Below, piece by piece: positions 1-64,000 of a stretch of DNA of 64,000 bases. Made by a program: the position numbers and the translations under genes. Where the stretch lies: IMG/VR virus record IMGVR_UViG_3300045972_000146, positions 1-64,000 of that record; one strand, given 5' to 3'. The notes under the pieces are model-generated. The model had not been told where the DNA came from and did not search any database. It worked only from the letters and a program-made list of their open reading frames with translations. The stretch comes from a virus. How positions within the stretch are numbered: position 1 is the first letter of the stretch; each line of letters opens with the position of its first letter.

Positions 1-2058
1 ATTTTCTTGATCAGCAATTTCCTTCTGTTGTTGCATTCTCCTTTGCTCTATATCACTAAGCTTATTCTTTATTTGAGATATACTATCTAATGTCATGATC
101 TCAGCTATATCAAGTATACTGGCTCCATTCTGCATTGCAGGTTGATACAAAGTCTTAATTGATTCTAAGTTCTGTAGGTCCTTAGTAGAATCAGATGCAA
201 ATATATCCATATCTTCATAGAAGAATTTCTCAGATAACCTCATAAATGTCCTAGTAGAATCACTCATTACATATTGAACGTTATCTCTACCAGATCCCTT
301 CCAGGCTTCCTTAGCTGTATTCAATAGCATTCTAAGTGCATTCTTCTTACATTGATTATGCATCCAGAATAATGGCTCAGTAATATTAGCTGATTGTATA
401 ACGGATCTTTCTACATTACCAACCAATTCACTAGTATTAATAGCTCCTTGTCTTTGTCTACTTACGCCAGATATTTCAGATATCATATCCTCTATCTTAG
501 CAATGAGATTAATATACTGATCTATGACATTAGCCATAGTTAAATCTAATGCAGATATCTGATTAAATTGAGCTGGCTTGCCACCTTCTCTACCAGGTAT
601 ATCCCATCCTTCTTCATATGGGTTAATAAAGTTAACACCTACTGCAGAAAGATAATGCATCCACTTAGCAGCATCTATATTCATAGATTTAGGTATCTGC
701 GTAATATCCATATTTATTACTTTCCCTTTGTCTCTAGCAAGAGCAAGTTCAAGTCTATACCACACAATAATATACATATATTGTAGTGGCTTCATTATAG
801 ATACTAACGATTTAGATTGAGAGTTTGTATTACTATATATAACCCCAGAGTATGGTAGTTTTTGCGAATTCAAATTATCTTTAGAAGTAAATTGATATTC
901 CATCGGTTGAACTCCTACATATAGATCTTCTCCAATTCTATAACCTTCCCATACTTCAATAACCCATTTCCATTCTATATCTAATTCATTACCAATTACC
1001 ATATAGTCTTCGCTAACAATAGTTTGTTGTGGCATTCCCATTTCGTCTAATATGGTAACAAATCCAATCTTTTTATATGATTTCCATGTAGTATGCCATA
1101 GATTAACGTGATTAGACTTCATCAGATTGTCGTTTCCAGGGCCTCCTACGACCTTCATATCTAAATGGACGTAATCTACTGCTGATGGCATTTCCTTGCC
1201 ATATGAGCCAGGAGATGGCTTCTCGCCAGTCAATTCCAGTAACTTATCTAACTGTTTCTCATCCATTTTATCATACAGCCTATCGTAGGCCTCTGTATAA
1301 GATAATCTCATTCTTCTAACCGCCCAGTCACCATCTTCGATGAATTCTAAGTCAGGAGAATTATCATGTGCAAAGTATATAGGATTAACGCGTTCTTGAT
1401 CAGGCTCACCATTGATGATGCCAGTATAGTACACTTCCTTTCCAGCAATAAGAGCATCTTTCCAACCTTTATGGAATTCATGATCTAATCCAAGCTTTTC
1501 TTTTAAGTATGCAAGAGAGTGGTATGCACAGTCTTCTGCTATATCCTTATAACTCTTACTCATATATGTGGCTATTTTTTCAGGAGGCATTATTTCTCCA
1601 CTAGCTAGCTTTTCTTGAAACTCTTGAGCTTTTTCAGGATCCATTGCACCCATCATTTCTGACATGGTATAATCGATAAGCATTTGTTTCATCTTATCTT
1701 GTAGATCAGATCCAGCGTCTTGACTAGTTCTTACTATCCTAAAATTAAATGGTCGTTTGGTTTCTTCTCCAAGTAATAGATCAATTTTTGGTCTAATTAT
1801 ATTAAAGTTCTGTGGAGATGCAGGAAATCCATCAGATTGTTTATATGGATCAGTTACATACTGCAGATCTCTTTCGTCAAAAATACTATTATATAAATCA
1901 TAATAGGTTTGCATTTCTTCAAAATTAGTTCTATCGTATCCAGAAGGAACTGTCTCGCCCATTCCGATAATATAGTCTACGCATGCCTCTCCCCATTCAG
2001 ACGTCTTCTTTTTGGCGCTCAATTTTTGAGCAGGAAACATTCTTGTTATATTGTTCAT
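1..2058 (-). CDS. Portal protein (crAss-like), 3' end runs off the window
   Basis: Not in the ORF track because no stop lies in the window. ATG at 2058 gives MNNITRMFPAQKLSAKKKTSEWGEACVDYIIGMGE..., with NFNIIRPKIDLLLGEETKRPF further in. It lies directly downstream of the terminase, the usual crAss order. Confidence 0.85.
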   Translation of the reverse strand, partial: MNNITRMFPAQKLSAKKKTSEWGEACVDYIIGMGETVPSGYDRTNFEEMQTYYDLYNSIFDERDLQYVTDPYKQSDGFPASPQNFNIIRPKIDLLLGEETKRPFNFRIVRTSQDAGSDLQDKMKQMLIDYTMSEMMGAMDPEKAQEFQEKLASGEIMPPEKIATYMSKSYKDIAEDCAYHSLAYLKEKLGLDHEFHKGWKDALIAGKEVYYTGIINGEPDQERVNPIYFAHDNSPDLEFIEDGDWAVRRMRLSYTEAYDRLYDKMDEKQLDKLLELTGEKPSPGSYGKEMPSAVDYVHLDMKVVGGPGNDNLMKSNHVNLWHTTWKSYKKIGFVTILDEMGMPQQTIVSEDYMVIGNELDIEWKWVIEVWEGYRIGEDLYVGVQPMEYQFTSKDNLNSQKLPYSGVIYSNTNSQSKSLVSIMKPLQYMYIIVWYRLELALARDKGKVINMDITQIPKSMNIDAAKWMHYLSAVGVNFINPYEEGWDIPGREGGKPAQFNQISALDLTMANVIDQYINLIAKIEDMISEISGVSRQRQGAINTSELVGNVERSVIQSANITEPLFWMHNQCKKNALRMLLNTAKEAWKGSGRDNVQYVMSDSTRTFMRLSEKFFYEDMDIFASDSTKDLQNLESIKTLYQPAMQNGASILDIAEIMTLDSISQIKNKLSDIEQRRMQQQKEIADQEN

Positions 2059-2076
2059 TTATTGTAGTATTAAATA

Positions 2077-5000
2077 TTAATTCCAAGTAAAATTAATTGA
2101 CTTATCTCCAAGATCTTCTAACGACGATGAGCTTCCATAATATTCTTTTGAGAATAATGGCATGTCAAATAATTGCATTTTCTTAGAGTCTTGATTTTTT
2201 TTCTTTACATGCATGTTATGCAGTTGTTGTTTGTATATTAAAACCATCATCATAGCTATAACCCTATCGAAGTTTCCTTTATCATTGTATTGTATTAGTT
2301 CCTCTAACAGAGGTTCTGAAAATATAGTAGTAAGACATTTCTTGCCAGGAGCGAATTCCTCATTAAGATATTCCTTTATAAGCCCTTCTCCGTAGTCTTT
2401 TATGGGGACATTCATGTGAATTCCCTTTCTTCTTTGTACAGTGGACTTCCCTATGATGTCATTAATGATATCTGGCTGGTCGGCTAATAAGTAATCACAA
2501 TGCTTCTGTGTGAAGTATGGAAATATACCTTTTCGTTCATTTTCATATAGAAGTCTAGCATTATAATACATCAAAAGCTTTCTTACGTTCTCATAATAAT
2601 CCTCGGCAGTATCTGGCCTCCCGGTATATTCAGCCACAAGTATATCATAATACTCTTCAAAGTTTTGGAATCTCTTATATATGAATGTAGATCCAAGAGA
2701 GTTTGTTCCAGCCTTATCGTGATCATATGGGTCACATCCTGCGATATATAGTTGATTAGATGTATCCGTATTTGGGTGTTCCCATATAACTATACTTCCC
2801 TCATGTCTATCATCTCTATGTAATGGATAATTAGTTATATCTCCGCCCTTCTTTATTTGCCAGGACAGACTGCCATTTACCCAATTTAGATCTCCAACCT
2901 GCTTATGGTTTTGCAGCTTCTTATTAGTTCTTAGTGCCGCTAACTGCATCATTAATTCCTTCTTTGGAAATATATTGCCAGTAAGTTCTAATACTGCCTC
3001 TTGTGGCGTAATTGGGTTCTCTGCAATATATCTATCAATTGCTCTGGAATCAGATGCTCCATCAATAACTTTTTGTCGTTCTGACATAGCATATTCAGTA
3101 GCCTTCTCTCTTAGACTGTTACCGAATTTATCCATATACATCCTTGCTCCCTTTTCGTTGAGCACAGACATATTCGCATATACAGGAACAAAGAATCCAC
3201 AGTAGTTTCCATCTGCACCTTCATCCCATATATTGGAGAATGATTTTATGTTGTATCCAGACGGCTTATAGAATAATTCCTTTAATCCGTCAAATCTACT
3301 ACCTTCATCGCCTCCAGTACCAAATGCAATCATCAATCCATATGCAACACCATCCTCCTCTACAGAAGGTCTAGCTATTTGCCATGCCTGAAGTATGTCT
3401 TTAAATGATCCAGCTTCTTCCCATAGTATAAGTTTACCACGTTTACCACGAGCTCTATTGGGGTCATTCTTTAGCGTAACGCCGATTATCTCAGACTTAT
3501 ACCCTATCTCAGTTTCATTGCCCAGTTCATCCTTAACCTTAATACCAGACTTTCTATGCATCTTAGTGGTAACAGTTCTCTTTTTGCTCCAAGCAGTATG
3601 TTCATCTATAAAGTCCATTAGATCCCACGCCTTACTTAAAAGACCATCTCTTACAAGGAATTCGGTCTCAGCAGCAATTGCATATGATTTAGAGTTCTCT
3701 ATATGATAGTAGTTTCTAGCAAGCATAGATGCTCCTTTGAATGAGTTGTGGGTTGGAATAAAATCTTTTGTAAGATACATATGATTCTCATTATCTACAC
3801 ATATACATCTTTGTTTTTCCACTCTGTCTAACTTCACTATTTCTGTTATAGCTATTCTGTTTAAATTATTTTTTCTCGACCTTATATTTTTTAATTTTCT
3901 AGGTAGTCTAAATATATTTTTATCAGTAGTTATTGTTATTGCCCAAGAATCTCTAGTATTTGAAAAATTATTATTTCCAAAGTTTACATTGCTTCTTCCA
4001 CTAATCTTATTACTTTTTCTACATCTAATACCAAGACTTCTTGCAATAAATAAAAAATCATCTACTAATCTTTCTGATGTCGATACAAAAGAGCACGAAC
4101 CATTTGAATAAAAACCAGAAGTGGAACTTCCGTCTGTATCCATAAGCCCCTGAATTAAACTAAATCTATCTTCTATAGATGCGTATTTATAGTCATCCGG
4201 AATAAATTTATCGAAAGAATGAACGTTTAGACCATATTCTTTTACAGTTTTTATTAATTCGTTTTTATTGGAATTAGACTTAATTATACACTTAAATTTT
4301 TCATTATTGCATCTCTTTACATCATATTCTGATCCAAGAATTCTTTGCAACTCATCTAAAATAAAATCATCATCGGTATAAAAATATATAGAACTTCTAG
4401 TCAACCCACCATCCCCAATTAATACCCCAAGAATATATGGATTAATTAAAAGTTCGTCCCTACTATCAAATTTTACTGGATTTATTTCTGGCAATTTATA
4501 TCTATAACTAACCTTTCCTAATTTCCCCTGCTTTAATTTTCTTTCAGAATATTCTTTTGTTGTTAATATATGTATCTTATTTTTATAATAAGTGGTCCAT
4601 AAATGATTTTCTCCGCAAGTTACGCTTCTACCGTCTTGGAGCCTAACTTCGTACACGTCTTTTTCTCCTTGCTCTACTATTTCTCCAACCCTAATTGGAG
4701 ATCCATTTGGATTCATAACCCAATCCCCAACACCCAAAGAACCCATTTCCACGTATCCATTAGGAGTTAATACCATCTCAGAATAAGGCTGTTCGTATCC
4801 AGCTCCACGTTTCTTTAGAACTACCATATGCTTACCCTCATCCTCGGCTTCTTGTATAGCAGAAAAGTAGTAATAATCATAGTCATAGAAATCCGGGAAC
4901 TCCCTAGTCTTCTCTCTGCGCTTCTTTATGTCTCCGAATCTATCTTTGTACTCATATTCAACAAGTCTTAATATAGGACAGTAGTTTAAGTAGAAGTAAT

Positions 5001-5190
5001 TATATCCACTTATATAATCTCCATCTGGCGCAGTAAAACCATTAATACATCTCTCTTGCTCGGTGTTCCAATACTCAAAGTATTCTGTTGTTCCTGAGGG
5101 TGCAAAACAGTAAACACCATGCTTCTGAAAGGAGATGCACGGTGTTCTAAATTTGTCGGTATTTAATATTCTTTTATTAAAATTGACCAT
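2077..5190 (-). CDS. terL: Terminase large subunit with intein
   Basis: ISGYNYFYLNYCPI; Walker A region LKKRGAGY|SFKGAS split by an intein; Walker B LILWEEAG; FGTGG; nuclease motifs AGCDPYD and GNFDRV. Confidence 0.95.
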   Translation of the reverse strand: MVNFNKRILNTDKFRTPCISFQKHGVYCFAPSGTTEYFEYWNTEQERCINGFTAPDGDYISGYNYFYLNYCPILRLVEYEYKDRFGDIKKRREKTREFPDFYDYDYYYFSAIQEAEDEGKHMVVLKKRGAGYEQPYSEMVLTPNGYVEMGSLGVGDWVMNPNGSPIRVGEIVEQGEKDVYEVRLQDGRSVTCGENHLWTTYYKNKIHILTTKEYSERKLKQGKLGKVSYRYKLPEINPVKFDSRDELLINPYILGVLIGDGGLTRSSIYFYTDDDFILDELQRILGSEYDVKRCNNEKFKCIIKSNSNKNELIKTVKEYGLNVHSFDKFIPDDYKYASIEDRFSLIQGLMDTDGSSTSGFYSNGSCSFVSTSERLVDDFLFIARSLGIRCRKSNKISGRSNVNFGNNNFSNTRDSWAITITTDKNIFRLPRKLKNIRSRKNNLNRIAITEIVKLDRVEKQRCICVDNENHMYLTKDFIPTHNSFKGASMLARNYYHIENSKSYAIAAETEFLVRDGLLSKAWDLMDFIDEHTAWSKKRTVTTKMHRKSGIKVKDELGNETEIGYKSEIIGVTLKNDPNRARGKRGKLILWEEAGSFKDILQAWQIARPSVEEDGVAYGLMIAFGTGGDEGSRFDGLKELFYKPSGYNIKSFSNIWDEGADGNYCGFFVPVYANMSVLNEKGARMYMDKFGNSLREKATEYAMSERQKVIDGASDSRAIDRYIAENPITPQEAVLELTGNIFPKKELMMQLAALRTNKKLQNHKQVGDLNWVNGSLSWQIKKGGDITNYPLHRDDRHEGSIVIWEHPNTDTSNQLYIAGCDPYDHDKAGTNSLGSTFIYKRFQNFEEYYDILVAEYTGRPDTAEDYYENVRKLLMYYNARLLYENERKGIFPYFTQKHCDYLLADQPDIINDIIGKSTVQRRKGIHMNVPIKDYGEGLIKEYLNEEFAPGKKCLTTIFSEPLLEELIQYNDKGNFDRVIAMMMVLIYKQQLHNMHVKKKNQDSKKMQLFDMPLFSKEYYGSSSSLEDLGDKSINFTWN
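3745..4794 (-). mobile_element. 350-aa intein with LAGLIDADG homing endonuclease, class-3-like
   Basis: Starts EQPYSEMVLTPNG; block B VTCGENHLW; LAGLIDADG motifs LGVLIGDG and IQGLMDTDG; block F/G KQRCICVDNENHMYLTKDFIPTHN followed by Ser+1. Confidence 0.92.
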
Positions 5191-5205
5191 TCAACTGTAT
5201 TGTTA

Positions 5206-5427
5206 TTAGCTTCGTAACCATTTATTAAATTTGGCAATTTGACGTTTTAACCAACCAATTTTCTTTGCAGGAACTGTTTTAATCTCTACGATTGCTTCTA
5301 CCGGAATATTAATTTGCTCTACTACTTGTTTTGGTTTTTTATGATAACGTTTCTTGTTATTTGTTTTCTTTACTTGCGCAACAGCATCAGTACTTACTAC
5401 CGGAGTTACTTTTTTATTGTCTTCCAT
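5206..5427 (-). CDS. Hypothetical basic protein
   Basis: 73-aa ORF, co-oriented in the late operon. Confidence 0.6.
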   Translation of the reverse strand: MEDNKKVTPVVSTDAVAQVKKTNNKKRYHKKPKQVVEQINIPVEAIVEIKTVPAKKIGWLKRQIAKFNKWLRS

Positions 5428-5652
5428 AATCTAATTATTGTGTTTAATCTATTAAACGGTTTTTAATTTCTTTTGTTTACTTTGGTGTTGTTCTGTATAC
5501 AACTCAAGTTTCTCATTAAGTTCTTTTATATTGGAATTAATTATTGACCCGACTACCCATATGTGAGCAATTATTGCCAATGAGAATCCTGTTATAAATA
5601 ATACTATGTTAGTATAATTATCACTACAAATGTATGTCATATTAGTCACTTA

Positions 5653-6048
5653 TTAATTTATTCTCATTTGATCAAATTCTACTTTTCCTTCTTTTATCAA
5701 TTTTCTTATATTCTTCTGAGTATCACTTAGTCTAGATTCTCCAGACTTTATTTCTAAAAAAATTACCTTATCTTCTTCGAATATTATATAGTCTATAGGA
5801 TTTCCAAGAAAGTGGCATTTCTTTGGATTATATTTAAACTCCTTTAAAAATGGAGCTAAGTTCTCAGATATCTGGCCAAGTCTAACTTCTGATGATTTCT
5901 TTTGGCTGAGCAATAACATATAACGTTGCTCTGCTGCCATTCTTTTATTATCAATAGATATGATCCATATTCTACATAAATATAGAACAATAATCATGGC
6001 TATTACATTTATTATTGATATTATCATTTTAGTATTGATATAAAACAA
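5653..6048 (-). CDS. Holliday-junction-resolvase-like PD-(D/E)XK endonuclease with N-terminal membrane anchor
   Basis: GQISENLAPF, FLGNPIDYIIF, FLEIKSG...LSDTQKNIRK motifs; hydrophobic N-terminus. Confidence 0.8.
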   Translation of the reverse strand: MFYINTKMIISIINVIAMIIVLYLCRIWIISIDNKRMAAEQRYMLLLSQKKSSEVRLGQISENLAPFLKEFKYNPKKCHFLGNPIDYIIFEEDKVIFLEIKSGESRLSDTQKNIRKLIKEGKVEFDQMRIN

Positions 6049-6545
6049 CCTGGGTTAAGTTTGTCTACTGAGTACCATTTATTGTCTATTTGCATTGGTA
6101 ATGGCAAGATACAATCCATATTGTCGTCCTCAATAATATCGAATGCCACTAGGAGGTCGAAAACTATCTGGCATATATTATGAAAATCAAACTTAGCTTT
6201 TGTCTGGCGAACAAAGTGAATACCAATCTTGACGGGCTTTATCCCATGGCTGATCGAGAGTAATTGAGAAAGTTCCTCCACTGGGAATAGACATTGCCGC
6301 GTTTTGTAATAAGTTACTTCTTTTCTCGAAACTGAGTAATGTTGAATTCCCATTTCCCGCAAGAATTTTCCCACCGTCTTTGAGTGGAAGACTCCCTTGC
6401 TCGTTGCTACTTTGCTGTTCTTGCTGCTTGGAATCGATCCATTTATGAAGACCATCTGCTGGCCCTCTATAACCGTAGAATAACTCATTAAACCATTCTC
6501 GTTCTCTTTTTTTAACCCACGCGTCATATGCTTTCCAGTTTTCAT
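6024..6545 (-). CDS. RusA-like endodeoxyribonuclease (true start may be internal)
   Basis: IPSSKNSK ... FDFHNICQIVFDLL...IIEDDN matches the RusA D-x-x-N...D...DD pattern. Confidence 0.65.
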   Translation of the reverse strand: MKTGKHMTRGLKKENENGLMSYSTVIEGQQMVFINGSIPSSKNSKVATSKGVFHSKTVGKFLREMGIQHYSVSRKEVTYYKTRQCLFPVEELSQLLSISHGIKPVKIGIHFVRQTKAKFDFHNICQIVFDLLVAFDIIEDDNMDCILPLPMQIDNKWYSVDKLNPGCFISILK

Positions 6546-6892
6546 AATTTGTCCATTTCATTACTACGTTTTGCTCTGACTTTCCCATCTTTTATTAATT
6601 GTTCTATATAACCTTCTTTAATCCATGGATACCAATCAAATTCTGGTAATGGTTTTGAAGCAATGTAAATATCTCCGTATTTTGTAGTATTCCATTCTGG
6701 CTCTTTTTCCCAAAATACTTCGAAGTCAAGCCATAGATCTTTGTCTGCAAATAGTTCTTTTCCATGCTCCTTGTTGTATTCCTCATCCAAATAAAGAACT
6801 GATCCAATCTTATCTCCAGATAGTCTTTCTAGTCTTTCGAATTTAAATCCCTGCGTAAATTCAGCTTTATTTGGAGTGTAATAATTGTCCAT
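6542..6892 (-). CDS. Hypothetical protein
   Basis: 116-aa ORF overlapping its neighbours in the operon. Confidence 0.6.
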   Translation of the reverse strand: MDNYYTPNKAEFTQGFKFERLERLSGDKIGSVLYLDEEYNKEHGKELFADKDLWLDFEVFWEKEPEWNTTKYGDIYIASKPLPEFDWYPWIKEGYIEQLIKDGKVRAKRSNEMDKL

Positions 6893-7124
6893 ATTTTTCT
6901 ATCATTTTAGATTCAAACTGCTTTAATATAGAATACAGATTATTATCATGTTCTATCATTACCTCTTCTGGTAAATTAATCTTGCCATTAATCAAACCCA
7001 TATAGGTAGTCTTTTCTTCTGGTAGCATCTGATTCCATACCTTAGTAAATGGATTCTTATTGTTTGCATCAACTATCTTTTGAATAGTCTTTTGATGTCT
7101 TCTAAATCTTTTAAGTGAGTCCAT
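6867..7124 (-). CDS. Hypothetical protein
   Basis: 85-aa ORF, translationally coupled to the upstream gene. Confidence 0.6.
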   Translation of the reverse strand: MDSLKRFRRHQKTIQKIVDANNKNPFTKVWNQMLPEEKTTYMGLINGKINLPEEVMIEHDNNLYSILKQFESKMIEKYGQLLHSK

Positions 7125-7447
7125 TATTTCTTAGTCTTTTCAAATTGATGAAGTAGATTGGAAAATGCTTCTACAAATTCTTCGTTGCTAGATAGATCAT
7201 GTTTACCAAGTATATCTAATATGCCGTGCACTAATTCATGATAAAATGAAGCTTCCATATAGTCTATATTACAATCTTCTCCTCTAAAATTAGTGGCTAC
7301 ATAAATCTTTCCAGTGGGAAGAATTATCTGACCAACATTAGTTCCTAAATCATTCTTAACCAATTCAACGCTAATCGTAGACCCGCCAAGTACAAAGTTA
7401 TTTGGTATTAATTTGTTTTTCATATTATCTCTTCTTTGGTATTTCAT
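7124..7447 (-). CDS. Small HEXXH zincin-like protein
   Basis: FYHELVHGIL ... EEFVE motif. Confidence 0.65.
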   Translation of the reverse strand: MKYQRRDNMKNKLIPNNFVLGGSTISVELVKNDLGTNVGQIILPTGKIYVATNFRGEDCNIDYMEASFYHELVHGILDILGKHDLSSNEEFVEAFSNLLHQFEKTKK

Positions 7448-7964
7448 AATGTCCTATCTCATTTCCACCTCTAACAGTACTAGATTCTAATTCATCCTTA
7501 CGTACTTGTTTTTCTAATGACGCTATAGACTTAATTGTCTTATCTAATATAGCAGCCGCAGATAAAGTTTCTTTAACTACTTTCATATCCATATCACTAC
7601 CAGGATCTTGTTCTAAGTATCTAGACATAATCTCTAGTCTATTTCTAAATCCCCTAAGTAATTTAAGATTTAGTGTGTCTAAGAACTCTATATAAGTCTG
7701 TTCTGCATACTTAAACTTCTCATCTTTAATTACCTCATTACCATCAAATAGTTCTAACTCCAACTTTCTTTTTCTTTCCTCTGCATACATTGAAGTAACA
7801 TATGGGCTGTCTGGATGATTGTTTAATACTATATATGAGATAATGTTATTGGCTAAGTTCTTATCAGTCTCGGTCTCCCATATGGATTTGAAACATGGAA
7901 TTCCTAATGTATCGGAATGTATTACTACTTTACCACCGAGAATATCAAACAGTTTATTGCTCAT
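7425..7964 (-). CDS. crAss-like hypothetical protein (terminase small subunit candidate)
   Basis: Helical 179-aa protein ending in VRGG, upstream of terL. The function is an inference. Confidence 0.5.
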   Translation of the reverse strand: MSNKLFDILGGKVVIHSDTLGIPCFKSIWETETDKNLANNIISYIVLNNHPDSPYVTSMYAEERKRKLELELFDGNEVIKDEKFKYAEQTYIEFLDTLNLKLLRGFRNRLEIMSRYLEQDPGSDMDMKVVKETLSAAAILDKTIKSIASLEKQVRKDELESSTVRGGNEIGHYEIPKKR

Positions 7965-8092
7965 TGTTTATTTTCTTATCTATATCAAGTAATCTAGTTT
8001 TAATACTAGATAGATTTTTTATCTCATGATCAGTTAGACCAATTCTCATATCCAATCTATCTAGTGTATTCTCTAATTGTCTTCTTTCTGTT

Positions 8093-8542
8093 TTAAGCGA
8101 TACTTTCTTGAACATTCTCTTCTTCTATTACTTCTTGTTTAACTTCTGCTATCTCTGCTGGTAATTCTGTTATTTCTATCTTGGGCAATTCTAGGATGAT
8201 CATCTTTGCAAACACCTCTCCTACTTCGTATATAACTGGTACAGAATCTGTATTAGTTTTAAATCTAGCAACCATATGTTTAGGACTAGCTGATGTGAAT
8301 GTTGCTACTGCATTTGTTAGAACTAATGAATTTACAAATCCATTATCTGCCAGGAACAACATACCAACATGTCCCTCTGGGATATCAATCTCCAATCCAG
8401 TTCTATATTCCAATACCAATCTTCCATCTCTTCCCTGACCAGTAGCTAAATTTGTACACGTTAATTCAAACGAGTTACCATCGCTAGATACAGTTGGCAT
8501 TACTGCCTTTTCGTCTATTCTCTTTATATTTAATTGTGTCAT
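8093..8542 (-). CDS. dUTPase-fold protein with degenerate catalytic motifs
   Basis: IKRIDEKAVMPT, YRTGLEIDIPEGHVGML, LTNAVA and YEVGEVFAKMII follow the trimeric dUTPase scaffold. Confidence 0.7.
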   Translation of the reverse strand: MTQLNIKRIDEKAVMPTVSSDGNSFELTCTNLATGQGRDGRLVLEYRTGLEIDIPEGHVGMLFLADNGFVNSLVLTNAVATFTSASPKHMVARFKTNTDSVPVIYEVGEVFAKMIILELPKIEITELPAEIAEVKQEVIEEENVQESIA

Positions 8543-8875
8543 TATTTCTTTACTGGTTTTTTCTTAGTTCCACATTTGTTTTTCATGTCTGTTCTTTTAG
8601 TTTTTTCCAAGTATATACTAATCCAAATACATACTTTCTAATTATTGTTAATTTAAATCCATCTATAATATCATTAATCTTATAATCTTTATCTGAGTTA
8701 TTTACATGATCCTCTTTAATTGGCATCATCTCTTCGTCTATATAAAAATTGATATCTGGATTAATCATCTAATTTCTTTAAAAAATTTGTTCTCTTTGGA
8801 CATATCTTTCGCCCTTCTATACATTCTTTTGCTCTTTCAGCGCTACCTTTACATGATGAGTTGCATATTGCGTAA

Positions 8876-9136
8876 TTAAACGCTCTCATTACCATCTCTT
8901 TTGAGTAAAGCCTTTTCTCTTGCTTTGCCATATAAAAATCTTTTGTTTCCTTTTAATCTGTTCTTTAATTTGATTTTAAATAGGTATATAAACATTAATG
9001 TTTTTTCGTCATCAGGATCTGATATTCTTCTTGATGCAAATATGAAAGGATGATTACATATCATAGAAACAATGTTCTTATGTAAGCCGTGCTTCTTTGC
9101 TAAAACAGAATATATGTCTGAGTTTTTTGATACCAT
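8876..9136 (-). CDS. HU/IHF-like DNA-binding protein
   Basis: Small basic protein, DIYSVLAKKHGLHKNIVSMIC; IHF-like genes are typical of crAss late modules. Confidence 0.5.
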   Translation of the reverse strand: MVSKNSDIYSVLAKKHGLHKNIVSMICNHPFIFASRRISDPDDEKTLMFIYLFKIKLKNRLKGNKRFLYGKAREKALLKRDGNESV

Positions 9137-9295
9137 GGTCTTTCCACTAATATAATAGTGCGTTTATAATTTCGTCTTGGGTTATTCCTTCTAAACAAAT
9201 TCCCAAGTATATTAGAATTATCATACAACTTAAATCCGGAATCGTCTCTTCTTGAGAAGAGTCCTCTGAATGTTGGATAATCACTAGGAGTAAAT

Positions 9296-9664
9296 CTATT
9301 CCTCATTTTCTTTTATTTTTAATATCATTGTTATTTGAACTACTTTGTTTCCGATTAAAATTGGCACTAAAGCTTTGTTCATTACTAAGAACTGCCCTTC
9401 TCTTATGAAGATACCTTTCTCTCTGAACATCTTTATATATCGGCATAGATTATCTTTTGTTATAGAAGTAATCTTCGTAATTAGTTTTCTATTCGCAGTA
9501 GAATCTATGCTCTCTATAGTCTTGCCTCTTCTACCTAATTGAATGTCTAGAAATAAAGATAGTAATTCTAACTCTCTATCAGTTAAGTCTAGCAGTCCAT
9601 TTAGACTACGTAAAAACTCATATCCAAGCTTATCTAATGATACTGTTTTTACTAATTTGTTCAT
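9296..9664 (-). CDS. Winged-helix DNA-binding protein (RepL-like)
   Basis: LTDRELELL ... ITKDNLCRYIKMFREKGIF HTH-like pattern. Confidence 0.55.
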   Translation of the reverse strand: MNKLVKTVSLDKLGYEFLRSLNGLLDLTDRELELLSLFLDIQLGRRGKTIESIDSTANRKLITKITSITKDNLCRYIKMFREKGIFIREGQFLVMNKALVPILIGNKVVQITMILKIKENEE

Positions 9665-9666
9665 TG

Positions 9667-10242
9667 TTATGCTACTAATTTCTTAAGTAAGTCGATCATA
9701 TTAGTATAAACTGTTAGTGCTTCATCAGCCCATTCAACTCGTTCTCCACTAATAAATCTGTCTTCAAGTTCTTCTTTATATTGAAGTTCTTTCTCAGTAT
9801 ATTCTTTTAGCTTCTCATCAACCCTATTATAGAGCCTGTCTAAATTTTCTTTTAGATTAGAAGTACATTTCATCTCTGAGGCCAAGTCGTCTTTAAGTGC
9901 AGAGATTACCTTTTTAAGTTCATAGTTTTCTTTGTTGTGAAACATTACTGATTCGCTTAATTCATCTATCTGCTCTTCTAGCTTTACTGCGTAATCTCCT
10001 AGTTTAAATTTCTTTCTAGGTTCTGGATCTTCAAAGTATTCAATTGGTTTGAATTCATCGATATTCAATAATGATGCAGATAAAGATATAAATCTTTGTG
10101 CAGTATATGGCACCCCTAATAGATCTCCAGCCACTTCGATGTCTAATTCAAAGTTACTATTACTATCATTTCTTGTTAGTACATCACCAACTTCTAATCC
10201 AGTTAGTGGCTTTACTACTTCTATTGTTTTAATATTATTCAT
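9667..10242 (-). CDS. Hypothetical coiled-coil protein
   Basis: 191-aa ORF with heptad-rich C-terminal half. Confidence 0.65.
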   Translation of the reverse strand: MNNIKTIEVVKPLTGLEVGDVLTRNDSNSNFELDIEVAGDLLGVPYTAQRFISLSASLLNIDEFKPIEYFEDPEPRKKFKLGDYAVKLEEQIDELSESVMFHNKENYELKKVISALKDDLASEMKCTSNLKENLDRLYNRVDEKLKEYTEKELQYKEELEDRFISGERVEWADEALTVYTNMIDLLKKLVA

Positions 10243-10287
10243 ATTAGCTATTTTAATTAAATTGTTATACGTATAACGTTCTATATA

Positions 10288-10317
10288 TATAAACGTATAA
10301 AAGTAAAAAAGGTTGTA
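10288..10317 (-). promoter_or_regulatory. Putative late promoter, AAC-N16-CGTT
   Basis: TACAACCTTTTTTACTTTTATACGTTTATA upstream of the 10242 ORF; same motif and spacing at 11886 and 12484. Confidence 0.65.
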
Positions 10318-10345
10318 TTAACTATGCAATTATTTTCAATAAAAT

Positions 10346-10376
10346 AAAAAAGGCCCCGAGAATTAACTCGAGACCT
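10346..10376 (-). terminator. Intrinsic terminator after RNase H gene
   Basis: AGGTCTCGAG-TTAATT-CTCGGGGCCT followed by a T run on the minus strand. Confidence 0.7.
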
Positions 10377-10403
10377 CATTCATAATACAATTAAAACAAA
10401 CTT

Positions 10404-10877
10404 TTAAATTTCCATAACTCCATTGCTAGTTCTCTTAAGATTCATAGCCTCTACGGCTAATCTATCTACTATATCATTACCAATTATCCCTGAGTGTCCC
10501 TTCACCCACTTGACTGTTATAAAATCACATTTACTTATCACGGCGTACACCTCTTGCCATAAGTCTGGATTCTTAATTTTACTGAATCCTTTTCCTGCCC
10601 ATTTCTTTAACCATCCGCAATTGATTGCGTTCTCGATATATTTAGAGTCTGTATGAATTATTACTAATCCTTTATGACCCATCGTAAGCTCATTTAAAGC
10701 CATTGTAAGCGCGTTTATAAATCCGGCTAGCTCCATTCTATTGTTGGTAGTATAGTCGCTATAACCCGCTTGAAATGCTATTGTAGAGTCCTTATAAACT
10801 ATTGCTGCTGCATATCCTCCCGGACCTGGGTTGCCCGCACAGGCACCGTCGCACCAAATGTTAATCGTATCAACCAT
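10404..10877 (-). CDS. rnhA: Ribonuclease HI
   Basis: DGACAGNPGPGG, TTNNRMEL, TDSKY, KNPDLW, WVKGHSG..GNDIVDRLA. Confidence 0.95.
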   Translation of the reverse strand: MVDTINIWCDGACAGNPGPGGYAAAIVYKDSTIAFQAGYSDYTTNNRMELAGFINALTMALNELTMGHKGLVIIHTDSKYIENAINCGWLKKWAGKGFSKIKNPDLWQEVYAVISKCDFITVKWVKGHSGIIGNDIVDRLAVEAMNLKRTSNGVMEI

Positions 10878-11530
10878 TAGATATTCTTCTTTCCAAGTAT
10901 ATCAAATGGTTCAACTAATGCCGAATCCTTAAATAAATCAAAGTCTGTCATTCTGTTCTTTGGGAATAAGATAACATCTCCTAAATTTATTTGCATACCA
11001 AACCAAGTATTATCAACCGATTTAGCAGTTGATGGTAATCCAATTACTACGCCCGTTCTATGTAATGATTCTGTTTCTATCTGTTTAATAGTCATTTGCA
11101 TAATTGGTTCACCTTCTTCGTCCTTTTCTCCTGAATCCTCTGGCACTGTCAATGTTTTATAAACCTTTTCTATTTCTAGCGGTTTAATTATAATATGTTT
11201 TGAAAAGTCGTAACCTATTTTATCAGCTACTACATTTGCCAATGTGGCATTGTCCACGTTTCCTACATTTAGTCCTTGAACATCTTTTTCTTCTATCATT
11301 GTTTCTATTGTTATTATGTCCTCATCATCATAGAGTAAATCCATAATGGAGTCGACGTTGTTTTTCATTTTGTTTAGTAAATCAAAAGGGAGACCGCTTT
11401 TATACTCCTCATTTCTCTTGAGCATATTAATAAGAAAGTCTTCTTCTGGTTCTTTTGAGTCTATTTCTTCAAATCCCCAACTATATATATGACCAGAATA
11501 CTCATGGCCATCTGGTATTATATTAGTCAT
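10877..11530 (-). CDS. GroES-like domain protein with acidic N-terminal extension
   Basis: IIIKPL...TGVVIGLP...INLGDVILF...DILG resembles the GroES strand pattern. Confidence 0.55.
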   Translation of the reverse strand: MTNIIPDGHEYSGHIYSWGFEEIDSKEPEEDFLINMLKRNEEYKSGLPFDLLNKMKNNVDSIMDLLYDDEDIITIETMIEEKDVQGLNVGNVDNATLANVVADKIGYDFSKHIIIKPLEIEKVYKTLTVPEDSGEKDEEGEPIMQMTIKQIETESLHRTGVVIGLPSTAKSVDNTWFGMQINLGDVILFPKNRMTDFDLFKDSALVEPFDILGKKNI

Positions 11531-11853
11531 TTCATTTTTCCTTTGTTCTTAATCTTCATTAATCCAAGTAATTCAACTATGCTTGTATATGAATAAGTAT
11601 CATCTAGCGCTATAGTTACCATTGCCTTTGAATATCTCTTACCCTTTAATGCAGTTATATAGTTATCTAATTCCTCTTGACTGGTAATCGGAGTAAGACT
11701 CTTAATTGCATCTCCTTCATTAATTGTATTAGATTTATATGTATCTGCATCTTGCAATAAAGACATATACTTCTTATCTAATTCAATATACTTGCTATGC
11801 CAAACGGCTTCATTAGGTTTAAGTTTGCCTGCAAATTCTTTAAAGAAACTCAT
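11527..11853 (-). CDS. Hypothetical protein
   Basis: 108-aa ORF just downstream of a putative promoter. Confidence 0.6.
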   Translation of the reverse strand: MSFFKEFAGKLKPNEAVWHSKYIELDKKYMSLLQDADTYKSNTINEGDAIKSLTPITSQEELDNYITALKGKRYSKAMVTIALDDTYSYTSIVELLGLMKIKNKGKMK

Positions 11854-11885
11854 AATATACTATATTAGTTAATACTCTATACTTA

Positions 11886-11915
11886 TATAAACGTATTTAA
11901 TGGAAATTTGTTCTA
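11886..11915 (-). promoter_or_regulatory. Putative late promoter, AAC-N16-CGTT
   Basis: AGAACAAATTTCCATTAAATACGTTTATA. Confidence 0.55.
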
Positions 11916-12143
11916 CTAATAGTCCCATTCTTTACTATTATTTCTCATCTTATTCATAATGATCTTAGCCCTCTCACTCTGTTTGGATATCTTATCATAG
12001 AACTTCTTCATATTCTCTATTGGCTTTTTCTTCTCAATAACTACATTGGAAATGTTACATAAATAAGTATCCTTATGTATCTTATTACATTTACTACAAT
12101 ATATATGATGTTTAGTTAACTGTTGTGGTATATATTTCTGCAT
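11916..12143 (-). CDS. Small Cys/His-containing protein
   Basis: CSKC...H....C, a possible zinc site. Confidence 0.5.
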   Translation of the reverse strand: MQKYIPQQLTKHHIYCSKCNKIHKDTYLCNISNVVIEKKKPIENMKKFYDKISKQSERAKIIMNKMRNNSKEWDY

Positions 12144-12194
12144 AGTTATCGCTCCTATTTAAATAACTGCAATGAAATACAGTTTAATTAACTA

Positions 12195-12480
12195 CCATAC
12201 AACTAAACCCAATGATCCCCTTGAGAACCGGTCCAATCTTCGGTATGGCTTTCAAAACCTTTTATTCTCATATCTGTACGTCAGCTTTCGCCTACACCCA
12301 AACGCTTATCCCAGTCTCCCCTTGTTATCTACACATCTTACGATAGTAGCCCGCGCCATATGTTTTATTAGTCTTTTCTGATACTACCGGAGAAAACTTA
12401 TCACTTAAGTGATTACAATCCGATGTCTAACTCTTCTGCTTTCGCCCTCAGAGTGAATTGATCAGGGTGATCAGTATCAC
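12195..12480 (-). ncRNA. Putative structured late RNA or 5' leader (~290 nt)
   Basis: Begins right after the 12484 promoter; contains the TGATCA-CCC-TGATCA palindrome pair, two GCGAAAGC tetraloop hairpins and an ATCACTTAAGTGAT palindrome; no ORF of 60 aa or more on this strand. Confidence 0.45.
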
Positions 12481-12483
12481 TAA

Positions 12484-12513
12484 CTATAACGCATATAATA
12501 TAAAAAGGTTGTA
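12484..12513 (-). promoter_or_regulatory. Putative late promoter, AAC-N16-CGTT
   Basis: TACAACCTTTTTATATTATATGCGTTATAG at the head of the leftward block. Confidence 0.65.
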
Positions 12514-12863
12514 CTCGATGTCAGGAAATTACATAAAAAATTGCAAATAATGGCTGAAATGGCAAATTTTTAGTAAAATTTTTTAATGAACGTATCAATG
12601 ACAGCGCGAAAGATAGATAATTTTGATAATAAAAAAAATTTACGAACATGTGCATGACTACGCGAAAGAGTATCATTCTGCCTCCCCCGGGGTCAACTTC
12701 GGATGACAATACCCCGTGCCTTCTGCCTCGCTAGGTCCCAATCAGGACTCCTTCAGGTGTAATTGCGAGTATAAATCTTAGGCTAAGTGCTTATCCTTTA
12801 TCTTTATTTCGGGAACTATCTGTTCTATTTCCAGCCAGACTAATCATTAATCAATAATATAGT

Positions 12864-13019
12864 ATGGAACATTTAATTGTATTAATAGTATTAATCGTGC
12901 TATGTGGGGGTATGGGTTTTATTGAATACAAACCCATTAAGAAAGGCTTAGTTAATCGTATGATTGATCATGATAGTCTTAAGCAGTATGATATTGATAT
13001 GGAATGCAGTGTGCACTAA
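12864..13019 (+). CDS. Small membrane protein (51 aa)
   Basis: MEHLIVLIVLIVLCGGMGF...; A-rich leader; below the ORF-track cutoff. Confidence 0.55.
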   Translation: MEHLIVLIVLIVLCGGMGFIEYKPIKKGLVNRMIDHDSLKQYDIDMECSVH

Positions 13020-13233
13020 GCACATTGTATCCCATGCTAGTTCATTGTCAGGCCTCCTTTAGATGTAAATGGTGTGGGTGTAGCAGGAAAGTAAACTAAG
13101 ACATAAGTGGCTGCTTAAATCAAGGATGTATCATTAGCATTCACACCAATCATAATGCAGGAGCTGTACTGCAATCAAATGACTCACAATAGCTTAGTGA
13201 AAGGGTCATTTAAAACAAGTAATAATCAATATT

Positions 13234-13497
13234 ATGAAGAAATTACTATTAATAGCATTGATGTGCATTGCATTTATTGCCTGCACCAACAATCGCATGA
13301 CAAGTGATGCATTTATCAACGACTTAAATTCATTTGACTCAACGGCTACTTACGTATCTACTGTAGTTGATATCGATAATAATGCGTGTACATTCATTAT
13401 TAAGCAAAATGATAGCATATTTTCATATGTAGTAGAAAGAGATAATGTCTCAAAAGCTATAATGGAGATGGCTCGGCCAGGAAACAAGGTTAAATAA
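13234..13497 (+). CDS. Putative lipoprotein
   Basis: Lipobox signal MKKLLLIALMCIAFIA|C. Confidence 0.65.
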   Translation: MKKLLLIALMCIAFIACTNNRMTSDAFINDLNSFDSTATYVSTVVDIDNNACTFIIKQNDSIFSYVVERDNVSKAIMEMARPGNKVK

Positions 13498-13632
13498 TAC
13501 TTAGGGATTTGACAGATAAATACTGTCCATTCCTTTTTTATGCTAGCTCCCAATCAAGACCCCTTTAGATGAAGTTGCGGTAGTAATACCAAAATTATAC
13601 TATATATACATAACCCTTTTACAATTATTATT

Positions 13633-14160
13633 ATGCTCTACAAATGTATTTCTCTGAAAAAAGCTGTAATTCCAGCAGACGCAAAACAACATGCAGGCGA
13701 AACTTATTTCCAAGCACAGTATTTGCCAGTTGATAACGATACTGATATCAAGGTCGTTAAAATCAATATCTTTCCTACTACGCCAGAAGTTATGGCTATC
13801 TATCAGGAAAAGGTTGACAATAATCAGTTGTTGAAGAACAAAGAGTTTGAACGTATCTATGTTGAGTTGCCAGCTTACATTATGAAAGATGACGCAACCA
13901 AAACATGGCGCGTTGACCCTTCTACTGATCAGGCTAAGGTCTACAACGGTATGGAAGTATGTGTTGAGATGAAGAAGAATTTGCAGTTCATTGCAGGCAA
14001 AACACCTGAATGGTTAACTGTTGGCGACCCTAAAGCAAAGGCTGAACAAACTATCAATCGTTTGGGTAAGTTTATTGCTAAGGCAGTACACACAGATCAC
14101 ACACCGATTGCAGAAAGCGAAGCAGCGGCAGCACCAGCAGTGGTAGTTCCACTGATGTAA
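13633..14160 (+). CDS. Hypothetical early protein
   Basis: 175-aa ORF after the third repeat copy. Confidence 0.75.
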   Translation: MLYKCISLKKAVIPADAKQHAGETYFQAQYLPVDNDTDIKVVKINIFPTTPEVMAIYQEKVDNNQLLKNKEFERIYVELPAYIMKDDATKTWRVDPSTDQAKVYNGMEVCVEMKKNLQFIAGKTPEWLTVGDPKAKAEQTINRLGKFIAKAVHTDHTPIAESEAAAAPAVVVPLM

Positions 14161-14455
14161 TCACAAATTGTAGGCAGTATGTACATTGTATGTACTGTCT
14201 ACTTATTTGAATGGGAGTTGGTGGCAATTCTTTGCAAATTAAATCGCTAATTAGATGAAAATTATGTGTTGTTGAGTTGAGTTTGGGAGGGAGTCAATCC
14301 ATTATCCCCTTTTTCATGTATTTATTATAACCACAATATACGTCATGTACCATTACTATGGCTCATTTCGCATTCTCAGCCTATTTAAGGCACTTTCTCT
14401 ATATCACTAATACAAACTATCCATTCTTACATAGAGTGGCTTAAATGAACTTAAA

Positions 14456-14932
14456 ATGGCTAAAAAGAATACAATACCTACTATGAATACTACAGTAGGA
14501 CAAGGAATACTTGAACAAATTCATGCAGAACAGGAGATAATAATCACTGAAGAATTACTAAAAATTCCAGTACCAGAAGTACCAGAAATATCACAAGTTA
14601 CATTAGACTTACCACCAAGACCATTAAAAGAATTAGTTCAATTACTATCAGATAAACTTGAATCTCAAGGTATGATAATAGAAGGACTATGTTACTTAGT
14701 GTTTATAATGAGATGGGCTAATTGGACTAGTGATGATAAGTTTATCATTAACAAGGAGGAAGAAAAAATACTTCATAAGTTTGTAATGACCGCCAAACCT
14801 TGGCCATGGCAAGTGCGCTATTGGTGTACTAATGGAGTTTGGTCAAGACCAACTAAAAGAGCATTCTTTTGGACTTCTGGACAATATCAACCTCGTGTTG
14901 ATTGGTTAAAGAAACAATTAACAAAACTATAA
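14456..14932 (+). CDS. Hypothetical protein
   Basis: 158-aa ORF with Trp-rich C-terminus. Confidence 0.7.
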   Translation: MAKKNTIPTMNTTVGQGILEQIHAEQEIIITEELLKIPVPEVPEISQVTLDLPPRPLKELVQLLSDKLESQGMIIEGLCYLVFIMRWANWTSDDKFIINKEEEKILHKFVMTAKPWPWQVRYWCTNGVWSRPTKRAFFWTSGQYQPRVDWLKKQLTKL

Positions 14933-14974
14933 TAAACAATCTCTTTAATTGAAGCAAAGCAATAATCAGGGGGA

Positions 14975-15325
14975 GACACCCACTTAGCGTGTAGAAGGAG
15001 GGCGAAAGCTTAGAACGTAGATTATAAACCATAGCAGTGGTTGAATGTTTTGGTAAATGATAATAGTGATAAAATTGCTTTTAGGGCTTGCCGTGAAACA
15101 CCGGACTATTATTTCCACTCTGCATAAGTGGATAAAGAGATTTTTTCACAAAAGATTTAGTTATATTTAAACTGTTGACTTCGGGTTGCAGTGTTGCATA
15201 CGGTGTATAATAGTCCGGAGCTATAACTAAATCTCCCATAAACCAACCCCCCTTATCGGCTCCCAGCAACAGCATGGCACTGATTTGTGTGGGTTGGTTT
15301 TCAAATACGCAAGCTAAATGCGATG
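14975..15325 (+). ncRNA. Putative pseudoknotted ncRNA (~350 nt)
   Basis: Crossing perfect helices 15101-15112/15207-15218 (12 bp) and 15153-15165/15222-15234 (13 bp); 10-bp stem 15240/15300; GAAA and TTCG loops. Confidence 0.6.
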
Positions 15326-15362
15326 GAGTTAGCAAACAAAATAACAATCTAACATTATCAAG

Positions 15363-15470
15363 ATGGGAAAGGTTAAAGAATATGGTAGATATGCGTTACT
15401 TATCACCATGATATTATTATTCTTTGTGCTGGTTGGATTAGTAATATTCGGTCACCACATTAAATTCTAA
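15363..15470 (+). CDS. Small membrane protein (35 aa)
   Basis: MGKVKEYGRYALLITMILLFFVLVGLVIFGHHIKF; CATTATCAAG-ATG leader shared with other early genes. Confidence 0.55.
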   Translation: MGKVKEYGRYALLITMILLFFVLVGLVIFGHHIKF

Positions 15471-15471
15471 T

Positions 15472-15705
15472 ATGGCAAAGATTACAAAGCTCACTGATGA
15501 GCAATTCAATGGACGACACCCAAATGGGATTAATCCAGGTTATGAAAAGAGAATAGAAACCACGCCAGTTAAACCTGTAGTAGGTATGCCTTATTCTTTT
15601 GGGTCTCTATTTACCTCGCGTATTACAGAAATAATAGAAATGAATGCTAATGAATATGTGTTCAGAACTAAGAATTCTATATATAAGGTAGAAGTTTACA
15701 AATAA
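15472..15705 (+). CDS. Hypothetical protein
   Basis: 77 aa, with a TS..I...F.T.NS.Y pattern seen in small phage proteins. Confidence 0.65.
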   Translation: MAKITKLTDEQFNGRHPNGINPGYEKRIETTPVKPVVGMPYSFGSLFTSRITEIIEMNANEYVFRTKNSIYKVEVYK

Positions 15706-15726
15706 TAATAATTAATCATTATCAAG

Positions 15727-15990
15727 ATGAAGAAAACATTCAATTTCTTATTAAGTTTACCTTTGAATATCATTATGTATATTCTAAAGAGCGTATTGTT
15801 TTTAGTAGCCTTTATTGGGTTTTTATTCCTAATAATCGGATGGACATTGTCAGAAATGACAAATGCTATTGGGTTATGGAGTAGACATACTGATCCTGAA
15901 GGTCCAGAAGAGGCTGTGGAATTGTCGTTCGACATATTTCTTGGCAAGAGGTTTTGGAGATGGCTAAGAATGAGAGTTTATGTTGATTAA
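15727..15990 (+). CDS. Membrane protein
   Basis: Long hydrophobic N-terminal half. Confidence 0.6.
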   Translation: MKKTFNFLLSLPLNIIMYILKSVLFLVAFIGFLFLIIGWTLSEMTNAIGLWSRHTDPEGPEEAVELSFDIFLGKRFWRWLRMRVYVD

Positions 15991-16178
15991 AGTGCTGTTG
16001 ATTATTACAATAACTTATAATCCCCTAAAGCGTTAGGGTGATGATTTCTCGGCTATAGACGCCATTGACATTCAGAGAGGAGAATAATAAGACCACAAAT
16101 CGTCAAATTAAATACGCGTGGCAATAAAGTTCTCCTCTTGCTTTAATTTGAAATATCTAATCAATAAATATAAATCAA

Positions 16179-16310
16179 ATGAAGAAATTATTAGTAATAG
16201 TATTGCTATTAATGGTAATACTAAGTAGCTGCATTACTGTAGCTAAGGCGCCAACAAGCGATTGTACTCATTACGACAGAAAAGGCTTAATTATTAATCA
16301 TAAAAAATAG
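16179..16310 (+). CDS. Small lipoprotein (43 aa)
   Basis: MKKLLVIVLLLMVILSS|C lipobox. Confidence 0.55.
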   Translation: MKKLLVIVLLLMVILSSCITVAKAPTSDCTHYDRKGLIINHKK

Positions 16311-16315
16311 TCAAT

Positions 16316-16624
16316 ATGTTAGTAATAGCACGTGCAATAAGAGTGGCGAAGGCAAAAGGTTTTGGTAATGTGCATGTAGCTAAGTTAAAGAACAAATTAA
16401 CAGAAGCTCCAAATGCTGCATTATTAAAAGGGGAAATAAGGGTTGTGGAAGGAACACTGACGCAATTACACATGATTGTTTTCGATAAATATGATGAGAA
16501 TGCTCCAGTATATACAAATACTGTTGCGGGGGCAAGCGATTTATTCGATACAATGAAAGCACAAGAATTCTTTATTCGTGTTGCTTTACAAGCATTATTA
16601 CAGTTAAGAACAAATTCCAATTAA
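16316..16624 (+). CDS. Hypothetical protein
   Basis: 102-aa ORF. Confidence 0.65.
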   Translation: MLVIARAIRVAKAKGFGNVHVAKLKNKLTEAPNAALLKGEIRVVEGTLTQLHMIVFDKYDENAPVYTNTVAGASDLFDTMKAQEFFIRVALQALLQLRTNSN

Positions 16625-16659
16625 TTTCAAGTACTTACATTTAAATTTTATCAAAGAAA

Positions 16660-17178
16660 ATGAAGACAAACAAATTTACCTTGTTGCTCATGATTGCCAT
16701 GAGCTTTGCATTTATGACCTTAATGGCCAGTTGCCAATCACAATCCGGAAGAAAAGCAGAGCAATCTGTAGTAGTTAAACCAATGGTAGATGCAAATCTA
16801 TACGAAGGCGTAATTACCAAGCTTGACTCAATTAACACTGAGTATTCAGTGTATGTGTATGCCATGGATAAATGGGATGCTGAGAGAATTATTACGTTAA
16901 AATACATTGACAAAGAACAAGTCGAATGTAATTTACGTATAGTATTAATTCAGCCTATAAATATACCATTTAAATACCAAAGCGACTCAGCATTAGTCAA
17001 AGCTATTAGTCAGGCAATCCCCAATCATATAATTAAATGGGATGGGAAACATAATGAATTAGCCAAAGGACCAAAAAAAGCCGGAAAGAAAAGTGGAGGA
17101 AAACGTGGAAGACCAAGCAAAAAGTCTTGTAATTCAGATGATTTCCAATTTGTGGTTGATGATACATTAATTGTCTAA
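16660..17178 (+). CDS. Putative lipoprotein with basic KRGRP tail
   Basis: Signal peptide ending LMAS|C; C-terminal KKSGGKRGRPSKK. Confidence 0.65.
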   Translation: MKTNKFTLLLMIAMSFAFMTLMASCQSQSGRKAEQSVVVKPMVDANLYEGVITKLDSINTEYSVYVYAMDKWDAERIITLKYIDKEQVECNLRIVLIQPINIPFKYQSDSALVKAISQAIPNHIIKWDGKHNELAKGPKKAGKKSGGKRGRPSKKSCNSDDFQFVVDDTLIV

Positions 17179-17241
17179 AGAAACCAAGCTTAAGGGTGGC
17201 ACGCTTAAACCCTTAATTATTTACCATTTATAATCAATATC

Positions 17242-17508
17242 ATGGCAAGTACACTGTATTTCAACGACAGAACTGAAAAGTTCTTAATAAAGAATAAGAT
17301 TAAAACTAGATTTGTAAATAATACAAAAAGAGGTAAATCTGAAACTGAATTAAATAAGTTCATAGAGCGTGCAAAATTACTATCACCTCGCGATGTGATT
17401 GCACATGCATTTACATGGATTGAAGACCCTGAATATCATTTAAACCCAAACTTTTGGTTATATATGTGTAACAGGGCAAAGCGCTGGGAAGAAGAAGGTA
17501 AAATTTAA
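17242..17508 (+). CDS. Hypothetical protein
   Basis: 88-aa ORF. Confidence 0.65.
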   Translation: MASTLYFNDRTEKFLIKNKIKTRFVNNTKRGKSETELNKFIERAKLLSPRDVIAHAFTWIEDPEYHLNPNFWLYMCNRAKRWEEEGKI

Positions 17509-17525
17509 TCAACAAATCAATTGAA

Positions 17526-17885
17526 ATGAAAAAGTTCACCAACAAATCGTTTACAGTTCTCATGTATAACATGGTGAGCTGGGTAGTGCAACATAAAACA
17601 ATACCATATAAAATCAATATAGCAATAGAAGATTTGAATGGAACTGATATATATGTTGCGGAAGTGTATTACAAATCAAAACCTGAAGAGGAAATAGTAC
17701 TTGAAGAGTTTCCAACGAAATTCAATGAATATGCATCAATTGATGAGAAAGAAAGGAATCTGAAAAGAATATCCAATCAATATCCAGCAATTGAAGAGCA
17801 TATTGTGACTGATGAAATGGACCCGTTGACTGAGTGTGAGCGTAATTACACTAATCATTTAAAGGGAGTTCATAGTGAAAATTGA
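17526..17885 (+). CDS. Hypothetical protein
   Basis: 119-aa ORF. Confidence 0.65.
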   Translation: MKKFTNKSFTVLMYNMVSWVVQHKTIPYKINIAIEDLNGTDIYVAEVYYKSKPEEEIVLEEFPTKFNEYASIDEKERNLKRISNQYPAIEEHIVTDEMDPLTECERNYTNHLKGVHSEN

Positions 17886-17889
17886 TTAA

Positions 17890-19185
17890 AATAAAAAGCT
17901 TTAATTAGATTGCTGGTCACGGCTGACTTGGTTTGAACAATAGACCAAAGAAAATGTGTTGTCATGGTGATAATTAAAGCTTTTGTTAACATGTCATTTC
18001 TGCTTCCAAAGGGCAGACTATATTAAATAAGGTAACAAGTGTAAATAAACTGTAGATATACATAAAAAAGCATGATTAGAATTATTTAATATAGAACATG
18101 GATGGGCAAAAAGGAGGGTTAAATCTGGTACTACATTTCAACCAGAGCCTGTGATAGGTATAGTAAATGCTAAAATACATGTAAGAAATTCTCATGTTAA
18201 TTACCGAACTTGAGTGATATCTATGGAAGTTTGACGCGGCTGACCAACAATGGCAATAAGAGATTGGCTGAGGATTCCTAACGGGCCTAGGCCAAATTCG
18301 ATGTGTAGCGAGCTATGCGGATGGGTATTATAATGGAGGTTGAATGGGTATCTACCCTAAAGATTAACACTATCAAGAGCTAAAGTAGAAATACAATGCG
18401 CCAAATCCTTGACAATTTTCCTTGGCACAAGTGGAAAATAAATGGCTGTCTTTAAACAGAAGTTAAGAGCCACAGTTCATTAGATGACTTAGAATGAACA
18501 AAAGACTATTCGACTAATCAAAAACCTTTCGTAGGGAAATGATAGAATTGAATATCCGCTAACGTCGGACAAGCCCGCAGTTTTGCGAAAGCAATACAAA
18601 AGGACCGTATAAGCCGGATTGTAACTGAGCAATAATTCAGTTGATTGGTTAAGAACCAAATTAAGTTTACCATTGGAACCATTAGAACCCATTCTTGACG
18701 CTGGTAAATGTATTTGTTAAGGCGTAGAGCAAATTGATTGGCTAAGGCTGGCCCATTTTCTAGAGATAGCTTCGGGTGAAACTAGATGCTTGATTAAGAA
18801 TCACAACCTCGCTCAAGGATAATTAGCAAAAATTCCTATTCTAACTATTTTTCGCGAGATAGAAAGAATAGTCCGTGACGTACGAAGAGCGGATACGAAA
18901 CCTCATACAATGCCTCGTATGACGAATCTAAAACAAGAAGGCTAAAAATACAAATGCGAGGAGGGTGTAGTCACATGAGATGGCTCGAGGTAGGAAATGC
19001 CGCAAAGAGAGCGGGTGTAGTATTTGTATGTGAAAAGCAAGCATTGGAATCCAGATGACTGGACCCTTACCGTTAGATGAAACCGTAAGTGGAATATCTA
19101 GACAGCCGGTATAATTAAAATGCATATAACGAGCGAGTAATATCCCCATGGGGACGCCATTCAAATGTTATATGCATTTTTTAAC
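17890..19185 (+). ncRNA. Putative giant structured ncRNA A (~1.1-1.3 kb)
   Basis: No plus-strand ORF of 60 aa or more over 1.45 kb; many local and long-range helices (see findings); followed by a tRNA-like element. Confidence 0.65.
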
Positions 19186-19187
19186 AC

Positions 19188-19270
19188 GCCAGTATCATAC
19201 AAGATGAGAGCCTTGTAATGACCACGGAAAACTCTACGGAGTCTAAGGAGTTCGAATCTCCTAACTGGCA
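19188..19270 (+). ncRNA. tRNA-like element
   Basis: Acceptor GCCAGT/ACTGGC and canonical T-arm AGGAG-TTCGAAT-CTCCT, but no standard D or anticodon arms. Confidence 0.6.
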
Positions 19271-19335
19271 CAGATTTATTAAACAATTAACAGAATTTTA
19301 TACACAGTTTTTAACAACAATTAATTATCAAAATT

Positions 19336-19602
19336 ATGAGTAAAGTAACAGTATTTGTATCATTATTGATGAGTATGAACTTTGCAGCAAATGCAAAAGT
19401 ATCAAAGTCATTGAAACGTATTGAAAAAGGTGAAAAAATTGATGATGCTATTCTTGCAGCTGAAGCTAAAACTTCAAAAGCATACAAAGAAGATGCAGCA
19501 TTTGCAGCCAAAGTGGATGCTATTATTGCCGGTAAGGTTGAAAAACCAAAAGCAGAACCAGCAAAAACAACTACAAATCGCAGTGGAGAGCCACGCCGAT
19601 AA
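19336..19602 (+). CDS. Ala/Lys-rich hypothetical protein
   Basis: 88-aa ORF with A-rich leader. Confidence 0.65.
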   Translation: MSKVTVFVSLLMSMNFAANAKVSKSLKRIEKGEKIDDAILAAEAKTSKAYKEDAAFAAKVDAIIAGKVEKPKAEPAKTTTNRSGEPRR

Positions 19603-19687
19603 GCAGTAAGATTCATTTTATTAATAATAAGCCTCTGTAGTTCATATAGAGGCTTATTATATTGTTTAATCAATAAACTAAAACAAA

Positions 19688-20938
19688 ATGTCAACACAAT
19701 GGCAAAAATCATGCGTTAAGGCACTTGTAACAAGTCCAACAGCATTCCGGTTATTTAGAGCCGAACAAAGAAATATTAAACTATTAGACCAATATATGAA
19801 TAAGATATGGTCATATAGATACGAAAAGACATTAACGTCTGCTATTCCAATTATTATTGGGGCAGGTAAATCGCCAATAACATTGTTTCTTTTAGAAGTT
19901 AAAAGAGTTTTAGAAGAAACAAAAGGAAAATTTGATTCTGCAAGAGGACATGTAAATTCAATTTACGTAAATGGAGATGATTTTGTCTCATTTATAGAAT
20001 CTAAACGATTTAACAATCTAAGCAGGATTAGGAGTACGTCATATGAAGAATTAATGGGCGTGTATATATCTGACAAAAGAGATAATTACGAACATTATAC
20101 AATAAAAAACAATACTGAATCTAAAAGCATTTTATTAACAATTGTTGATTTAATGAAAAATAGAATCAGTCCCGAAAAAAGACAGGAGGGGGTATATTTT
20201 AGAAGCCTTTATCTAAAAAGCGATACTACATTGATTGATAAATTTATTAGCGAAAATGAAAAACAAATTGATGAAGCCATTAAATTATCAATAAAACAAC
20301 AAAAATCAATAAAACAACATATTAAGAAACAATCCATATTTCAAGGATTAAATGTTGGAATAGAAATTGAATATGATGGTTGTAATTGTCAGGACATGGA
20401 GTCTGATTTGCTTAAATTAAAAGCAGTATCATTTCATTCTGGTTGGGATGGTTCACAAATGAATGGAGACCAAATTGGTAGTAGATTAAGAGAGAATAGA
20501 TTACGTCTTGAATCTCATAAATCATTACCAGCTTTATATTTGTTATTAAAATCAATGATTGATAAAGGATGTACATTAACACAGAATAGTGGAATGCATT
20601 ATCACGTTGATTGTAGATATAAAGATAAATTCAAAAAAGCTGAAAAAACATCAAGTTATCGTGATTTATTTAAAACAACCACAAGTGAAGATTGGAAATG
20701 TATATTCAATATATATGAATTCAGTAAATCTCATTCAACTGATGATTTTTGTGGTCAATTTAAAATTAAATCAGAATTTGAAACAATCGAGTGGAGAATG
20801 GGTAGCCAAACCCTTAACTACAGTAAAATTACCTTGCAAATACTTGTTGCCATTCATATGACAGAGGTGTTTACAAATAACAGTAAACCAAATACTTCTT
20901 ACTTAAAAATGTTAAGTGAGATTTATTCAGAAATTTAG
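19688..20938 (+). CDS. Putative amidoligase (COOH-NH2 ligase family) domain protein
   Basis: VGIEIEY, SGMHYHVD and TIEWR motifs. Confidence 0.7.
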   Translation: MSTQWQKSCVKALVTSPTAFRLFRAEQRNIKLLDQYMNKIWSYRYEKTLTSAIPIIIGAGKSPITLFLLEVKRVLEETKGKFDSARGHVNSIYVNGDDFVSFIESKRFNNLSRIRSTSYEELMGVYISDKRDNYEHYTIKNNTESKSILLTIVDLMKNRISPEKRQEGVYFRSLYLKSDTTLIDKFISENEKQIDEAIKLSIKQQKSIKQHIKKQSIFQGLNVGIEIEYDGCNCQDMESDLLKLKAVSFHSGWDGSQMNGDQIGSRLRENRLRLESHKSLPALYLLLKSMIDKGCTLTQNSGMHYHVDCRYKDKFKKAEKTSSYRDLFKTTTSEDWKCIFNIYEFSKSHSTDDFCGQFKIKSEFETIEWRMGSQTLNYSKITLQILVAIHMTEVFTNNSKPNTSYLKMLSEIYSEI

Positions 20939-21345
20939 TTTAATTAATAGACAAAAAAACCCTAATTTAGATTCAAGAGGGGCAAGATGCGATGACGATT
21001 GCTGCAATAGTGCAATATGTAGCCCGCTGAGCAAAACTATTGTTTTTAAATTAGTTTAAAACAACTATGGTAGGTTGTAGATGATTAGTGGTATAAAATG
21101 GACAAGATTAGACTGTTTTATATGTTATTAGTACCAATAAATAACAACATTAACATTATGCAGAGGGGCGCCTCATTAGTGCATCAAGTTTCTATCTCTA
21201 GCAATTTGTCAAGCAAAGATAGATATAGTTCATTCATGCGCAATTAAATGAATTATAGTCAAATTAATTAAATTAATCCAATATTCACGAAAGGAGGAGC
21301 GAAGCCTATTGTCGGAGTATTGCAAAATCATAGTAATCTATGGGA

Positions 21346-21419
21346 AGTTTATTAGCTCAGTTGGTTAGAGCGTCTGATTGTGGTTCAGAAGGTCGCGGGT
21401 TCGAGCCCCACATAAACTA
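21346..21419 (+). tRNA. tRNA-His(GTG), atypical
   Basis: Cloverleaf: AGTTTAT/ATAAACT, D-arm GCTC/GAGC, anticodon loop TT-GTG-GT, T-loop TTCGAGC. Confidence 0.85.
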
Positions 21420-21456
21420 CAATTTTATTATTATTAACAATTTAATCATTATCAAG

Positions 21457-21816
21457 ATGACAAGATTAACAAAAAACACATTTAAAATGATTACAGGAAT
21501 CTTAATGATATTCTTACTAATGTTTATCATTGGGAATCTTTGGTACGAGCAGGGATTAAAAGAAGGTCGAATAAATGAATCATTTGATCAACTACGCAAG
21601 CCAGATATGTTTGTAAGAAGAAATGTAGAAATACAGCCTTCAAACTACATATTCTATGACAATACGTATGGTCAGGTTATTTCAGTTTACAGTGATTTGA
21701 GAGAAGTAGAGGCAAAGTGCTTAGTTAGATATTTATATCCAAAAGAATGTGAATTAACATTCATTAAGCGAATACCAATACCAATTATTAATCAAGAACT
21801 AACTGATAAGAACTAG
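21457..21816 (+). CDS. Membrane-anchored hypothetical protein
   Basis: True start probably 21457 (ATCAAG-ATG); the longer ORF call overlaps the tRNA. Confidence 0.65.
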   Translation: MTRLTKNTFKMITGILMIFLLMFIIGNLWYEQGLKEGRINESFDQLRKPDMFVRRNVEIQPSNYIFYDNTYGQVISVYSDLREVEAKCLVRYLYPKECELTFIKRIPIPIINQELTDKN

Positions 21817-21935
21817 TATGAGCCAGAGAACTTACAAAGCAGGAAAACAGGAGAATGAATTCAAAAAAGACAAAGGACAATCAAAACCAAAACCTAAAAT
21901 GAATCCATTTAACAAATCTAAAGATCGTATTTGAT

Positions 21936-22397
21936 ATGGAATGGACAAAAGAAACATTATTGAGCACTTGTATTGTTGTAACAAGCAAGAAACAAGGGGA
22001 GAAGGCGTTAAAATTCTATGAATCATTTGGTTTTAAAACACTTTCTATTAACTTAGAGATTGGTCGCTTTATAAGAGTAGCCGCGTATGATGACAGTATT
22101 GTTTCGGTATATCCGAGACAGCACAGAAAAACTATCATTAAGCTCCCGGTCAAGCCTCGTCGTAAATTTCCACGAGAAATGATGGTGTCTAATGACAAAA
22201 AAGAATGGCATAGGCATATTGTTTTTGCGAAAGCAAAGTCAGAGTTTCCATACATATCAAAAGCAAACAATTTTGATGGAGATGAAATATTTCCAATGTA
22301 TTGGGGGTCTAAATACGCAAAAGAAATTGAGCCAAAAGAAACTCCCGACTTCGATTGGGATAAATACGAAAAAGCTACATTAGAAAATCAAATTTAA
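21936..22397 (+). CDS. Hypothetical protein
   Basis: 153 aa; FPREMMVS...W...IVF...W..KYAKEI. Confidence 0.7.
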   Translation: MEWTKETLLSTCIVVTSKKQGEKALKFYESFGFKTLSINLEIGRFIRVAAYDDSIVSVYPRQHRKTIIKLPVKPRRKFPREMMVSNDKKEWHRHIVFAKAKSEFPYISKANNFDGDEIFPMYWGSKYAKEIEPKETPDFDWDKYEKATLENQI

Positions 22398-22544
22398 CTC
22401 ATTGCAATAGCAATTGGTGGAGCTAGTTCTTAACCGAACAGGCCTAATAAAGGGAAATTGCTAGAAATAGTCAATCGAAAGATTTTGAGTAACACACCAA
22501 AAGTACCTTTATTTCATTTAAACATTAATCAATAATAAATAAAA

Positions 22545-23036
22545 ATGAACAAAGCTCAAGAAGAAATTTGTGATGAACTGATACTTCATGCAAATAACAG
22601 AACAGAAGTCTTTAATGTTATGATTACTACATTCAAAGACTTAAATGAACGTAATCTCAGAGAATATATTGCTGATAGATGGAAAGCTAAAATTCCAGGA
22701 AACAGAGTATCACTATCTGGACTGTCTTACAAGGAAAAAGTAACTGTAATTGCAGATTGGTTTGAAAAGAGAGATCTTGGTAAAATAAAGCATATCTATG
22801 CCTATATTAACAAAGGTTTATCTAAAAGTACTCCATATGATTTTTACTTGGAATTACTTGGAGCTAATGCTATAAATGCAGAAAGACGTTCTTTGCAACG
22901 AGGAGAAAAAGTCGAACTATTAGGGTTTGATAAATACCAAATGAGACTGGAAGTTGCAGATCTCAAATGGATAGGATATACATTCGAATTTCTTGTATGG
23001 GATATCAATGCCCGTAAGTACATTGAAATAGAATAA
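22545..23036 (+). CDS. Hypothetical protein immediately upstream of the tmRNA
   Basis: 163-aa ORF. Confidence 0.7.
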   Translation: MNKAQEEICDELILHANNRTEVFNVMITTFKDLNERNLREYIADRWKAKIPGNRVSLSGLSYKEKVTVIADWFEKRDLGKIKHIYAYINKGLSKSTPYDFYLELLGANAINAERRSLQRGEKVELLGFDKYQMRLEVADLKWIGYTFEFLVWDINARKYIEIE

Positions 23037-23040
23037 ACTA

Positions 23041-23335
23041 GTACGGCCCGTTTAGGTCGTTGGATTCGTCAAGGACACGAGGCTAGCATATGCCTCTACC
23101 TCCACCAAAACTACTATGTAATACGTAATGGCAAAATTGATTATGTCACCTATAGAAATATAGTCGTATCGTTGCGGGTTTGAGCCCCGTCATAGTAGCA
23201 AAGAACATAAGGGGGTAAACAGAATTGATCCGGGCAAGATGAAAACGAATAGGACTGTATGTCGCAATAAAAGGCGAAAAAACAATCCAAATCAACAATT
23301 ATGTGGGCTTAATGTCTGCATAATTTAGAATGTAC
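23041..23335 (+). ncRNA. ssrA: Circularly permuted (two-piece) tmRNA
   Basis: The acceptor piece 23041-23107 ends TACCTCC-ACCA and the coding piece starts GGGGGTA at 23211, giving a 7-bp stem with G3.U70. Tag frame 23273-23323 reads GEKTIQINNYVGLMSA*. The 3' end is uncertain. Confidence 0.8.
23112..23198 (+). ncRNA. tRNA-like element inside the tmRNA intervening segment
   Basis: TACTATG/CATAGTA acceptor, T-arm GCGGG-TTTGAGC-CCCGT, CTATA-GAAA-TATAG arm. Confidence 0.6.
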
Positions 23336-23506
23336 CTGTCGGGCACGTGAGCGAAAGCCGCGCGTTGTGTCCAATCGTCACCCGGCAGGGTTTTAAAACA
23401 TGGGTAGTGATACAGGGAAATTCGAGATCTCTCTGAGCGTCTATAGGCTTGGAAGGCCTACTACCCCCAATTATCAAAAATATTTACATTTAAAATCAAT
23501 TTAATT

Positions 23507-23881
23507 ATGTGGTATTACATTATCATTTATCTGATAGTCACATGGCTATCGATTGACCTATCATATCAAGTATATGAATTAGGGTTTATGCATTGGAAGA
23601 AGAAGCGAAAATCGTTATCACTCCCATTAGCTAAGAGTATTTATAGAAAAGAAATGTTATCCTTCACTGGAAATCTATCTCATTTTATACCAATACTAAA
23701 CCTCATTAAATATCTATATAACTTTATATTTTGTGCAACAAATGAATTTGAATATTCTTCAAAGAATGTGTTGTATGATATTAGAGTCAGAAACATAGGT
23801 ATTAATGCTAAAATTCTACAACGCGTATGGAAGCCAAAAAAGAAATCAAAAGTCTTGAAGCAGGAGAAATCTACACCATAA
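23507..23881 (+). CDS. Membrane protein
   Basis: Hydrophobic N-terminus and FIPILN segment. Confidence 0.6.
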   Translation: MWYYIIIYLIVTWLSIDLSYQVYELGFMHWKKKRKSLSLPLAKSIYRKEMLSFTGNLSHFIPILNLIKYLYNFIFCATNEFEYSSKNVLYDIRVRNIGINAKILQRVWKPKKKSKVLKQEKSTP

Positions 23882-24327
23882 CTGGATACGGAAAATCATA
23901 TAATTTGGAATTCCAAAGAATGAGATATGACCAGTACGAGTTTAGAACGAAAGAGGAAGTTTCATATTATTGGTGCAATACAATGGGAGGTAAACGAGGA
24001 GGCGGATTTAGTGGGCATTGGTATTTAATACTTCCATTGTCGGACTTTCAAATGGTTTATCATACAATCAATTGCAAAGATGCGTTAACAATTCATGATT
24101 GGACTGTTGATCAACTTCTTAAGACGCCAAACGACAAGATTGGAAATTCAAACATGGCAATTACTATCAAAATAGCAGAATCAATGATGAAAAAGAATAA
24201 ATTAGCTGAAAATGCTATCAAATTCATGATCAACAAAATCAAAGACGCTGCAATTGAGATAATAGACATGAAACAATTTTCATGGGAACAATTATGTGCA
24301 TTTCAAGCTAATCAACTACCATTTTAA
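23827..24327 (+). CDS. Hypothetical protein
   Basis: 166-aa ORF ending QLPF. Confidence 0.7.
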   Translation: MEAKKEIKSLEAGEIYTITGYGKSYNLEFQRMRYDQYEFRTKEEVSYYWCNTMGGKRGGGFSGHWYLILPLSDFQMVYHTINCKDALTIHDWTVDQLLKTPNDKIGNSNMAITIKIAESMMKKNKLAENAIKFMINKIKDAAIEIIDMKQFSWEQLCAFQANQLPF

Positions 24328-24329
24328 TT

Positions 24330-24881
24330 ATGGACGTGGGATTTATGTCAGACCTTCATTTAGGTCACAAGGCAATAGCATTATTGCGTGGATTCGCAGA
24401 TATTGATGAATATAACGAAGAGGTCATTAGAAGATGGAATTCGGTGGTAACTAAACGATGCTTAATATTTTTACTTGGGGATGCAACAATGGAGAATAAG
24501 AAATATATTCCTTTATTAGCACGCCTCAATGGTAGAATAGTTATGGTTGGAGGTAATCACGAAGATTTTCATGACTTCAAATTAATTAGTCAGTATGTTG
24601 AAGCAATAATGGGGGCAATACAGTATAAAGGATTTATCCTTACCCATATTCCGATACACACACAGGAGGTGTCGAGATTTAGAGGAAATATACATGGACA
24701 TTTACATGAGGATACTATAAAAAAGACTGCAGCGACTTATAATGAGAATTTCAAATCGGAAAGGCCATATACAGTTACAATTGCAGATACTATTGATAAA
24801 AGGTATTTGAATGTATCGTGGGATAGACTTGATGGATATCCTATATCACTCGAAAAGGTAATCAAATATTTTACTAAATAA
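24330..24881 (+). CDS. Calcineurin-like metallophosphoesterase
   Basis: SDLHLGH, LLGD, GNHE, THIP, NIHGHLH, NVSWD. Confidence 0.92.
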   Translation: MDVGFMSDLHLGHKAIALLRGFADIDEYNEEVIRRWNSVVTKRCLIFLLGDATMENKKYIPLLARLNGRIVMVGGNHEDFHDFKLISQYVEAIMGAIQYKGFILTHIPIHTQEVSRFRGNIHGHLHEDTIKKTAATYNENFKSERPYTVTIADTIDKRYLNVSWDRLDGYPISLEKVIKYFTK

Positions 24882-24892
24882 ACAATATCAAA

Positions 24893-25138
24893 ATGCCAAA
24901 AGTAACAAATCGCGCCAGTAGAAAGGACTCAGTTGAGGCCATGAAGGATGTGAGAGCCTTCAAAAAAAGACAATCAAAGCAACTTCGCCAAAGAATGCGC
25001 TGTGTAGGTGAATTTTCTGCAAAGAACAGAATCTACATAATGCAAGCAGAAGCCCGCAGTTTAAGAAGCATTCTATCTCCTAGACAAGAAGTTGAAAGAG
25101 AGAGATTGCGCAAGTTAAATTCTTATACCCCTGAGTAA
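24893..25138 (+). CDS. Small Arg-rich protein
   Basis: 81-aa basic ORF. Confidence 0.6.
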   Translation: MPKVTNRASRKDSVEAMKDVRAFKKRQSKQLRQRMRCVGEFSAKNRIYIMQAEARSLRSILSPRQEVERERLRKLNSYTPE

Positions 25139-25140
25139 TC

Positions 25141-25314
25141 ATGGCAAATAAGAAGATAAAAGTTGTTATTGAGTTCGAAGCGGACCCAAACAGCGAAAAT
25201 GCAATGGGAATGATAGCAGAAATGGATTCTGATATCAGAAGTGGAGAGTTTTTTGAGGAGCCTGATGAAAATTGCGGTATCTCGAATCTCAAAGTTGAAA
25301 TGATAATTAATTAA
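25141..25314 (+). CDS. Small acidic protein (57 aa)
   Basis: MANKKIKVVIEFEADPNSE...; fills the gap in the operon. Confidence 0.5.
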   Translation: MANKKIKVVIEFEADPNSENAMGMIAEMDSDIRSGEFFEEPDENCGISNLKVEMIIN

Positions 25315-25336
25315 ATCTTTAAAACCACTATCAAAG

Positions 25337-25690
25337 ATGGCAAAAGTAAAAACAATCGTAAAAAAGAAAACTCACTCGAACTGGAATGTTCTTAAGGGAG
25401 TTAAAAAAGGTGTGATCAAATTGGGTGTAAATACAATTGGATCAGTGAAAAAACCATTTGATAAGGTCACAAAGGCGGTATCAGAGGCAAAACAAAGAGC
25501 GTTAAGCGTAAGGGAATATCAAGAGGCAAAACTTCTTGAAAGTATGATATTACAAGAAAAGCTTGACAAAAGATCGGAAGAAATTACTGCATATTGCACA
25601 GAACACAAATGTTCTCGTAAAGTTGCAAGAAGCAGAATGAGCAAAGAAAGAAGAGCTGCCAAAAAGGTAGACCTTAAAAAAGTTGCTTAA
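25337..25690 (+). CDS. Lys-rich hypothetical protein
   Basis: 117-aa ORF. Confidence 0.65.
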   Translation: MAKVKTIVKKKTHSNWNVLKGVKKGVIKLGVNTIGSVKKPFDKVTKAVSEAKQRALSVREYQEAKLLESMILQEKLDKRSEEITAYCTEHKCSRKVARSRMSKERRAAKKVDLKKVA

Positions 25691-25904
25691 AATTATGGCA
25701 ATGGCTAGATTTATTAAAATTGGCAATGAGAGAATCAAAGTATCTCAAATTAGTGGATTTACGGATTGCCCGGAAAACCCACATTCAACTCAATCTCGAA
25801 TAGAGATAAAATTTGGAAAGGCCATAAAAAGCTATTGGTTCGAATCGAAAGAGGAGAAAGATAAAACCGTAGGGTATTTGGATAAAATACTTGAAACGGT
25901 ATAA
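25683..25904 (+). CDS. Hypothetical protein
   Basis: FIKIGNERIKVSQI pattern; true start probably at an internal Met. Confidence 0.6.
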   Translation: MLKIMAMARFIKIGNERIKVSQISGFTDCPENPHSTQSRIEIKFGKAIKSYWFESKEEKDKTVGYLDKILETV

Positions 25905-25949
25905 TTAAAAAGAGGGATGCGTCTCTGGATTAGTCCGCAACGCATAAAC

Positions 25950-26024
25950 GGTTCCTTAGCTCAGTTGGATCAGAGCAACAATTTTCTAAGTTGAAGGTCG
26001 AGAGTTCGAATCTCCCAGGAATCA
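25950..26024 (+). tRNA. tRNA-Arg(TCT)
   Basis: GGTTCCT/AGGAATC acceptor, GCTC/GAGC D-arm, loop TT-TCT-AA, T-loop TTCGAAT. Confidence 0.85.
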
Positions 26025-26048
26025 CAATATTAACTAAATATATATCAA

Positions 26049-26387
26049 ATGGAAGAAGTAAAAGAAAATAACATTCAAAAAACAATGACAGTCAATTCGT
26101 TGACTAAAAAAACAAATGCAGAAGCAAAGAAACTACTGAAAGAAGTAGAAAAGATTGCTGCAGAGATAAAACAAATAGAAAGAGAAACCGAGCTGGAAAA
26201 TGATTTGAAAATTAAGAAGCAAATATCAGATCAAAAAACAGATACAGCCTTTCAGATGATGATTTTATCGCATGTAATGGCAGCGACTATCGGAAACGGA
26301 GAATCTTTTTCAACTCCACGGCTATTTTCAGAGAATGATTTAATCGAATATAAAGCAAAAATGCTAGAACTTCTAAAAAGATTATAA
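26049..26387 (+). CDS. Hypothetical coiled-coil protein
   Basis: 112-aa ORF. Confidence 0.65.
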   Translation: MEEVKENNIQKTMTVNSLTKKTNAEAKKLLKEVEKIAAEIKQIERETELENDLKIKKQISDQKTDTAFQMMILSHVMAATIGNGESFSTPRLFSENDLIEYKAKMLELLKRL

Positions 26388-26388
26388 T

Positions 26389-26832
26389 ATGAAATTTATT
26401 TGGAATGACAAAAAGAAAATATACGACATTATTTTTACCCCTAACACTCTATTTAAAGGCCTTGATGGCGACAAACCAAAATTCTGGGTAACCAGACCAT
26501 GGAAAAGAGAAGTAGTAGAGGTTGCGAATCACTTTAAAATGAGAAAAGCATTAGAATCCTTAGGGATACAGGGCTTAGATCATGTTCAGATATTTGCAAT
26601 CTTTAATAGAGTGTTTGGTAAAAATAACTATTGCGAATGTATGAGGAATCAAGCAAGAGCAATACGTAGGAAACACGGGTATTCAATTAATGTTACTAGA
26701 GATTACTTCTTATTTTTAATGAGAGATAATGATATAGAAGTGATTAATTGGGATATTGACGTTGAGGAAAATAAATCAAGGTATTCAATTGAGTATAATG
26801 AATTTATATACAAAAATGTTAGAGTACATTAA
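26389..26832 (+). CDS. Hypothetical protein
   Basis: 147-aa ORF. Confidence 0.65.
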   Translation: MKFIWNDKKKIYDIIFTPNTLFKGLDGDKPKFWVTRPWKREVVEVANHFKMRKALESLGIQGLDHVQIFAIFNRVFGKNNYCECMRNQARAIRRKHGYSINVTRDYFLFLMRDNDIEVINWDIDVEENKSRYSIEYNEFIYKNVRVH

Positions 26833-27030
26833 AAGCTCAATTTTTTAAACTAACAAAAATTACTTATGAACAAAAAACTAAGTTTTGGATTTAGATTTAA
26901 AACTACCTCAACAGTCAATGTTGAAAGAGAAAAGACCTTTCCAATGGTGGTGAAAGTGAAAGGAAATTAAGGGGTATGACTTAGCATTGATCCGCTTTAC
27001 CCCTACTATTAAGCTATAAAAGGCTTATCT

Positions 27031-27585
27031 TTGCATATGAAAAAAACTGATGCAGAATTAATTGGTGAAGCCAAACTTGGCTCACAACGCGCCTTTACAA
27101 TGTTATATAATAAATATCATAGATCTATCTATAATATTATTTATAATATAGTAAAAAATACAGATGTCGCTGACGACTTATTGTCAGAAACTTTTACAAA
27201 AGCATTCTTGAATATCAACAAGTTTACTAGAGATATTTCTTTTGAAATGTGGCTCAAAACTATTGCAAACAATCATTCTATCGATTTTATTCGTGGCGGA
27301 CAAAAGAGAAAAGATGATATTTCAATGGACAATGAGTTATTAGATGAGTTTATTCATACGGATTTTTCAAATCCAGAGAAAGAACTTATCAAAAAAGAGA
27401 GTTTTGAATTACTTGAACAAGGAATAAACGAGCTAAGCCCCAGGGCTCGTGAAGTTTTATCATTACGCTATACAAAAGGTCATTCATATCAGCAAATTGC
27501 GGATATCCTTGGCATGAGTATTGGTACTGTTAAATCTTACATTTCGAAGGCAACAAACAAATTAAAACAAACCCAAAAAAAGTAA
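27031..27585 (+). CDS. ECF-type RNA polymerase sigma factor
   Basis: Region 2: AFTMLY...ADDLLSETFTKAF...FEMWLKTIANNHSIDFIR. Region 4: LSPRAREVLSLRY..GHSYQQIADILGMSIGTVKSYI. Confidence 0.95.
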   Translation: MHMKKTDAELIGEAKLGSQRAFTMLYNKYHRSIYNIIYNIVKNTDVADDLLSETFTKAFLNINKFTRDISFEMWLKTIANNHSIDFIRGGQKRKDDISMDNELLDEFIHTDFSNPEKELIKKESFELLEQGINELSPRAREVLSLRYTKGHSYQQIADILGMSIGTVKSYISKATNKLKQTQKK

Positions 27586-27590
27586 AGAAC

Positions 27591-27974
27591 ATGAAAAGAA
27601 ATCAATTCTTGATAGCAGTTGGCAAGGCCATAGCTATCGCAGCTTTTGCTATTTTTACTGGGGGAATGTTAGGTAAAGCTCAGGAAGATTCTAAATTACT
27701 GGTTCACGTTGACCGGGCAGTTGTAAGCCCAATCATTGTTGAGCAACCAACAGCAAATTTAGATTTAGTTACTTTGTTACCCGACCTTCTAACGAATCAA
27801 CTTATCTCTGTACAAACACCAATCACCCTGAAAAGCGATGTGTTCTATCGGCGGACCTTAAGTTCGATTACAAAGAAGACGACCATCGAGAATCGACGGC
27901 GTGCCCCTATCACTTTCGGACCGACAATCCGGGAGGTCTCTCGAGGCGATGACCTTGAATTAAACACGAGTTAG
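27591..27974 (+). CDS. Secreted or membrane hypothetical protein
   Basis: N-terminal hydrophobic helix. Confidence 0.6.
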   Translation: MKRNQFLIAVGKAIAIAAFAIFTGGMLGKAQEDSKLLVHVDRAVVSPIIVEQPTANLDLVTLLPDLLTNQLISVQTPITLKSDVFYRRTLSSITKKTTIENRRRAPITFGPTIREVSRGDDLELNTS

Positions 27975-28087
27975 CTGAACTTGATCGTGGCGAACAAGAG
28001 AAGTTAACCAAAAACAGGAAATCGTGACAGACAAATTTTCAAATTATTATTTTCAATTATCAAATTTTATCAAAAAAGGAGGTTTTT

Positions 28088-29068
28088 ATGAAAACAACGC
28101 CAACCGAAGAAGTAAAATCGGAGCGGAAACAACCAATTATGACACCAACCGAACTCATGGGAGTTCGAGCAATTTACAAGGAAAAGTTAACTGAAGCAGT
28201 TAAGCTTGGCTACGCCACAAAGGCAGTAGCATTACACAAGCGTATTGATTCGATTGACATTATGTTAGACAGTTTATTGATGGGTGATATGGAAGCAGCA
28301 ATGCCTACAATTCGCATTGATTTAAACATGTTTACCATGCAGGAGCTTAAGAAATTAATGCCCGGTTTCGATCCGACTAAAGTGCTTATGAGTGGTGAAA
28401 ATACAATTGATTTTGGAGTGGTTGAAGACGTAGAATCAGAAGAGGTAGTAGAAGAACAGCACACACCAGTGACTGAGGAAGAAACTGCCGAAATTGGCAT
28501 CGTCGAACAATTAAACGAAGTTCTTAAGAAAAACTTTGTTGCACAAATTCCAGAAGCAATTAAGTTGTTTCGCCAAATCACCGGTAACACAGACCCCGAT
28601 GGTATTGCGTGGATAAAAGTTTCTAATTTGTTGAAAGGTGTTAATCGCCTATTACCTTTATGGTATAACCGATTACGTCATAATTTGCTTGAAGATGGCT
28701 CCATAAAAGCTTTCTGGCAGGTTAAGAAAAACCTTAAGACATGGACCGACATGGATATTGCTATTTTGTTGAAAAACGCTTTGGATGAGTCCATCGAAAG
28801 CATAGAAGACGTTAACACTCTTCTTACAACAAGAGACAAAGTATGCCATATTCTACACCAAGGTCCGGTTAGAATCAAAGAACTTGCTGAATCGCAAGAT
28901 AATATTGACCTTATTAAGTCAATGTTAGGAATTCCGGCTACAGGAAAAGTGAAAGGTGACGACGTAATGAAATGCGTCACGCTGATTACCAACTTGTGTT
29001 CTCCCGAAAAGAGAGCTGAGATTCTCAAACGCAAACCATACGTAGAAAAAGGATATCCAATCGTATAA
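28088..29068 (+). CDS. Hypothetical protein (AGGAGG-led)
   Basis: 326-aa ORF; AAAAGGAGGTTTTT precedes the ATG. Confidence 0.8.
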   Translation: MKTTPTEEVKSERKQPIMTPTELMGVRAIYKEKLTEAVKLGYATKAVALHKRIDSIDIMLDSLLMGDMEAAMPTIRIDLNMFTMQELKKLMPGFDPTKVLMSGENTIDFGVVEDVESEEVVEEQHTPVTEEETAEIGIVEQLNEVLKKNFVAQIPEAIKLFRQITGNTDPDGIAWIKVSNLLKGVNRLLPLWYNRLRHNLLEDGSIKAFWQVKKNLKTWTDMDIAILLKNALDESIESIEDVNTLLTTRDKVCHILHQGPVRIKELAESQDNIDLIKSMLGIPATGKVKGDDVMKCVTLITNLCSPEKRAEILKRKPYVEKGYPIV

Positions 29069-29071
29069 CCT

Positions 29072-29497
29072 ATGAAAAAGTTATATGGACTGCTTTTTGC
29101 AGTTTTCTTCGTAATCGGATACGTATGTGTCCAAACAAAGCCAGCAATCTTGGAAGAGAGCGCTGTTGACCTGGCAGCTAGTCTGCATTTAATTGAAGTT
29201 AACGTATCTAATACTACTATGAGTTATCAAAATAGCTTTCGAGAAGACATTAAGTATGTCTTTCCGCAAGAAGATGATTACACATATCCTGGAGGAACAT
29301 TGAGTTCAATCGTTGTTATCGCTAAAGATAAGTCAAAACGAAATTCACAAGCAATCGCTATCGTAAGATGGCAAGTAGATAACTATAAGAGAAAGTGGCA
29401 AGGATTGGAACCCTTGCTTCGAGATCCGGTGTACATAATTGAGACTCCGATCGAGATAGAAGAACCATTATTTCTGAAAGGAATTTACAAAACGTAG
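29072..29497 (+). CDS. Membrane-anchored hypothetical protein
   Basis: N-terminal signal or TM helix. Confidence 0.65.
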   Translation: MKKLYGLLFAVFFVIGYVCVQTKPAILEESAVDLAASLHLIEVNVSNTTMSYQNSFREDIKYVFPQEDDYTYPGGTLSSIVVIAKDKSKRNSQAIAIVRWQVDNYKRKWQGLEPLLRDPVYIIETPIEIEEPLFLKGIYKT

Positions 29498-29504
29498 AAA
29501 TGAT

Positions 29505-29939
29505 ATGGAAAATAAACTAAAGAAAGCAATTGCAATATCAGCAAAGGTTAGAAAGCTTATAAAAGCTAAAGTGCAAATAGCGGAAATAATTAGTGACCTG
29601 AGTCCCATTGAGGCAGTCATATCTCCGAGTCTAATAACGGCACAAAACGATCTCTTATATGAGATTCTTATGTTAAAACGTATTATTTTTACAATAGTGA
29701 GTGGATTGCCTGGTTATGACGTAAGTCGACACCTGGTAGTTGATTACTTTTCTGAAGCAGATTTAAAGACTGGATATATAGACCTGGCTATAGCGGATAT
29801 AGACACAGACTATTTAGACCTGTCTACTGGGGACATTTTGCCACCAGATAAAGTTCCTTATGAAATGAGAAATCTTTCTGATTTTTCCATAAGTGAGGAA
29901 GTTGCAGTCGGGGATACAGCAACTGAAAGCAAACGATAG
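29505..29939 (+). CDS. Hypothetical protein
   Basis: 144-aa ORF directly before the long non-coding region. Confidence 0.65.
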   Translation: MENKLKKAIAISAKVRKLIKAKVQIAEIISDLSPIEAVISPSLITAQNDLLYEILMLKRIIFTIVSGLPGYDVSRHLVVDYFSEADLKTGYIDLAIADIDTDYLDLSTGDILPPDKVPYEMRNLSDFSISEEVAVGDTATESKR

Positions 29940-29979
29940 TATCCAAAACCATTTCAGAGTTTATCAACATGTAAAACAA

Positions 29980-31760
29980 TTAACGTCTAAGTTAGGACCT
30001 ATTAATATGCACACACAGGCAGTGTGGTGTTAGGGATAAACTTGCCTATTAGACAATAGTATGCGCTATTAAAAAAGCAAGTCCCATGTGATGGAATTTA
30101 AAGTCACTACAAAAAAGAGTGCGGGGTTGAACTCCTAGCAACAGCCTATGCATTGTAGGAGGGTCTTTAACTGCGTTTGTAACGTACATAGTTAGAGTAG
30201 GTATAACGGCGACCAAACAAGACACGTTATTAAAAATGGTACAGCTTTGGAACTGTATCGACTGTTGAACAAGGGTAACTGCACGAACAAAACCACTTAC
30301 AGGTAACTCTGTATAATAGTACTGCGTAGGTTATCGATCAATTAATTATTAATAATATAAACCGGCTAGAAATGCGCGGGGTGGAAATCCAATAATTAAT
30401 TCAAGCTATAGATTACACTTTGAGGGTTAAAGACCCTATGGCCCATGGACCAGTGAAATAGCGACCTGTCAAGTTATTAAGTTTGAGACAGATAAAAAAT
30501 ACACAAACTAGCCTTACTAATTCACTGGCTACAATAAAGTGGAGAATTAGCCCTAGTATGCTTTCAAGGTTAATCGAAAGTGGGAGGTGCATGTGCTGGT
30601 ACGCATGACAAGAGCTTCAAGGCGAAAGCCGAAAACCGGGCACGCACGGTATAATGCAAACCGAAACCTAATTTACGCTGTTTCATAATTTTCAGCCGTA
30701 TTGAAAAAGATTAATCCCCTGGGGTAGGGGCGAAGTTTATCCTGCCAGACAAAAAGAACGCCACGTCTTTAGTCAAATTTCACGAACGTATGGGAAAGCC
30801 GTTCACCCAAATTGCATATTAGTAGGCTCTTCCCTGTCTCGGAAATAGCCGAAGGAAGTCGAAGACTATTCAATCCGTGCGACAGAAGCTCCTGTATACA
30901 ACTAGTGGAAGGGTCAAACACTTAAAAACCATATTTAAGGTGGTCGAAAGCTATCACATTTCTAAGCGACTAAAAAGCATAGAAAGATCGATAATTAGTA
31001 CACTCCCTATCTGAAGTCTAGAACCCTGGGAGCATTCTACCCAGATAAAGGTCAAAAGCAAGCCGGGAACTTCATGCTGTAACAGGACGGAGCCACCGTC
31101 AGATGTAGCGGAGACGGTACATTCTTGCCTGGACGATAGACGTAGTCACTAGATAGGATAAAATGCGTTATTTTTCTCAGACAATTTCAAGACTGCGCGG
31201 ACTTCAAGGGCCGCTACAATATAGATCTTCAGAACACCGTTTATAAACCGTTGGCCTCATTTGCCAATATGAATCGACAAGGAATTGATACAAGGGTCGC
31301 AGCAAAACAACCATAGTTCTTTATTGCTTTCTTCAACAAGTAAAGTATGCCTTAAATACATTGATATTATTATATAATTATCTATCGCGTGTCAATACGT
31401 AGATAAACCTTTCAAGCCTAGCACTTGGGGATGGAGTATGAGCCTAATTAATATAATGTAATTGTTCGAGAGACCGAAAATTGCTACAAATATCATAATT
31501 TATAAAACCCATTTTAAGCCGTTCTAAGGCATTATAAGTCAGCGTTGATACGAAAGTACTATTGTGAAAAGATAGTGGCATAGCGGAGCTGTAAATGCGT
31601 ATAAAGGGCACAATTCCTAACTAATAGTTGCAGTGGGCGCAAAACCCATAGGTTAATCGTAAATTAGCTACTTTCAAACCACAATCCCAACCCCTCTTCT
31701 AGTACCTAGCGGAAAAAAGAGCAGCGAGTGCGATCGCGGGATTATTTTCAAATTTTATCC
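29980..31760 (+). ncRNA. Putative giant structured ncRNA B (0.85-kb closed core, up to ~1.8 kb)
   Basis: 1.95 kb with no ORF of 60 aa or more in any frame; nested long-range helices of 14, 10, 12 and 8 bp plus a crossing 9-bp helix; GNRA and T-loop-like hairpins. Confidence 0.7.
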
Positions 31761-31885
31761 GAAGAATTCTCATAAATGTTAAATTGGACAGTTAAACGGG
31801 CTACGGCAGAACATTCCAATCAAGTAGGAACTTTCAGTGATTATCAAAAACAACATTATTTATCAAAAATAGGAGGAAACAAACA

Positions 31886-32368
31886 GTGAAAAATTCAAAA
31901 GAAGAAGCCCTACGGCTTTTCGGAGCGACCCTAGGAGGTCATATCCACTCAATCAAAGTTATACCAATGGATAAAGACGCAAAATCGAAAGATGATGCAT
32001 TCCAGGTAAAAGTACCATTCCAATCATACGTAGTTGATCACGTAAAAGTGAACACAGTAGCACACAAACAGGTGTCAGGTGGTATCGATATCGTCCTTAT
32101 CAACGGTGGCGAAAAAGAAATTAAAATCGGTTTAAACGAGCCATTGATTAACAATGCTTCGGAAATCGTTAACGGGTCCGACGTTATTGAAAAACGGACA
32201 TTTTTTGGTGACGCAACAACACCGGCCGAAATCGTAAAAGCAATGAATTTATCAGAAGTGGCACGCATTGATACGATTATGGAAGAACTTGCCGCAACAC
32301 GGGAAGCTCTTATCGGTATCGTTGAAGCAACCGACCGTGCTGCAAAATCTTACGACGGCTTAGATTAA
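31886..32368 (+). CDS. Hypothetical protein (AGGAGG-led, GTG start)
   Basis: 160-aa ORF preceded by TAGGAGGAAACAAACA. Confidence 0.75.
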   Translation: MKNSKEEALRLFGATLGGHIHSIKVIPMDKDAKSKDDAFQVKVPFQSYVVDHVKVNTVAHKQVSGGIDIVLINGGEKEIKIGLNEPLINNASEIVNGSDVIEKRTFFGDATTPAEIVKAMNLSEVARIDTIMEELAATREALIGIVEATDRAAKSYDGLD

Positions 32369-32396
32369 TTCTATGCCCTAGGAAAGGAGGCGCAAC

Positions 32397-32930
32397 ATGA
32401 ACGAAGAAGAACTTATTATCGTATTAGACGATTACGACAAAAATCATTTCGCGGAATTAATTGATATTTACTTAGAACCTAAAAGTCGCTTTCGCATTAA
32501 AAATGATGGAACCGTAATCTTCGAAAAACATGGACCATTCATTGATTGGTTCGTTCGTTCAGAAAATCAAGTCGATTTCTTAAATTGCTTCCAAGCAATA
32601 GTTAAAGTAATGCTCGACGACAAAGTTAAAGGAAGTATACCATACATCCAGTCGCTTTGTGGCGAAGCTATGGGTGAATTGATGGCTACTAATAATAGAA
32701 AACAAGCTGTAACTAGCTTGCTATTAGCTCACCTTAATGACTCGCAACCGAATTTCAACCCAGGACGATCTCGTAACAGAGAACTAATGGATGACATTCA
32801 AATTGTCGAACAAAGCAGACGGCGCAAAGGACCAGTTAAAGTGTATTTTGGAGGCGGTGGAGACATGGCCAACTTAGCAGACTTTATTAATGAACGTAAA
32901 GCTTTGGTTATCTTCGGAAACGGAGAATAA
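32397..32930 (+). CDS. Hypothetical protein (AGGAGG-led)
   Basis: 177-aa ORF preceded by AAAGGAGGCGCAAC. Confidence 0.75.
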   Translation: MNEEELIIVLDDYDKNHFAELIDIYLEPKSRFRIKNDGTVIFEKHGPFIDWFVRSENQVDFLNCFQAIVKVMLDDKVKGSIPYIQSLCGEAMGELMATNNRKQAVTSLLLAHLNDSQPNFNPGRSRNRELMDDIQIVEQSRRRKGPVKVYFGGGGDMANLADFINERKALVIFGNGE

Positions 32931-33203
32931 CAAAACAAAATTTAAAAAGATATAAGTTGGGTAACTCCGTAATACAAATATCTGCATATGTAGGGTAACT
33001 CCGTTATTGCATAAGTAGTGCTGATTTGTGACTTAAATTAATTTATATAACCCCATACTAGAAAGCCTCTGTATTTACTATAGAGGCTTTCTTAGAGGGA
33101 TTATAATGCATAAAGAGAGGAATCTCAATATGATACGACGGGGAAAAGTATCAGGCTGAATAGTTATCATAAAGTCAAACCATTAAAAATCAATTTTATA
33201 TAT

Positions 33204-33632
33204 ATGAAAACAGCAAAAGAACTTATCCAAACCCGCGAATCTCTGATCAACAATATTAAAAAGAATTGGGATCGTATTCGCATTGAAAATGTGGTAGAAG
33301 CCGGACAAACACGTAATTATAATGTACAGGCTTTGTACAAATCAATTATTAATGACTCATTGGCTCTTGTCGAAGCAAAGTTAGATATTCAATTAGTGAA
33401 TATTGGATTTAAAAAACGAGAAGAAATGCCAGCAAGTTGCATTTATCCGCAAATCTACTCATTACAACAATTAAAAGAACAGAAAACGAAACTTAATCTT
33501 ATTCCAACAAAAGGAGCAGCGGTTCTAACAGCCTCATTTGTAGAAGAAGAAACTAAGGTTCTGGATTCACAGATTCTTGCACTTGAAAGCCACCTTGAAA
33601 ACCACAATAATTCGTGGGAAATCGCGGCATAA
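33204..33632 (+). CDS. Hypothetical helical protein
   Basis: 142 aa, ends EIAA. Confidence 0.7.
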   Translation: MKTAKELIQTRESLINNIKKNWDRIRIENVVEAGQTRNYNVQALYKSIINDSLALVEAKLDIQLVNIGFKKREEMPASCIYPQIYSLQQLKEQKTKLNLIPTKGAAVLTASFVEEETKVLDSQILALESHLENHNNSWEIAA

Positions 33633-33839
33633 AAACAAAACAGAAGTAACGGTGATATGTTAATCAGTGACAGAAATGATTAATAATTGGGTTCAATCCC
33701 CATACTTTAACAAATGGCAATAGCGTACCAGTTAACTAAGTACGTTTTGCAAAACAGCAGAATAAAGTTTTTTGTCGGGTTTTTAAACTGCTACCATGTA
33801 CATGGTCTAAAACCCTATCATTATTTTAAAACAATTCAA

Positions 33840-34325
33840 ATGAGACCAATCGAAAGAATTGACAATTTCTTGAAATTAGTAGATTGGAATTGGCTTCTAT
33901 ATGAAAAATGGAAAATAGATAAGGAAGACTTAGTAGCAAAGAAAATTTGCTATATGACAAATCCTACTCTACCTGAAGTTTGGAAACAAAACCCAGACCA
34001 GCGAATAGGACAGTTGCTTATTAATTTAGGTTTAATTGACGATTCATTGGAAAGATGGGTGATAGAAGACTCAACAATTTTAATTGACCAAGGAATAGAA
34101 CCAGAAGAAGTATTATATTGGACGTCTATGTATAATGAAAACTCAGAAATATTAGAAACGCCGATTACACGAAAAGTAAGTACTTTAACTGAAGAGCATA
34201 TTATTAGAATACTGGCCTTTATGGTCGAACATGGTGGCAGAATATCGCCAGATATGCAAAAAGCATTCGATAATATGTTATTAAAATACAAAGATGTGCC
34301 AGAGGAATTGCCAATGGCTGCATAA
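33840..34325 (+). CDS. Hypothetical protein
   Basis: MRPIERIDNFL...W...PDQRIGQLL; start reassigned to 33840. Confidence 0.7.
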   Translation: MRPIERIDNFLKLVDWNWLLYEKWKIDKEDLVAKKICYMTNPTLPEVWKQNPDQRIGQLLINLGLIDDSLERWVIEDSTILIDQGIEPEEVLYWTSMYNENSEILETPITRKVSTLTEEHIIRILAFMVEHGGRISPDMQKAFDNMLLKYKDVPEELPMAA

Positions 34326-34379
34326 TACAAATCATTTCAGATGCTATCAGAGCAATAATTTAACTTTAAAGTAAAAGAA

Positions 34380-34946
34380 ATGCTGATAGAACTAGATTTG
34401 GACGAGGCTAAACGTCTCAAAATAACGACAAATCAGTTTCTGCTAGTAAAATTCATTGTAGATGGAATAAATTTTGATGCATACCAAAGCACACTATCTA
34501 TAACCAATTCAGATATAGAGAATTTAATTAGTAAAAATATATTAACAATTGAATCTAAGTATGATGAATCAGACCTAACAAGTCTATTTGTTACTCAGGA
34601 ATTTATTGACAAGTTCAAAGCAAGGAACTTTTTTGATGAATTTTTCGATACTTATCCAATTTCCGCAACCCGTCCAGACGGAACTAAGGATTACCTACGA
34701 GGTGACATTAGTAGATGTAGGAAGACCTATGATAAAATTGTGGGAAAAAGTAAAAGTAAACATGAACATATTTTAGAGTGCTTAAAATTCGAAGTCTCAA
34801 CTAGAAGGAAAAGTGGCTCAATGTCATATATGAAAAGAATGTCAAAATGGCTATTTGCAGAAGAATGGTTATTATACGACGAATTTTTGAAAGACAAGAA
34901 AGTTCAAAATACGGCAGAAAAGATATATGGAACAGAAATCGACTAA
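34380..34946 (+). CDS. Putative replication initiator or helicase loader
   Basis: FDEFFDTYP...YLR...YMKRMSKWL...W pattern; overlaps the helicase start. Confidence 0.55.
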   Translation: MLIELDLDEAKRLKITTNQFLLVKFIVDGINFDAYQSTLSITNSDIENLISKNILTIESKYDESDLTSLFVTQEFIDKFKARNFFDEFFDTYPISATRPDGTKDYLRGDISRCRKTYDKIVGKSKSKHEHILECLKFEVSTRRKSGSMSYMKRMSKWLFAEEWLLYDEFLKDKKVQNTAEKIYGTEID

Positions 34947-35913
34947 AGTCCTTAACTATAAACATATTTCTTCTGCCACTAACGAAATTGTTAGATATAT
35001 CAAAGACAGACGAGAAAACAAAGTACGCTCATTGAAAACGAGATGGTCTAAGTTTAATCGACTAGCAATGGGGGGAGTAGAGCCAAACAGTATTTATGCA
35101 ATAGCAGGAATATCTGGCTCGGGAAAGTCCTCTTTTGTTAATACTCTTGAAACTGATTTAATTGATTTAAATCCAGACGAAAAGATTGTAATGCTATCTT
35201 TCAGTTTTGAAATGCTTTCCTCTAGACAAGTGGGTAGGAAACTCTCCTACAAATTAAGAAAGACCACGTCTGAATTATATTCGGCCTCCGACAAGGGCCT
35301 AATCACTGAGGCGGACTTTGAAGGAGTTGAAAAAACAGCAAAACAAATTACAGACTATCCGATTTACTATGTAGATTCAGCTGGTACTGTACAGGAAATA
35401 GAGAATACAATCAAATTCTTTCAGAATACTATTGCCAAAGATAAATGGCTTGTAGTAACAATCGACCATACGCTATTAATACGCGGAAACTCAGGCGAGT
35501 CTGAAAGAGGAATTATTGTGGATTTAGAAAAAATGCTTATCGAAGCAAAGAAAATTGGCAAGACTTCGATAATACAAATCTCTCAAATGAATAGGAATTT
35601 GGAATCACCCGAGAGGCTGAACAATTCCGCCTTACATTACCCGCAACGAAGCGATTTATCGTCAAGTGATGCAGTATTCCAAGGAAGCGATTACGTAATA
35701 GTTATACACAGGCCTGAATTACTCGGCATATTGTCCTACGGGACATATAACCTCCCCGTCAAGGATTACGTATATATGCATTTTCTAAAGAACCGTGAGG
35801 GTGAATTAAGAATATTGAAATTTATCAATGATCTTAAATTCAATAATTTGAAAGAACCTGATGAAGATCAGGAAAAAGCCAAAGAACAACAACAATTCTT
35901 AGAATTAAAATAA
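34927..35913 (+). CDS. dnaB: DnaB-like replicative helicase (C-terminal ATPase domain only)
   Basis: GISGSGKS, FSFEM, IDH, ISQMNR, P..SDL, KNREG. Confidence 0.92.
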   Translation: MEQKSTKVLNYKHISSATNEIVRYIKDRRENKVRSLKTRWSKFNRLAMGGVEPNSIYAIAGISGSGKSSFVNTLETDLIDLNPDEKIVMLSFSFEMLSSRQVGRKLSYKLRKTTSELYSASDKGLITEADFEGVEKTAKQITDYPIYYVDSAGTVQEIENTIKFFQNTIAKDKWLVVTIDHTLLIRGNSGESERGIIVDLEKMLIEAKKIGKTSIIQISQMNRNLESPERLNNSALHYPQRSDLSSSDAVFQGSDYVIVIHRPELLGILSYGTYNLPVKDYVYMHFLKNREGELRILKFINDLKFNNLKEPDEDQEKAKEQQQFLELK

Positions 35914-35914
35914 A

Positions 35915-36505
35915 ATGACTTATAATAAAAATTATAATAATAAGTTTGCGGTAAAATTACCAAGTGCAAATGTAGATCCATACGGTTACTATAAAAAAGC
36001 TATTATCGACAAATTGATCGACAAATATCCTTATTTAACAATGGCCGGTTTAGATGCACCATTCTATACTCCGTCTGGGAAACCAATTCGTAGCGTTGAA
36101 TATGCCTCTGCAGGAGATGCAATTACATTCGGAACTGCCAAATCACATGATGTTAATTGGGTGAAAAATACCAATTTCATGAACGGCGTTGTTCCTACTT
36201 ATGATATCCAAAAAGATTGGACAGAAGTAATGAGCAATATCGATGCTTTCGCAAAAGCACGCAAACCAAAACAATCATATAATCCATATACAGTACATTC
36301 TTCTTATTGTAATTGCAGTTCTTGTAATTCTAGTGAGAACTACTTCTATGTGGGCGGAAAATTAGTTGAAGTCTATGATGATTTTATCAAAGTAGGTTTA
36401 ACTATTATTCCTCGTTATACAAAACCAGCAACGTTCAAGTATTACTCAGTTTATGAGTTGGAAACAATTCATACAATTATAATTACAGTTCGTTCTTTGT
36501 TCTAA
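35915..36505 (+). CDS. Hypothetical protein with Cys cluster
   Basis: 196 aa, containing CNCSSC. Confidence 0.7.
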   Translation: MTYNKNYNNKFAVKLPSANVDPYGYYKKAIIDKLIDKYPYLTMAGLDAPFYTPSGKPIRSVEYASAGDAITFGTAKSHDVNWVKNTNFMNGVVPTYDIQKDWTEVMSNIDAFAKARKPKQSYNPYTVHSSYCNCSSCNSSENYFYVGGKLVEVYDDFIKVGLTIIPRYTKPATFKYYSVYELETIHTIIITVRSLF

Positions 36506-36597
36506 TAACAATAGAACATGAAAGTTTCAGATCATACCATATCATATCAAATTCTACCAGAGACATAAATGCTTTCGTGTTATAAAAAACACTTTAT

Positions 36598-37347
36598 ATG
36601 AGCATACAATTGCCTACCATTAAAAGTGTACCAAAAGCCCTCAATCCAAGATTTTTAATCTTGTTTGGGAAGCCTAAGGTCGGTAAAACAACGCTGTTAT
36701 CCACATTGGATAATTGCCTAATTGTCGACCTTGAAGGAGGCTCTGAATTCCTCGAAGCAATGGCTGTTCAAGCCAGAAGTGTATCGGATTTAGGAGAGAT
36801 TGCAAATGCGATTAAACTCAAAACAAATGAAAGCGGCCAAAAGCCTTATAAATATATTGCAATAGATAATGCTACCAGACTAGAAGACATGTGTCTTCCT
36901 TATGCGGCTAGTCTATATAGAAAGAATCCTATAGCAAAGAACTGGACTGGAACTGACGTGAGAACGTTGGATAAAGGTGCAGGTTATCTTTACTTAAGGG
37001 AAGCTGTCAAAACAGTCATTGATCAATTTCGTGGACTAACAGATAATTTTATTCTGATAGGGCATACAAAAGACACAATGATTACTAAAGACGGCGAAGA
37101 ACTTTCCGAAATGGCAATAGATTTAGTAGGAAAATTGGGCGACATAGTTTGCGGAGAGGCAGATGCAGTTGGCTACGTATACAGAAAAACAAACGAAACA
37201 ATAGTATCTTTTGAGGGCGGATTAAATTCCGTAAGAGAGGCGAGAGCTCCTCACTTAAGAGGTAAAAAAGTAGTTATTGCTGACTCCGACAAGGATAATG
37301 CTATTACTACCTATTGGGATAGAATTTACTTACCAGAAAATTATTAA
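36598..37347 (+). CDS. AAA ATPase, Sak4-like recombination protein
   Basis: FGKPKVGKTT, VDLEGG, IAID, LIGH; adjacent to SSB. Confidence 0.8.
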   Translation: MSIQLPTIKSVPKALNPRFLILFGKPKVGKTTLLSTLDNCLIVDLEGGSEFLEAMAVQARSVSDLGEIANAIKLKTNESGQKPYKYIAIDNATRLEDMCLPYAASLYRKNPIAKNWTGTDVRTLDKGAGYLYLREAVKTVIDQFRGLTDNFILIGHTKDTMITKDGEELSEMAIDLVGKLGDIVCGEADAVGYVYRKTNETIVSFEGGLNSVREARAPHLRGKKVVIADSDKDNAITTYWDRIYLPENY

Positions 37348-37350
37348 GAT

Positions 37351-37950
37351 ATGATATTTAATACAAATAGTGCTTTCAACGTAGAGAAGAAAGATGTTTC
37401 ATTTTTAGGCGCCGGTATACATGAGAATGTAGAATTCGCTGGAATCAGAAACGAAAAGTCAACAAATGGAAATATGTTTATTGAGTTTAAGTTTATTAAA
37501 GACGGAGCCACATTGACTCAGACTGAATATGAACCAACAAAATTCAATGATCAGACAGATGCTGAATTTGAAGATAAGGCTAACAAACAAGTAGCCAGAA
37601 TATTACAAATAATGAGCCCTTGGTATACAAAAGAACAGTTAAGCAATTTTACTGCTGACTCTTTTGCTGTATTTGCTAAATGGGTTACTGATTTAATGAG
37701 TGCGGCCGACAAATCCATACTAGTTAGATTAAAAGTTGTTTATGGTCAAAACGGTTATACGTCTTTACCTAAATATTCTGTATATACTTTCATTGAACCA
37801 ATGTCTGTGGAAAAAAGTAAAATAGCCGAACTTAAAATCGACCAATTTACTCGCCCAGTTATAGGTGATAAAGAAGAGCATGCTAAATCGTCAGCTGATG
37901 TATTTGCCCCTAAGGCAGAGCCAGTTGTTAACAACGATCTTCCGTTCTAA
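37351..37950 (+). CDS. Single-stranded DNA-binding protein
   Basis: C-terminal tail NNDLPF; lies between the ATPase and the primase. Confidence 0.7.
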   Translation: MIFNTNSAFNVEKKDVSFLGAGIHENVEFAGIRNEKSTNGNMFIEFKFIKDGATLTQTEYEPTKFNDQTDAEFEDKANKQVARILQIMSPWYTKEQLSNFTADSFAVFAKWVTDLMSAADKSILVRLKVVYGQNGYTSLPKYSVYTFIEPMSVEKSKIAELKIDQFTRPVIGDKEEHAKSSADVFAPKAEPVVNNDLPF

Positions 37951-37963
37951 TAGTTGACAAAGT

Positions 37964-38941
37964 ATGAACTATAATACTGGTAACATACTAAATTCTAAAA
38001 GCAAGCATATTGGAAAAGAAGATATATTGAGCAAAACAACGGAGTATTCCATTTTTGCAAAATACATTGGAAATTTCAAGATTGGTCATATTTACAATAG
38101 TCCATTGAGAGAGGATAAATCCCCTTCCTTTGGAGTGTTTGTAAGCCATAAAACTGGTTCTTTGTTATACAAGGATATGGCCAGTGGAGATTGTGGAGAT
38201 GTTTTTAATTTTGTAAAGAAATACAAAAATCTATCAACATACAACGAGACATTTAAGCAGATAAGAGAAGACATGTCAATTGACTCAATTGTTGGGTCAG
38301 ATATAAAAGCGAATAGACGCTACGAGGTTAGAGAAAGCCATATCTCTGTGGTCAGAAAGCCATTTACACAAGTAGATAAGGATTTTTGGGGACAGTTCAA
38401 GATTACACAAGACACATTGAAATTATACAAGGTAGACCCTATACAAAAATACCTTATCAATGGACTAGTGAAGTCTAAATATGAAAACGATAACCCCATG
38501 TATTGTTACAAAGTATTCAACAGATTTAAGATTTACAAACCCTATGAAACCAAGCTACACAAATGGCGTGGTAACCTTAGTGCATTAGACATATTTGGAT
38601 TTGAGCAATTGCCCGAATCTGGAGACTTATTAATTATTACTAAGTCTTTAAAAGATGTCATGGTATTAAAGGAATTGGGATATGACGCCGTAGCTCCTTC
38701 GAGTGAAAGTACAATCATACCTGATGTCGTCATAGAGAATTTAAAAGCTAAATTCAAAAAAATCGTTATATTCTATGATAGAGATAAAACAGGAATGACG
38801 TTTGCAAGGCAATTGTCAAGCAAGCATAAATTCAATGCTATTTTTATCAACAAAAAATATAAAACCAAAGACATTAGTGATCTCGTGAAGAAAGCAGGAT
38901 ATGTGAAAACATTAACTATTTTTGAGCAGATGATTAATTAA
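37964..38941 (+). CDS. DNA primase (TOPRIM)
   Basis: SPLREDKSPSF, GDCGD, ITKSLKDVM, FYDRDKTG, KDISD. Confidence 0.9.
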   Translation: MNYNTGNILNSKSKHIGKEDILSKTTEYSIFAKYIGNFKIGHIYNSPLREDKSPSFGVFVSHKTGSLLYKDMASGDCGDVFNFVKKYKNLSTYNETFKQIREDMSIDSIVGSDIKANRRYEVRESHISVVRKPFTQVDKDFWGQFKITQDTLKLYKVDPIQKYLINGLVKSKYENDNPMYCYKVFNRFKIYKPYETKLHKWRGNLSALDIFGFEQLPESGDLLIITKSLKDVMVLKELGYDAVAPSSESTIIPDVVIENLKAKFKKIVIFYDRDKTGMTFARQLSSKHKFNAIFINKKYKTKDISDLVKKAGYVKTLTIFEQMIN

Positions 38942-39072
38942 AAACCAAAGGGCATAACCCTGAGGTTCGTACCGGGGTGTCCCCGATGCGATGGGAGCGA
39001 TACCCATATGCCCGACTAGATAGGGGCAAGAGAAAATAAGTATTATTATTAACTAACTACAAATTATATCAA

Positions 39073-40296
39073 ATGATTATCAAATCAGATAACAAAAATA
39101 CGTATTTAATTACCCCAGAAGAAACAAAACAATTCTTAGGAATTAATACAAATAAGACAATTCTTATTGACAAACAAAGTTTAGAATTTATTATCGAAGA
39201 AGCGGGACCCGGCATTTTGGCAACAAAATGGGTTGATGAAGAAATCGATGGACGTAAATTCCGAAAGGTCAAAAAAGAAATTGTATCAACGTTTGGAGAC
39301 CTACTCCTTGAAGAGTATAAATCAACAAGCAAAATTTACGAAACTTTGAGTAAAAAATTCATTAATACCTCCGGTGTTTCTGATGTATTCAAAAACGCAT
39401 TGGCCAACGACATGAATCTTGTGTTATTTGGTAAAGGCGGATTTGGTAAATCTGAAATGTGCGGTGAATTATTCGGATGTTCAGAATTGAAAGATCGTGT
39501 TTTTATTAAATCACTATCAGAAGCTACAACGGAAGAGGACCTGTTCGGAGGTATAAATGTTAAAAAGATGACAGATACTGGAGTAATCGAGTATAACTGC
39601 GAGAATTCCTTTGCAAATAAGGAAATTGTCATTTTTGAAGAAATTTTTGATGCTAATCCCCGTGTATTAGCTGCACTCAAAGATACTTTGACCTCGAAAG
39701 AGATACGAAACGGAAACCAACGATTCCCAATCAAAACCAAAATTATTATTGGTCTAACTAATAAGACTTATGATGAGGTTATTGAAGACGATTCGACAGA
39801 AGCGTTAACACAACGTTTCCCTGTTTCATACAAATTGCAATACGATATGACCAAGCTGGATACAGCAGGGTTGATATTAAACCGTTATCCAGATTTCGAT
39901 GGACGCAAGTTAGCCTCTATCCTTGATACTCTCAAGGAAATGTCAGACCTAACTCCGCGTAAAGTCCTTGAAATGTCTAAATACATTAAGGATCTGGAAA
40001 TCATTAAAACAAAGAACTATTCTGAAAAGATTACCAATAATATGATGACTCCGGTTATCAATTATTTGAAAAACAAATCAGTAATTGACTTTAATAAAAT
40101 TCTATTTGATTCGATTGTGAATGCAGGCTCAGCAATTAAGGCGGAAGACGTAAGAGATTACGACTCGTTTGTTGATACTAATCGCTGTCTTGAGATCATT
40201 AAGAATTCTAAAGTTGGCGGACTTGGCGTTTCAAATAACGTAAAAATGGAAATCGAGGAATTCTTCGGAGTTTTGAACAAAAAACTTGCTGCATAA
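39073..40296 (+). CDS. MoxR-family AAA+ ATPase
   Basis: GKGGFGKS, TTEEDLFG, VIFEEIF, TN, EALTQRF. Confidence 0.85.
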   Translation: MIIKSDNKNTYLITPEETKQFLGINTNKTILIDKQSLEFIIEEAGPGILATKWVDEEIDGRKFRKVKKEIVSTFGDLLLEEYKSTSKIYETLSKKFINTSGVSDVFKNALANDMNLVLFGKGGFGKSEMCGELFGCSELKDRVFIKSLSEATTEEDLFGGINVKKMTDTGVIEYNCENSFANKEIVIFEEIFDANPRVLAALKDTLTSKEIRNGNQRFPIKTKIIIGLTNKTYDEVIEDDSTEALTQRFPVSYKLQYDMTKLDTAGLILNRYPDFDGRKLASILDTLKEMSDLTPRKVLEMSKYIKDLEIIKTKNYSEKITNNMMTPVINYLKNKSVIDFNKILFDSIVNAGSAIKAEDVRDYDSFVDTNRCLEIIKNSKVGGLGVSNNVKMEIEEFFGVLNKKLAA

Positions 40297-41492
40297 TGAT
40301 AGCTGGTAATAATGCATACAAATGCTTTACGGACATTAAGTATAACCTTAGTGATGAGGCGATTAACAAAATTATTAAAACAAAAAAAGCACTGAAATCG
40401 GAAATAACAAAGGTGGAAAAGGAATTCAATCCATTTTCTGGAAAGCCGATGACGGAAGCAATGATGCAAGAGAAGGCCTCTCTTGATTTTATGTATAAGA
40501 ATTTTGAAAGTCAAATTATCCCAAGTATATATAACAGTGTTGACGGTTATGATACGCAAACTTCTTTCTATCAACAAAATGATGGAACGCCAATCGAGAC
40601 TCTAAAAGGAGTGTCTCGCACCTTAGATACAATATCAAGAGGAGCGAAATATGAAAATGGAACTACGCTCGAAAAATCAATCAATGCCTTGTACGATCAG
40701 TATAAACACATTGCGGTTAGCGAACCAACTGAAAAAGAAATTGAACAGGAAGGAAAGGCGATATCTAAAAATACCAAAAGCATAGAGAATGAGGATGCCG
40801 ACCCTAGTGGTAACGACAACCCCATGAAAAATATGGCTGGTTATAAGCAACTCGAAGAGTGGCTAAAGAAAATGAAAGGAGATGATAGTAAAAAGAAGAG
40901 ATTCATGCAAATGCAAAAAATGTCTGATTTACAAAAAGTTTCTGTAGTTGAATTTGTGAAACCAAAAGCGTTGTTAATGAAAAAAATTGTTAACAAAGAA
41001 TTGTACTGTAAACAAACCTCACCAAGTGAGCGTTTCATGCATATTATGACCGACCTTTCTGGAAGTATGGGTGATTATCATACGTGGAGAAATCTACTAT
41101 TGACGAGAACATATGAAGAATGTGTAAGCATAGGTATAAATGTTGCGACTGAGTTTTGGCATACAAGTTTGTACACTTCGGGCAAAAATAGTCCACAAAA
41201 GATACGATCAAAAATGGATTTGGAAAATAAAGCATTAAGTATACGTCCTGGCGGAAGCGACAGAATGGGTTACTGTGCATTGCAAAAACTACAATCCCTT
41301 CAAAGAAAGAATGCAAAGCAATACATTTTATGTATATCTGACGGAACTGGATCTATCGATGATCGAGAACAGGCAGAAGAAATAGAACGTATGGCAATTG
41401 AAAAAAACATTGAGATAAAGTTTGCTTTGTTCTCAAAAAATAACGACATGAATGGAACAAAAAAAGAAAATATATTCTACATTTATGACTAA
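40296..41492 (+). CDS. von Willebrand factor A domain protein
   Basis: MIDAS DLSGSM, PGGS and ISDG; coupled to the MoxR ATPase. Confidence 0.85.
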   Translation: MIAGNNAYKCFTDIKYNLSDEAINKIIKTKKALKSEITKVEKEFNPFSGKPMTEAMMQEKASLDFMYKNFESQIIPSIYNSVDGYDTQTSFYQQNDGTPIETLKGVSRTLDTISRGAKYENGTTLEKSINALYDQYKHIAVSEPTEKEIEQEGKAISKNTKSIENEDADPSGNDNPMKNMAGYKQLEEWLKKMKGDDSKKKRFMQMQKMSDLQKVSVVEFVKPKALLMKKIVNKELYCKQTSPSERFMHIMTDLSGSMGDYHTWRNLLLTRTYEECVSIGINVATEFWHTSLYTSGKNSPQKIRSKMDLENKALSIRPGGSDRMGYCALQKLQSLQRKNAKQYILCISDGTGSIDDREQAEEIERMAIEKNIEIKFALFSKNNDMNGTKKENIFYIYD

Positions 41493-41870
41493 TATTAGCC
41501 ATTTAAATGAGAATGCAGACGATGATGATGGACTACATTAATTAATATTACTAGTCCTCATTTATAATTAAAAAACAGCCTATTAGCATAACATTGACAA
41601 TGCGTATTTTGCCTGTGTAGTTGGCTTTCGGACCTCCTGTTGCTGTATATGAGAATAATTCGTTATTCAATAAGATACCCAGCGTCCATATGAATATATT
41701 ACTACCTTCGTACGATAAACCGGGAGTGTGTCCCGGATAGGTTTCTAATGCATATTTATATGCAAACAATATTTAGTACTGGCATGCTAGATTGAAAAAG
41801 GGTTAGCCAAACAATGATAGAGGTGTCTGCGAAGATATCTCTATCATAATATTACAACTAAAACAAAAGA

Positions 41871-42872
41871 ATGGAAATTAAAATACCATATTACGAAGAT
41901 AATTCTCGTATCTCCAATTCGTCTTTAGGATGGTTTAAGATTAGTCCTAAATACTTTAAAGGTAGATTAGATGGTACTGAGAGTTTCGAAACAACAAAAG
42001 CAATGGAAAATGGGACAATGACCCACATGTACTTGCTACAACCAGATGAATATAAGAAAACTTATAAGATTTTAAACTTCACAACACCAACTTCCCCTCA
42101 ACAGAAAAAGTTCTGTCAGGACTATGTAAATAGCAAGGCCGTAGGGGCCAATTTAAAGGCCGCTGAGGCATTCAAAGCTAATTATAGCACAACTGGCAAG
42201 ACAGAGGAAGATAATGCCGTGAAGGGGCTAGAAATGGCCTTAAAGCTCGATTCTTATATCAAATGGCTGGAGACTGGAGGAGATGCAGGTAATACTATTA
42301 CTTGGAGCACCTCAAATCAACTGAAAATAACAAAAGAGAACGTCCAGCTTCATAAAAAAGCTAGCGATCTCTTATTTAATAACGGAAATTCACCAGAGTA
42401 TATTGCTCAGAATGAATTCCATATTAACTGGAATGTCAAATTACAAAATGGACATTTACTAGAGTGTAAATCTTTAATAGATAGACTTATAATTGACCAC
42501 GAAAACAAAGTAATAAAATTGGTAGATGTGAAAACAACTGCTGATGTTAATGCTTTTGCTTCTTCGTTCAAAAAGTATGACTATGGAAGACAAATGGCAT
42601 TCTACTGGATGGCTATAATTTGGTATTTCGACAATGAACTTAAAATAGATATTTCTGAATACAAAAGCGAAACATATATAGTTGCCATTCAAAATAATGG
42701 TAATTGCGCATGTAGAGTATTTAGCATACCAGAAGAATCTATTGTTGCTAAAACAACAGAACTAGCACAAATATTATCAGACATAGATTGGCATATGAGT
42801 CAAGATATGTGGGATTATACCAAAGAGTATTACGAAGGTGATGGTGTAGAATCATTACCTAATGAATATTAA
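41871..42872 (+). CDS. PD-(D/E)XK exonuclease (RecB/ExoVIII-like)
   Basis: ISNSSL, GTMTH, KSLIDRL...VDVKTT, YGRQMAFY. Confidence 0.85.
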   Translation: MEIKIPYYEDNSRISNSSLGWFKISPKYFKGRLDGTESFETTKAMENGTMTHMYLLQPDEYKKTYKILNFTTPTSPQQKKFCQDYVNSKAVGANLKAAEAFKANYSTTGKTEEDNAVKGLEMALKLDSYIKWLETGGDAGNTITWSTSNQLKITKENVQLHKKASDLLFNNGNSPEYIAQNEFHINWNVKLQNGHLLECKSLIDRLIIDHENKVIKLVDVKTTADVNAFASSFKKYDYGRQMAFYWMAIIWYFDNELKIDISEYKSETYIVAIQNNGNCACRVFSIPEESIVAKTTELAQILSDIDWHMSQDMWDYTKEYYEGDGVESLPNEY

Positions 42873-43401
42873 CGAAGATTGCAATTTATCAATGTTTCTA
42901 TTACTTCCACTTATATCTGTAGATGATATAACAGCAGAAGATATAATAGGAGGATATGAAGATGCATTAATGAATTCTTTCAGTTATGACATTAATAAGC
43001 CTTATTTAGACGATCATATACATTTAGTATTTGATAATTCTATGTTTAAGGAAAAAGATGTCGAACCAATAACCAAAAGGGACGAATTATGCTACATATC
43101 TCACTATCGATTATCTGGAGTTTACGTTAAAGTATATGCATTAAAGATATCAGACGAATTCGAATTAAGCAAAAGGCTTATTATGAATAACGATATATCA
43201 AGTTTAATGCCAGAAGTTAAGGCTAAGATATTCAAATTTTGGAATACCTCAGGAAGAACTAATTTATTTGATATTCTCTATAATGAGAAACCGTCAGACA
43301 AAGAAGTTTCAAAAGAGATACTTCCAGAAGAGGATTATATCGAAACTGAAACTATAGAATACGTAACGAACTTTTCACTAAGAAGTGATTGGGACTATTA
43401 A
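42862..43401 (+). CDS. Hypothetical protein, last gene of the rightward block
   Basis: 179-aa ORF. Confidence 0.7.
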   Translation: MNINEDCNLSMFLLLPLISVDDITAEDIIGGYEDALMNSFSYDINKPYLDDHIHLVFDNSMFKEKDVEPITKRDELCYISHYRLSGVYVKVYALKISDEFELSKRLIMNNDISSLMPEVKAKIFKFWNTSGRTNLFDILYNEKPSDKEVSKEILPEEDYIETETIEYVTNFSLRSDWDY

Positions 43402-43407
43402 TTATAT

Positions 43408-43450
43408 AAAAAATGCCAATAAAAGGAATTAGTCCTCTATTGGCATTTTT
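43408..43450. terminator. Bidirectional intrinsic terminator
   Basis: AAAAATGCCAATA-AAAGGA..TCCTC-TATTGGCATTTTT between convergent blocks. Confidence 0.8.
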
Positions 43451-43499
43451 AATTACATTTTTTTTGAGCTACTTTCTACTCCTTCCACCTAAACCGGCA

Positions 43500-46400
43500 T
43501 TACATGGTTTTCTTAACCTTTTTCAATTGTCGATTTATTTTACGCGTACTCCTTGATTTCCTTCTAGCTCTAATCTTTTGATCCTTCAAATCTTGTGGAG
43601 TTTCTTCATATCCAAGTGGCAAGTACTTATTCTCACCTCTATCTATCTCCATTTGTTTATTAAATCGTTCTTGTTCTAGCTTCTGTATAGCGTCCTTCTT
43701 GGCCCTCTGAGCCGGAGTCATTGCTATTTTTTCTACATTTGTAAAGATGACATTAATGTTTTTCTTTGAGAATGCTTCCCTTGCCTTTAAATCTGGCTTA
43801 ATGAATGTTTCGAAGTAATTCTTATAGGCTGGTGTTAATTTAATCAATGCCCTCTCAAGCTTAGTGTAATACTGATATCTTCCTTCCTGTATTCTATCGA
43901 ATAGAGTACCGTCTAACATACCACCAAAGATCTCACCTAATTGTTGAATTGCGGGTTGAGCTGCAGTAGGAGATTGGATCAATCCGTAAGCATCCATAGG
44001 AGATCTAACTGAACCAAGTTCTAATACATTTCTAAGTAAAATAGTGTATATAAACTGCTGCCATGATCTTTTTTTATCGTCATCGCTATCTCCAACCATA
44101 GATCCAGCTAATACAGCTGCAACCGAAACTAACATTAACCATTTTAAGTCACCAGATATCTTTCTGAAGTTATATAGCTGATCAGTAGAATATTTGTTTT
44201 TCATATCGCCCATCTTAAATCCAAGCGTATTGCCAAATTTAAAATGCATAGACTCTCCTACTTTCTCTGCCAAATAATCAAGTAATATCTTGCCTGACGA
44301 TCCAATATTGGTATAATCACCACTAGACCACGCTTGCTTTCTATAATTAAACTTTCTACTAGAAAATCTTTCTTCTGCAGCCACCTGCATAAACCCTCTA
44401 TGTAAGAAGAATGCTGAGGCAAATGCATCTGCGTGTAATTTACCTTTATCTGCAGCAGTTAGCGTGCCATCTAGTTTTCTAGCCAAGTCAGCAGCTACAG
44501 TTGTAGCATAATTTATAGAACTTTCAGACAAGCTACTAGCATATTTTGGATTAACCCTAAGCATATTATCTCTAACCTCAAATGCATCATACATATTCTC
44601 ATCGATAGCATCAAATACTATTTCTCCGTTAGATCTATTCCCTGGAAAGAATTCGCTTATAAACTGCTCTCTAGAATAGAACTGGCCATTATAAGGTTTA
44701 AAATTACTTAATACACCTACAAGCATAGCTCCTTTTGTTGCAAAGTCACCAGCAGTAAATGGACCATACCCAATAACCTTCGATACGTTCTTTAGTAATG
44801 TAGCTCCATGTAAATCCTTCATGTCTTCTAGATTTGACTTAGTTACACCAAACATCCTCATCATTGACAATAGTTTATTATGACTATATCCAGACAAATT
44901 CTTTGTTAATGCACTAGGAAGAGAAGCAATTACTTCTTTTTGACCTTTTAAATATCCATTATTATTCATCCATATACCGCAACTAGCTTCTACCTTTAGA
45001 TTTATCTGAGAAGCTACAGCATTGGACTGTATTGCAAATAAGTTTAAGAATAAGTTTATCTTTCTAACAAAATCGTTGATAATAGTATGCATTGGTTTTG
45101 CTAGTGAGAACTTATTCCCTCTCTCCCTAGTAGCACCGGTAGTAGTTATGCCCTTTTTACCTAATTTTATTGAATAGTCATTAGCTAATTGATCACTATA
45201 AACAGCAGAGGATACGAAATGAGATGCTCTACTGTACGTATTACTTTGCCCAGCTCCTTTTACTTCTCTATTCTCTTTATCAACTACTCTGGTTTGTTTT
45301 ATACCATCAAGCATTAATTCTATTTTCTCTGCATTTTCAGACATTTCTCTAAAATGAACAGCGGCTCTATAATATTCAGCAAATGATCCAAGCAAATCTC
45401 TAGAAATACTATCTCTATCTTCTAGCATTGTCCTATATTTAGTAGGAACAAATCTTACTTTGCTACCATCAGCTCTATGCAATCCAGCGGTATCGTAATC
45501 TCCATCTATATTATCGTACGGCATCCATCTAACTTGGTCAGCCATTGCCTCTCTGAATCCAGATAGAAATGTATCGCCTTTAGTGATTCTCTCTAAGAAC
45601 GTTCCAGGTATCTGGGCCAATCTATATTTAGATGGATTCTGTATATAGGAGTAATTAGAGTTGGCTACTTCATATGCATCCTTCAATTTATCATAGAATG
45701 CTTTAGATCTGGAGTCTTTCATTAGTTTATTATACTCCCTAGAATTATCATATTTACTTCTCTTTGGAACCATTCCGCCCTCAGACTCCTCTATATTGAA
45801 ATTCTTATTAATGAACTCAGAGCTCTGATCTACTTCAGACCACAATGTATTTGGCTCATTATAAATCATATTCTCATCCTTTGGAATCAACTTAGTCCAA
45901 TAAGAATATAACTGTCTATATCCATTTGCGTCTATATATGTAGTCCTATTGTCAAAATCAGATATAGAAGACGGATTAGTCAATGACTCTTGAGCTACAG
46001 CCCTTAAAGTCTTTTTGTATTCATCTGTTGGCTCTATTTTTGCAATATCTTTAAAGCCTAATCCATTCTTTGGTGGATGCTGTAATCTAGCAGTACTTAA
46101 TGCAATATCAATCTTTTTGATTTTATCTGCAAGAGTAGATCCTCCCTTAATGGTAGTATTTTCTAATATATATGCAGGTATCTCCATTGTGTCTGGATTT
46201 CTATATATATTTAGCAGGGATTTCCTTAGCTCGTATAATTCGTCATATATTGGAAGTTGAGGATTTTTTTCAATAGAGGTCAGTTTATCCCACCATTTTT
46301 GTTTATACGCTACTTTAGTATTATTTTTGAACCACGTATCAGCCTCTTCTTGGCTCATAGAACTTAATACATTCTTATATGTTTCTTCAAATAACTGATT

Positions 46401-49400
46401 TTTTAGGGAGTAGGTTAAGCCTTTATTTATCTTTTTATAGAATTCCGATATTTCATCTGCTATTATCCTATCTATAGACCCAGCCATCTTCTCTGTGCCA
46501 TCCATATATACTTTTGATGATAAGTTAGCTTTAGCCTGTTTAAGTGCCCTAAACTTACTTATATCAGCTTGAGTCATTAATCTAGTATCTATAAACCCTT
46601 GTTCATTCCTAAATCCAAGAACGAAACTAGATAATGTTTCTTTTGCATTATTTAATACTTCTGAAGCATCTGATGATAGTGATTTTTTAGCATCATAATA
46701 CTCTCTTGTAAACATTCTTTCAGCATTCTCTGATAAATAGTCATCTAACTCGTCATTATACGTTTTCAACTCAGATGGATCAGAAGGGACATCATATTTA
46801 CTCTTTAAATCATATTTTTTCTGCAAATACTTTCTAAAATCTTCTACATCCTTATTAAACTGACCTCTGAGCAGATCAGATAACATGTATCCAGTAGCCT
46901 TTCCATCTTTATTATGCTCCATGAACCTTTTGTAGGTTACGGTTGGATTAAATTTGCTTAATTCAGCAAAAGAATCTGCAAGCCCGCCAAGAACTCCGTC
47001 TATTTCTATCTCTCTAGTTATCTTAGATTGAATATCTACTACTGTTTTGTCTAATACTCTAAGCCTTTCGTCTTTCTTGTTCTGCAGACTACCGAAAAAT
47101 ACCCCAAGTGCGTGTAAGTCACTAGGGGCAACACTAAAATTCTTTAACAATTCCTTCATTGTCGGAGAACCAACTTCGTCTGCAACTTTTGCAGCCATCT
47201 TGCTCCATTCGTAATTAACCAATAAATTGGTAGTCTTATCTATATCTGTAAGAATTCTCTGTATTTCAGTATATTGATGTTGAATCTCCTTTATTTTTGA
47301 CATTGGAAGAGATACAAGTGGACCATAGTTCTTTAGATTTAGTATGGTATTGATAGCATGCATAGTACTATCATATAAAGGATGAAAGTCTCTTCGTATG
47401 TAGTTTATATCATCTGGTGATATCTCATCTCCTCTAGTCATTATATTCTTCATTTCATTAACAGATTTTGCAGACTTCAATACATCTCTATATGCAAACT
47501 CTACAAAACTCAATGCCGAACTAGCAATTTCATTAGATTTCAAGCTTCTAAGTAGGTTTTTCATTTCCTCAATAGTAGCTTGATCTGGACTCTTTCTTCT
47601 TTCTAATATCTTTATGTTTGCAGTTAAACCATTAATTGCGGTATGCAAGAAGTTATTGGCAGAACTAGACGACATTTCTATATCAGTAGGCAGTGAAGAT
47701 TCTTTCTGGCCTTGTTGAGGAGTAGATATTAATGCCGCAGCCTTTTTTAATCTAGATTTTCTACCAAATGAAGCTTTATTTGAAATTTCATCTTGGATAG
47801 GACTTAGTACAAAGTATCTTTCTCCATCAATTTCTCTTTCATATATAGCATCATCCTTAAACGCGGTAAGTAGTTGATTATATAATGTGTCATTCTTGCC
47901 TATAGCGATAAGCACTTCATTAAAACTAGACCTATCTAAGTTGGCAACGAGCGATTTAAGTATAAATGCAGTGTCTACTCTTTTGGTTTTGTCTTTAATT
48001 TCAATATCCTTGATCATTAAAGAATTTCCATTATCATATACGTCATAAATTGCAGCAGTATTGCCACTTGCATACTCAACAGATCTCTCTGCAAAATCTA
48101 CATACGATAATTTGGATAGTATATTCTTTCTTATGAACTCAGTATCATAGACGCCATTATCAATTATATTTTGTCTAGACAATTCGCCTGCTACATCATT
48201 GCTAAATTTTATAGCCTCTGATAATGTAATAGTTCTTTGTTCGAAATCTCTAAGCTTTTTTGGATCGAGTAAATCTAATACTTTGTTAACGTCATCTGCG
48301 ATCAAAGTTCTTTGGTACCCATCTATAAGACTAAGTTTATCTTCTCCATATAAAATCCAATTAGACAATCTATCTAGAGTAGTATTTGGTCTTAATTGTT
48401 CTATATCATTTCTTTTGCCAAATACGTCTTTAATAAAGTCAGTAAACGCCTTCCAGTATTCTCTTATAGTTCCTTTTAATCCAGGAGTCATAATCTTTTC
48501 TGCAGACTTATCCTCTAATGCTTTTATTATAAGCTCATCGAGTTTATCCGAATCAGAATAGTCTTTATATGATACTAACGAGCCAAATACATCTTTCTGA
48601 TGTCTTGCGGCCTCTAGCGCAAGCTGATTATATATATACTTAAGCTCTGGGTTGTTTTTAAGCATATTAAGGAATGGGTGACCAAACATCTCATGAATAG
48701 TAGTCTCTGCAGATAGTTCACTATCGATTAAATATGCAGTGTTTTCTTTTGCATTAAAAAATCCCAGTAGTCCATTTTTTCCAGTTATTTTATGGTTCTC
48801 AGTAACCCCTTCATTGAAAGCAGCAACTACTTGATCGTATGGAAGTATTTTAAACCCCATTCCAAATCTGGCATTAAACTTGTTAGCAATACCTGTAACT
48901 ACATTTATAGTAGAATTAGCCATTGGATTTTTAATTCCAATCTGAGACATCTTTAAAGTAGATCCAAATCCTATTTCGGTCTGATCATTCTTATCAACAA
49001 TTGGAGTTACTTTGGAAATCATATTCTGTCTTTCCTCCGCAGTAAATGGAGCGCTTTTAATCTCATTTAATGTCTTAACTGCACGATCATATGCAACTTG
49101 AGAAACGTTATCTTTTAATTTAAAAGTATATATGATCTTCTTACCTGAATCTGTATTTTCGGTACCAACTCTATCTATGGTTATATTTGAGTTAACATTT
49201 TTATCATACTTTCTCTTTATGGACTTAAATTGATCTTCGCTTATTGCAGTCATAGCCCTATCATTTCTACCAATGGCATCAGCAAGTTCTTTGTTTATCT
49301 CAGCAACCTTCTCGTTATACATAGACTCTAGTTCATTATCCAAACTAGGTTGTGGAGATGGAACTATTTGCTCTTCTATAATTTCGGCAGGACCCTGAAT

Positions 49401-49538
49401 ATCTTCTATCGTCGGCCATGACTCTAAGCCATTTTTACTCTGAAACGCAGCAGTTCTTATCTCCACTAATAATGGAGACAATCCTGACTCTTCTACAAGA
49501 CGTTGGAACGCCTTACTTTTAATATCTATACAATTCAT
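43500..49538 (-). CDS. Giant virion (ejected cargo) protein with zincin-like motif
   Basis: 2012 aa; TIHEMFGH motif; next to the virion RNAP as in crAss-like phages. Confidence 0.75.
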   Translation of the reverse strand: MNCIDIKSKAFQRLVEESGLSPLLVEIRTAAFQSKNGLESWPTIEDIQGPAEIIEEQIVPSPQPSLDNELESMYNEKVAEINKELADAIGRNDRAMTAISEDQFKSIKRKYDKNVNSNITIDRVGTENTDSGKKIIYTFKLKDNVSQVAYDRAVKTLNEIKSAPFTAEERQNMISKVTPIVDKNDQTEIGFGSTLKMSQIGIKNPMANSTINVVTGIANKFNARFGMGFKILPYDQVVAAFNEGVTENHKITGKNGLLGFFNAKENTAYLIDSELSAETTIHEMFGHPFLNMLKNNPELKYIYNQLALEAARHQKDVFGSLVSYKDYSDSDKLDELIIKALEDKSAEKIMTPGLKGTIREYWKAFTDFIKDVFGKRNDIEQLRPNTTLDRLSNWILYGEDKLSLIDGYQRTLIADDVNKVLDLLDPKKLRDFEQRTITLSEAIKFSNDVAGELSRQNIIDNGVYDTEFIRKNILSKLSYVDFAERSVEYASGNTAAIYDVYDNGNSLMIKDIEIKDKTKRVDTAFILKSLVANLDRSSFNEVLIAIGKNDTLYNQLLTAFKDDAIYEREIDGERYFVLSPIQDEISNKASFGRKSRLKKAAALISTPQQGQKESSLPTDIEMSSSSANNFLHTAINGLTANIKILERRKSPDQATIEEMKNLLRSLKSNEIASSALSFVEFAYRDVLKSAKSVNEMKNIMTRGDEISPDDINYIRRDFHPLYDSTMHAINTILNLKNYGPLVSLPMSKIKEIQHQYTEIQRILTDIDKTTNLLVNYEWSKMAAKVADEVGSPTMKELLKNFSVAPSDLHALGVFFGSLQNKKDERLRVLDKTVVDIQSKITREIEIDGVLGGLADSFAELSKFNPTVTYKRFMEHNKDGKATGYMLSDLLRGQFNKDVEDFRKYLQKKYDLKSKYDVPSDPSELKTYNDELDDYLSENAERMFTREYYDAKKSLSSDASEVLNNAKETLSSFVLGFRNEQGFIDTRLMTQADISKFRALKQAKANLSSKVYMDGTEKMAGSIDRIIADEISEFYKKINKGLTYSLKNQLFEETYKNVLSSMSQEEADTWFKNNTKVAYKQKWWDKLTSIEKNPQLPIYDELYELRKSLLNIYRNPDTMEIPAYILENTTIKGGSTLADKIKKIDIALSTARLQHPPKNGLGFKDIAKIEPTDEYKKTLRAVAQESLTNPSSISDFDNRTTYIDANGYRQLYSYWTKLIPKDENMIYNEPNTLWSEVDQSSEFINKNFNIEESEGGMVPKRSKYDNSREYNKLMKDSRSKAFYDKLKDAYEVANSNYSYIQNPSKYRLAQIPGTFLERITKGDTFLSGFREAMADQVRWMPYDNIDGDYDTAGLHRADGSKVRFVPTKYRTMLEDRDSISRDLLGSFAEYYRAAVHFREMSENAEKIELMLDGIKQTRVVDKENREVKGAGQSNTYSRASHFVSSAVYSDQLANDYSIKLGKKGITTTGATRERGNKFSLAKPMHTIINDFVRKINLFLNLFAIQSNAVASQINLKVEASCGIWMNNNGYLKGQKEVIASLPSALTKNLSGYSHNKLLSMMRMFGVTKSNLEDMKDLHGATLLKNVSKVIGYGPFTAGDFATKGAMLVGVLSNFKPYNGQFYSREQFISEFFPGNRSNGEIVFDAIDENMYDAFEVRDNMLRVNPKYASSLSESSINYATTVAADLARKLDGTLTAADKGKLHADAFASAFFLHRGFMQVAAEERFSSRKFNYRKQAWSSGDYTNIGSSGKILLDYLAEKVGESMHFKFGNTLGFKMGDMKNKYSTDQLYNFRKISGDLKWLMLVSVAAVLAGSMVGDSDDDKKRSWQQFIYTILLRNVLELGSVRSPMDAYGLIQSPTAAQPAIQQLGEIFGGMLDGTLFDRIQEGRYQYYTKLERALIKLTPAYKNYFETFIKPDLKAREAFSKKNINVIFTNVEKIAMTPAQRAKKDAIQKLEQERFNKQMEIDRGENKYLPLGYEETPQDLKDQKIRARRKSRSTRKINRQLKKVKKTM

Positions 49539-49588
49539 TTTATATGTTTACGCGCGAACGCATCGTTTTATAACATTTAATTTGCTTC

Positions 49589-49945
49589 TTAATATTTTAG
49601 GAATTTCAATTTATATAAAGTTCCATTGATCAATTCTAATATATCATCACATATTTGTTGACAATAACTACAATCTAATGTTTCTCTAAATGCAGTGTAT
49701 TCCTCTGATTTGGTTGTTAAATATTTAACTGGAACTAATCCTTCTGATATTGAGAACGACTTATATCCTTTTATAATACCATATTTACCTTGATATGATT
49801 CGATAAATCTATCTCTAAGATCTACTATATCTTGGTATAATGAGTTTAATGCCATATGCACAGCAAAACTATCAGTCTGCAGGTGAGCAATATGAATGTC
49901 TGTTTCTAGTGCGAATAGACTAGATGCGAATTCTTCTACTTTCAT
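49589..49945 (-). CDS. Ferritin/Dps-like protein
   Basis: HIAHLQT.SFA.H.AL..LY....D.FIE..QG...LYKL four-helix ferritin pattern. Confidence 0.8.
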   Translation of the reverse strand: MKVEEFASSLFALETDIHIAHLQTDSFAVHMALNSLYQDIVDLRDRFIESYQGKYGIIKGYKSFSISEGLVPVKYLTTKSEEYTAFRETLDCSYCQQICDDILELINGTLYKLKFLKY

Positions 49946-49963
49946 TTTATTTTACTTTTATTA

Positions 49964-52900
49964 TTAATAACATTTTTTCAGATAGTCCTCTAAGTTGGAT
50001 AATCCAATTTCGTCAGAAACCTTCATTATGTCAGACATTGTTGTTCCTGGAGTCTTTCTCTCTATTTTAAATCTATATGTAGCCCAAAGCTCTTCAACGG
50101 TCTTCTTATTTAATCCCTGTTCTGCCCTGAACTTATTTACATCTTCAACATTCTTTGCGATTGCTTCTTGATTATCCTGATTAGTTGGTAATAAATTACT
50201 CATGTGAGTATTAGTTATTTGACTTTTCAGTGAATTTATTTCAGACTTAATTGCTTTGATTTCATCATTGGTAATCTTAATTTGATCAGCATCATCTTCT
50301 GATATGTCTTCCATTTCGTCTAATTTTTCATCAAGTTCATCCTCTAATGTTGCAATTTTATCTTGAAGTTCTGATATATTTGCTCTTTGAATATGTTCTT
50401 GAATTGGAGATGTCTGTTCTGTAGATAATTCTTCTTGAGTTTCTGACGCGGAGCTCATTGATTCTTCGCTCCAAGTAGCTTCTGTTTGAACATTAGAATC
50501 TGGCATTTGTTCTTCTTTTTTATCGAAATACCCACTATATTCACTACTATCATCCATAATAGGCTGTAAATAAGCCTCTAGACGCGTTTTAAGCTCTTCT
50601 AAGGCATTATCTGTATCAATAGATACATTTTCATCGAATATAGGTTTGACCTCGTCAGATCGCTCTAAAATGACCTTAGTATACATGTGTTCTGCTGCCT
50701 TAAATTGAGCTTCATTTGGATGTCCAAACTCAGTAACTGCATTTTCTAGAGTTTCCATACTATAGTCCCCAGTAGAGATTGCTTTTTCAATTGCATTCGC
50801 CACAGATTCCTTTAAAGTATTATCGCTAACAGACATATCGTAATCTTGTCCATAGTCAAATTTTTCTCTATTATAACCAAATATATCCGCAATTGGAACT
50901 CTAGTATTCATCATATGAGCGAATGTGCCTTCTTGATTTGTAAACTTCTTACCATCCCATCCCATACCAGAATCAAACATAGCCTTAGTGTAGTCCTGAT
51001 CTGTAATTTTATTTACCCCAGCCAATGATTGTGGAAGTATATTATCTTTTATCATCGACCTAGTAGCATTGTGCTCAACAACAGACAATGCGTCTTTTCT
51101 AGAACCTAACTTATCTATTGCAATATATAGTGGATTGTATGGAGATTTCTCTTTACCGGTTGGAACATCTCCTATCAACTTATATAATACATAGAATGGA
51201 GTTTCTTCCTGAGGGAACATCTGTATTTTCACAAACGGAGCAAAATGACTATCTCTAACGCCATCCATATCTTTTCCAAATAATGGAGTTGCAGTATCAT
51301 GTACGAATGCTAGTGGATATTCTAATCCATTTATCCTCTTAGTAGAATCTATTGATGGCATATATCTCTTATATGGCTTCCCATCATTTATTTCTATATC
51401 AGATTCAGTAGTATAATGTTCTATAGAAGGAACTAATTCATTGTCGTACCATCTATTAATAAATATGTCAGATAAATCTTTACTACTTAAAGCATCATTA
51501 TCAGTGCTTGCTAATTCAGATAATTTCTCTCTAACAAAATCATAGTAACCTAAATCGCGTCTATCATACTCAGATATCTTAACGGTATTTGAGGCATGAT
51601 TGTCACCAGTACTATAAAATTGATACAATATAAAGTCCTCTGCAAACTTCTTAATTTCTGTATTATCACTGACCAATAATGAACTAAAATGCTGTTTTAA
51701 CTTCTCAGTTAACCCAGGTTCGTTAGTATTATTATTTCTAGGTCTAATATGGTCTGGTCTTTCTGCTTCAAATGGAGAATACATTTCTGTAGACATCCCA
51801 CGTAAGAAGTAATTATCCTTAACCTCATTAGGAAATCTCTGTTGAATAGAAAATAGCCTCTTAGCTAATGTCTCTTTACCAAAGAATAATCCTGGAACAT
51901 CAACTCCTCTATCTTCTGCTAATTTATCAAAGAATGTAGATTTTAATTTAGAATCAATATACTTATTAACCTTCATTATCATATCTCTATTATCTTGAGT
52001 ATCTCTACCCATTGCCTGAAGAATGGTATTTGCTGATTTCTCAACAGATCTAGTAGTTCTAAACAATATACCCTGACTAAGGTTTTCTGCAAGTCCTGCA
52101 CTATTCTTTAATTTAGCATATATAAAAGTATTATTAAAATATTCAGGGAGGTTTGCAAATAATCCTTTAGCTTTAATCATCTCTTTTACTTTGTTAAAGA
52201 ACAGTCTCTGAGAGTTAAACGAATTACCAGCTTTTTTGGTATCCACCTGAGAGTATTTTACCAGTTCTGATAAAGCTCCTGCATATGGACTTAATTCCTT
52301 AAATGTTTCAAGTGCAACTAATTGACTATAATAGTAGTCAAAATTCTTATTCTTTCTAGACAGGCCATTAACAAGCGTATGTTCCATGAATGCATCCTCG
52401 TTATTAACTATTTGTTTGCCATTCTTATCTTTAGTATATAGTGCGTTTAATTGCCCTACATCGTGGCTATTCTTAGCTAAAGACTCTGCTTCTTTTTTGT
52501 ATATAGGAATGAGTTTTTCTATCTCTTGTTCTATAGTAGTTTTCTTTGCATTTCTAATTCCAGATAAATATTCACTACCTTTAGAGTCCATGGTTTTATA
52601 TACGTCTCTAAATACTGGCTGACTTAGGAATAGGAATGTTTTTGCACCATATCCAGATCTAAGTAATAATGCAACCATTTTGTATGTATTAGCATTAACA
52701 CCCATTCTAATAATATAAGGATCTTTTGCAACATCGACATGTGCATTTACCATTGCTGATAACCAGTCCAATATCCTAGATCCATCTTGAGCATATATTT
52801 TTCCTACATTATCTATCATAAATTTCTTAGCTACTCCCTTAGGCTTAAACCTCAATTTAGATATCTGAGACAATACATGATTTACTCCAGCCAATGCGAA

Positions 52901-55900
52901 TGTAGGGATACCTTGCTTACCACCAGAATACTCAAGTTTCTTTTTACTTTCATAAGACAATCTAGATTTACTAAATGCTTCAAATTCCTTTCCTTCCGAA
53001 TTATATTTATCGATGGTGGCTAAAGTTTCTTTTACCTGATCGGTAACAGCATCCAATGGAATTCTAGTTTCATTAGTACTATTAGGATTAGTTATTACAG
53101 CCATCATGACATCTATAAACCTATTCTGAATTGCTTTAGTAGAATTTTGTTTCCATTTATTCTCCTTAGAGTCATTCATTGTAGATTTAAATACTTCTCC
53201 AGTCTCTTTATTCTTACTATAGTTATATCTAGTAATGTATAATTTATCAATATCGAAGTCACTACCAGTTAAAGCAGTAAATTCATATGGTAATATAACT
53301 GTATCTCCCATAAATTCAGGAAGTACATCAGTAATTTTAAGTCCAGATATAGACGATAATCCCTGAGTTGGAATACGATATCCCATTGCAGATGGAGCAG
53401 AATTCTCTCCAATTATATTATTGGTCTTAAGCCAATTTACTTTTTCCTCGTGAGTCTTTAATGTAGATGGAAGTATATCTTTGAATATATTTACAGAAAC
53501 TACACAGTCCATAGATCCATCTGGATTCAGGAATCTTAATTTCTTTCCACCATTCAATTTATATGCAGCACTAGAATCGTCAGAGTGTTTAAGTCCAAAA
53601 GGAGTCATCTGAATAAACATACCACCTGGAGCCTTAATGTCTACAGTCTTTTTTAATATGCTAGATAAAATCTTAGACTCAACAAAGGCATTGTCAACCA
53701 AAGCCTGTAATGGATTTGCAGTTGGATTTTTTTCGTCAAACTCTGATAATATTTCTGACACATCACTTGGCATATTAGAATTCTCAGCCTCTTTAGCCAA
53801 GAAGTCATACATGTTCTTAGTATTGAAGTTATAGGTACCACTTTCTGGATCTAATTTTAATCCAAATTGCTTTTCTACTTCTAATTTTCCTCTATCTGAT
53901 AACTCAGACATAGCTCCGTTCCATTCCTCTATCAACTGTTGTCCAGTAGCACCTTTTTGTCCATTGATAGTGATATTTTCATATACGTCAGTAGGAACTA
54001 TATTTCCCATAGAAGCTTTCTGTACTTGAGTAGCAATTGACATTTCAGCACCTTCGTGCGGCTCTGTTGGCAACTGATGTCTCAAATAATCAAACGATTG
54101 AGGACTAGATTTTAAGTCCTTAAGATCTGACAGTGCACTTTCTGCTTTATCTATGTGTACTGATACTGGATTATCATTACCAACCTTAACTGCAGTTGAG
54201 AATGCGGCCATATCTACAGAAGATATATCATGAGATCCATCAGACCTCTTTTTGTTCATTTTATCATATAGAACTTTCAAGTCTCCAGTTGCCATGAATT
54301 TAGGAAGTAAAAACATTGCCATCTTATCTAGCTTAGGAACATTAAGTCCGTCATAGAAAGATTCTCCAAAGTAGACCATCTTTAATGGATGTAATGCCAA
54401 ATCAGCAACCTTTGCATATTTCTCTGGATCATTCATCCATGACATATCATTAGACTCCATCAAATTAAATGCTTCGTCCATGTCTTTAGTAAAATAATCT
54501 TCACCGAGTCTGGTCAGCATAGATCTATACATATATGGAGATACATATACCGTAGCATCAGTTACATTTACATTTTCATAAGCTTTAGATTGTTTGTCTA
54601 CCAATGCTTCTGCCAACGCAAATTGTTTAGGATAATCAGTTTTTAATGCGTCTAATTCTTCTTTTCTAGACTTATCAGAATATATATCATACAAATCAGA
54701 AACAACTGCCGATCCAGATTGTTGCATCAATCTATTTACCTGAGCCGCATATGATCTATCCTTTATGTCAGACAACTCAGTACTTATTACTTTGCTATCG
54801 TTTAACTCGGCTACATTAAATGAGCTTATACCATGAAGAACGTGTCCTTCTGGGAATGAGTTTCTTAATGCAGTACCGGTAGATAATACGGATGAAAGTC
54901 TTTTTGTCTTATCATCACTATTTGCGTAGTATGCTAAATCCTTAGATATCAATTTGTCTGTCTCAAATTCCGATATAACTGAATTAATTGCAGTATTAGA
55001 TAATATATTTGCAATAGTTACCATATCTGCATTTTCATCAGATATCCCAGCTGCTTTGTATATGGCTAGGTTAGCATTATATATTGCTTGGTCAATCGAT
55101 TTATTGTAATAAGAAGTACTAGTAACTATATCTCCAATTTTAACTCCTTTTGCAGGATTATCCATTGTAGCGGTATATGAATTTACATTCTTTCCTATAA
55201 GCCCAATAGATAATGCGTAATCCATTTCAGATTTAGTTGCCGATGTTATAGTAGAACTAATCATCTTAGATCTATTCTCATAGTTCTCGCTAAAGAACTT
55301 CTTGTCCAATCTATCTATAGCTTCATCCATAGCGGCATCATAACCTACCTGAGGGCCTCTTGTTGCCACTACTTTGTCGATATAGGCATTTAGATCTATT
55401 AATCCATTATACTCGTCTCCAGGGGTAGTAGAATGAACATACAGAGAGTCCATGTATCTGAATCTAAGACCATTACCATGTCCAGCAGCCCATTTGGTAC
55501 TTTTTGGACCAGCGTAGTGATAGTTCTCTATAAGTAATTTCTTATTTCCTTGAGCGTCTTTAACCTGTTGCCATGCCTGTTTGATTGCATTGAATTCGGC
55601 CTTGTAATATCCATCAAATATATCAACAGCTTCTTTTGGGTATGATATCTTATTATTAAACCATGTCATTCTCTGAGCATTAGCTGTAGTAGAGATCATA
55701 TTAGGCATTTTAACTCCAAATATAAAGCCATAAGTCTTTTTATCTGCCATTGCCGGCAATGCAATGTTACTAGATAATAAGTTTGACATTTTAATAGTAT
55801 AATCTTCTAACGGAGATATGTCGAAATAGTCACGACCTTGATCAGCAACTCCTTCTTCGTATATCTTAACAAACGTACCAAACGATATTCCTTTAAATGA

Positions 55901-58900
55901 TTTACCAGCAGCTTGTTTGAATAATATTGATCCTTGATTAATTGGAACACTTAATAAGCTTTTTAGATATTCTTTATCATCAGAAACTCTATCAATTACG
56001 TCAGTAACTGTATTTCTAGATGATATCTGGTATAACGTAGCCCCATCTGCTCCATAGGTCATTACCTCATTTGCATTTGGATGAACCTTAGCATATGCCA
56101 ATGCATATTCCTTGATAGAATTTTCTCCACCAAGTAGCACTTTTGGCGTAACATCTTTAAGTTTGACATTGCCCTTTTCTCCATTAGATTTAATGATCTG
56201 AGGAAGAATTGTAGTAAATATTTTTGCAGTAGATTTATAGTCTTTTATAATTGCACTAACTGCTTGCTGCCTTGATAATCCCTGGTATTTATTGTTTATA
56301 ATAAAGTCCATAGTCTCAGCATCAACATCTATAGCTACCTTATTCAATAGGGAAGTAAAAGCTGATAGCGCCTTATTGGAGTCCTCAACAGACATAGACT
56401 TATTTACTATTGCTGCCAGTTCATCATAATGCTGTTTTATTTGTATTGCATTTGCTTTATTGAATACACGACCTTCTTCTGTCATAGAATAAATCATTCC
56501 ATCCGATAACATATTCTGTCCCCAGAACATAGGAAGTTCTCTTTCAGCCCTATCTATATTACTTGAAATGTTTCTAATAGATTTTTCATATTCGGATCCT
56601 TCTTTAGCGCTCTTAGCATTATATACGGTATTGATGTAATCATGTCTATGACTATACATTGTATTCCAGAACTTAGTAAGAAAGTTGTCATTCATCTTAG
56701 ACAATCTTCTTTCTAGCATTATAAAGAATGGATTATTCTTGGTAGTAGCAAGATCAGCGATCTTAGCCTTCATTCCATCAACAGTATTTTCCTTATGTAG
56801 CTCATATACCATTGTATTCCATGCTAATTCAAACTCAACGAACGAAGGAAGCCCAGATAGTGGATCAGTCTTTGCCATCGGAGTATTGTTTACCATTTCA
56901 GACTCAGGTATATTCCTGATAAAAAATTTAACCTCAGCCCTAATATTATCTCTCTTAGAAATTTCATATGAAGCCTTATCATGAGACGCAGCCTCCTTGC
57001 TTACTATCTCTTCGTCAATATCAGATACTTTTTCAGTTCTCTCGGTTATGCCAGTATTCTTTACGCTTTTCTTTATCTCTGGTAAGAAGTAACTATCAAA
57101 TTTGTCATAAACTTCCTGAAATAATTTGTATTTATTTTCTTCTTCTGGATTTCCCTTATATCCTTCTGCGGTGGCTAAAATACTTGACTTTAATTTGTTA
57201 TAGTCTAGATTCTCTATGTTATCAATAGTTTCAATATCGTTTAGTCTAAACAAGTAATAAGTTAAGCTGTTTATAAGTCTATCTTTAGCTTCTACAGTCT
57301 TTAGACTAGTTAGTCCAGAGTCTCTAAATCTTTTTGCAGCACCTTCTTCGTATTTCTCACTAAATTCATATGCGCTTTTTCTATTAATGCCTTTAGTTCT
57401 TAAAACTCCAAGTTCTATGTCCCTATATAGTCTTTCTATGTCTTTATCTGTAAAATTCTTATATGCATCAAACGCATTGTAGATTCTTCTAAAAACATTA
57501 TTTATTAGACTCCCATTTTTTGTATCTACATTATTTGTCAGAAGTCTATCTCTAAATCTCTCAGCTAAAAATTCTTCTATTTCAGAGTCAGTAGCATTCT
57601 CAAATGCAATCTCATTCTTTCTGATATTATCATAAATAGACATTCTTCTTTTCCTAGAAATAAGAAGTAATGAGGCTCTGTGATATGCTTCGTGGAATTC
57701 AGTTCCTTCTTGGGCTAGGTCAAATATATCTATTGATCTTCTTTTAGTAAGACCTTGAGCAAAGTCTCCATTAGACAGAGATATTACATCAGATACTATA
57801 TTTATATCAAATTTTCCTCCAAGTTTCTTTCTAAGAAATTCTACAGCCTTATCTTCGTCTATAGTGTTTGACGGCATGTTATTAACGTCTATTAGCCTAG
57901 GAGCTCCAAAATCATCAAAGAATGATAATGGCTTAGCAGGAGCTTCTGTTTTCTCAACTATTTCATTTGCAATTTCAGCGGAAGTTTCAGTCTGATCTGA
58001 TGCTATGTCTTGAATACTGGACTCAGTTGCTATTTCGTTTAAAATATTTTCATGATTAAGCTTTGCTCCGCTTCCAACTATTCCAGCTTTTAGTGCAGTT
58101 TCATATCTTTCATTCTCTGCGTCTATTTTCTGTTGGGTAGAAGATGTATTGTATGCTCCTCCTGGTACTGAAACTATATTCTCAGATCCTTTTGCAACAG
58201 ATTTAACATCTGTCATAAACAAGAATGGAGGTTCAAAGACTCCATCTGCTAAGTCAGAAGTTATTTTATTATTCTTTACTAACCACGCAGTCCAAGTAAT
58301 ATCCATATCTTCCTTAGTAAATTCAACTCCAGGAGCAAATTTAACTGAGTTTTTGTCTGAATGATCTAAATGTGATTTCAATCCAGGAAATAAGTCAGAA
58401 ACTAAGTTATCTGAATTTGTTTCACTATTCCATAAATCGTTCTTATCTATACCCCAAGTAAGATTTTCATTTATATACCTTAATATATCAGCCTTCTGTG
58501 TATCATTTATAGTAACCAGTGGGACTTTATTTTCTCCATAGTATAGGATTCCAGAGGCAATATAGAATTGCTTTTGTTTTAAGAAGTCTTTACCGTCTTC
58601 TCCAACATGAGTTCCTTCTCCAAAGTTAACTATTCTGTGTAGCAATGCAGCAGGAGTTAAACCAAATGGAGATGTACTATTAATCGCAATTACTTCTCCT
58701 TTTTCATTTAACGATATCTGTCTAGCAGTACTACCACCTAATTCGACGGCTAGTTTGTATATTAATTCTGCAGTTCCGGAATCAAGGCCGACCTTTTTCT
58801 TATTTACTTTGATTTTTACCTCTCCAGTTGGATTGATTGGATCTGGCTTAGTAATAAATATCGATCCAGCATTTTCACTATTAGATACACCAACAGATTC

Positions 58901-61900
58901 ATATAAGGATACTACAAGATTACCACCTTTTTCCCCTCTACCATATGCCATAACAAGATTGTGAACGCCTAATTTATTAGGATCACTCTCGTCAATAAGG
59001 CCTACAACTTCATGCAATCCCCTTTGAACAGCTCTATCGTTTTTATCTCTATTTAATGCTAGTTTAGATATCCCTCTTTCGAATCCATTTACCATTCTTA
59101 ATTCAAGAGAATTATCTGCAGATACTTTAGCTTGCTCGGCTATAATTGAGTTCCTAAAATCTCTAAGCGCTTGAACTTCATCGGTAGAATATTTCTTTAT
59201 ACCATTATCTTCAGTAACAAATTCTCTTTCTCCTGGGTTTTTTATATTAAATGGAATAGTCTTCTCTATCTTGCCATCCATATACTTAACCTCAACCTTG
59301 ATATATGCATTATCCCATGTACTAGGATTGGTTATATCGAAGTTATTTGGAGCAGAATAGTCCTCTCCTGTAATAGTGTTCTTTCCACCATCTCTATTTG
59401 TGCCAGCAGGGATCGTATAGACGGCCACTGTGCCATTATGATGCCTATTGACTACTATTCTTACCTTTGCAGATTTAAATGCCTCAGGATTCATTAAAAA
59501 GGCCTTCACGTGAGGCAGTTTTATATCAGCAAATAGAGTTCTGCTTATCCTATCATGCTTAATTGACTCAGTCGCTATAATAGCTGGAGTAATATCGGCT
59601 AGTTCGTTTATTGCGGCGCTATCGTCGTCATCAAGTATATCATTAATCTCATCAGTATCTTTTATAGAGTCTATGGCCTTTTGATTAGATTCTGTATTTG
59701 ATTCGGCTGCAGTTTTCTCTGGAGATTCTTCTTCTGCCGCCTCTTCTACTAGAGTTGCTTTTTCAAGTTCTGATATCAATTTATCAGCGTCATCTGCTAT
59801 TGATTCTTCTGGCTGAATATCTGGTCTATCAAATACAAACCCATCATCCTCCATATCCTCTCCAACTAGGTCCGCATTACCAGTATATCCCCCAACAGTC
59901 TCTACTGGAGTTATTTTATGTTCTGGAATAGTCTCATGCCATGGTTTTTCTGCTTCTACAGTTTCTGCGGTCTCTCCAATTGGATCAGACGAACTTTCAT
60001 ACGTAGGAGCAACTGGCTGTATGTCAATCTTTTCTGCCTTAACCTGATCTACTGCCTCTTTCGTTCTCTCAATTTCATTTTCAGTCTTTCTTGACTCACG
60101 ATACATGTCAAGAATTTTATCAACATATATGTCGTGATCTCGCTTAGAAAGTTTATTTACTTTATCGACTGGAGAGTTCGTTAGGTTATCTTTCATCCAT
60201 GATTCATAGTTACTACTAATTGCAGCAATATGAGACAATCCTAATGGTTCAACTATTCTATTTTCTATATCCGGAATCTCTAAATCAGCTAATTCTTGTT
60301 TTACCGAAGAGAATGTAACATTGGCATCTCTCGTAGCCTCGGTTAATCCACTGGCAAATAAAGCGTCATGTAATGTTCTCGCGGCCTTCTCTCTTCTTGT
60401 ATCTAAAGATTCATTTAAGTTTTCTAATTTCCTTCTAGTAAACTCATTAGTTGCTTTTGCAGTAAAGTTTATCGCATCTAATGCTTTTACAGATGCAATT
60501 GCATCAAATATGTCTTTCTTAGATTGGTCAGATATTTGATTGTCTGGATGAGATAGGTTGTGTTTATCTAAAAAATCGTTTATTGGATGATTGGCAAATT
60601 CTTCATTCTTTATGTTTACGTAGTCACTAGCACTAATAACCCCATTAATAACTTCCTGTTTTGCAGAATTCTCATGATCCATTATCAGAGAAGTCAATAA
60701 CTTATGGTTTTCGGATCCAACTCCACCCGCTCTATTTGCATATCCAAGGACGGTCTTACTATTTGCAACTAGCATTGTTTTCTTTGCTATTGCAAGTTCT
60801 TCTTTAATGTCTTCGTGACTAATTCCTTCTGGTGGATTTTGCGCAAGTTTTTCTAAGTAATTAATAACATTAGCTTCTTTACCCTGAATTTGCTTATCTA
60901 CATATACATTAGTCTTGTTTAGTCTATCATTAGCCTGCATTTGAGTTAAGACGTTAGCCTTAACGAATGCTTTTGCTTTTTGATCTTTCTGGCTATCTTG
61001 CATTTCCTTAACTACACCAATAGAACCCATCATAGAAGTATGAATTCCGGTAGTGACTATAACGTTTTTAAAGTTATCCCATATCTTCTGTTGATACCTA
61101 GCATCATCTCCAACTCCAATTAAAGCCATGGCTGCAGAACTTGCAGACCCAGCTGTGTTTTTTAATACATCAATAAAGTTTGCACTATTTTTATTTCCAG
61201 AGCCATCCTCATATCTTTCTTGGATTAACTGTTGTGGATTTTCTTCCAAGAACGCTTCTGTAAGTCCAGCAACTACCATTTTTTTAGCAGTACGCCCAAC
61301 GAACTCAGGAGCGGCTCCAATTCTAACTTTTCCAACCTTAAAATTAGATACAGATGATCCCATCCTGCCTAATTTAGACTCGGTTATATAATCAGTAACC
61401 ATTTCAGAGGTTCTATTTACAGACCCAAATAGTGATTTATCAAATTTATTGGCATTTGCAATCTTTAATTTATTGAATGGCATAGATATATAAGCATTTT
61501 CAAGCATATCTATAGGAAGTAACCCCATATATCTTCTCAAATACTCATCCATTCCTTCATTGGCATGGTTTCTAGCTGCAGATATTTCCTTATCTACTGA
61601 TGTTTTTAGAAATCCAGACTTAATATCACTAATTAATTTACCTCTAGTTTCTTTTGAAAGTGCTCCATTCTTAGTTAATTCTGCAACTGCATTGTCATAA
61701 TTACCAACAACGCCAGATGCCATCTCGTTAGAAATGTTCTTAGTGTCTGAATTTGCAAATTGAGCTAAAGATTTATTCCTATCTACTAATCCGAGTAATT
61801 TATTATCGTCGAATTTATCCCCATCGAATACATCTAATCCTAATTTGCTATTTAAGTTTTCAGAAAATCTCTTATCGTAACTCTGTATAGCCTGGGAATA

Positions 61901-63565
61901 TGCTTCTGATTCTCTAGATTTAACAGAAAGATACGCATTAGACATTGCTTTTGCAACGTTGCCAGAATTTATAAGAAGGTAATCTGATATAGGTCTAGTT
62001 CCAGCTGCAGATAAAAGTCCTCCAGTAGCTTTGTTGATAGCCCATGTAGCGGCCATATTACCAATCATCCCAACAGCCATAGAAGATGAAGCTCCAACGC
62101 TTTGGAACGTACTTGCCAGTTCTGGATATTCTCTGTTTATTTCTTCATCAGGAGCTATTGTTCTATCCTTTGCCCATTGAAAATAAGATGCGTACCTTTC
62201 ATTCGATTTTGCATCATCATACATCGCTTTTGTAGCTTCAGAATGCCATTTATTTCCAGCGGAAGTGTTATTTATATTCTTTCCGGCTAAAACATCATCT
62301 AAATTAGGCAATTTGTCCTTGAATTGGCCAGATGCCTTAGACCAATTTACTATATCATCTCCTAGAATACCATTAATTTCTTGCAGATCGTCCGGAATTT
62401 CATTATCATTCAGCTTTCTCCAACCTAAATTTTGATTTACCGCTTCGGAATTTGAATACATTCCATACGCAGAGCCTAGAGCTCCAGCAGCCCGAGGAAT
62501 ATAACTAGCAGCGCCTGGCAACATCATTGCTATTGACATTGGAGTTATAGTCTTTTCAGATAAAAAATTAGCATGATCAAATACGTATGATCCGATTCCT
62601 TCTTTATTTACAATTCTAGACGCGGCCTCAGTTCTATCTCTAAGTATAGATTCATCTATATCTTTTTGAGAGTTCTGAAAGAATCTACTTTTTGGATCTA
62701 AATCGCCAAAGACAGATCTAAGCGGGTTTTCTATATCTCCAAGTATTCTAGATGGATTTTTCGCCCATGAATTTAAAATTGTTGGAGCAGACTGCAATGT
62801 ATTAGCGGTTGCGTCAACCCAATCTGCCTTTTCTACAGAGTTATTTATTATATTTTTCTTTAGATCTTCTTTGTATTTCAACTCACTATCTGGAGCTGCA
62901 GGAGCGGAGTAACTAAACCCAGCCTGAGATAACTTTAATGCCTTAATAGGATCATATGTAGCATTCTCATCAGAAAGATTTCTCTGTTTCCTTTGTGGTG
63001 CTTCGTATCCAAAGTATGTCTCATTTTGCTTTTCTTTATATAGATTTATAAGTCTATATGCGTCTGGATTAGATGCATTGGCATTAAGATTATCTGCCGC
63101 ATGAAGATATGGAGTTATCTCATTTCTAGTCTTTTGCTCAAACCAAGTTAGTCCGGTATTATACACCCCGGCAAATACATTCAATGCAGAGTTTCCAGAC
63201 AGATCAAATATAGTTCTATCTTTTTTTGGTTGTTCTGGCTGAATAGGAGAGTTTGAATTGTCACTTTTTACTGGCTTTTCATTTCTCCTTAGTTCTGGAT
63301 TAGCAGTATCCACGTAAGATGGAGATGGCTGGCTTTCATTAAAAACAGAATCGCTACTAACTATATCTGGTCTTTCCGGATGGTCAGTAGGTGTTTGTTT
63401 TTTTTGTACAGATTCTTGTGCGGGTTGAACCGTCCTATCAAGTCTATTATACATTTCTTGTTCTTTGTAGGGGCGATTAGAAATAGCAGAGGTCGGAGCT
63501 ATGTCCGACCATCTCATACTACCGCTATTTAGCGCGGCCCTAATATCATTTTTATTTATTTCCAT
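49964..63565 (-). CDS. Virion-packaged single-chain two-barrel RNA polymerase with zincin-like domain
   Basis: 4533 aa; catalytic GSDFDIDK preceded by YRIPTQ; VDVAKD; KTKRL and K/KM motifs on the beta-like side; FHEAYH zincin motif. Confidence 0.92.
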   Translation of the reverse strand: MEINKNDIRAALNSGSMRWSDIAPTSAISNRPYKEQEMYNRLDRTVQPAQESVQKKQTPTDHPERPDIVSSDSVFNESQPSPSYVDTANPELRRNEKPVKSDNSNSPIQPEQPKKDRTIFDLSGNSALNVFAGVYNTGLTWFEQKTRNEITPYLHAADNLNANASNPDAYRLINLYKEKQNETYFGYEAPQRKQRNLSDENATYDPIKALKLSQAGFSYSAPAAPDSELKYKEDLKKNIINNSVEKADWVDATANTLQSAPTILNSWAKNPSRILGDIENPLRSVFGDLDPKSRFFQNSQKDIDESILRDRTEAASRIVNKEGIGSYVFDHANFLSEKTITPMSIAMMLPGAASYIPRAAGALGSAYGMYSNSEAVNQNLGWRKLNDNEIPDDLQEINGILGDDIVNWSKASGQFKDKLPNLDDVLAGKNINNTSAGNKWHSEATKAMYDDAKSNERYASYFQWAKDRTIAPDEEINREYPELASTFQSVGASSSMAVGMIGNMAATWAINKATGGLLSAAGTRPISDYLLINSGNVAKAMSNAYLSVKSRESEAYSQAIQSYDKRFSENLNSKLGLDVFDGDKFDDNKLLGLVDRNKSLAQFANSDTKNISNEMASGVVGNYDNAVAELTKNGALSKETRGKLISDIKSGFLKTSVDKEISAARNHANEGMDEYLRRYMGLLPIDMLENAYISMPFNKLKIANANKFDKSLFGSVNRTSEMVTDYITESKLGRMGSSVSNFKVGKVRIGAAPEFVGRTAKKMVVAGLTEAFLEENPQQLIQERYEDGSGNKNSANFIDVLKNTAGSASSAAMALIGVGDDARYQQKIWDNFKNVIVTTGIHTSMMGSIGVVKEMQDSQKDQKAKAFVKANVLTQMQANDRLNKTNVYVDKQIQGKEANVINYLEKLAQNPPEGISHEDIKEELAIAKKTMLVANSKTVLGYANRAGGVGSENHKLLTSLIMDHENSAKQEVINGVISASDYVNIKNEEFANHPINDFLDKHNLSHPDNQISDQSKKDIFDAIASVKALDAINFTAKATNEFTRRKLENLNESLDTRREKAARTLHDALFASGLTEATRDANVTFSSVKQELADLEIPDIENRIVEPLGLSHIAAISSNYESWMKDNLTNSPVDKVNKLSKRDHDIYVDKILDMYRESRKTENEIERTKEAVDQVKAEKIDIQPVAPTYESSSDPIGETAETVEAEKPWHETIPEHKITPVETVGGYTGNADLVGEDMEDDGFVFDRPDIQPEESIADDADKLISELEKATLVEEAAEEESPEKTAAESNTESNQKAIDSIKDTDEINDILDDDDSAAINELADITPAIIATESIKHDRISRTLFADIKLPHVKAFLMNPEAFKSAKVRIVVNRHHNGTVAVYTIPAGTNRDGGKNTITGEDYSAPNNFDITNPSTWDNAYIKVEVKYMDGKIEKTIPFNIKNPGEREFVTEDNGIKKYSTDEVQALRDFRNSIIAEQAKVSADNSLELRMVNGFERGISKLALNRDKNDRAVQRGLHEVVGLIDESDPNKLGVHNLVMAYGRGEKGGNLVVSLYESVGVSNSENAGSIFITKPDPINPTGEVKIKVNKKKVGLDSGTAELIYKLAVELGGSTARQISLNEKGEVIAINSTSPFGLTPAALLHRIVNFGEGTHVGEDGKDFLKQKQFYIASGILYYGENKVPLVTINDTQKADILRYINENLTWGIDKNDLWNSETNSDNLVSDLFPGLKSHLDHSDKNSVKFAPGVEFTKEDMDITWTAWLVKNNKITSDLADGVFEPPFLFMTDVKSVAKGSENIVSVPGGAYNTSSTQQKIDAENERYETALKAGIVGSGAKLNHENILNEIATESSIQDIASDQTETSAEIANEIVEKTEAPAKPLSFFDDFGAPRLIDVNNMPSNTIDEDKAVEFLRKKLGGKFDINIVSDVISLSNGDFAQGLTKRRSIDIFDLAQEGTEFHEAYHRASLLLISRKRRMSIYDNIRKNEIAFENATDSEIEEFLAERFRDRLLTNNVDTKNGSLINNVFRRIYNAFDAYKNFTDKDIERLYRDIELGVLRTKGINRKSAYEFSEKYEEGAAKRFRDSGLTSLKTVEAKDRLINSLTYYLFRLNDIETIDNIENLDYNKLKSSILATAEGYKGNPEEENKYKLFQEVYDKFDSYFLPEIKKSVKNTGITERTEKVSDIDEEIVSKEAASHDKASYEISKRDNIRAEVKFFIRNIPESEMVNNTPMAKTDPLSGLPSFVEFELAWNTMVYELHKENTVDGMKAKIADLATTKNNPFFIMLERRLSKMNDNFLTKFWNTMYSHRHDYINTVYNAKSAKEGSEYEKSIRNISSNIDRAERELPMFWGQNMLSDGMIYSMTEEGRVFNKANAIQIKQHYDELAAIVNKSMSVEDSNKALSAFTSLLNKVAIDVDAETMDFIINNKYQGLSRQQAVSAIIKDYKSTAKIFTTILPQIIKSNGEKGNVKLKDVTPKVLLGGENSIKEYALAYAKVHPNANEVMTYGADGATLYQISSRNTVTDVIDRVSDDKEYLKSLLSVPINQGSILFKQAAGKSFKGISFGTFVKIYEEGVADQGRDYFDISPLEDYTIKMSNLLSSNIALPAMADKKTYGFIFGVKMPNMISTTANAQRMTWFNNKISYPKEAVDIFDGYYKAEFNAIKQAWQQVKDAQGNKKLLIENYHYAGPKSTKWAAGHGNGLRFRYMDSLYVHSTTPGDEYNGLIDLNAYIDKVVATRGPQVGYDAAMDEAIDRLDKKFFSENYENRSKMISSTITSATKSEMDYALSIGLIGKNVNSYTATMDNPAKGVKIGDIVTSTSYYNKSIDQAIYNANLAIYKAAGISDENADMVTIANILSNTAINSVISEFETDKLISKDLAYYANSDDKTKRLSSVLSTGTALRNSFPEGHVLHGISSFNVAELNDSKVISTELSDIKDRSYAAQVNRLMQQSGSAVVSDLYDIYSDKSRKEELDALKTDYPKQFALAEALVDKQSKAYENVNVTDATVYVSPYMYRSMLTRLGEDYFTKDMDEAFNLMESNDMSWMNDPEKYAKVADLALHPLKMVYFGESFYDGLNVPKLDKMAMFLLPKFMATGDLKVLYDKMNKKRSDGSHDISSVDMAAFSTAVKVGNDNPVSVHIDKAESALSDLKDLKSSPQSFDYLRHQLPTEPHEGAEMSIATQVQKASMGNIVPTDVYENITINGQKGATGQQLIEEWNGAMSELSDRGKLEVEKQFGLKLDPESGTYNFNTKNMYDFLAKEAENSNMPSDVSEILSEFDEKNPTANPLQALVDNAFVESKILSSILKKTVDIKAPGGMFIQMTPFGLKHSDDSSAAYKLNGGKKLRFLNPDGSMDCVVSVNIFKDILPSTLKTHEEKVNWLKTNNIIGENSAPSAMGYRIPTQGLSSISGLKITDVLPEFMGDTVILPYEFTALTGSDFDIDKLYITRYNYSKNKETGEVFKSTMNDSKENKWKQNSTKAIQNRFIDVMMAVITNPNSTNETRIPLDAVTDQVKETLATIDKYNSEGKEFEAFSKSRLSYESKKKLEYSGGKQGIPTFALAGVNHVLSQISKLRFKPKGVAKKFMIDNVGKIYAQDGSRILDWLSAMVNAHVDVAKDPYIIRMGVNANTYKMVALLLRSGYGAKTFLFLSQPVFRDVYKTMDSKGSEYLSGIRNAKKTTIEQEIEKLIPIYKKEAESLAKNSHDVGQLNALYTKDKNGKQIVNNEDAFMEHTLVNGLSRKNKNFDYYYSQLVALETFKELSPYAGALSELVKYSQVDTKKAGNSFNSQRLFFNKVKEMIKAKGLFANLPEYFNNTFIYAKLKNSAGLAENLSQGILFRTTRSVEKSANTILQAMGRDTQDNRDMIMKVNKYIDSKLKSTFFDKLAEDRGVDVPGLFFGKETLAKRLFSIQQRFPNEVKDNYFLRGMSTEMYSPFEAERPDHIRPRNNNTNEPGLTEKLKQHFSSLLVSDNTEIKKFAEDFILYQFYSTGDNHASNTVKISEYDRRDLGYYDFVREKLSELASTDNDALSSKDLSDIFINRWYDNELVPSIEHYTTESDIEINDGKPYKRYMPSIDSTKRINGLEYPLAFVHDTATPLFGKDMDGVRDSHFAPFVKIQMFPQEETPFYVLYKLIGDVPTGKEKSPYNPLYIAIDKLGSRKDALSVVEHNATRSMIKDNILPQSLAGVNKITDQDYTKAMFDSGMGWDGKKFTNQEGTFAHMMNTRVPIADIFGYNREKFDYGQDYDMSVSDNTLKESVANAIEKAISTGDYSMETLENAVTEFGHPNEAQFKAAEHMYTKVILERSDEVKPIFDENVSIDTDNALEELKTRLEAYLQPIMDDSSEYSGYFDKKEEQMPDSNVQTEATWSEESMSSASETQEELSTEQTSPIQEHIQRANISELQDKIATLEDELDEKLDEMEDISEDDADQIKITNDEIKAIKSEINSLKSQITNTHMSNLLPTNQDNQEAIAKNVEDVNKFRAEQGLNKKTVEELWATYRFKIERKTPGTTMSDIMKVSDEIGLSNLEDYLKKCY

Positions 63566-63589
63566 TAGAACTGTATTTGTTTTTTTTAT

Positions 63590-64000
63590 TTATTCTTCTC
63601 CAGACTCTGAAATAGTGGTAGATTGTTCTGATCCGCTTCTAGAATTTCCTTGATAATATTCTTTTCCTTGTCTATGTACTATGGATGCATTTATTGATCT
63701 ATCTTGCATTTCTGTATTATCTCCAGATCCTCCCATGTAAGTTGGAATTGGTATATATTCTTTCTTAACACTTGCACTAGCCGCTCCGCCAGTAGAAGTT
63801 TCTATCGCCTCTTTATCTTTAGTTACTATATTTTCTGATCCATAAAGAGATTTAAGTACTCTGTATTGATCAATAGTTAATTCATCAGCAGGAACATAAT
63901 ACGCAGAAGAGTGAATACTTCCACCGCCTGTTATAAGAGAGCTAGTTCCAGGTACTGCAAATCCTTTTTTGTCATAATATCCATTCTTCAAGTTATTTGT
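63590..64000 (-). CDS. C-terminal part of a virion protein, start outside the window
   Basis: The frame is open to the window edge. Confidence 0.6.
   Translation of the reverse strand, partial: TNNLKNGYYDKKGFAVPGTSSLITGGGSIHSSAYYVPADELTIDQYRVLKSLYGSENIVTKDKEAIETSTGGAASASVKKEYIPIPTYMGGSGDNTEMQDRSINASIVHRQGKEYYQGNSRSGSEQSTTISESGEE

Follow-up and report, generated by a model that had tools for sequence, protein, structure and literature searches.

A conserved phage RNA locus of several structured pieces ends in a new tRNA look-alike without an anticodon arm

The region 17886–19270 of an environmental crAss-like phage (whole genome, 93.9 kb) is a gene-free stretch of about 1.4 kb and constitutes a conserved non-coding RNA locus, which consists of several structured pieces and ends in a new, anticodon-less tRNA look-alike. 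It was analysed as part of a window of 64,000 nucleotides (positions 1 to 64,000 of IMG/VR record IMGVR_UViG_3300045972_000146), to which all coordinates refer. Our data support a conserved non-coding RNA locus of the + strand outside any Rfam family, in partial agreement with the preliminary description. The island is best read as modular, with tRNA-type punctuation, and parts of it are new RNA families, two or three in number, of a known kind. With moderate confidence, we regard it as a phage ncRNA island that is presumably co-transcribed with early or middle genes from the + strand and that occupies, with unclassified parts, the slot of the RAGATH/Hatchet islands of gut crAss-like phages. 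Three related loci were compared with the window, namely L005 (the closest relative), L007, and L004. Since the RNA body occurs in three lineages (window, L005, and L007) and the tRNA-like element in all four, the covariation reported below comes from few sequences. The features of the region and of its downstream neighbors are as follows.

17894–17984, + strand: long hairpin with a 14-bp perfect A/U-rich stem (17894–17907/17971–17984, 14 of 14 pairs); z −2.87.
17999–18017, + strand: hairpin h0, a 7-bp stem with loop CCAAA, at the start of the stretch common to L007.
18018–18094, + strand: hairpin h1, a 13-bp perfect stem (18018–18030/18082–18094, 13 of 13 pairs) with a 51-nt loop.
18198–18345, + strand: module 1, a closed 148-nt domain (RNAalifold on 3 sequences).
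18262–18746, + strand: three copies of the motif GATTGGYTRAG (at 18262, 18643, and 18736), from a pattern count.
18346–18357, + strand: small local hairpin GGGU-AUCU-ACCC; GGGA-GAAA-UCCU in L005, with one pair changed on both sides.
18868–18960, + strand: ultraconserved core of 93 nt, nearly identical to L005.
18871–18894, + strand: hairpin H, a 6-bp stem with the invariant 12-nt loop GACGUACGAAGA.
18948–19029, + strand: 10-bp helix (18948–18957/19020–19029) around a variable insert, kept in L005 with a G·U to A-U change.
19015–19047, + strand: invariant 33-nt block, 100% identical in L005.
19117–19186, + strand: terminator-like hairpin with a 14-bp outer stem (19117–19130/19167–19180), followed by U6; z −4.40.
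19188–19271, + strand: tRNA-like structure (TLS), with covariation in the window, L005, L007, and L004.
19323–19602, + strand: 88-aa ORF whose start resembles a signal peptide, behind the leader AATTATCAAAATT-ATG; all relatives conserve both leader and start.
19688–20938, + strand: 416-aa gene, glutamine-synthetase-like, downstream of the 88-aa ORF.

The 1.4 kb had been described as lacking a credible ORF, and this holds in four genetic codes and in a six-frame comparison. Specifically, the longest ORF within the stretch (code 11) has 34 aa on the + strand, and the longest two on the − strand have 78 and 67 aa. The alternative codes TAG=Q, TGA=W, and TAA=Q open no credible ORF, and in-frame stops are conserved in six of six frames against the homologous stretches. 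The − strand ORFs were rejected as genes, as those in the window have no protein homology to those in L005. The strand of the RNA is given by module 1, because its G·U pairs would be A·C on the other strand. The GC content of the stretch is 0.38–0.43, compared with a genome mean of 0.346. A DGR template and an antisense to the phage's own genes were also considered and set aside, with no repeat or complement beyond chance in the 93.9-kb genome. Bacteroidota-type promoters (TTTG...TAnnTTTG) were not found in the region. Additionally, the phage has a second RNA island (29940–31885), which has no detectable sequence in common with this one.

The locus is not a GOLLD or ROOL RNA. A loose likeness of its 3' part to the GOLLD 3' region and a GOLLD/ROOL-like identity had been proposed, and neither model matches at E≤10 in the whole phage. 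GOLLD (RF02032) gives no match at this threshold among 16 scored candidates in the 93.9-kb genome; ROOL (RF03087) gives none either, in a search whose control genomes were likewise without a match and therefore served as no positive control. The local-mode search with both models that had been suggested, run on 17500–19700, also returned no match at E≤10, and cmscans of the window and of 17500–19700 with Rfam (E≤10) yielded no GOLLD or ROOL. No Rfam 15 model matches in the stretch, and at E≤1 the whole-window cmscan reports two tRNAs and nothing else. Hatchet, twister, hammerhead, pistol, and RAGATH motifs are absent from the region at E≤10 and likewise from L004, L005, and L007. A group I or group II intron was rejected as well: there is no Rfam intron match, and the flanking ORFs are complete and are separate genes in the relatives. 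The model RF01998 (group-II-D1D4-1) has one 11-bit match, elsewhere in the phage genome only. The island does lie, as GOLLD and ROOL do, beside tRNA genes, with tRNA-His and tRNA-Arg 2–7 kb downstream and the TLS directly adjoining.

Eight helices had been listed for the stretch, several of them crossing each other. All eight are complementary exactly as written, but only the three hairpins of 13–14 bp exceed chance. Perfect-helix pairs of 12-mers and 13-mers number 8 and 5, against 0.12 and 0.01 in shuffled sequences, while 34 pairs of 8-mers were observed against 18.7 expected. The long-range helices of 8–9 bp are at chance level, because about 20 of these 34 pairs lie inside the three long hairpins. 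Of the four such helices compared with L005, two are lost and one is partly kept. Specifically, 18209–18217/18809–18817 (alignment read by eye) and 18444–18451/19100–19107 (by script) have no compensating partner in L005, and 18504–18511/18866–18873 keeps six of its eight pairs. Local helices with better support compete with 18342–18349/18687–18694 and with part of 18209/18809. The 931-nt core folds with z −0.65 on the + strand, which is indistinguishable from shuffled controls, an outcome that the preliminary description had named as refuting its proposal, and with z −1.64 on the − strand. Sliding 150-nt windows give z near 0 across 18185–19050, and only 17951–18150 (−2.6), 19051–19250 (−4.0), and the TLS (−3.3) stand out. 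The single giant fold with crossing long-range helices that had been proposed is therefore not borne out, as its folding energy equals that of shuffles and such helices occur at chance level and are mostly lost in relatives. Excess folding stability plays no detectable part in the action of the body. The suggested covariation check on homologues came out divided: local elements covary, while the covariation term of the global three-way alignment is near zero (−0.99, for three sequences with L007 misaligned beyond module 1). Since MAFFT misaligns L007 past module 1 in this alignment, only local alignments were used.

The upstream hairpin (17894–17984) immediately follows the stop codon of the 119-aa ORF. 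Its 63-nt loop contains an inner hairpin, and the stem is followed by UUUUGUU. No counterpart exists in L005 or L007, and the hairpin probably terminates or stabilises the upstream mRNA. The body begins with h0 and h1, which together fold with z −3.24. Hairpin h0 folds alike in the window and in L007, with one U-A pair changed to A-U on both sides and one C-G changed to U·G, and in the position of h1 L007 carries a shorter hairpin that differs in sequence. In module 1, a variable insert is framed by an 11-bp helix (18214–18224/18321–18331, with three conserved G·U pairs) and a 4-bp helix. One copy is present in each of the window, L005, and L007, and in 469 kb a model built on module 1 (R2) detects no others. 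As counted on the same three sequences from which the structure was derived, 91.7% of cells are paired and 9 of 32 pairs change on both sides, a level reached by 0–1 of 500 shuffles. Module 1 also vaguely recalls RAGATH-7 in a few short words, which stand in a different order; the covariance model gives no support for that assignment. The motif GATTGGYTRAG matches seven times in 64 kb (at most one mismatch, both strands), three of them within this 0.5 kb. Its middle copy (18643) lies in a UUGGUU-AAG-AACCAA hairpin, of which 18 nt are identical in L007.

The ultraconserved core differs from L005 by one interior substitution, one 1-nt indel in an A run, and G/A at 18956. Windows in 18865–18944 are 92–98% identical to L005, compared with 31–34% for flanking proteins. 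Instead of constraint, recent exchange between phages could explain this near-identity. Within the core, the loop of hairpin H is identical in the window, L005, and L007, while its stem in L007 has two pairs changed on both sides (U-A to C-G and C-G to A-U) and one changed on one side. The loop may resemble the sarcin-ricin loop. Further downstream, the insert within the 18948–19029 helix measures 62 nt in the window and 44 nt in L005. L005 retains the inner hairpin of 19000–19014, whose 7-nt loop is purine-rich, on an entirely different stem (sequences read by eye). The 12-mer TTTGTATGTGAA of the invariant 33-nt block recurs in Aurodevirus loci at the syntenic position, there in a hairpin loop. 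As no known self-cleaving ribozyme lies between the modules, an array of separate RNAs is indistinguishable from one multi-domain RNA.

The terminator-like hairpin at 19117–19186 contains two internal loops and an inner UCCC-YAUG-GGGA hairpin. L005 keeps the outer stem with one bulge and one mismatch, and its interior is identical save one loop base. L004 has a different hairpin with UUUU at the same place, 6–8 nt before its TLS. The tRNA-like module that had been noticed at 19188 is real and is backed by covariation in four lineages: 91.3% of cells are paired and 8 of 20 pairs change on both sides, which none of 500 shuffles reaches, and slid controls give 25–49%. The structure comprises an acceptor stem of 6–7 bp (seven positions, G1-C72, two covarying pairs), a 9-bp arm with the conserved 8-nt loop AUGAKAGC, the conserved linker CCAYGGA, an optional small hairpin, and a T arm with the invariant loop UUCGAAU and a stem of 3–5 bp, which is weak in L005, L007, and L004 (3–4 pairs). 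G1 and the discriminator A73 are present in four of four lineages, and both an anticodon arm and an encoded CCA are missing. The model of this element (R1) scores 75–88 bits. The TLS is single-copy in the phage genome, and 14 bases of its T arm are identical to the phage's own tRNA-Arg(tct). It is not called by ARAGORN, and RF00005 gives no match at E≤10; it was rejected as a tRNA, being a covarying structure without an anticodon arm that does not form the cloverleaf. The Rfam tmRNA and Y-RNA models do not match it either. Pairing of its linker CCAYGGA with UCCGUG at 18873 was considered and dropped, as it is not compensated in L007 (by eye). With its acceptor stem and T arm, T loop, G at +1, and discriminator base, the TLS has the features of an RNase P and RNase Z substrate.

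The TLS had also been proposed to set the 3' end of the large RNA, and this is not supported. The U6 hairpin intervenes between the two; in L007 the TLS lies about 2 kb downstream of the body, behind an unrelated protein gene, and in L005 a small gene separates the body from the hairpin. As the TLS of L007 follows a protein gene, the element marks the 5' side of the downstream mRNA and not the end of the large RNA. In all four lineages it stands 46–68 nt before the same small ORF, whatever lies upstream.

The relatives preserve the order of these elements better than the sequence between them. The flanking proteins are 34% (119 aa), 52% (88 aa), and 31% (416 aa) identical to those of L005, and identity of the body across aligned columns is 65%, with islands of 90–98% and poorly conserved linkers between them. 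This pattern indicates selection on the locus. L005 lacks 17886–18187 and 18625–18664 and has a 482-nt insert with a 57-aa ORF between 19047 and 19126. L007 has its anchors in the same order (module 1, GATTGG hairpin, and hairpin H) and carries four ORFs and a tRNA-Glu between body and TLS, and L004 has a different 1-kb ORF-free island, followed by its UUUU hairpin and the TLS.

The slot upstream of the small-ORF/416-aa pair is shared with cr114_1, cr125_1, and IMG/VR loci scanned with Rfam. RAGATH-7 and Hatchet lie upstream of this pair in cr114_1, cr125_1, and many IMG/VR loci; one further locus (L009) has RAGATH-6, RAGATH-7-assoc, and two Hatchets in the same slot, and another (L028) has Hatchet and a tRNA-Leu(taa) that ends 49 nt before the ORF. 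A tRNA is used as a cutting signal in this phage group, as seen in locus L016, where the permuted tmRNA contains a nested tRNA-His. Few phages known are as abundant as the crAss-like phages, whose ncRNA islands carry RAGATH motifs and Hatchet ribozymes. The environmental branch studied here keeps the island in the same slot with every part replaced, and an anticodon-less tRNA-derived fold takes the position that a self-cleaving ribozyme or a true tRNA holds in relatives.

These observations suggest the following model. The island would consist of four parts, namely the terminator-like hairpin of the upstream gene (17894–17984), an RNA body of about 1.1 kb (~17999–19110), the conserved hairpin with its U run (19117–19186), and the tRNA-derived element (19188–19271). 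In the body, conserved local modules (h0/h1, module 1, the GAUUGGYURAG hairpins, hairpin H in the 93-nt core, and the 3' helix around the variable insert) would be joined by fast-evolving linkers. Most body transcripts would end at the 19117–19186 hairpin and U run. RNA that reads through would be cut by host RNase P at 19187/19188 and by the tRNA 3' nuclease after A19270, and these cuts would separate the ncRNA from the 88-aa/416-aa mRNA. In relatives, the same predicted job appears to fall to Hatchet or the true tRNA-Leu. The body most likely works via its invariant unpaired loops, as a platform or decoy that may bind a protein or RNA partner. The data show directly that the locus is non-coding, conserved, locally covarying, syntenic, and absent from known families; transcription, cleavage sites, and this binding role are what we infer for the island, and cutting of a mixed RNA/mRNA precursor offers a testable idea for such elements. 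The strong hairpin and U run before the TLS could also mean that the TLS is seldom transcribed from upstream, in which case there would be no punctuation. A more ambitious version, which we consider quite unlikely, would make the body a new class of large phage RNA, with the core 18868–18960 and its GACGUACGAAGA loop as an active or recognition centre (e.g. a new ribozyme, or a mimic of a conserved host RNA), and the TLS a functional small RNA, processed and CCA-ended, perhaps used by the glutamine-synthetase-like ligase, and thus more than a cutting signal. Almost frozen between phages with ~30% identical proteins, the core is in any case a good candidate for biochemistry.

Several other explanations were weighed against the modular island with tRNA-type punctuation. 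One new giant structured RNA of 0.9–1.2 kb, of the GOLLD/ROOL kind, with a single architecture and a 3' end processed at the TLS, would account for an anchor order and rough spacing that are kept over ~0.9–1.1 kb in three lineages, for conserved cores with variable inserts, which are typical of large RNAs, and for L005 homology that is unbroken up to the terminal hairpin; GOLLD and ROOL, large ncRNA loci of phages whose function is unknown, adjoin tRNAs too (PMC5737381). We regard it as unlikely, given that neither model matches, that z-scores equal those of shuffles, and that the long-range helices are neither above chance nor retained. Moreover, a candidate closing helix (18191–18198/~19040–19047) does not vary in L005 and, as judged by eye, has no compensation in L007; the three-way alignment, in which L007 is misaligned there, scores it differently. 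L005 is missing 190 nt at the start and 40 nt internally and accepts an inserted gene upstream of the hairpin, and in L007 the TLS is 2 kb away behind protein genes. Alternatively, the TLS, perhaps with the hairpin, may be a cis-acting 5' UTR device that controls the expression or stability of the 88-aa/416-aa mRNA, or a cofactor of the 416-aa protein, with the body as a separate entity. The constant distance to the small ORF in all four lineages and the terminator-like hairpin directly upstream of the TLS in three of the four speak for such a leader, but at least 24 other loci have the small-ORF/416-aa pair and no TLS, and no alternative pairing of terminator and antiterminator turned up; it is also by the acceptor stem and T arm that tRNA-processing enzymes recognise their substrates, a better fit to processing than to sensing. 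We therefore hold this explanation to be distinctly improbable.

The remaining two explanations dispense with a functional RNA. A DNA-level element, such as a replication origin, a recombination hot spot, or a protein-binding regulatory region, in which the DNA rather than the RNA is conserved, is very improbable. The compensatory changes and conserved G·U pairs are strand-specific RNA signals, the slot is occupied by known RNAs in relatives, and a tRNA-like fold has no rationale at the DNA level; cumulative GC skew turns at ~12 kb and ~42 kb, where transcription changes strand, and has no turning point at the island. These outweigh the long perfect A/T-rich inverted repeats at 17894–18094, the repeated 11-mer GATTGGYTRAG, and the insertion/deletion mosaic between relatives, to which such an element could appeal. 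Decaying remnants, that is, a tRNA pseudogene and eroded genes without function, are extremely improbable: islands of 90–98% identity beside 31–34% identical proteins weigh heavily against decay, the stems covary, and the loops of the TLS and hairpin H are invariant across lineages, even though the TLS lacks an anticodon arm, its T stem is weak in some lineages, and the linkers between islands are poorly conserved.

The modular island was compared with known systems. It resembles the islands of Aurodevirus (Suoliviridae) cr114_1 and cr125_1, which carry RAGATH-6, -7, -7-assoc, -9, and Hatchet, in being ORF-free over ~0.9–1.5 kb, in occupying the same slot of the same + strand block with tRNAs, permuted tmRNA, and a sigma factor, and in having several structured RNAs in a row, with an RNA-cutting element last or near-last before the mRNA. 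It differs in that only the 12-mer is common to both, in a different structural setting, and in its punctuation, which is the TLS with a U-run hairpin here and Hatchet there. The RAGATH and Hatchet motifs come from the screen of Weinberg et al. 2017 (PMC5737381). With GOLLD and ROOL the locus has in common a large phage ncRNA next to tRNA-type genes, but host range and phage group differ (here an environmental crAss-like phage), and one large fold has no thermodynamic or covariation support here.

The TLS itself can also be compared with known systems. In mitochondria, tRNAs punctuate transcripts. In the MALAT1 transcript, mascRNA is a tRNA-like 3'-end processing signal that is cut by RNase P (PMC8457004). 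As in these systems, a tRNA-shaped element with its acceptor stem stacked on the T arm, a geometry recognised by RNase P and RNase Z, stands at the junction between a long ncRNA and the sequence after it; unlike in those systems, a terminator-like hairpin precedes it, and the cleavage is a predicted one. Bacterial tRNA mimics include the tRNA-like domain of tmRNA and the Y RNA YrlA (10.1101/312249). The TLS is like canonical tRNA and these mimics in G1-C72, the T loop UUCGAAU, the discriminator A, and a D-loop-like GAKAGC. It differs from canonical tRNA in having one 9-bp arm, with a loop of 8 nt, in place of the D and anticodon arms, and from tmRNA in that both acceptor strands lie within 84 nt.

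Beyond the lineages compared here, the closest protein relatives are 41–49% identical, and blastn against GenBank phages and a single-protein locus search gave no match. The TLS pattern is absent from GTDB genomes. In IMG/VR, two core patterns and the TLS pattern occur in the known lineages only, and the module 1 pattern was found by the metagenome scan in the L005 phage only. A search for RNA runs that contain the stretch listed none. Matching contigs belong to L005-type phage and to traces of closer relatives in a peat sample, where one contig carries h0 with two differences.

The ORF-free stretch at 17886-19335 on the + strand is a real, conserved and modular non-coding RNA island. The source record is a complete IMG/VR virus of 93,863 bp with 127-bp direct terminal repeats, of which the window covers the first 64 kb; a pond metagenome is the source of the phage DNA, and peat contains a relative. 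Every gene from ~13.6 kb to 43 kb lies on the + strand, and the 416-aa gene directly downstream of the island shares ~34-35% identity with genes of cr114_1 and cr125_1 (crAss-like, Suoliviridae, Aurodevirus). The preliminary description saw no credible ORF here, and this holds under code 11 as well as with TAG, TGA or TAA read through. The GC content is 0.38-0.43, versus a genome mean of 0.346.

By using a profile of the 416-aa protein, we collected 28 IMG/VR loci, among which three lineages (L005, L007 and L004) have sequence in common with the island. L005, identical to L006, L008, L033 and L035 across the shared stretch, has a gap of near-equal size (1392 nt) at the same position, bounded by homologues of the 119-aa and 88-aa genes. 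Protein identity in the flanks is 34% (119-aa), 52% (88-aa) and 31% (416-aa), while the gap contains islands of 90-98% nucleotide identity (65% over aligned columns) joined by linkers that are barely alignable. Specifically, 18868-18960 (93 nt) shows two differences and a 33-nt block none. Since stops are conserved in all reading frames of the six-frame comparison and the two phages have unrelated - strand ORFs, this conservation is not protein-coding. In L007, module 1, a GATTGG hairpin and hairpin H follow one another as they do here, spread over ~1 kb, and L004 shares only the tRNA-like element, which there lies downstream of another, unlike ORF-free island of 1 kb. No additional lineage emerged when core and tRNA-like-element patterns were run against IMG/VR, JGI metagenomes and GTDB genomes. 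Low-depth, short peat-metagenome contigs match window 17908-18027, 18642-18720 and 18849-18879 with 1-8 differences, therefore at least one closer relative of the phage exists; one matched piece is a segment absent from L005.

Three features that recur among the relatives are as follows.
18198-18345, + strand: module 1, a closed domain with an 11-bp helix containing three conserved G.U pairs
18871-18894, + strand: hairpin H, with a 12-nt loop unchanged and two stem pairs swapped in L007
19188-19271, + strand: tRNA-like element, comprising an acceptor stem, a T arm whose UUCGAAU loop is invariant, and discriminator A

The tRNA-like element is the best-supported part of the island, and the module proposed at 19188 is thereby confirmed. 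Across four sequences, 91% of cells are paired and both partners have changed in 8 of the 20 pairs; none of the shuffles attains these values, and slid controls give 25-49%. In place of the D arm and anticodon arm there is one 9-bp arm, whose 8-nt loop is conserved; two lineages also have a small hairpin that the other two lack. The element is single-copy and probably derived from a tRNA, because 14 nt of its T arm are identical to the phage's own tRNA-Arg(tct). A model of the element gives a weak match at window 36693-36760 (16.4 bits, E 0.14), which may be chance. The same small ORF begins 46-68 nt downstream of the element in each of the four lineages, and in three of them a U-run hairpin stands 6-8 nt upstream of the element. 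The L007 element is set apart from the body by four ORFs and a tRNA-Glu and follows an unrelated 122-aa gene. This placement ties the element to the downstream mRNA and not to the end of the big RNA, which had been proposed to be set by processing of the element.

In the body, the three G.U pairs fix the + strand as the RNA strand of module 1, whose structure shows both-side changes in 9 of 32 pairs, counted on the same three sequences from which it was derived. The 5' hairpin h0 (17999-18017), the 18346 hairpin and the 18948/19020 helix show compensated or one-sided changes in relatives, and a GATTGGYTRAG motif occurs three times. The unit common with L007 is missing its first 190 nt in L005, which also has internal deletions and carries a 482-nt insert directly before the terminal hairpin, holding a 57-aa Cys-rich ORF. 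This ORF (~2760-2935; CxxC...C...CxC) has its own A/T-rich leader; the insert parts the RNA body from the terminal hairpin, and a portion of the hairpin's 5' arm is repeated on either side of it (2545-2560, 2963-2978). The ORF-free island of L004 (5526-6530, ~1 kb) is distinct; it is flanked by a tRNA-Glu and the tRNA-like element, has no Rfam match and bears no more than a weak likeness to another gap of L007 (1365-1506). The RNA set in this slot seems to be particular to each lineage.

Could the stretch instead be one giant RNA of a new class? The conserved anchor order and the alternation of cores with variable inserts would suit such a molecule, but thermodynamics and long-range covariation lend it no support, and we consider it rather improbable. 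All eight helices listed in the preliminary description are complementary as written; the three 13-14 bp hairpins are far above shuffles, and the 8-9 bp long-range helices occur at chance frequency for 1.4 kb. Complementary 8-mer pairs number 34 versus 18.7 expected, ~20 of the 34 within long hairpins. A folding z-score like that of shuffled controls had been named as evidence against a giant RNA, and the 931-nt core is indeed no more stably folded than its dinucleotide shuffles (z -0.65 for the + strand, -1.64 for the - strand). In 150-nt sliding windows z is ~0 over 18185-19050, and folding exceeds background only in the 5' hairpins, the terminal hairpin and the tRNA-like element. Comparison with relatives supports neither a helix closing the whole body nor the crossing long-range helices. 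The likeness to GOLLD suggested earlier is not borne out: the GOLLD (RF02032) and ROOL (RF03087) models find no match in the whole phage at E<=10, and the island is neither. Rfam 15 gives no match in it at gathering scores, nor on 17500-19700 at E<=10; at E<=1 the whole window yields two tRNAs only, and ARAGORN makes no call at 19188.

A role at the DNA level is unlikely, since the pairing signals are strand-specific and the GC skew has no turning point here. Equally unlikely is a DGR template or antisense role, because the genome contains no match or complement to the stretch above chance level. Decay is contradicted by the conservation.

The modular RNA island has counterparts in further crAss-like phages. 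In cr114_1, cr125_1 and many IMG/VR loci the homologous gene pair is preceded by RAGATH-7 and then a Hatchet ribozyme; the same slot holds RAGATH-6, RAGATH-7-assoc and two Hatchets in L009, and in L028 a Hatchet followed by a genuine tRNA-Leu(taa) whose end lies 49 nt ahead of the ORF. Thus, our island is the counterpart of a known kind, in which cutting elements part structured RNAs from one another and from the mRNA. Where those islands have a ribozyme or tRNA, this one has a tRNA mimic; the function and processing of our island are putative. The RNA families and the probably tRNA-derived element are new here, this kind of island being already known in crAss-like phages. Farther downstream these phages carry another Hatchet, RAGATH-9 and a permuted tmRNA; the permuted tmRNA gene of L016 (10973-11415) has a tRNA-His (11074-11146) nested within it, suggesting that the two pieces of the tmRNA are parted by tRNA processing. 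The tmRNA models find nothing in the window at E<=1. In RefSeq NC_055900 (cr125_1, L002) and NC_055897 (cr114_1, L003), a tmRNA is the only RNA annotated; gaps that look empty in these records (L002 4921-5315 and 8682-10209; L003 4928-5314 and 8665-10190) contain RAGATH-7, two Hatchet ribozymes and RAGATH-9, scoring far above Rfam thresholds.

No Pfam or PHROG family is assigned to the conserved 416-aa protein (19688-20938). In structural alignments of its AlphaFold model (pLDDT 78.6), the recurring partners are glutamine synthetases and YbdK-type carboxylate-amine ligases (VIA-align Z 6-8; Foldseek E ~0.02), and the invariant motifs N.GIEIE, SG.H.H.D and F.T.EWRM would suit such a ligase; as the scores are middling, this is only a lead. 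The 88-aa ORF (19336-19602), always after the tRNA-like element, has a signal-peptide-like start ending ANA, and its protein is the best conserved of the neighbourhood, given the 52% identity in L005. Variants of AATTATCAAAA(A/T)TA at window 19323-19338, 23469-23484 and 31858-31873 each directly precede the first ORF after one of the window's three non-coding islands; upstream of the small ORF, all relatives keep the exact form, and the sequence may be a common leader or restart signal. A 158-aa ORF at window 21340-21816 begins within tRNA-His (21346-21420), and its 5' end is probably spurious.

Follow-up and report, generated by a model that had tools for sequence, protein, structure and literature searches.

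A predicted two-piece, circularly permuted tmRNA gene with a tRNA-like spacer in a crAss-like pond phage

tmRNA is the RNA that frees stalled ribosomes, and its two-piece form is the textbook permuted RNA gene, known from three lineages of bacteria and from marine phages. The bacterial two-piece tmRNAs come from Alphaproteobacteria (Caulobacter), a betaproteobacterial group and cyanobacteria, and are covered by the Rfam families RF01849, RF01850 and RF01851, merged as RF04321. Their genes are permuted, with an acceptor piece upstream of a coding piece that starts with GGGG, and the two pieces are joined by the acceptor stem and helix 2. The spacer between the pieces is excised by tRNA-processing enzymes (PMC11915505). 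Phage two-piece tmRNAs in general have already been published: marine T4-like phages (OM43 phage Melnitz, pelagimyophages and cyanophages) carry a permuted tmRNA among their phage tRNA genes, their closest kin are host tmRNAs of alphaproteobacterial or cyanobacterial type, ARAGORN detects them, and some of them bear a glutamine riboswitch (PMC9004378).

The crAss-like phages form a further two-piece tmRNA lineage, probably of separate origin. Homologues in RefSeq and GenBank crAss-like phages are annotated "transfer-messenger RNA, SsrA" (cr125_1, NC_055900.1 87913-88362; also cr10_1, cr50_1, cr52_1, cr60_1, cr114_1 and cr115_1), as is the copy in Chryseobacterium phage MA9V-3 (PV245944.1 22766-23124), which gives one family member a host, Chryseobacterium. 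The family is thus labelled in databases and is not new; our literature search turned up no published description of it. The sub-lineage analysed here stands out by three traits: a loop of 8 nt that is not a T-loop, an encoded CCA, and a tRNA-like element that begins 3 nt past this CCA.

The copy analysed here belongs to a pond phage related to gut crAss-like phages. The window, a 64,000-nt stretch (positions 1 to 64,000 of IMG/VR record IMGVR_UViG_3300045972_000146), is drawn from a contig that represents a complete phage genome bounded by direct terminal repeats. The permuted gene occupies window positions 23041-23394 in the order 3′ part, spacer, 5′ part, and its CCA end at 23107 precedes its 5′ end at 23211 (Table 1). 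We predict that this is very probably a functional circularly permuted tmRNA (ssrA) gene. An earlier note, made by a model from the letters of the window, had proposed a two-piece permuted tmRNA with a tRNA-shaped insert between the halves; the proposal is borne out, all of its motif positions are correct, and the pairings and the reading frame are kept in homologues.

Table 1. Coordinates of the permuted tmRNA gene and the element that follows it (window positions)
Feature	Position	Strand	Remarks
Acceptor piece	23041..23107	+	helix-2 3′ strands, UAGG, T stem, acceptor 3′ strand, discriminator A, CCA
Helix-2 3′ strands	23041-49, 23057-61, 23065-74	+	in acceptor piece
Invariant UAGG	23053-56	+	acceptor piece
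T stem	23079-83 / 23092-96	+	8-nt loop TAGCATAT at 23084-91
Acceptor 3′ strand TACCTCC	23097-103	+	pairs with GGGGGTA
Encoded CCA	23105-07	+	preceded by discriminator A
Spacer (intervening segment)	23108..23210	+	tRNA-like minihelix with linkers on either side
Spacer linkers	AAA 23108-10 before; 12 nt 23199-23210 after	+	
Spacer closing stem, 8 bp	23111-18 / 23191-98	+	100% paired, with T-like arm, in homologues
Spacer T-like arm, 5 bp	23174-78 / 23186-90	+	7-nt loop TTTGAGC
Coding piece, core	23211..23323	+	acceptor 5′ strand, D-loop-like stretch, helix-2 5′ strands, AUAGG, tag
Acceptor 5′ strand GGGGGTA	23211-17	+	start of coding piece
D-loop-like stretch	23218-29	+	coding piece
Helix-2 5′ strands	23230-35, 23238-43, 23244-48, 23252-60	+	in coding piece
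Invariant AUAGG	23249-53	+	coding piece
Tag GEKTIQINNYVGLMSA, 16 codons	23273-23320	+	resume codon GGC at 23273, stop TAA 23321-23
Coding piece 3′ domain	23335..23389	+	9-bp helix around smaller hairpins
9-bp helix, 3′ domain	23335-43 / 23381-89	+	encloses smaller hairpins
Separate tRNA-like end element	23402..23466	+	from fold; stem GGGTAGT / ACTACCC

Homologues were found in about 18 related crAss-like phage records, 7 via BLAST and 11 via a sequence model, the records having been reached through DnaB proteins 60-88% identical. The permuted order is present in 11/11 fully parsed sequences. When the proposed structure is laid on these 11 sequences, 87.6% of cells are paired and 24/35 pairs vary on both sides. 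As a null for these pair counts we used 500 shuffles, which gave 67.6 ± 1.5% paired cells and reached 87.6% in no case, and controls with slid partners, which gave 38.6-46.8%. Chance is an unlikely source of the window's pairings, the same pairs being held by compensatory changes in 10 homologues. The structural support is comparative and not thermodynamic, because the folding energies of single sequences are not significant (z -1.0 to -1.7). When the sequences were trimmed of their spacers, an RNAalifold consensus contained both the acceptor stem and the T stem, and helix 2 in part only. Judged from these substitution patterns, the permuted order, acceptor stem, G3.U70, helix 2 and tag frame are under selection across the related phage clade.

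The acceptor piece ends in GGAC-AC-GAGGC-TAGCATAT-GCCTC-TACCTCC-A-CCA, and TACCTCC forms with GGGGGTA the 7-bp acceptor stem, including the AlaRS determinant G3.U70, that joins the two pieces and that the earlier note had picked out. This stem is 100% paired among the 11 sequences, 4/7 of its pairs vary on both sides, and U.G occupies the G3.U70 position in 11/11. Each parsed sequence carries upstream the exact complement of its own 5′ strand, with U facing G3, across five kinds of acceptor sequence (GGGGGTA, GGGGGTG, GGGGCTG, GGGCCTA and GGGGCAT). The T stem is 96% paired, with 4/5 pairs varying on both sides.

Beside this tRNA-like domain, a helix 2 of ~20 bp links the pieces. The proposed pairings of GTACGGCCC (23041-49) with GGACTGTAT (23252-60) and of TCGTT (23057-61) with AACGA (23244-48) hold up and co-vary in homologues. 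The four helix-2 segments are 73-93% paired and 16/23 of their pairs vary on both sides; helix 2c is the clearest (92.7% paired, 5/5 pairs varying on both sides), and helices 2a and 2b, which compete for the same bases, are 73-83% paired. Helix 2 lies just 12 nt from the resume codon, too short a stretch for pseudoknot 1, as had been suspected. This pseudoknot is absent family-wide, including from members that pass ARAGORN and Rfam. Read by eye, the 9-bp helix of the 3′ domain is retained through changes on both strands in the relatives L185, L186 and L188, and L189, L190 and L191 have a different hairpin in its place.

The tag frame follows an A-rich leader and runs from GGC 23273 to TAA 23321, closing on a hydrophobic residue and Ala. 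The tag that had been read from the window, GEKTIQINNYVGLMSA, is present; its frame holds in all 11 homologues and the ...YVG(L)..A ending is conserved too, with synonymous codon changes among the differences (for example GNKTIQINNYVGLVA, GTKTIQINNYVGLMSA, GNNTIQINNYVGLMSA and GNNFQMRNYVGLMSA), and ARAGORN gives the same frame in L188, L191, L196, L199, cr125_1 and MA9V-3. Acceptor pairing and tag frame, the two features on which the earlier note asked that homologues be judged, are both retained in the 11 parsed sequences. The native Bacteroides tag is GETNYALAA (bioRxiv 10.1101/2025.03.18.644028). Both tags are G-initial with N-Y, but the window tag ends in MSA and the Bacteroides tag in LAA.

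The loop above the T stem is not the canonical 7-nt T-loop (TTCRANY): the window has 8 nt, TAGCATAT, an oddity already recorded in the earlier note. The form (T/C)AGCAT(C)AT is conserved in the window, L185, L189 and L190, and the underlying stem shows compensatory changes (GAGGC/GCCTC, CGGGC/GCCCG, GGGGC/GCCCC); L188, L191, L196 and L199 have canonical T-loops. With such a loop the tRNA elbow might be less stable, or recognition by RNase P or binding of SmpB poorer. The CCA is encoded in five family members and absent from six (four distinct sequences).

The 103-nt spacer holds a minihelix whose middle has neither a D arm nor an anticodon arm. It is 100% paired in 4 homologues, 8/13 pairs vary on both sides, and in this comparison its tRNA shape is preserved by compensatory changes. 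The description of the insert as tRNA-shaped stands. Of a cloverleaf, the element (23111-23198) has the acceptor stem and T arm, both conserved, and it is called a tRNA by neither ARAGORN nor Rfam. In L190 a tRNA fills the homologous spacer (Rfam 46.3 bits; ARAGORN Tyr-GTA). Elsewhere the slot holds 17 nt (L188), a plain hairpin (L191, L196 and L199), an ORF of ~130 codons (G015) or, in cr56_1, an 860-nt gap with an annotated endonuclease gene. Because relatives have 17-nt, hairpin or ORF spacers, freeing the halves cannot depend on the insert, contrary to one part of the earlier suggestion that it recruits processing enzymes. A tRNA or tRNA-like element does, however, begin 3-4 nt past the CCA in 5/5 CCA-encoding members and in 0/6 CCA-less ones, a co-occurrence that fits a processing role in the window's sub-lineage. 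The link may also reflect one evolutionary event and not a functional tie.

Gene finders overlook this copy. RF04321 aligns to the window over the full model length, including its tRNA-like domain, at 16.0 bits (E 0.82), below the gathering cut-off of 47 bits; relatives score 55.7 (L188), 46.8 (L191), 37.6 (L190), 34.5 (L185) and 31.6 bits (L186). The window's low score accompanies its 103-nt spacer and odd T-loop. The one-piece tmRNA model RF00023 has no match in the window at E up to 10. ARAGORN calls permuted tmRNAs in L188, L191, L196, L199, cr125_1 and MA9V-3, and none in the window, the native region or the spacer-deleted and de-permuted constructs, so the proposed check on a de-permuted sequence yielded no call. 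Its silence on the window says little, because ARAGORN also misses a one-piece phage tmRNA (L002) that passes Rfam. A BLAST search of GenBank phages returned no match for the window region or for the L002 tmRNA, and the exact 3′-end pattern, sought in viral, metagenome and genome collections, matched one-piece phage tmRNAs and chance sequences, and no bacterial tmRNA. Scans for promoters and terminators of sigma-70 and Bacteroidota type stayed at chance level. The one sequencing run listed as containing this DNA is the source pond metagenome, no RNA run being listed, and a pattern scan and protein search found no close relatives of the flanking ORF 22545-23036 and phosphoesterase 24330-24881.

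How the window compares with the described systems follows from these features. Stepwise sequence similarity places the annotated Crassvirales and MA9V-3 copies in the window copy's family; they share the permuted order, the small build without pseudoknot 1, G3.U70, G-initial tags with an internal Y (for example GNFYVTDYTRIAA and GNVIDINKYVAKLEVAA) and a tRNA or tRNA-like element after the coding piece. They differ in that their T-loops are canonical, with 7 nt, their CCA is not encoded and ARAGORN finds them, and the cr125_1 spacer is not tRNA-like, whereas the window's sub-lineage combines the 8-nt loop, encoded CCA and tRNA-like spacer and escapes both ARAGORN and the Rfam cut-off. The gene order and the joining of the pieces are those of the bacterial two-piece tmRNAs, from which the window departs in its phage carrier, Bacteroidota-type hosts, G-initial rather than A-initial tag, lack of pseudoknot 1, single 3′ hairpin domain and score below the family cut-off. 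With the marine T4-like phages it shares a permuted tmRNA among phage tRNA genes, and the phage collection search found no sequence similarity between them. One-piece phage tmRNAs of freshwater contigs (L002, L047, L069 and L078 types, 396-416 nt) pass RF00023 at 50.3 bits and are likewise missed by ARAGORN; their tags start with GN and contain VGL. The acceptor stem (GGGGGTA/TACCTCC), T stem (GAGGC/GCCTC) and ACCAAAA tail of the L002 type are identical to the window's. Unlike the window, these tmRNAs have the standard order, pseudoknots and a 22-codon tag, and their carriers are unrelated to the window phage, with no proteins in common within ~12 kb.

In the maturation pathway that we propose, the region would be co-transcribed with neighbouring plus-strand genes and tRNAs, and the tRNA-like domain would fold across the spacer. 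RNase P would cleave 5′ of G23211 and 5′ of the spacer minihelix (~23110/23111), and exonucleases would trim the 3-nt trailer past the encoded CCA, to leave two RNAs joined by base pairing. Host AlaRS would charge the CCA end, and host SmpB and EF-Tu would bring the RNA to stalled ribosomes, where translation would resume at GGC 23273 and append the tag GEKTIQINNYVGLMSA. The phage genome contains no smpB, and the RNA must therefore fit host SmpB.

The family probably derives from a one-piece tmRNA of Bacteroidota hosts, a link drawn from the likeness of the tag to Bacteroides GETNYALAA and from the Chryseobacterium-infecting member. The earlier note had envisaged an independent phage permutation. 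It is not private to this phage, since a wide crAss-like clade shares it, but independence from the alphaproteobacterial, betaproteobacterial and cyanobacterial lineages is plausible, given the Bacteroides-like tag. RNase Z is known not to cleave ahead of CCA. The gene-encoded CCA would thus block this enzyme, the tRNA-derived minihelix 3 nt downstream would let RNase P cut the acceptor piece free, and the conserved 8-nt loop, unable to form the usual tRNA elbow, would imply recognition unlike that of cellular tmRNAs. The joint claim that 3′-end maturation was rebuilt, that tmRNA recognition is novel and that the clade marks a fourth independent two-piece origin, from a Bacteroidota one-piece tmRNA, is tentative, and we regard it as possible rather than probable.

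Two alternatives would remove the permutation altogether. A second perfect 7-nt complement of GGGGGTA, TACCCCC (23462-68), escaped the earlier note; it lies downstream and belongs to a separate element (23402-23466) whose GGGTAGT / ACTACCC stem encloses a hairpin together with the T-like arm AGGC-TTGGAAG-GCCT (23445-59). An ordinary one-piece tmRNA could then run from 23211 to ~23469, with this hairpin and TACCCCC as its 3′ end and the upstream ...TACCTCCACCA as a leftover fragment. The loop of the hairpin resembles the TTCGAA loop of a one-piece phage tmRNA, and the minimum-energy fold of 23211-23471 alone adopts the GGGGGTA/TACCCCC pairing. That pairing yields G3-C70, however, without the AlaRS determinant, and CCA is missing too; in the full-precursor fold the element pairs with its own 5′ strand GGGTAGT (23402-08), and, read by eye, little helix-2 complement stands ahead of the hairpin. 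The element is absent from L185 and L188, and L186 has another structure there; in all 11 homologues it is the upstream 3′ strand that varies together with the 5′ strand. RF00023, as noted, finds nothing. The comparative data largely refute this standard-order gene, which we rejected as very improbable. The element is not the tmRNA's own 3′ end; the transcript of the coding piece probably stops at it on the 3′ side. In more distant relatives a real tRNA takes its place (tRNA-Lys in L199, tRNA-Met in L191). That the upstream 3′ end is instead a phage attachment site, copied from the 3′ end of a host ssrA, deserves practically no credence, even though ssrA is an integration target of many mobile elements that carry its 3′ end (general knowledge; PMC11915505). 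None of 185,579 bacterial species representatives has a tmRNA with this T arm and acceptor end, and the supposed fragment contains ~35 nt of helix-2 strand that pair and co-vary with the coding piece of the phage itself. The contig, with its direct terminal repeats, is a complete genome, and no integrase was found among the neighbouring genes scanned. We rejected this reading.

The other two alternatives accept the two-piece gene and question what it, or its spacer, does. The window copy or the whole 8-nt-loop sub-lineage might be inactive in trans-translation, either as a decaying gene or as a mimic that ties up SmpB or ribosomes, comparable to the tmRNA fragment without a tag in mycobacteriophage DS6A; inhibition of the host tmRNA by a phage form has been recorded (PMC11915505). 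The non-canonical T-loop, the missing pseudoknot 1, the failure of ARAGORN and Rfam on the window copy and a tag ending in MSA, unlike the LAA of Bacteroides GETNYALAA, would all suit such a copy. We nevertheless consider it improbable: relatives that ARAGORN and Rfam accept also lack pseudoknot 1, and the odd loop is conserved in four diverged members above a compensating T stem. Nor have G3.U70, CCA, the resume context or the tag frame been lost, and the tag has synonymous changes, a pattern that fits selection on charging and decoding. Doubt about the spacer carries more weight. Its element could be a passenger without part in tmRNA maturation, whether a degenerate tRNA from a tolerant slot or an independent small RNA, given that the family spacer is a swappable slot (17 nt, hairpin, tRNA, ORF, endonuclease gene) and that the halves of L188 do without any tRNA-like insert. 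Against this, the minihelix is held by compensatory change although the D and anticodon regions are lost, and therefore the part recognised by RNase P and RNase Z is what selection acts on; its start 3-4 nt after the CCA, in every one of the five CCA-encoding members and no CCA-less one, also speaks for a tie to the tmRNA. A passenger is accordingly unlikely, though it keeps an appreciable share of the probability.

Read as a functional two-piece tmRNA gene, the window copy illustrates how much drift the tRNA-like domain can tolerate: the T-loop motif and pseudoknot 1 are gone, and the pairings, G3.U70 and the tag are still selected. The tRNA-derived element retained in the spacer makes a tRNA-punctuation model of maturation testable. 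Counts of tmRNA genes in environmental crAss-like phages are too low, since this sub-type escapes ARAGORN and the Rfam cut-offs.

The locus in the window is a true permuted tmRNA gene and represents a variant sub-type within a family already labelled in public records. All the motifs that the earlier note had listed lie at their positions in the window sequence, with the acceptor end upstream of the 5′ acceptor strand and the tag frame. Standard callers miss the gene: the ARAGORN output for the window consists of two tRNAs only, and Rfam at gathering cut-offs gives no match in the window. At a relaxed threshold, RF04321 (the merged permuted-tmRNA model) aligns full-length to 23045–23323 (16 bits, E 0.82) and RF01849 reaches 12 bits; RF00023 has no match in the window.

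The source record is a complete virus (93,863 bp, direct terminal repeats) assembled from a pond metagenome, and the window covers its first 64 kb. Proteins encoded in the window include ones of 4533 and 2012 residues, and the genes from ~19.7 to 29 kb are all on the + strand. Residues 343–395 of a 1037-residue protein (2077–5190, − strand) match LAGLIDADG_3 weakly (E 3.3e-06), possibly marking an intein or a nested homing endonuclease. Three further elements, at 19188–19270 (with a canonical TTCGAAT loop), 33643–33709 and 38950–39013, keep only an acceptor-type stem and T arm. All three sit between genes, suggesting that tRNA-like elements punctuate the long transcripts of this phage.

Neither the flanking proteins nor direct BLAST of the window region gave usable relatives. 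The productive route was through relatives of the window DnaB, about 160 viral contigs at 60–88% identity with human-gut crAss-like phages among the more distant, and then searches across whole related records. BLAST with window 23037–23475 matched 7 of 28 related records, and a model built from coding-piece sequences matched 11 of 50 further records. Eleven sequences were fully parsed: the window and ten tmRNA loci of related crAss-like phage contigs (L185, L186, L188, L189, L190, L191, L196, L198, L199 and L201), of which L199 is 100% identical to RefSeq phage cr1_1 across 302 nt. RF04321 scores L188 at 55.7 bits, exceeding the cut-off of 47, followed by L191 (46.8), L190 (37.6), L185 (34.5) and L186 (31.6), and ARAGORN calls a permuted tmRNA with matching tags in L188, L191, L196 and L199. 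Canonical T-loops belong to the members called by ARAGORN and to the two best Rfam scorers.

The permuted order is common to all 11 sequences: upstream of its 5′ strand, each carries the exactly complementary sequence, in which U faces G3. Five acceptor sequences occur (GGGGGTA/TACCTCC, GGGGGTG/CACCTCC, GGGGCTG/CAGCTCC, GGGCCTA/TAGGTCC and GGGGCAT/ATGCTCC), and the U·G at the G3·U70 position is invariant (11/11). We scored 35 pairs on an alignment of these sequences, covering the acceptor stem, the T stem and the four helix-2 segments that join the pieces. Standard pairs fill 87.6% of cells, compared with 67.6 ± 1.5 in shuffles (0/500 reach 87.6%). When partners are slid by 1–3 columns, paired cells fall to 38.6–46.8%, a control somewhat generous to the 35-pair structure, which was derived partly from the same sequences. 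Both-sided changes occur in 24 of the 35 pairs, including all five of helix 2c (for example TCATT/AATGA, TCTAT/ATAGA and CTTAT/ATAAG). On sequence grounds, the large gap to the controls and the many double changes leave little doubt that the structure is real. Between helices 2c and 2d, an invariant UAGG in the acceptor piece faces an invariant AUAGG in the coding piece. Acceptor pairing and tag frame, whose loss in homologues the earlier note had taken to count against the gene, are both retained in 11/11 sequences, and the tags differ partly by synonymous codons (TAT/TAC, GTG/GTA, TTA/CTT). Beyond the tag, a 9-bp helix (23335–43/23381–89) has changes on both strands that preserve pairing in L185, L186 and L188, as read by eye. 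Processing, charging and tagging by the window tmRNA we infer.

Features of the window tmRNA, its relatives and its surroundings
Feature	Location	Detail
tRNA-His	21346	ARAGORN
tmRNA 3′ end, upstream segment	ends 23107	GAGGC-TAGCATAT-GCCTC-TACCTCC-ACCA
5′ acceptor strand	starts 23211	GGGGGTA
Tag frame	GGC 23273 to TAA 23321–23	
tRNA-like element	23402–23466	stem GGGTAGT/ACTACCC, inner hairpin, T-like arm AGGC-TTGGAAG-GCCT
tRNA-Arg	25950	ARAGORN
Acceptor stem		100% of cells paired
T stem		96.4% of cells paired
Helix 2a		83.3% of cells paired
Helix 2b		72.7% of cells paired
Helix 2c		TCGTT/AACGA in window; 92.7% of cells paired
Helix 2d		GTACGGCCC/GGACTGTAT; 77.7% of cells paired
Family tags		GNKTIQINNYVGLVA, GTKTIQINNYVGLMSA, GNNTIQINNYVGLMSA, GNNFQMRNYVGLMSA
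Family tags, continued		GNIITIRNYVGQVA, GNKTIKVMSYVGNVA, GNTSYVTDYTRLVA, GNLCYVTDYTRLVA
Shared tag	L199, L201	GNTMFVTDYSCVA
Spacer	L188	17 nt
Spacer	L191, L196, L199	long plain hairpin
Spacer	cr125_1	167 nt
Spacer	L207 (G015:C1:50682-51222)	about 430 nt, ORF of about 130 codons
Spacer	cr56_1 (H42; NC_055890.1 6755-7617)	matched pieces 860 nt apart, annotated endonuclease between
One-piece tmRNA	L002:2717-3112; also L027, L028, L047, L069, L072, L080, L087	
One-piece tmRNA	L078, L081	416 nt

The T-arm loop of 8 nt is TAGCATAT in L185 as in the window, CAGCATAT in L189 and TAGCATCAT in L190, and the stem beneath it varies by compensatory change; judged from these copies, the loop is no accident of the window. 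Pseudoknot 1 is missing family-wide, with 12–17 nt from helix 2d to the resume codon.

A second complement of GGGGGTA, TACCCCC at 23462–68, lies downstream behind a hairpin and could make the locus a one-piece tmRNA with its 3′ end there. We reject this reading: GGGTAGT and ACTACCC of the tRNA-like element adjoining the 3′ side of the coding piece pair with each other, and when the whole precursor is folded, the minimum-energy structure puts GGGGGTA opposite the upstream strand rather than TACCCCC. The element is moreover absent from L185 and L188, and another structure occupies its place in L186. Its complementarity to the tmRNA 5′ end is a coincidence. More distant relatives carry a real tRNA-Lys directly after the coding piece (L199, L202 and L204), and L191 has a tRNA-Met at this position; we read the element as an end-marker of the coding piece of the two-piece tmRNA.

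The window spacer (103 nt) comprises an 8-bp closing stem and a 5-bp stem capped by a 7-nt loop, without D or anticodon arm. The tRNA-like insert noticed earlier is thus present, and its pairing is kept by compensation: the minihelix is 100% paired in the window, L185, L186 and L190, with both-sided changes in 8/13 pairs. The earlier note had proposed that the insert may recruit tRNA-processing enzymes to release both halves; it is not needed for that release, because the spacer varies within the family, down to 17 nt in L188. In L190 the spacer can be recognised as a tRNA (Rfam 46.3 bits; ARAGORN Tyr-GTA), and L189 carries another tRNA-like element there, whose loop is a canonical TTCGAAT. 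In all five CCA-encoding members (window, L185, L186, L189, L190), a tRNA or tRNA-like element starts 3–4 nt past the CCA; the six members that do not encode CCA, representing four distinct sequences, have no such element. It is established that RNase Z cleavage does not occur ahead of a CCA, and CCA-encoding precursors mature via a downstream endonucleolytic cut, then exonucleolytic trimming. From this pattern and the behaviour of RNase Z at CCA, we infer that in the CCA-encoding sub-lineage RNase P would cleave at the minihelix 5′ end, leaving the acceptor piece a short trailer, a role that rests on a correlation possibly stemming from a single evolutionary event.

'Transfer-messenger RNA, SsrA' is annotated in the RefSeq/GenBank Crassvirales phages cr10_1, cr50_1, cr52_1, cr60_1, cr114_1, cr115_1 and cr125_1 and in the isolated Chryseobacterium phage MA9V-3; ARAGORN calls those of cr125_1 and MA9V-3 permuted. 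Two-piece tmRNAs of marine myophages are published (PMC9004378), and in a 2025 tmRNA database (PMC11915505) phages account for 79 sequences and three types are permuted; our literature search found no paper on the crAss-like two-piece family. Clear permuted homologues in cr1_1 (NC_055873.1 37420-37721), cr55_1, cr4_1 (NC_055893.1 67867-68171) and cr53_1 have no tmRNA feature under the match, only an annotated tRNA-Lys or nothing. In two complete relatives' records, the coding piece directly follows an opposite-strand ORF (L204, G019:C1:8705-8792, GGGGATG...; L195, G028:C1:60272-60341, GGGGCTG...), and one pattern search of each whole record found no acceptor piece; the gene may be split across two loci, have a divergent acceptor piece, or be decayed.

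An exact 3′-end scan found one-piece phage tmRNAs of 396–416 nt in unrelated freshwater phage contigs; the same scan of bacterial genomes found none with the window-type end as a tmRNA. The L002 type has acceptor and T stems identical to those of the window. These one-piece tmRNAs have a 6-nt T-loop (TTCGAA) and 22-codon tags beginning GN; the L002 type passes RF00023 at 50.3 bits and is missed by ARAGORN. A Bacteroidota-type TAnnTTTG promoter motif lies directly upstream of the one-piece gene. Bacteroides natively uses the tag GETNYALAA (bioRxiv 10.1101/2025.03.18.644028), and the crAss-like phage tags start GE or GN and retain N-Y or Y, followed by a hydrophobic stretch and Ala. Given this likeness, the Chryseobacterium host of one family member and the GN tags of the same-stem one-piece tmRNAs, the family would fit descent from a Bacteroidota one-piece tmRNA, by a permutation separate from the alphaproteobacterial, betaproteobacterial and cyanobacterial ones.

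Follow-up and report, generated by a model that had tools for sequence, protein, structure and literature searches.

A large conserved locus of crAss-like phages, predicted to encode structured RNA, lies outside the described RNA families

Large structured RNAs of unknown function are rare and, rRNA aside, we know of no structured non-coding RNA in bacteria or phages that is larger than the locus described here would be as a single molecule. The closest described systems are GOLLD (RF01998), ROOL (RF03087), OLE and the raiA motif RNA. GOLLD is a large, multi-domain and conserved non-coding RNA of phages and prophages, which is often located near tRNA genes and has no known function. ROOL is a large ornate RNA from phage-like contexts, also of unknown function, which measures ~0.6 kb and is mostly found in Firmicutes and rumen samples. 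OLE and the raiA motif RNA are large, highly structured bacterial non-coding RNAs defined by covariation; they are cellular and not phage-borne, and have known protein partners or phenotypes. The solved structures of GOLLD, ROOL and OLE are striking RNA assemblies (PMC12286853). For GOLLD oligomeric assembly was shown (PMC12286853).

The locus reported here is an ORF-free gap of ~1.9 kb in a window of 64,000 nucleotides, by which we mean the whole stretch of DNA that was analysed. This window covers the first 64 kb of an IMG/VR virus record that is 93,863 bp long and carries direct terminal repeats. With GOLLD the locus shares its large size, a predicted multi-domain organization and conservation in phages, and tRNAs are likewise present in the window (21346 and 25950). 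It resembles ROOL as a candidate large ornate RNA in a phage context, and OLE and the raiA motif RNA in its definition by covariation. In contrast to GOLLD, which is ~0.8 kb long, the locus spans 1.5-2.3 kb and belongs to a different phage group, the crAss-like phages, whose presumed hosts are Bacteroidota. The original prediction for this DNA, a large structured RNA of an unrecognised class, had named Rfam as a first check. At gathering score, the Rfam 15 models identified the two tRNAs in other parts of the window and left the gap without a match; a threshold of E up to 10 added three chance-level matches only in the gap. In the loci of nine relatives solely tRNAs outside the gaps were detected. 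Thus no match to GOLLD, ROOL, OLE, group I or group II introns, RNase P, tmRNA or rRNA was obtained in the gap, nor to the raiA motif RNA, and the GOLLD model is without a match in the window as well as in the nine relatives. Literature searches yielded no account of a long non-coding region or RNA in crAss-like phages, and the main comparative paper on the group is silent on such a region (PMC7886860).

The source phage is crAss-like. The large terminase shares 59-65% identity with that of phages in the crAss-like family Suoliviridae, e.g. cr118_1, and the genome is laid out as in Suoliviridae, with giant virion proteins encoded on one strand and a sigma factor followed by the replication module on the other. 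The terminase itself (2077-5190, - strand) comprises 1,037 aa and is matched by crAss-like terminases in two to three pieces, which cover 67% of it and therefore suggest an inserted element (intein or extra domain). All genes neighbouring the gap are located on the + strand, and genes for a helicase, a primase and an annealing protein follow ~3 kb downstream. The 326-aa protein encoded two genes upstream of the gap and the 160-aa protein on its other side match no Pfam or PHROG family. Both were modelled with confidence, as an all-helical fold and as a beta domain with a long helix, respectively (pLDDT 83 and 85), and a PDB fold search with both models gave no match at E <=0.001. A repeated motif (ACAAnTAATnATCAAnATTATG...) occurs at several gene starts of the window (13215-13260, 16165-16205, 17223-17244 and 19317-19362) and may serve as a common promoter or leader, with similar N-termini. 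DNA of the window was found in two pond runs, of which one is probably its source and the other contributed an identical piece of 336 nt, and no variants were seen. The listed sequencing runs containing this stretch are all DNA, which counts against the structured-RNA reading.

Contigs of relatives were recruited with a DNA pattern for the C-terminal K.YVEKGY motif of the 326-aa protein family and later with patterns from blocks of the gap. An exhaustive profile search revealed 34 homologues of the 326-aa protein, and members of this nearby marker family are 19-57% identical to the window copy. A syntenic ORF-poor gap of 1,472-2,302 nt (distinct full-length gaps, n=11) is present in 11 lineages including the window; this number is a lower bound, and the locus accordingly belongs to at least 11 related phage lineages. 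The gene order is constant in every relative, with genes for ~130 aa, the ~300-aa homologue, ~135 aa and ~120 aa, then the gap, then genes for ~156 aa and ~175 aa. In the close lineage L002-L004 (handles beginning with L denote lineages), which was identified via the flanking proteins at 54-63% protein identity, the ORF-free gap measures 2,098 nt and aligns collinearly with that of the window in blocks of 70-80% identity. Gaps from different clades share 45-59% identity over their whole length and contain collinear blocks of 70-97% identity; the alignment of the 5' half is poor in parts. The order of the modules is strictly collinear in all lineages.

A blastn comparison with the distant lineages yielded 14 matches for the gap and none for the directly flanking genes (27591-29939 and 31886-33632). 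Only the sigma factor and the core replication genes, which are located further away, are conserved equally well at the DNA level. A metagenome scan added one further contig of the L003 lineage, which ends inside the gap. Among GenBank phages neither the gap (blastn) nor the 326-aa protein (tblastn) found a match.

Other non-coding parts of the window are conserved as well. A second ORF-free region of 1.4 kb (17886-19270) shows collinear blocks of 70-94% identity in three relatives (two complete genomes), which indicates that this phage family carries at least two large conserved non-coding regions. The spacer 33633-33713 contains a hairpin whose loop resembles that of a tRNA T-arm (UGGGGUUCAAUCCCCA) and which is enclosed by a closing stem (33643-33708). 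This non-coding element is nevertheless 74-90% identical in L021, L022 and L131, and a less strict look-alike is located at 38942-39013.

Two crAss-like phages of the human gut with RefSeq genomes extend the comparison. Besingivirus coli (cr118_1, NC_055872.1) has an unannotated ORF-free gap of 1,920 nt (53706-55625). Immediately downstream of this gap are homologues of the 156-aa and 175-aa genes (E 1.2e-13 and 6.7e-11 by hmmsearch), and a sigma factor is encoded on the upstream side at a greater distance. In Birpovirus hiberniae (cr115_1, NC_055898.1) an unannotated ORF-free gap of 2,205 nt (47392-49596) is linked to the same neighbours by tblastn. Both are comparable to the window gap in being placed downstream of a sigma-factor cluster and in their size of 1.9-2.2 kb. 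Their sequences show no detectable similarity to the family of the window or to each other, no Rfam family was found in either gap, and a search of cr118_1 with R1, the covariance model of domain M2 (Table 1), returned nothing. The position and size of the non-coding region are therefore conserved into the human-gut Suoliviridae, while a similarity in content was not detected. The same two genomes contain other RNA features: in cr115_1 a tmRNA is annotated (42525-42886), located a few kb upstream of the sigma factor, and in cr118_1 the gene for the major head protein, annotated as two CDS, is interrupted by a group I intron (Rfam, 94.7 bits; about 81999-82296).

RNA structure is supported by covariation. 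For the alignment of 11 sequences RNAalifold predicts 127 consensus pairs at -94 kcal/mol, of which 72 change on both sides in a compensatory manner (179 cells). Six column shuffles gave 29-50 pairs at -10 to -18 kcal/mol with 5-13 compensatory pairs and 7-28 cells. Single modules were assessed by counting pairs against slid-partner and shuffle controls, and all three modules tested passed. In domain M1, 86.8% of the cells are paired (22-47% with slid partners), 10 of the 19 pairs change on both sides and three G.U pairs are conserved. In M2 the paired cells amount to 96% (17-48% slid), with both sides changed in 10 of 16 pairs, and the AU-rich terminal hairpin 3' of the conserved GUUCUU is found in 11 of 11 lineages. 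One compensatory change is seen in the 5' domain of L049, where UGGG/CCCA replaces UAGG/CCUA. The twin hairpins near the 3' end have exact-pattern matches in the relatives, with GCAGG/CCUGU, GUAAG/CUUAU and CGUUAU/AUAACG as compensatory changes. The window copy scores 98.5 bits with R1 (E 4.8e-17). Over 850 kb, including many unrelated viral contigs, R1 found one copy per genome and this at the syntenic place only (85-134 bits, E <=2.7e-14), the next-best match having an E of 0.78. An Erysipelotrichaceae contig that came up in a pattern scan of genome contigs has no R1 match and was therefore discarded as a chance match. Many helices are supported by compensatory changes, and the long non-coding stretch is conserved over diverged genomes; both properties are used to describe large ornate structured non-coding RNAs.

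Table 1. Positions of the ORF-free locus and of its conserved and predicted features in the window
Feature	Position	Strand	Remarks
Whole ORF-free conserved locus	29940..31885	+	Between a 144-aa gene (29505-29939) and a 160-aa gene (31886-32368)
5' domain	29985..30054	+	Closed by GUCUAA (29985-90)/UUAGAC (30049-54) and UAGG (29993-96)/CCUA (30045-48); common to L003, L131 and L049
Conserved block AAACCGGCUAGAAAUGCGCGGGGUGGAAAUCC	30359..30390	+	In window, L003, L131, L021 and L062; 86% identity to L021 over 59 nt
Local hairpin AGGGU-UAAAG-ACCCU	30423..30437	+	Aligned copy in L003 is GAGAGU-UAGCG-ACUCUC; covaries
Conserved block UUUCAAGGUUAAUCGAAAG	30562-80	+	97% identity to L021 over 31 nt; recurs in the L021/L022/L062/L082 clade
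GGCGAAAGCC GNRA hairpin	30621-30	+	Recurs in the L021/L022/L062/L082 clade
9-bp hairpin GGCUCUUCC / GGAA(A)UAGCC	30825..30850	+	88.7% of cells paired vs 32-48% slid; both sides changed in 7/9 pairs
Conserved block GUCAAACACU	30913..30922	+	8/11 lineages
Multi-helix domain M1	31007..31161	+	Pairs counted over 31003-31166; closed by 31007-12/31156-61 and 31016-21/31149-54
Domain M2	31190..31352	+	Hairpin 31197-201/31210-14; long helix 31224-32/31285-98; conserved GUUCUU; AU-rich terminal hairpin ~31326-31348
10-bp covarying hairpin	31458..31484	+	
Twin hairpins GUGGG-CGCAAAA-CCCAU and GUUAAU-CGUAA-AUUAGC	31633-49, 31652-68	+	Covary
Putative Shine-Dalgarno site AGGAGG and GTG start of the downstream gene	31872..31888	+	Marks the 3' limit of the locus; read from the sequence

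The fold drawn in the original prediction does not agree with this consensus. All seven helices named there are complementary in the window, but complementarity of this kind is as frequent as expected by chance, and the ten other aligned lineages retain none of the seven. Complementary stretches in the gap number 1 (at least 14 pairs), 6 (at least 12) and 43 (at least 10), and dinucleotide shuffles contain on average 0.98, 6.3 and 47.4, respectively. The 3' arm of the proposed helix 30160-30171/30426-30437 instead forms the local hairpin that covaries with the L003 copy, and the helix 31006-31012/31151-31157 is off register with respect to the two conserved closing helices of M1. The single-sequence minimum free energy of 30800-31360 is also no better than that of shuffles (z 0.14 and 0.72, both strands), which counts against the structured-RNA reading. 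With complementarity at chance and folding energy at shuffle level, the window sequence alone gives no evidence of structure. What held up is the proposal of a large structured RNA of an unrecognised class, which is backed by synteny in 11 lineages, by the covariation that had been suggested as a check for syntenic homologues, and by the lack of an Rfam match. Two of the motifs pointed out also recur: the plus-strand GCGAAAGC (30622-30629) is part of the GGCGAAAGCC hairpin found in relatives, and GGTGGAAATCC is located within a block common to four other lineages.

We infer from conservation, covariation, the missing coding signal and the missing Rfam match that 29940-31885 is a real conserved structured RNA locus outside the described families. 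Conserved G.U pairs, GNRA loops and the neighbouring genes, which are all on the + strand, point to an RNA read from this strand. The G.U pairs inside the best-supported helices (M1 and M2) are kept in 8-11 lineages; this argues for a + strand RNA, since the other strand would carry conserved A.C mismatches. GNRA-capped hairpins number 21 on the + strand and 5 on the - strand. For helices predicted on both strands the G.U and A.C counts (44 vs 36, and 31 vs 28) do not decide the strand. Our preferred reading, which we hold with middling confidence, is that the + strand of the gap specifies a large structured non-coding RNA with several domains, which acts as a folded RNA.

Its transcription, its ends, its unity as a single molecule and its mode of action are what we infer beyond this. 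The core of the RNA would extend from ~29985 to ~31350 (1.4 kb) and may reach ~31670 by way of three more conserved hairpins. It would probably be transcribed together with the rightward early or middle genes, which begin at the sigma-factor cluster of the phage and precede the replication module, and would fold into several independently closed domains. No protein product would be made; in analogy to GOLLD and ROOL, the RNA might act in trans as a stable folded molecule, serving as a scaffold, as a ribonucleoprotein core or as a self-assembling particle.

The main rival to this single-RNA reading is a tandem arrangement of separate structured RNA elements, for instance small RNAs, processing or stability hairpins, or a long structured leader controlling the genes that head the replication module. 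We regard it as a serious though lesser possibility. The original prediction had suggested one RNA of up to ~1.8 kb, and this part of the claim found no firm support, as the 5', central and 3' parts are not connected by any convincingly covarying helix and each supported domain closes locally. Thirteen long-range pairs are 86% paired with 11 compensatory cells, and the predicted long-range helices (e.g. 30851-56 with 31318-23) are short and show almost no sequence variation. When long-range stacks were sought in an unbiased scan, four conserved ones were obtained, compared to 0-1 in shuffles; there is hardly any covariation in them, and one is incompatible with a local hairpin that is well supported. 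That the long-range helices are few, short and barely covarying counts against a single molecule. Separate elements are further favoured by modules that come and go independently among the lineages (the window lacks the GAUCCUUAAAUGGAGAA and UUUAAGCUUC modules, and most other lineages have both), by conserved blocks that extend up to the Shine-Dalgarno site of the next gene, and by the separate T-arm-like hairpin conserved at 33643-33708. In the clade of L021 a terminator-like hairpin 3' of M2 is followed by a U-run, and an RNA could end there. Against separate elements stand the strict collinearity of the modules and a total length that remains at 1.5-2.3 kb despite deep divergence, and no recurring promoter motif was found. 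A consensus scan of the gap for promoters and terminators gave matches at shuffle level only, which counts against the preferred reading. The motif preceding the 5' domain does not recur within the window, and a repeat search detected no repeats linking the gap to other spacers.

It is improbable that the locus functions at the DNA level, as a replication origin or another protein-binding region whose transcript is merely a primer. The helicase, primase and annealing-protein genes are located ~3 kb downstream of the gap and the GC skew across it is flat, both of which would fit such a role. However, iterons or direct repeats are missing from the gap, and its GC content of 0.34-0.44 is not below that of the surroundings, so that no AT-rich unwinding region is apparent. 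Conserved blocks over 2 kb far exceed the needs of an origin. More than 20 helices with compensatory changes and conserved G.U pairs constitute the pattern of an RNA, and the GNRA loops favour one strand.

That the gap is protein-coding after all, by small ORFs, an unusual code, introns or frameshifts, is very improbable. Stop-codon recoding and introns are reportedly known in crAss-like phages, cr118_1 has its group I intron, and in some relatives ORFs of 60-113 aa are found inside the gap. In the window, however, the predicted absence of any ORF of at least 60 aa in all six frames was confirmed, and the + strand frames contain 38-43 or 44-56 stops each, depending on the count. Reassignment of any single stop codon creates no long frame either, the longest + strand opening being <=111 codons. 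The translated comparison, which had been proposed as a check for a decayed gene, gave similarities of 10-55 aa between lineages; a given block matched in several frames and on either strand, and this indicates conservation of nucleotides and not of protein. No small ORF is conserved, and no intron family matches the window or the gaps of the relatives. Decayed genes or a neutral, functionless spacer would be in line with a folding energy equal to that of shuffles and with the partly poor alignment of the 5' half, but this least credible of the explanations is already contradicted by covariation, by blocks that are better conserved than the adjacent genes, and by the persistence of the gap in lineages with proteins 19-57% identical.

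Returning to the preferred reading of a large folded RNA, we tentatively consider a more far-reaching form of it, in which the locus would produce a single RNA of 1.4-2 kb. This RNA would represent a new class, exceed GOLLD two- to threefold in size, would occur throughout the crAss-like phages including diverged copies in the gaps of the gut Suoliviridae, and would work as a self-assembling or catalytic machine during infection; such an extension is less likely than not.

The comparative support for the locus is comparable to that for GOLLD, ROOL and OLE, and it is two to three times longer than these and is not matched by any described family. A single RNA, if this is what the locus produces, would be a ready target for structure determination. 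The crAss-like phages include the most abundant viruses of the human gut, and such an RNA could also help to explain how these phages, which are poorly understood, gain control of their hosts.
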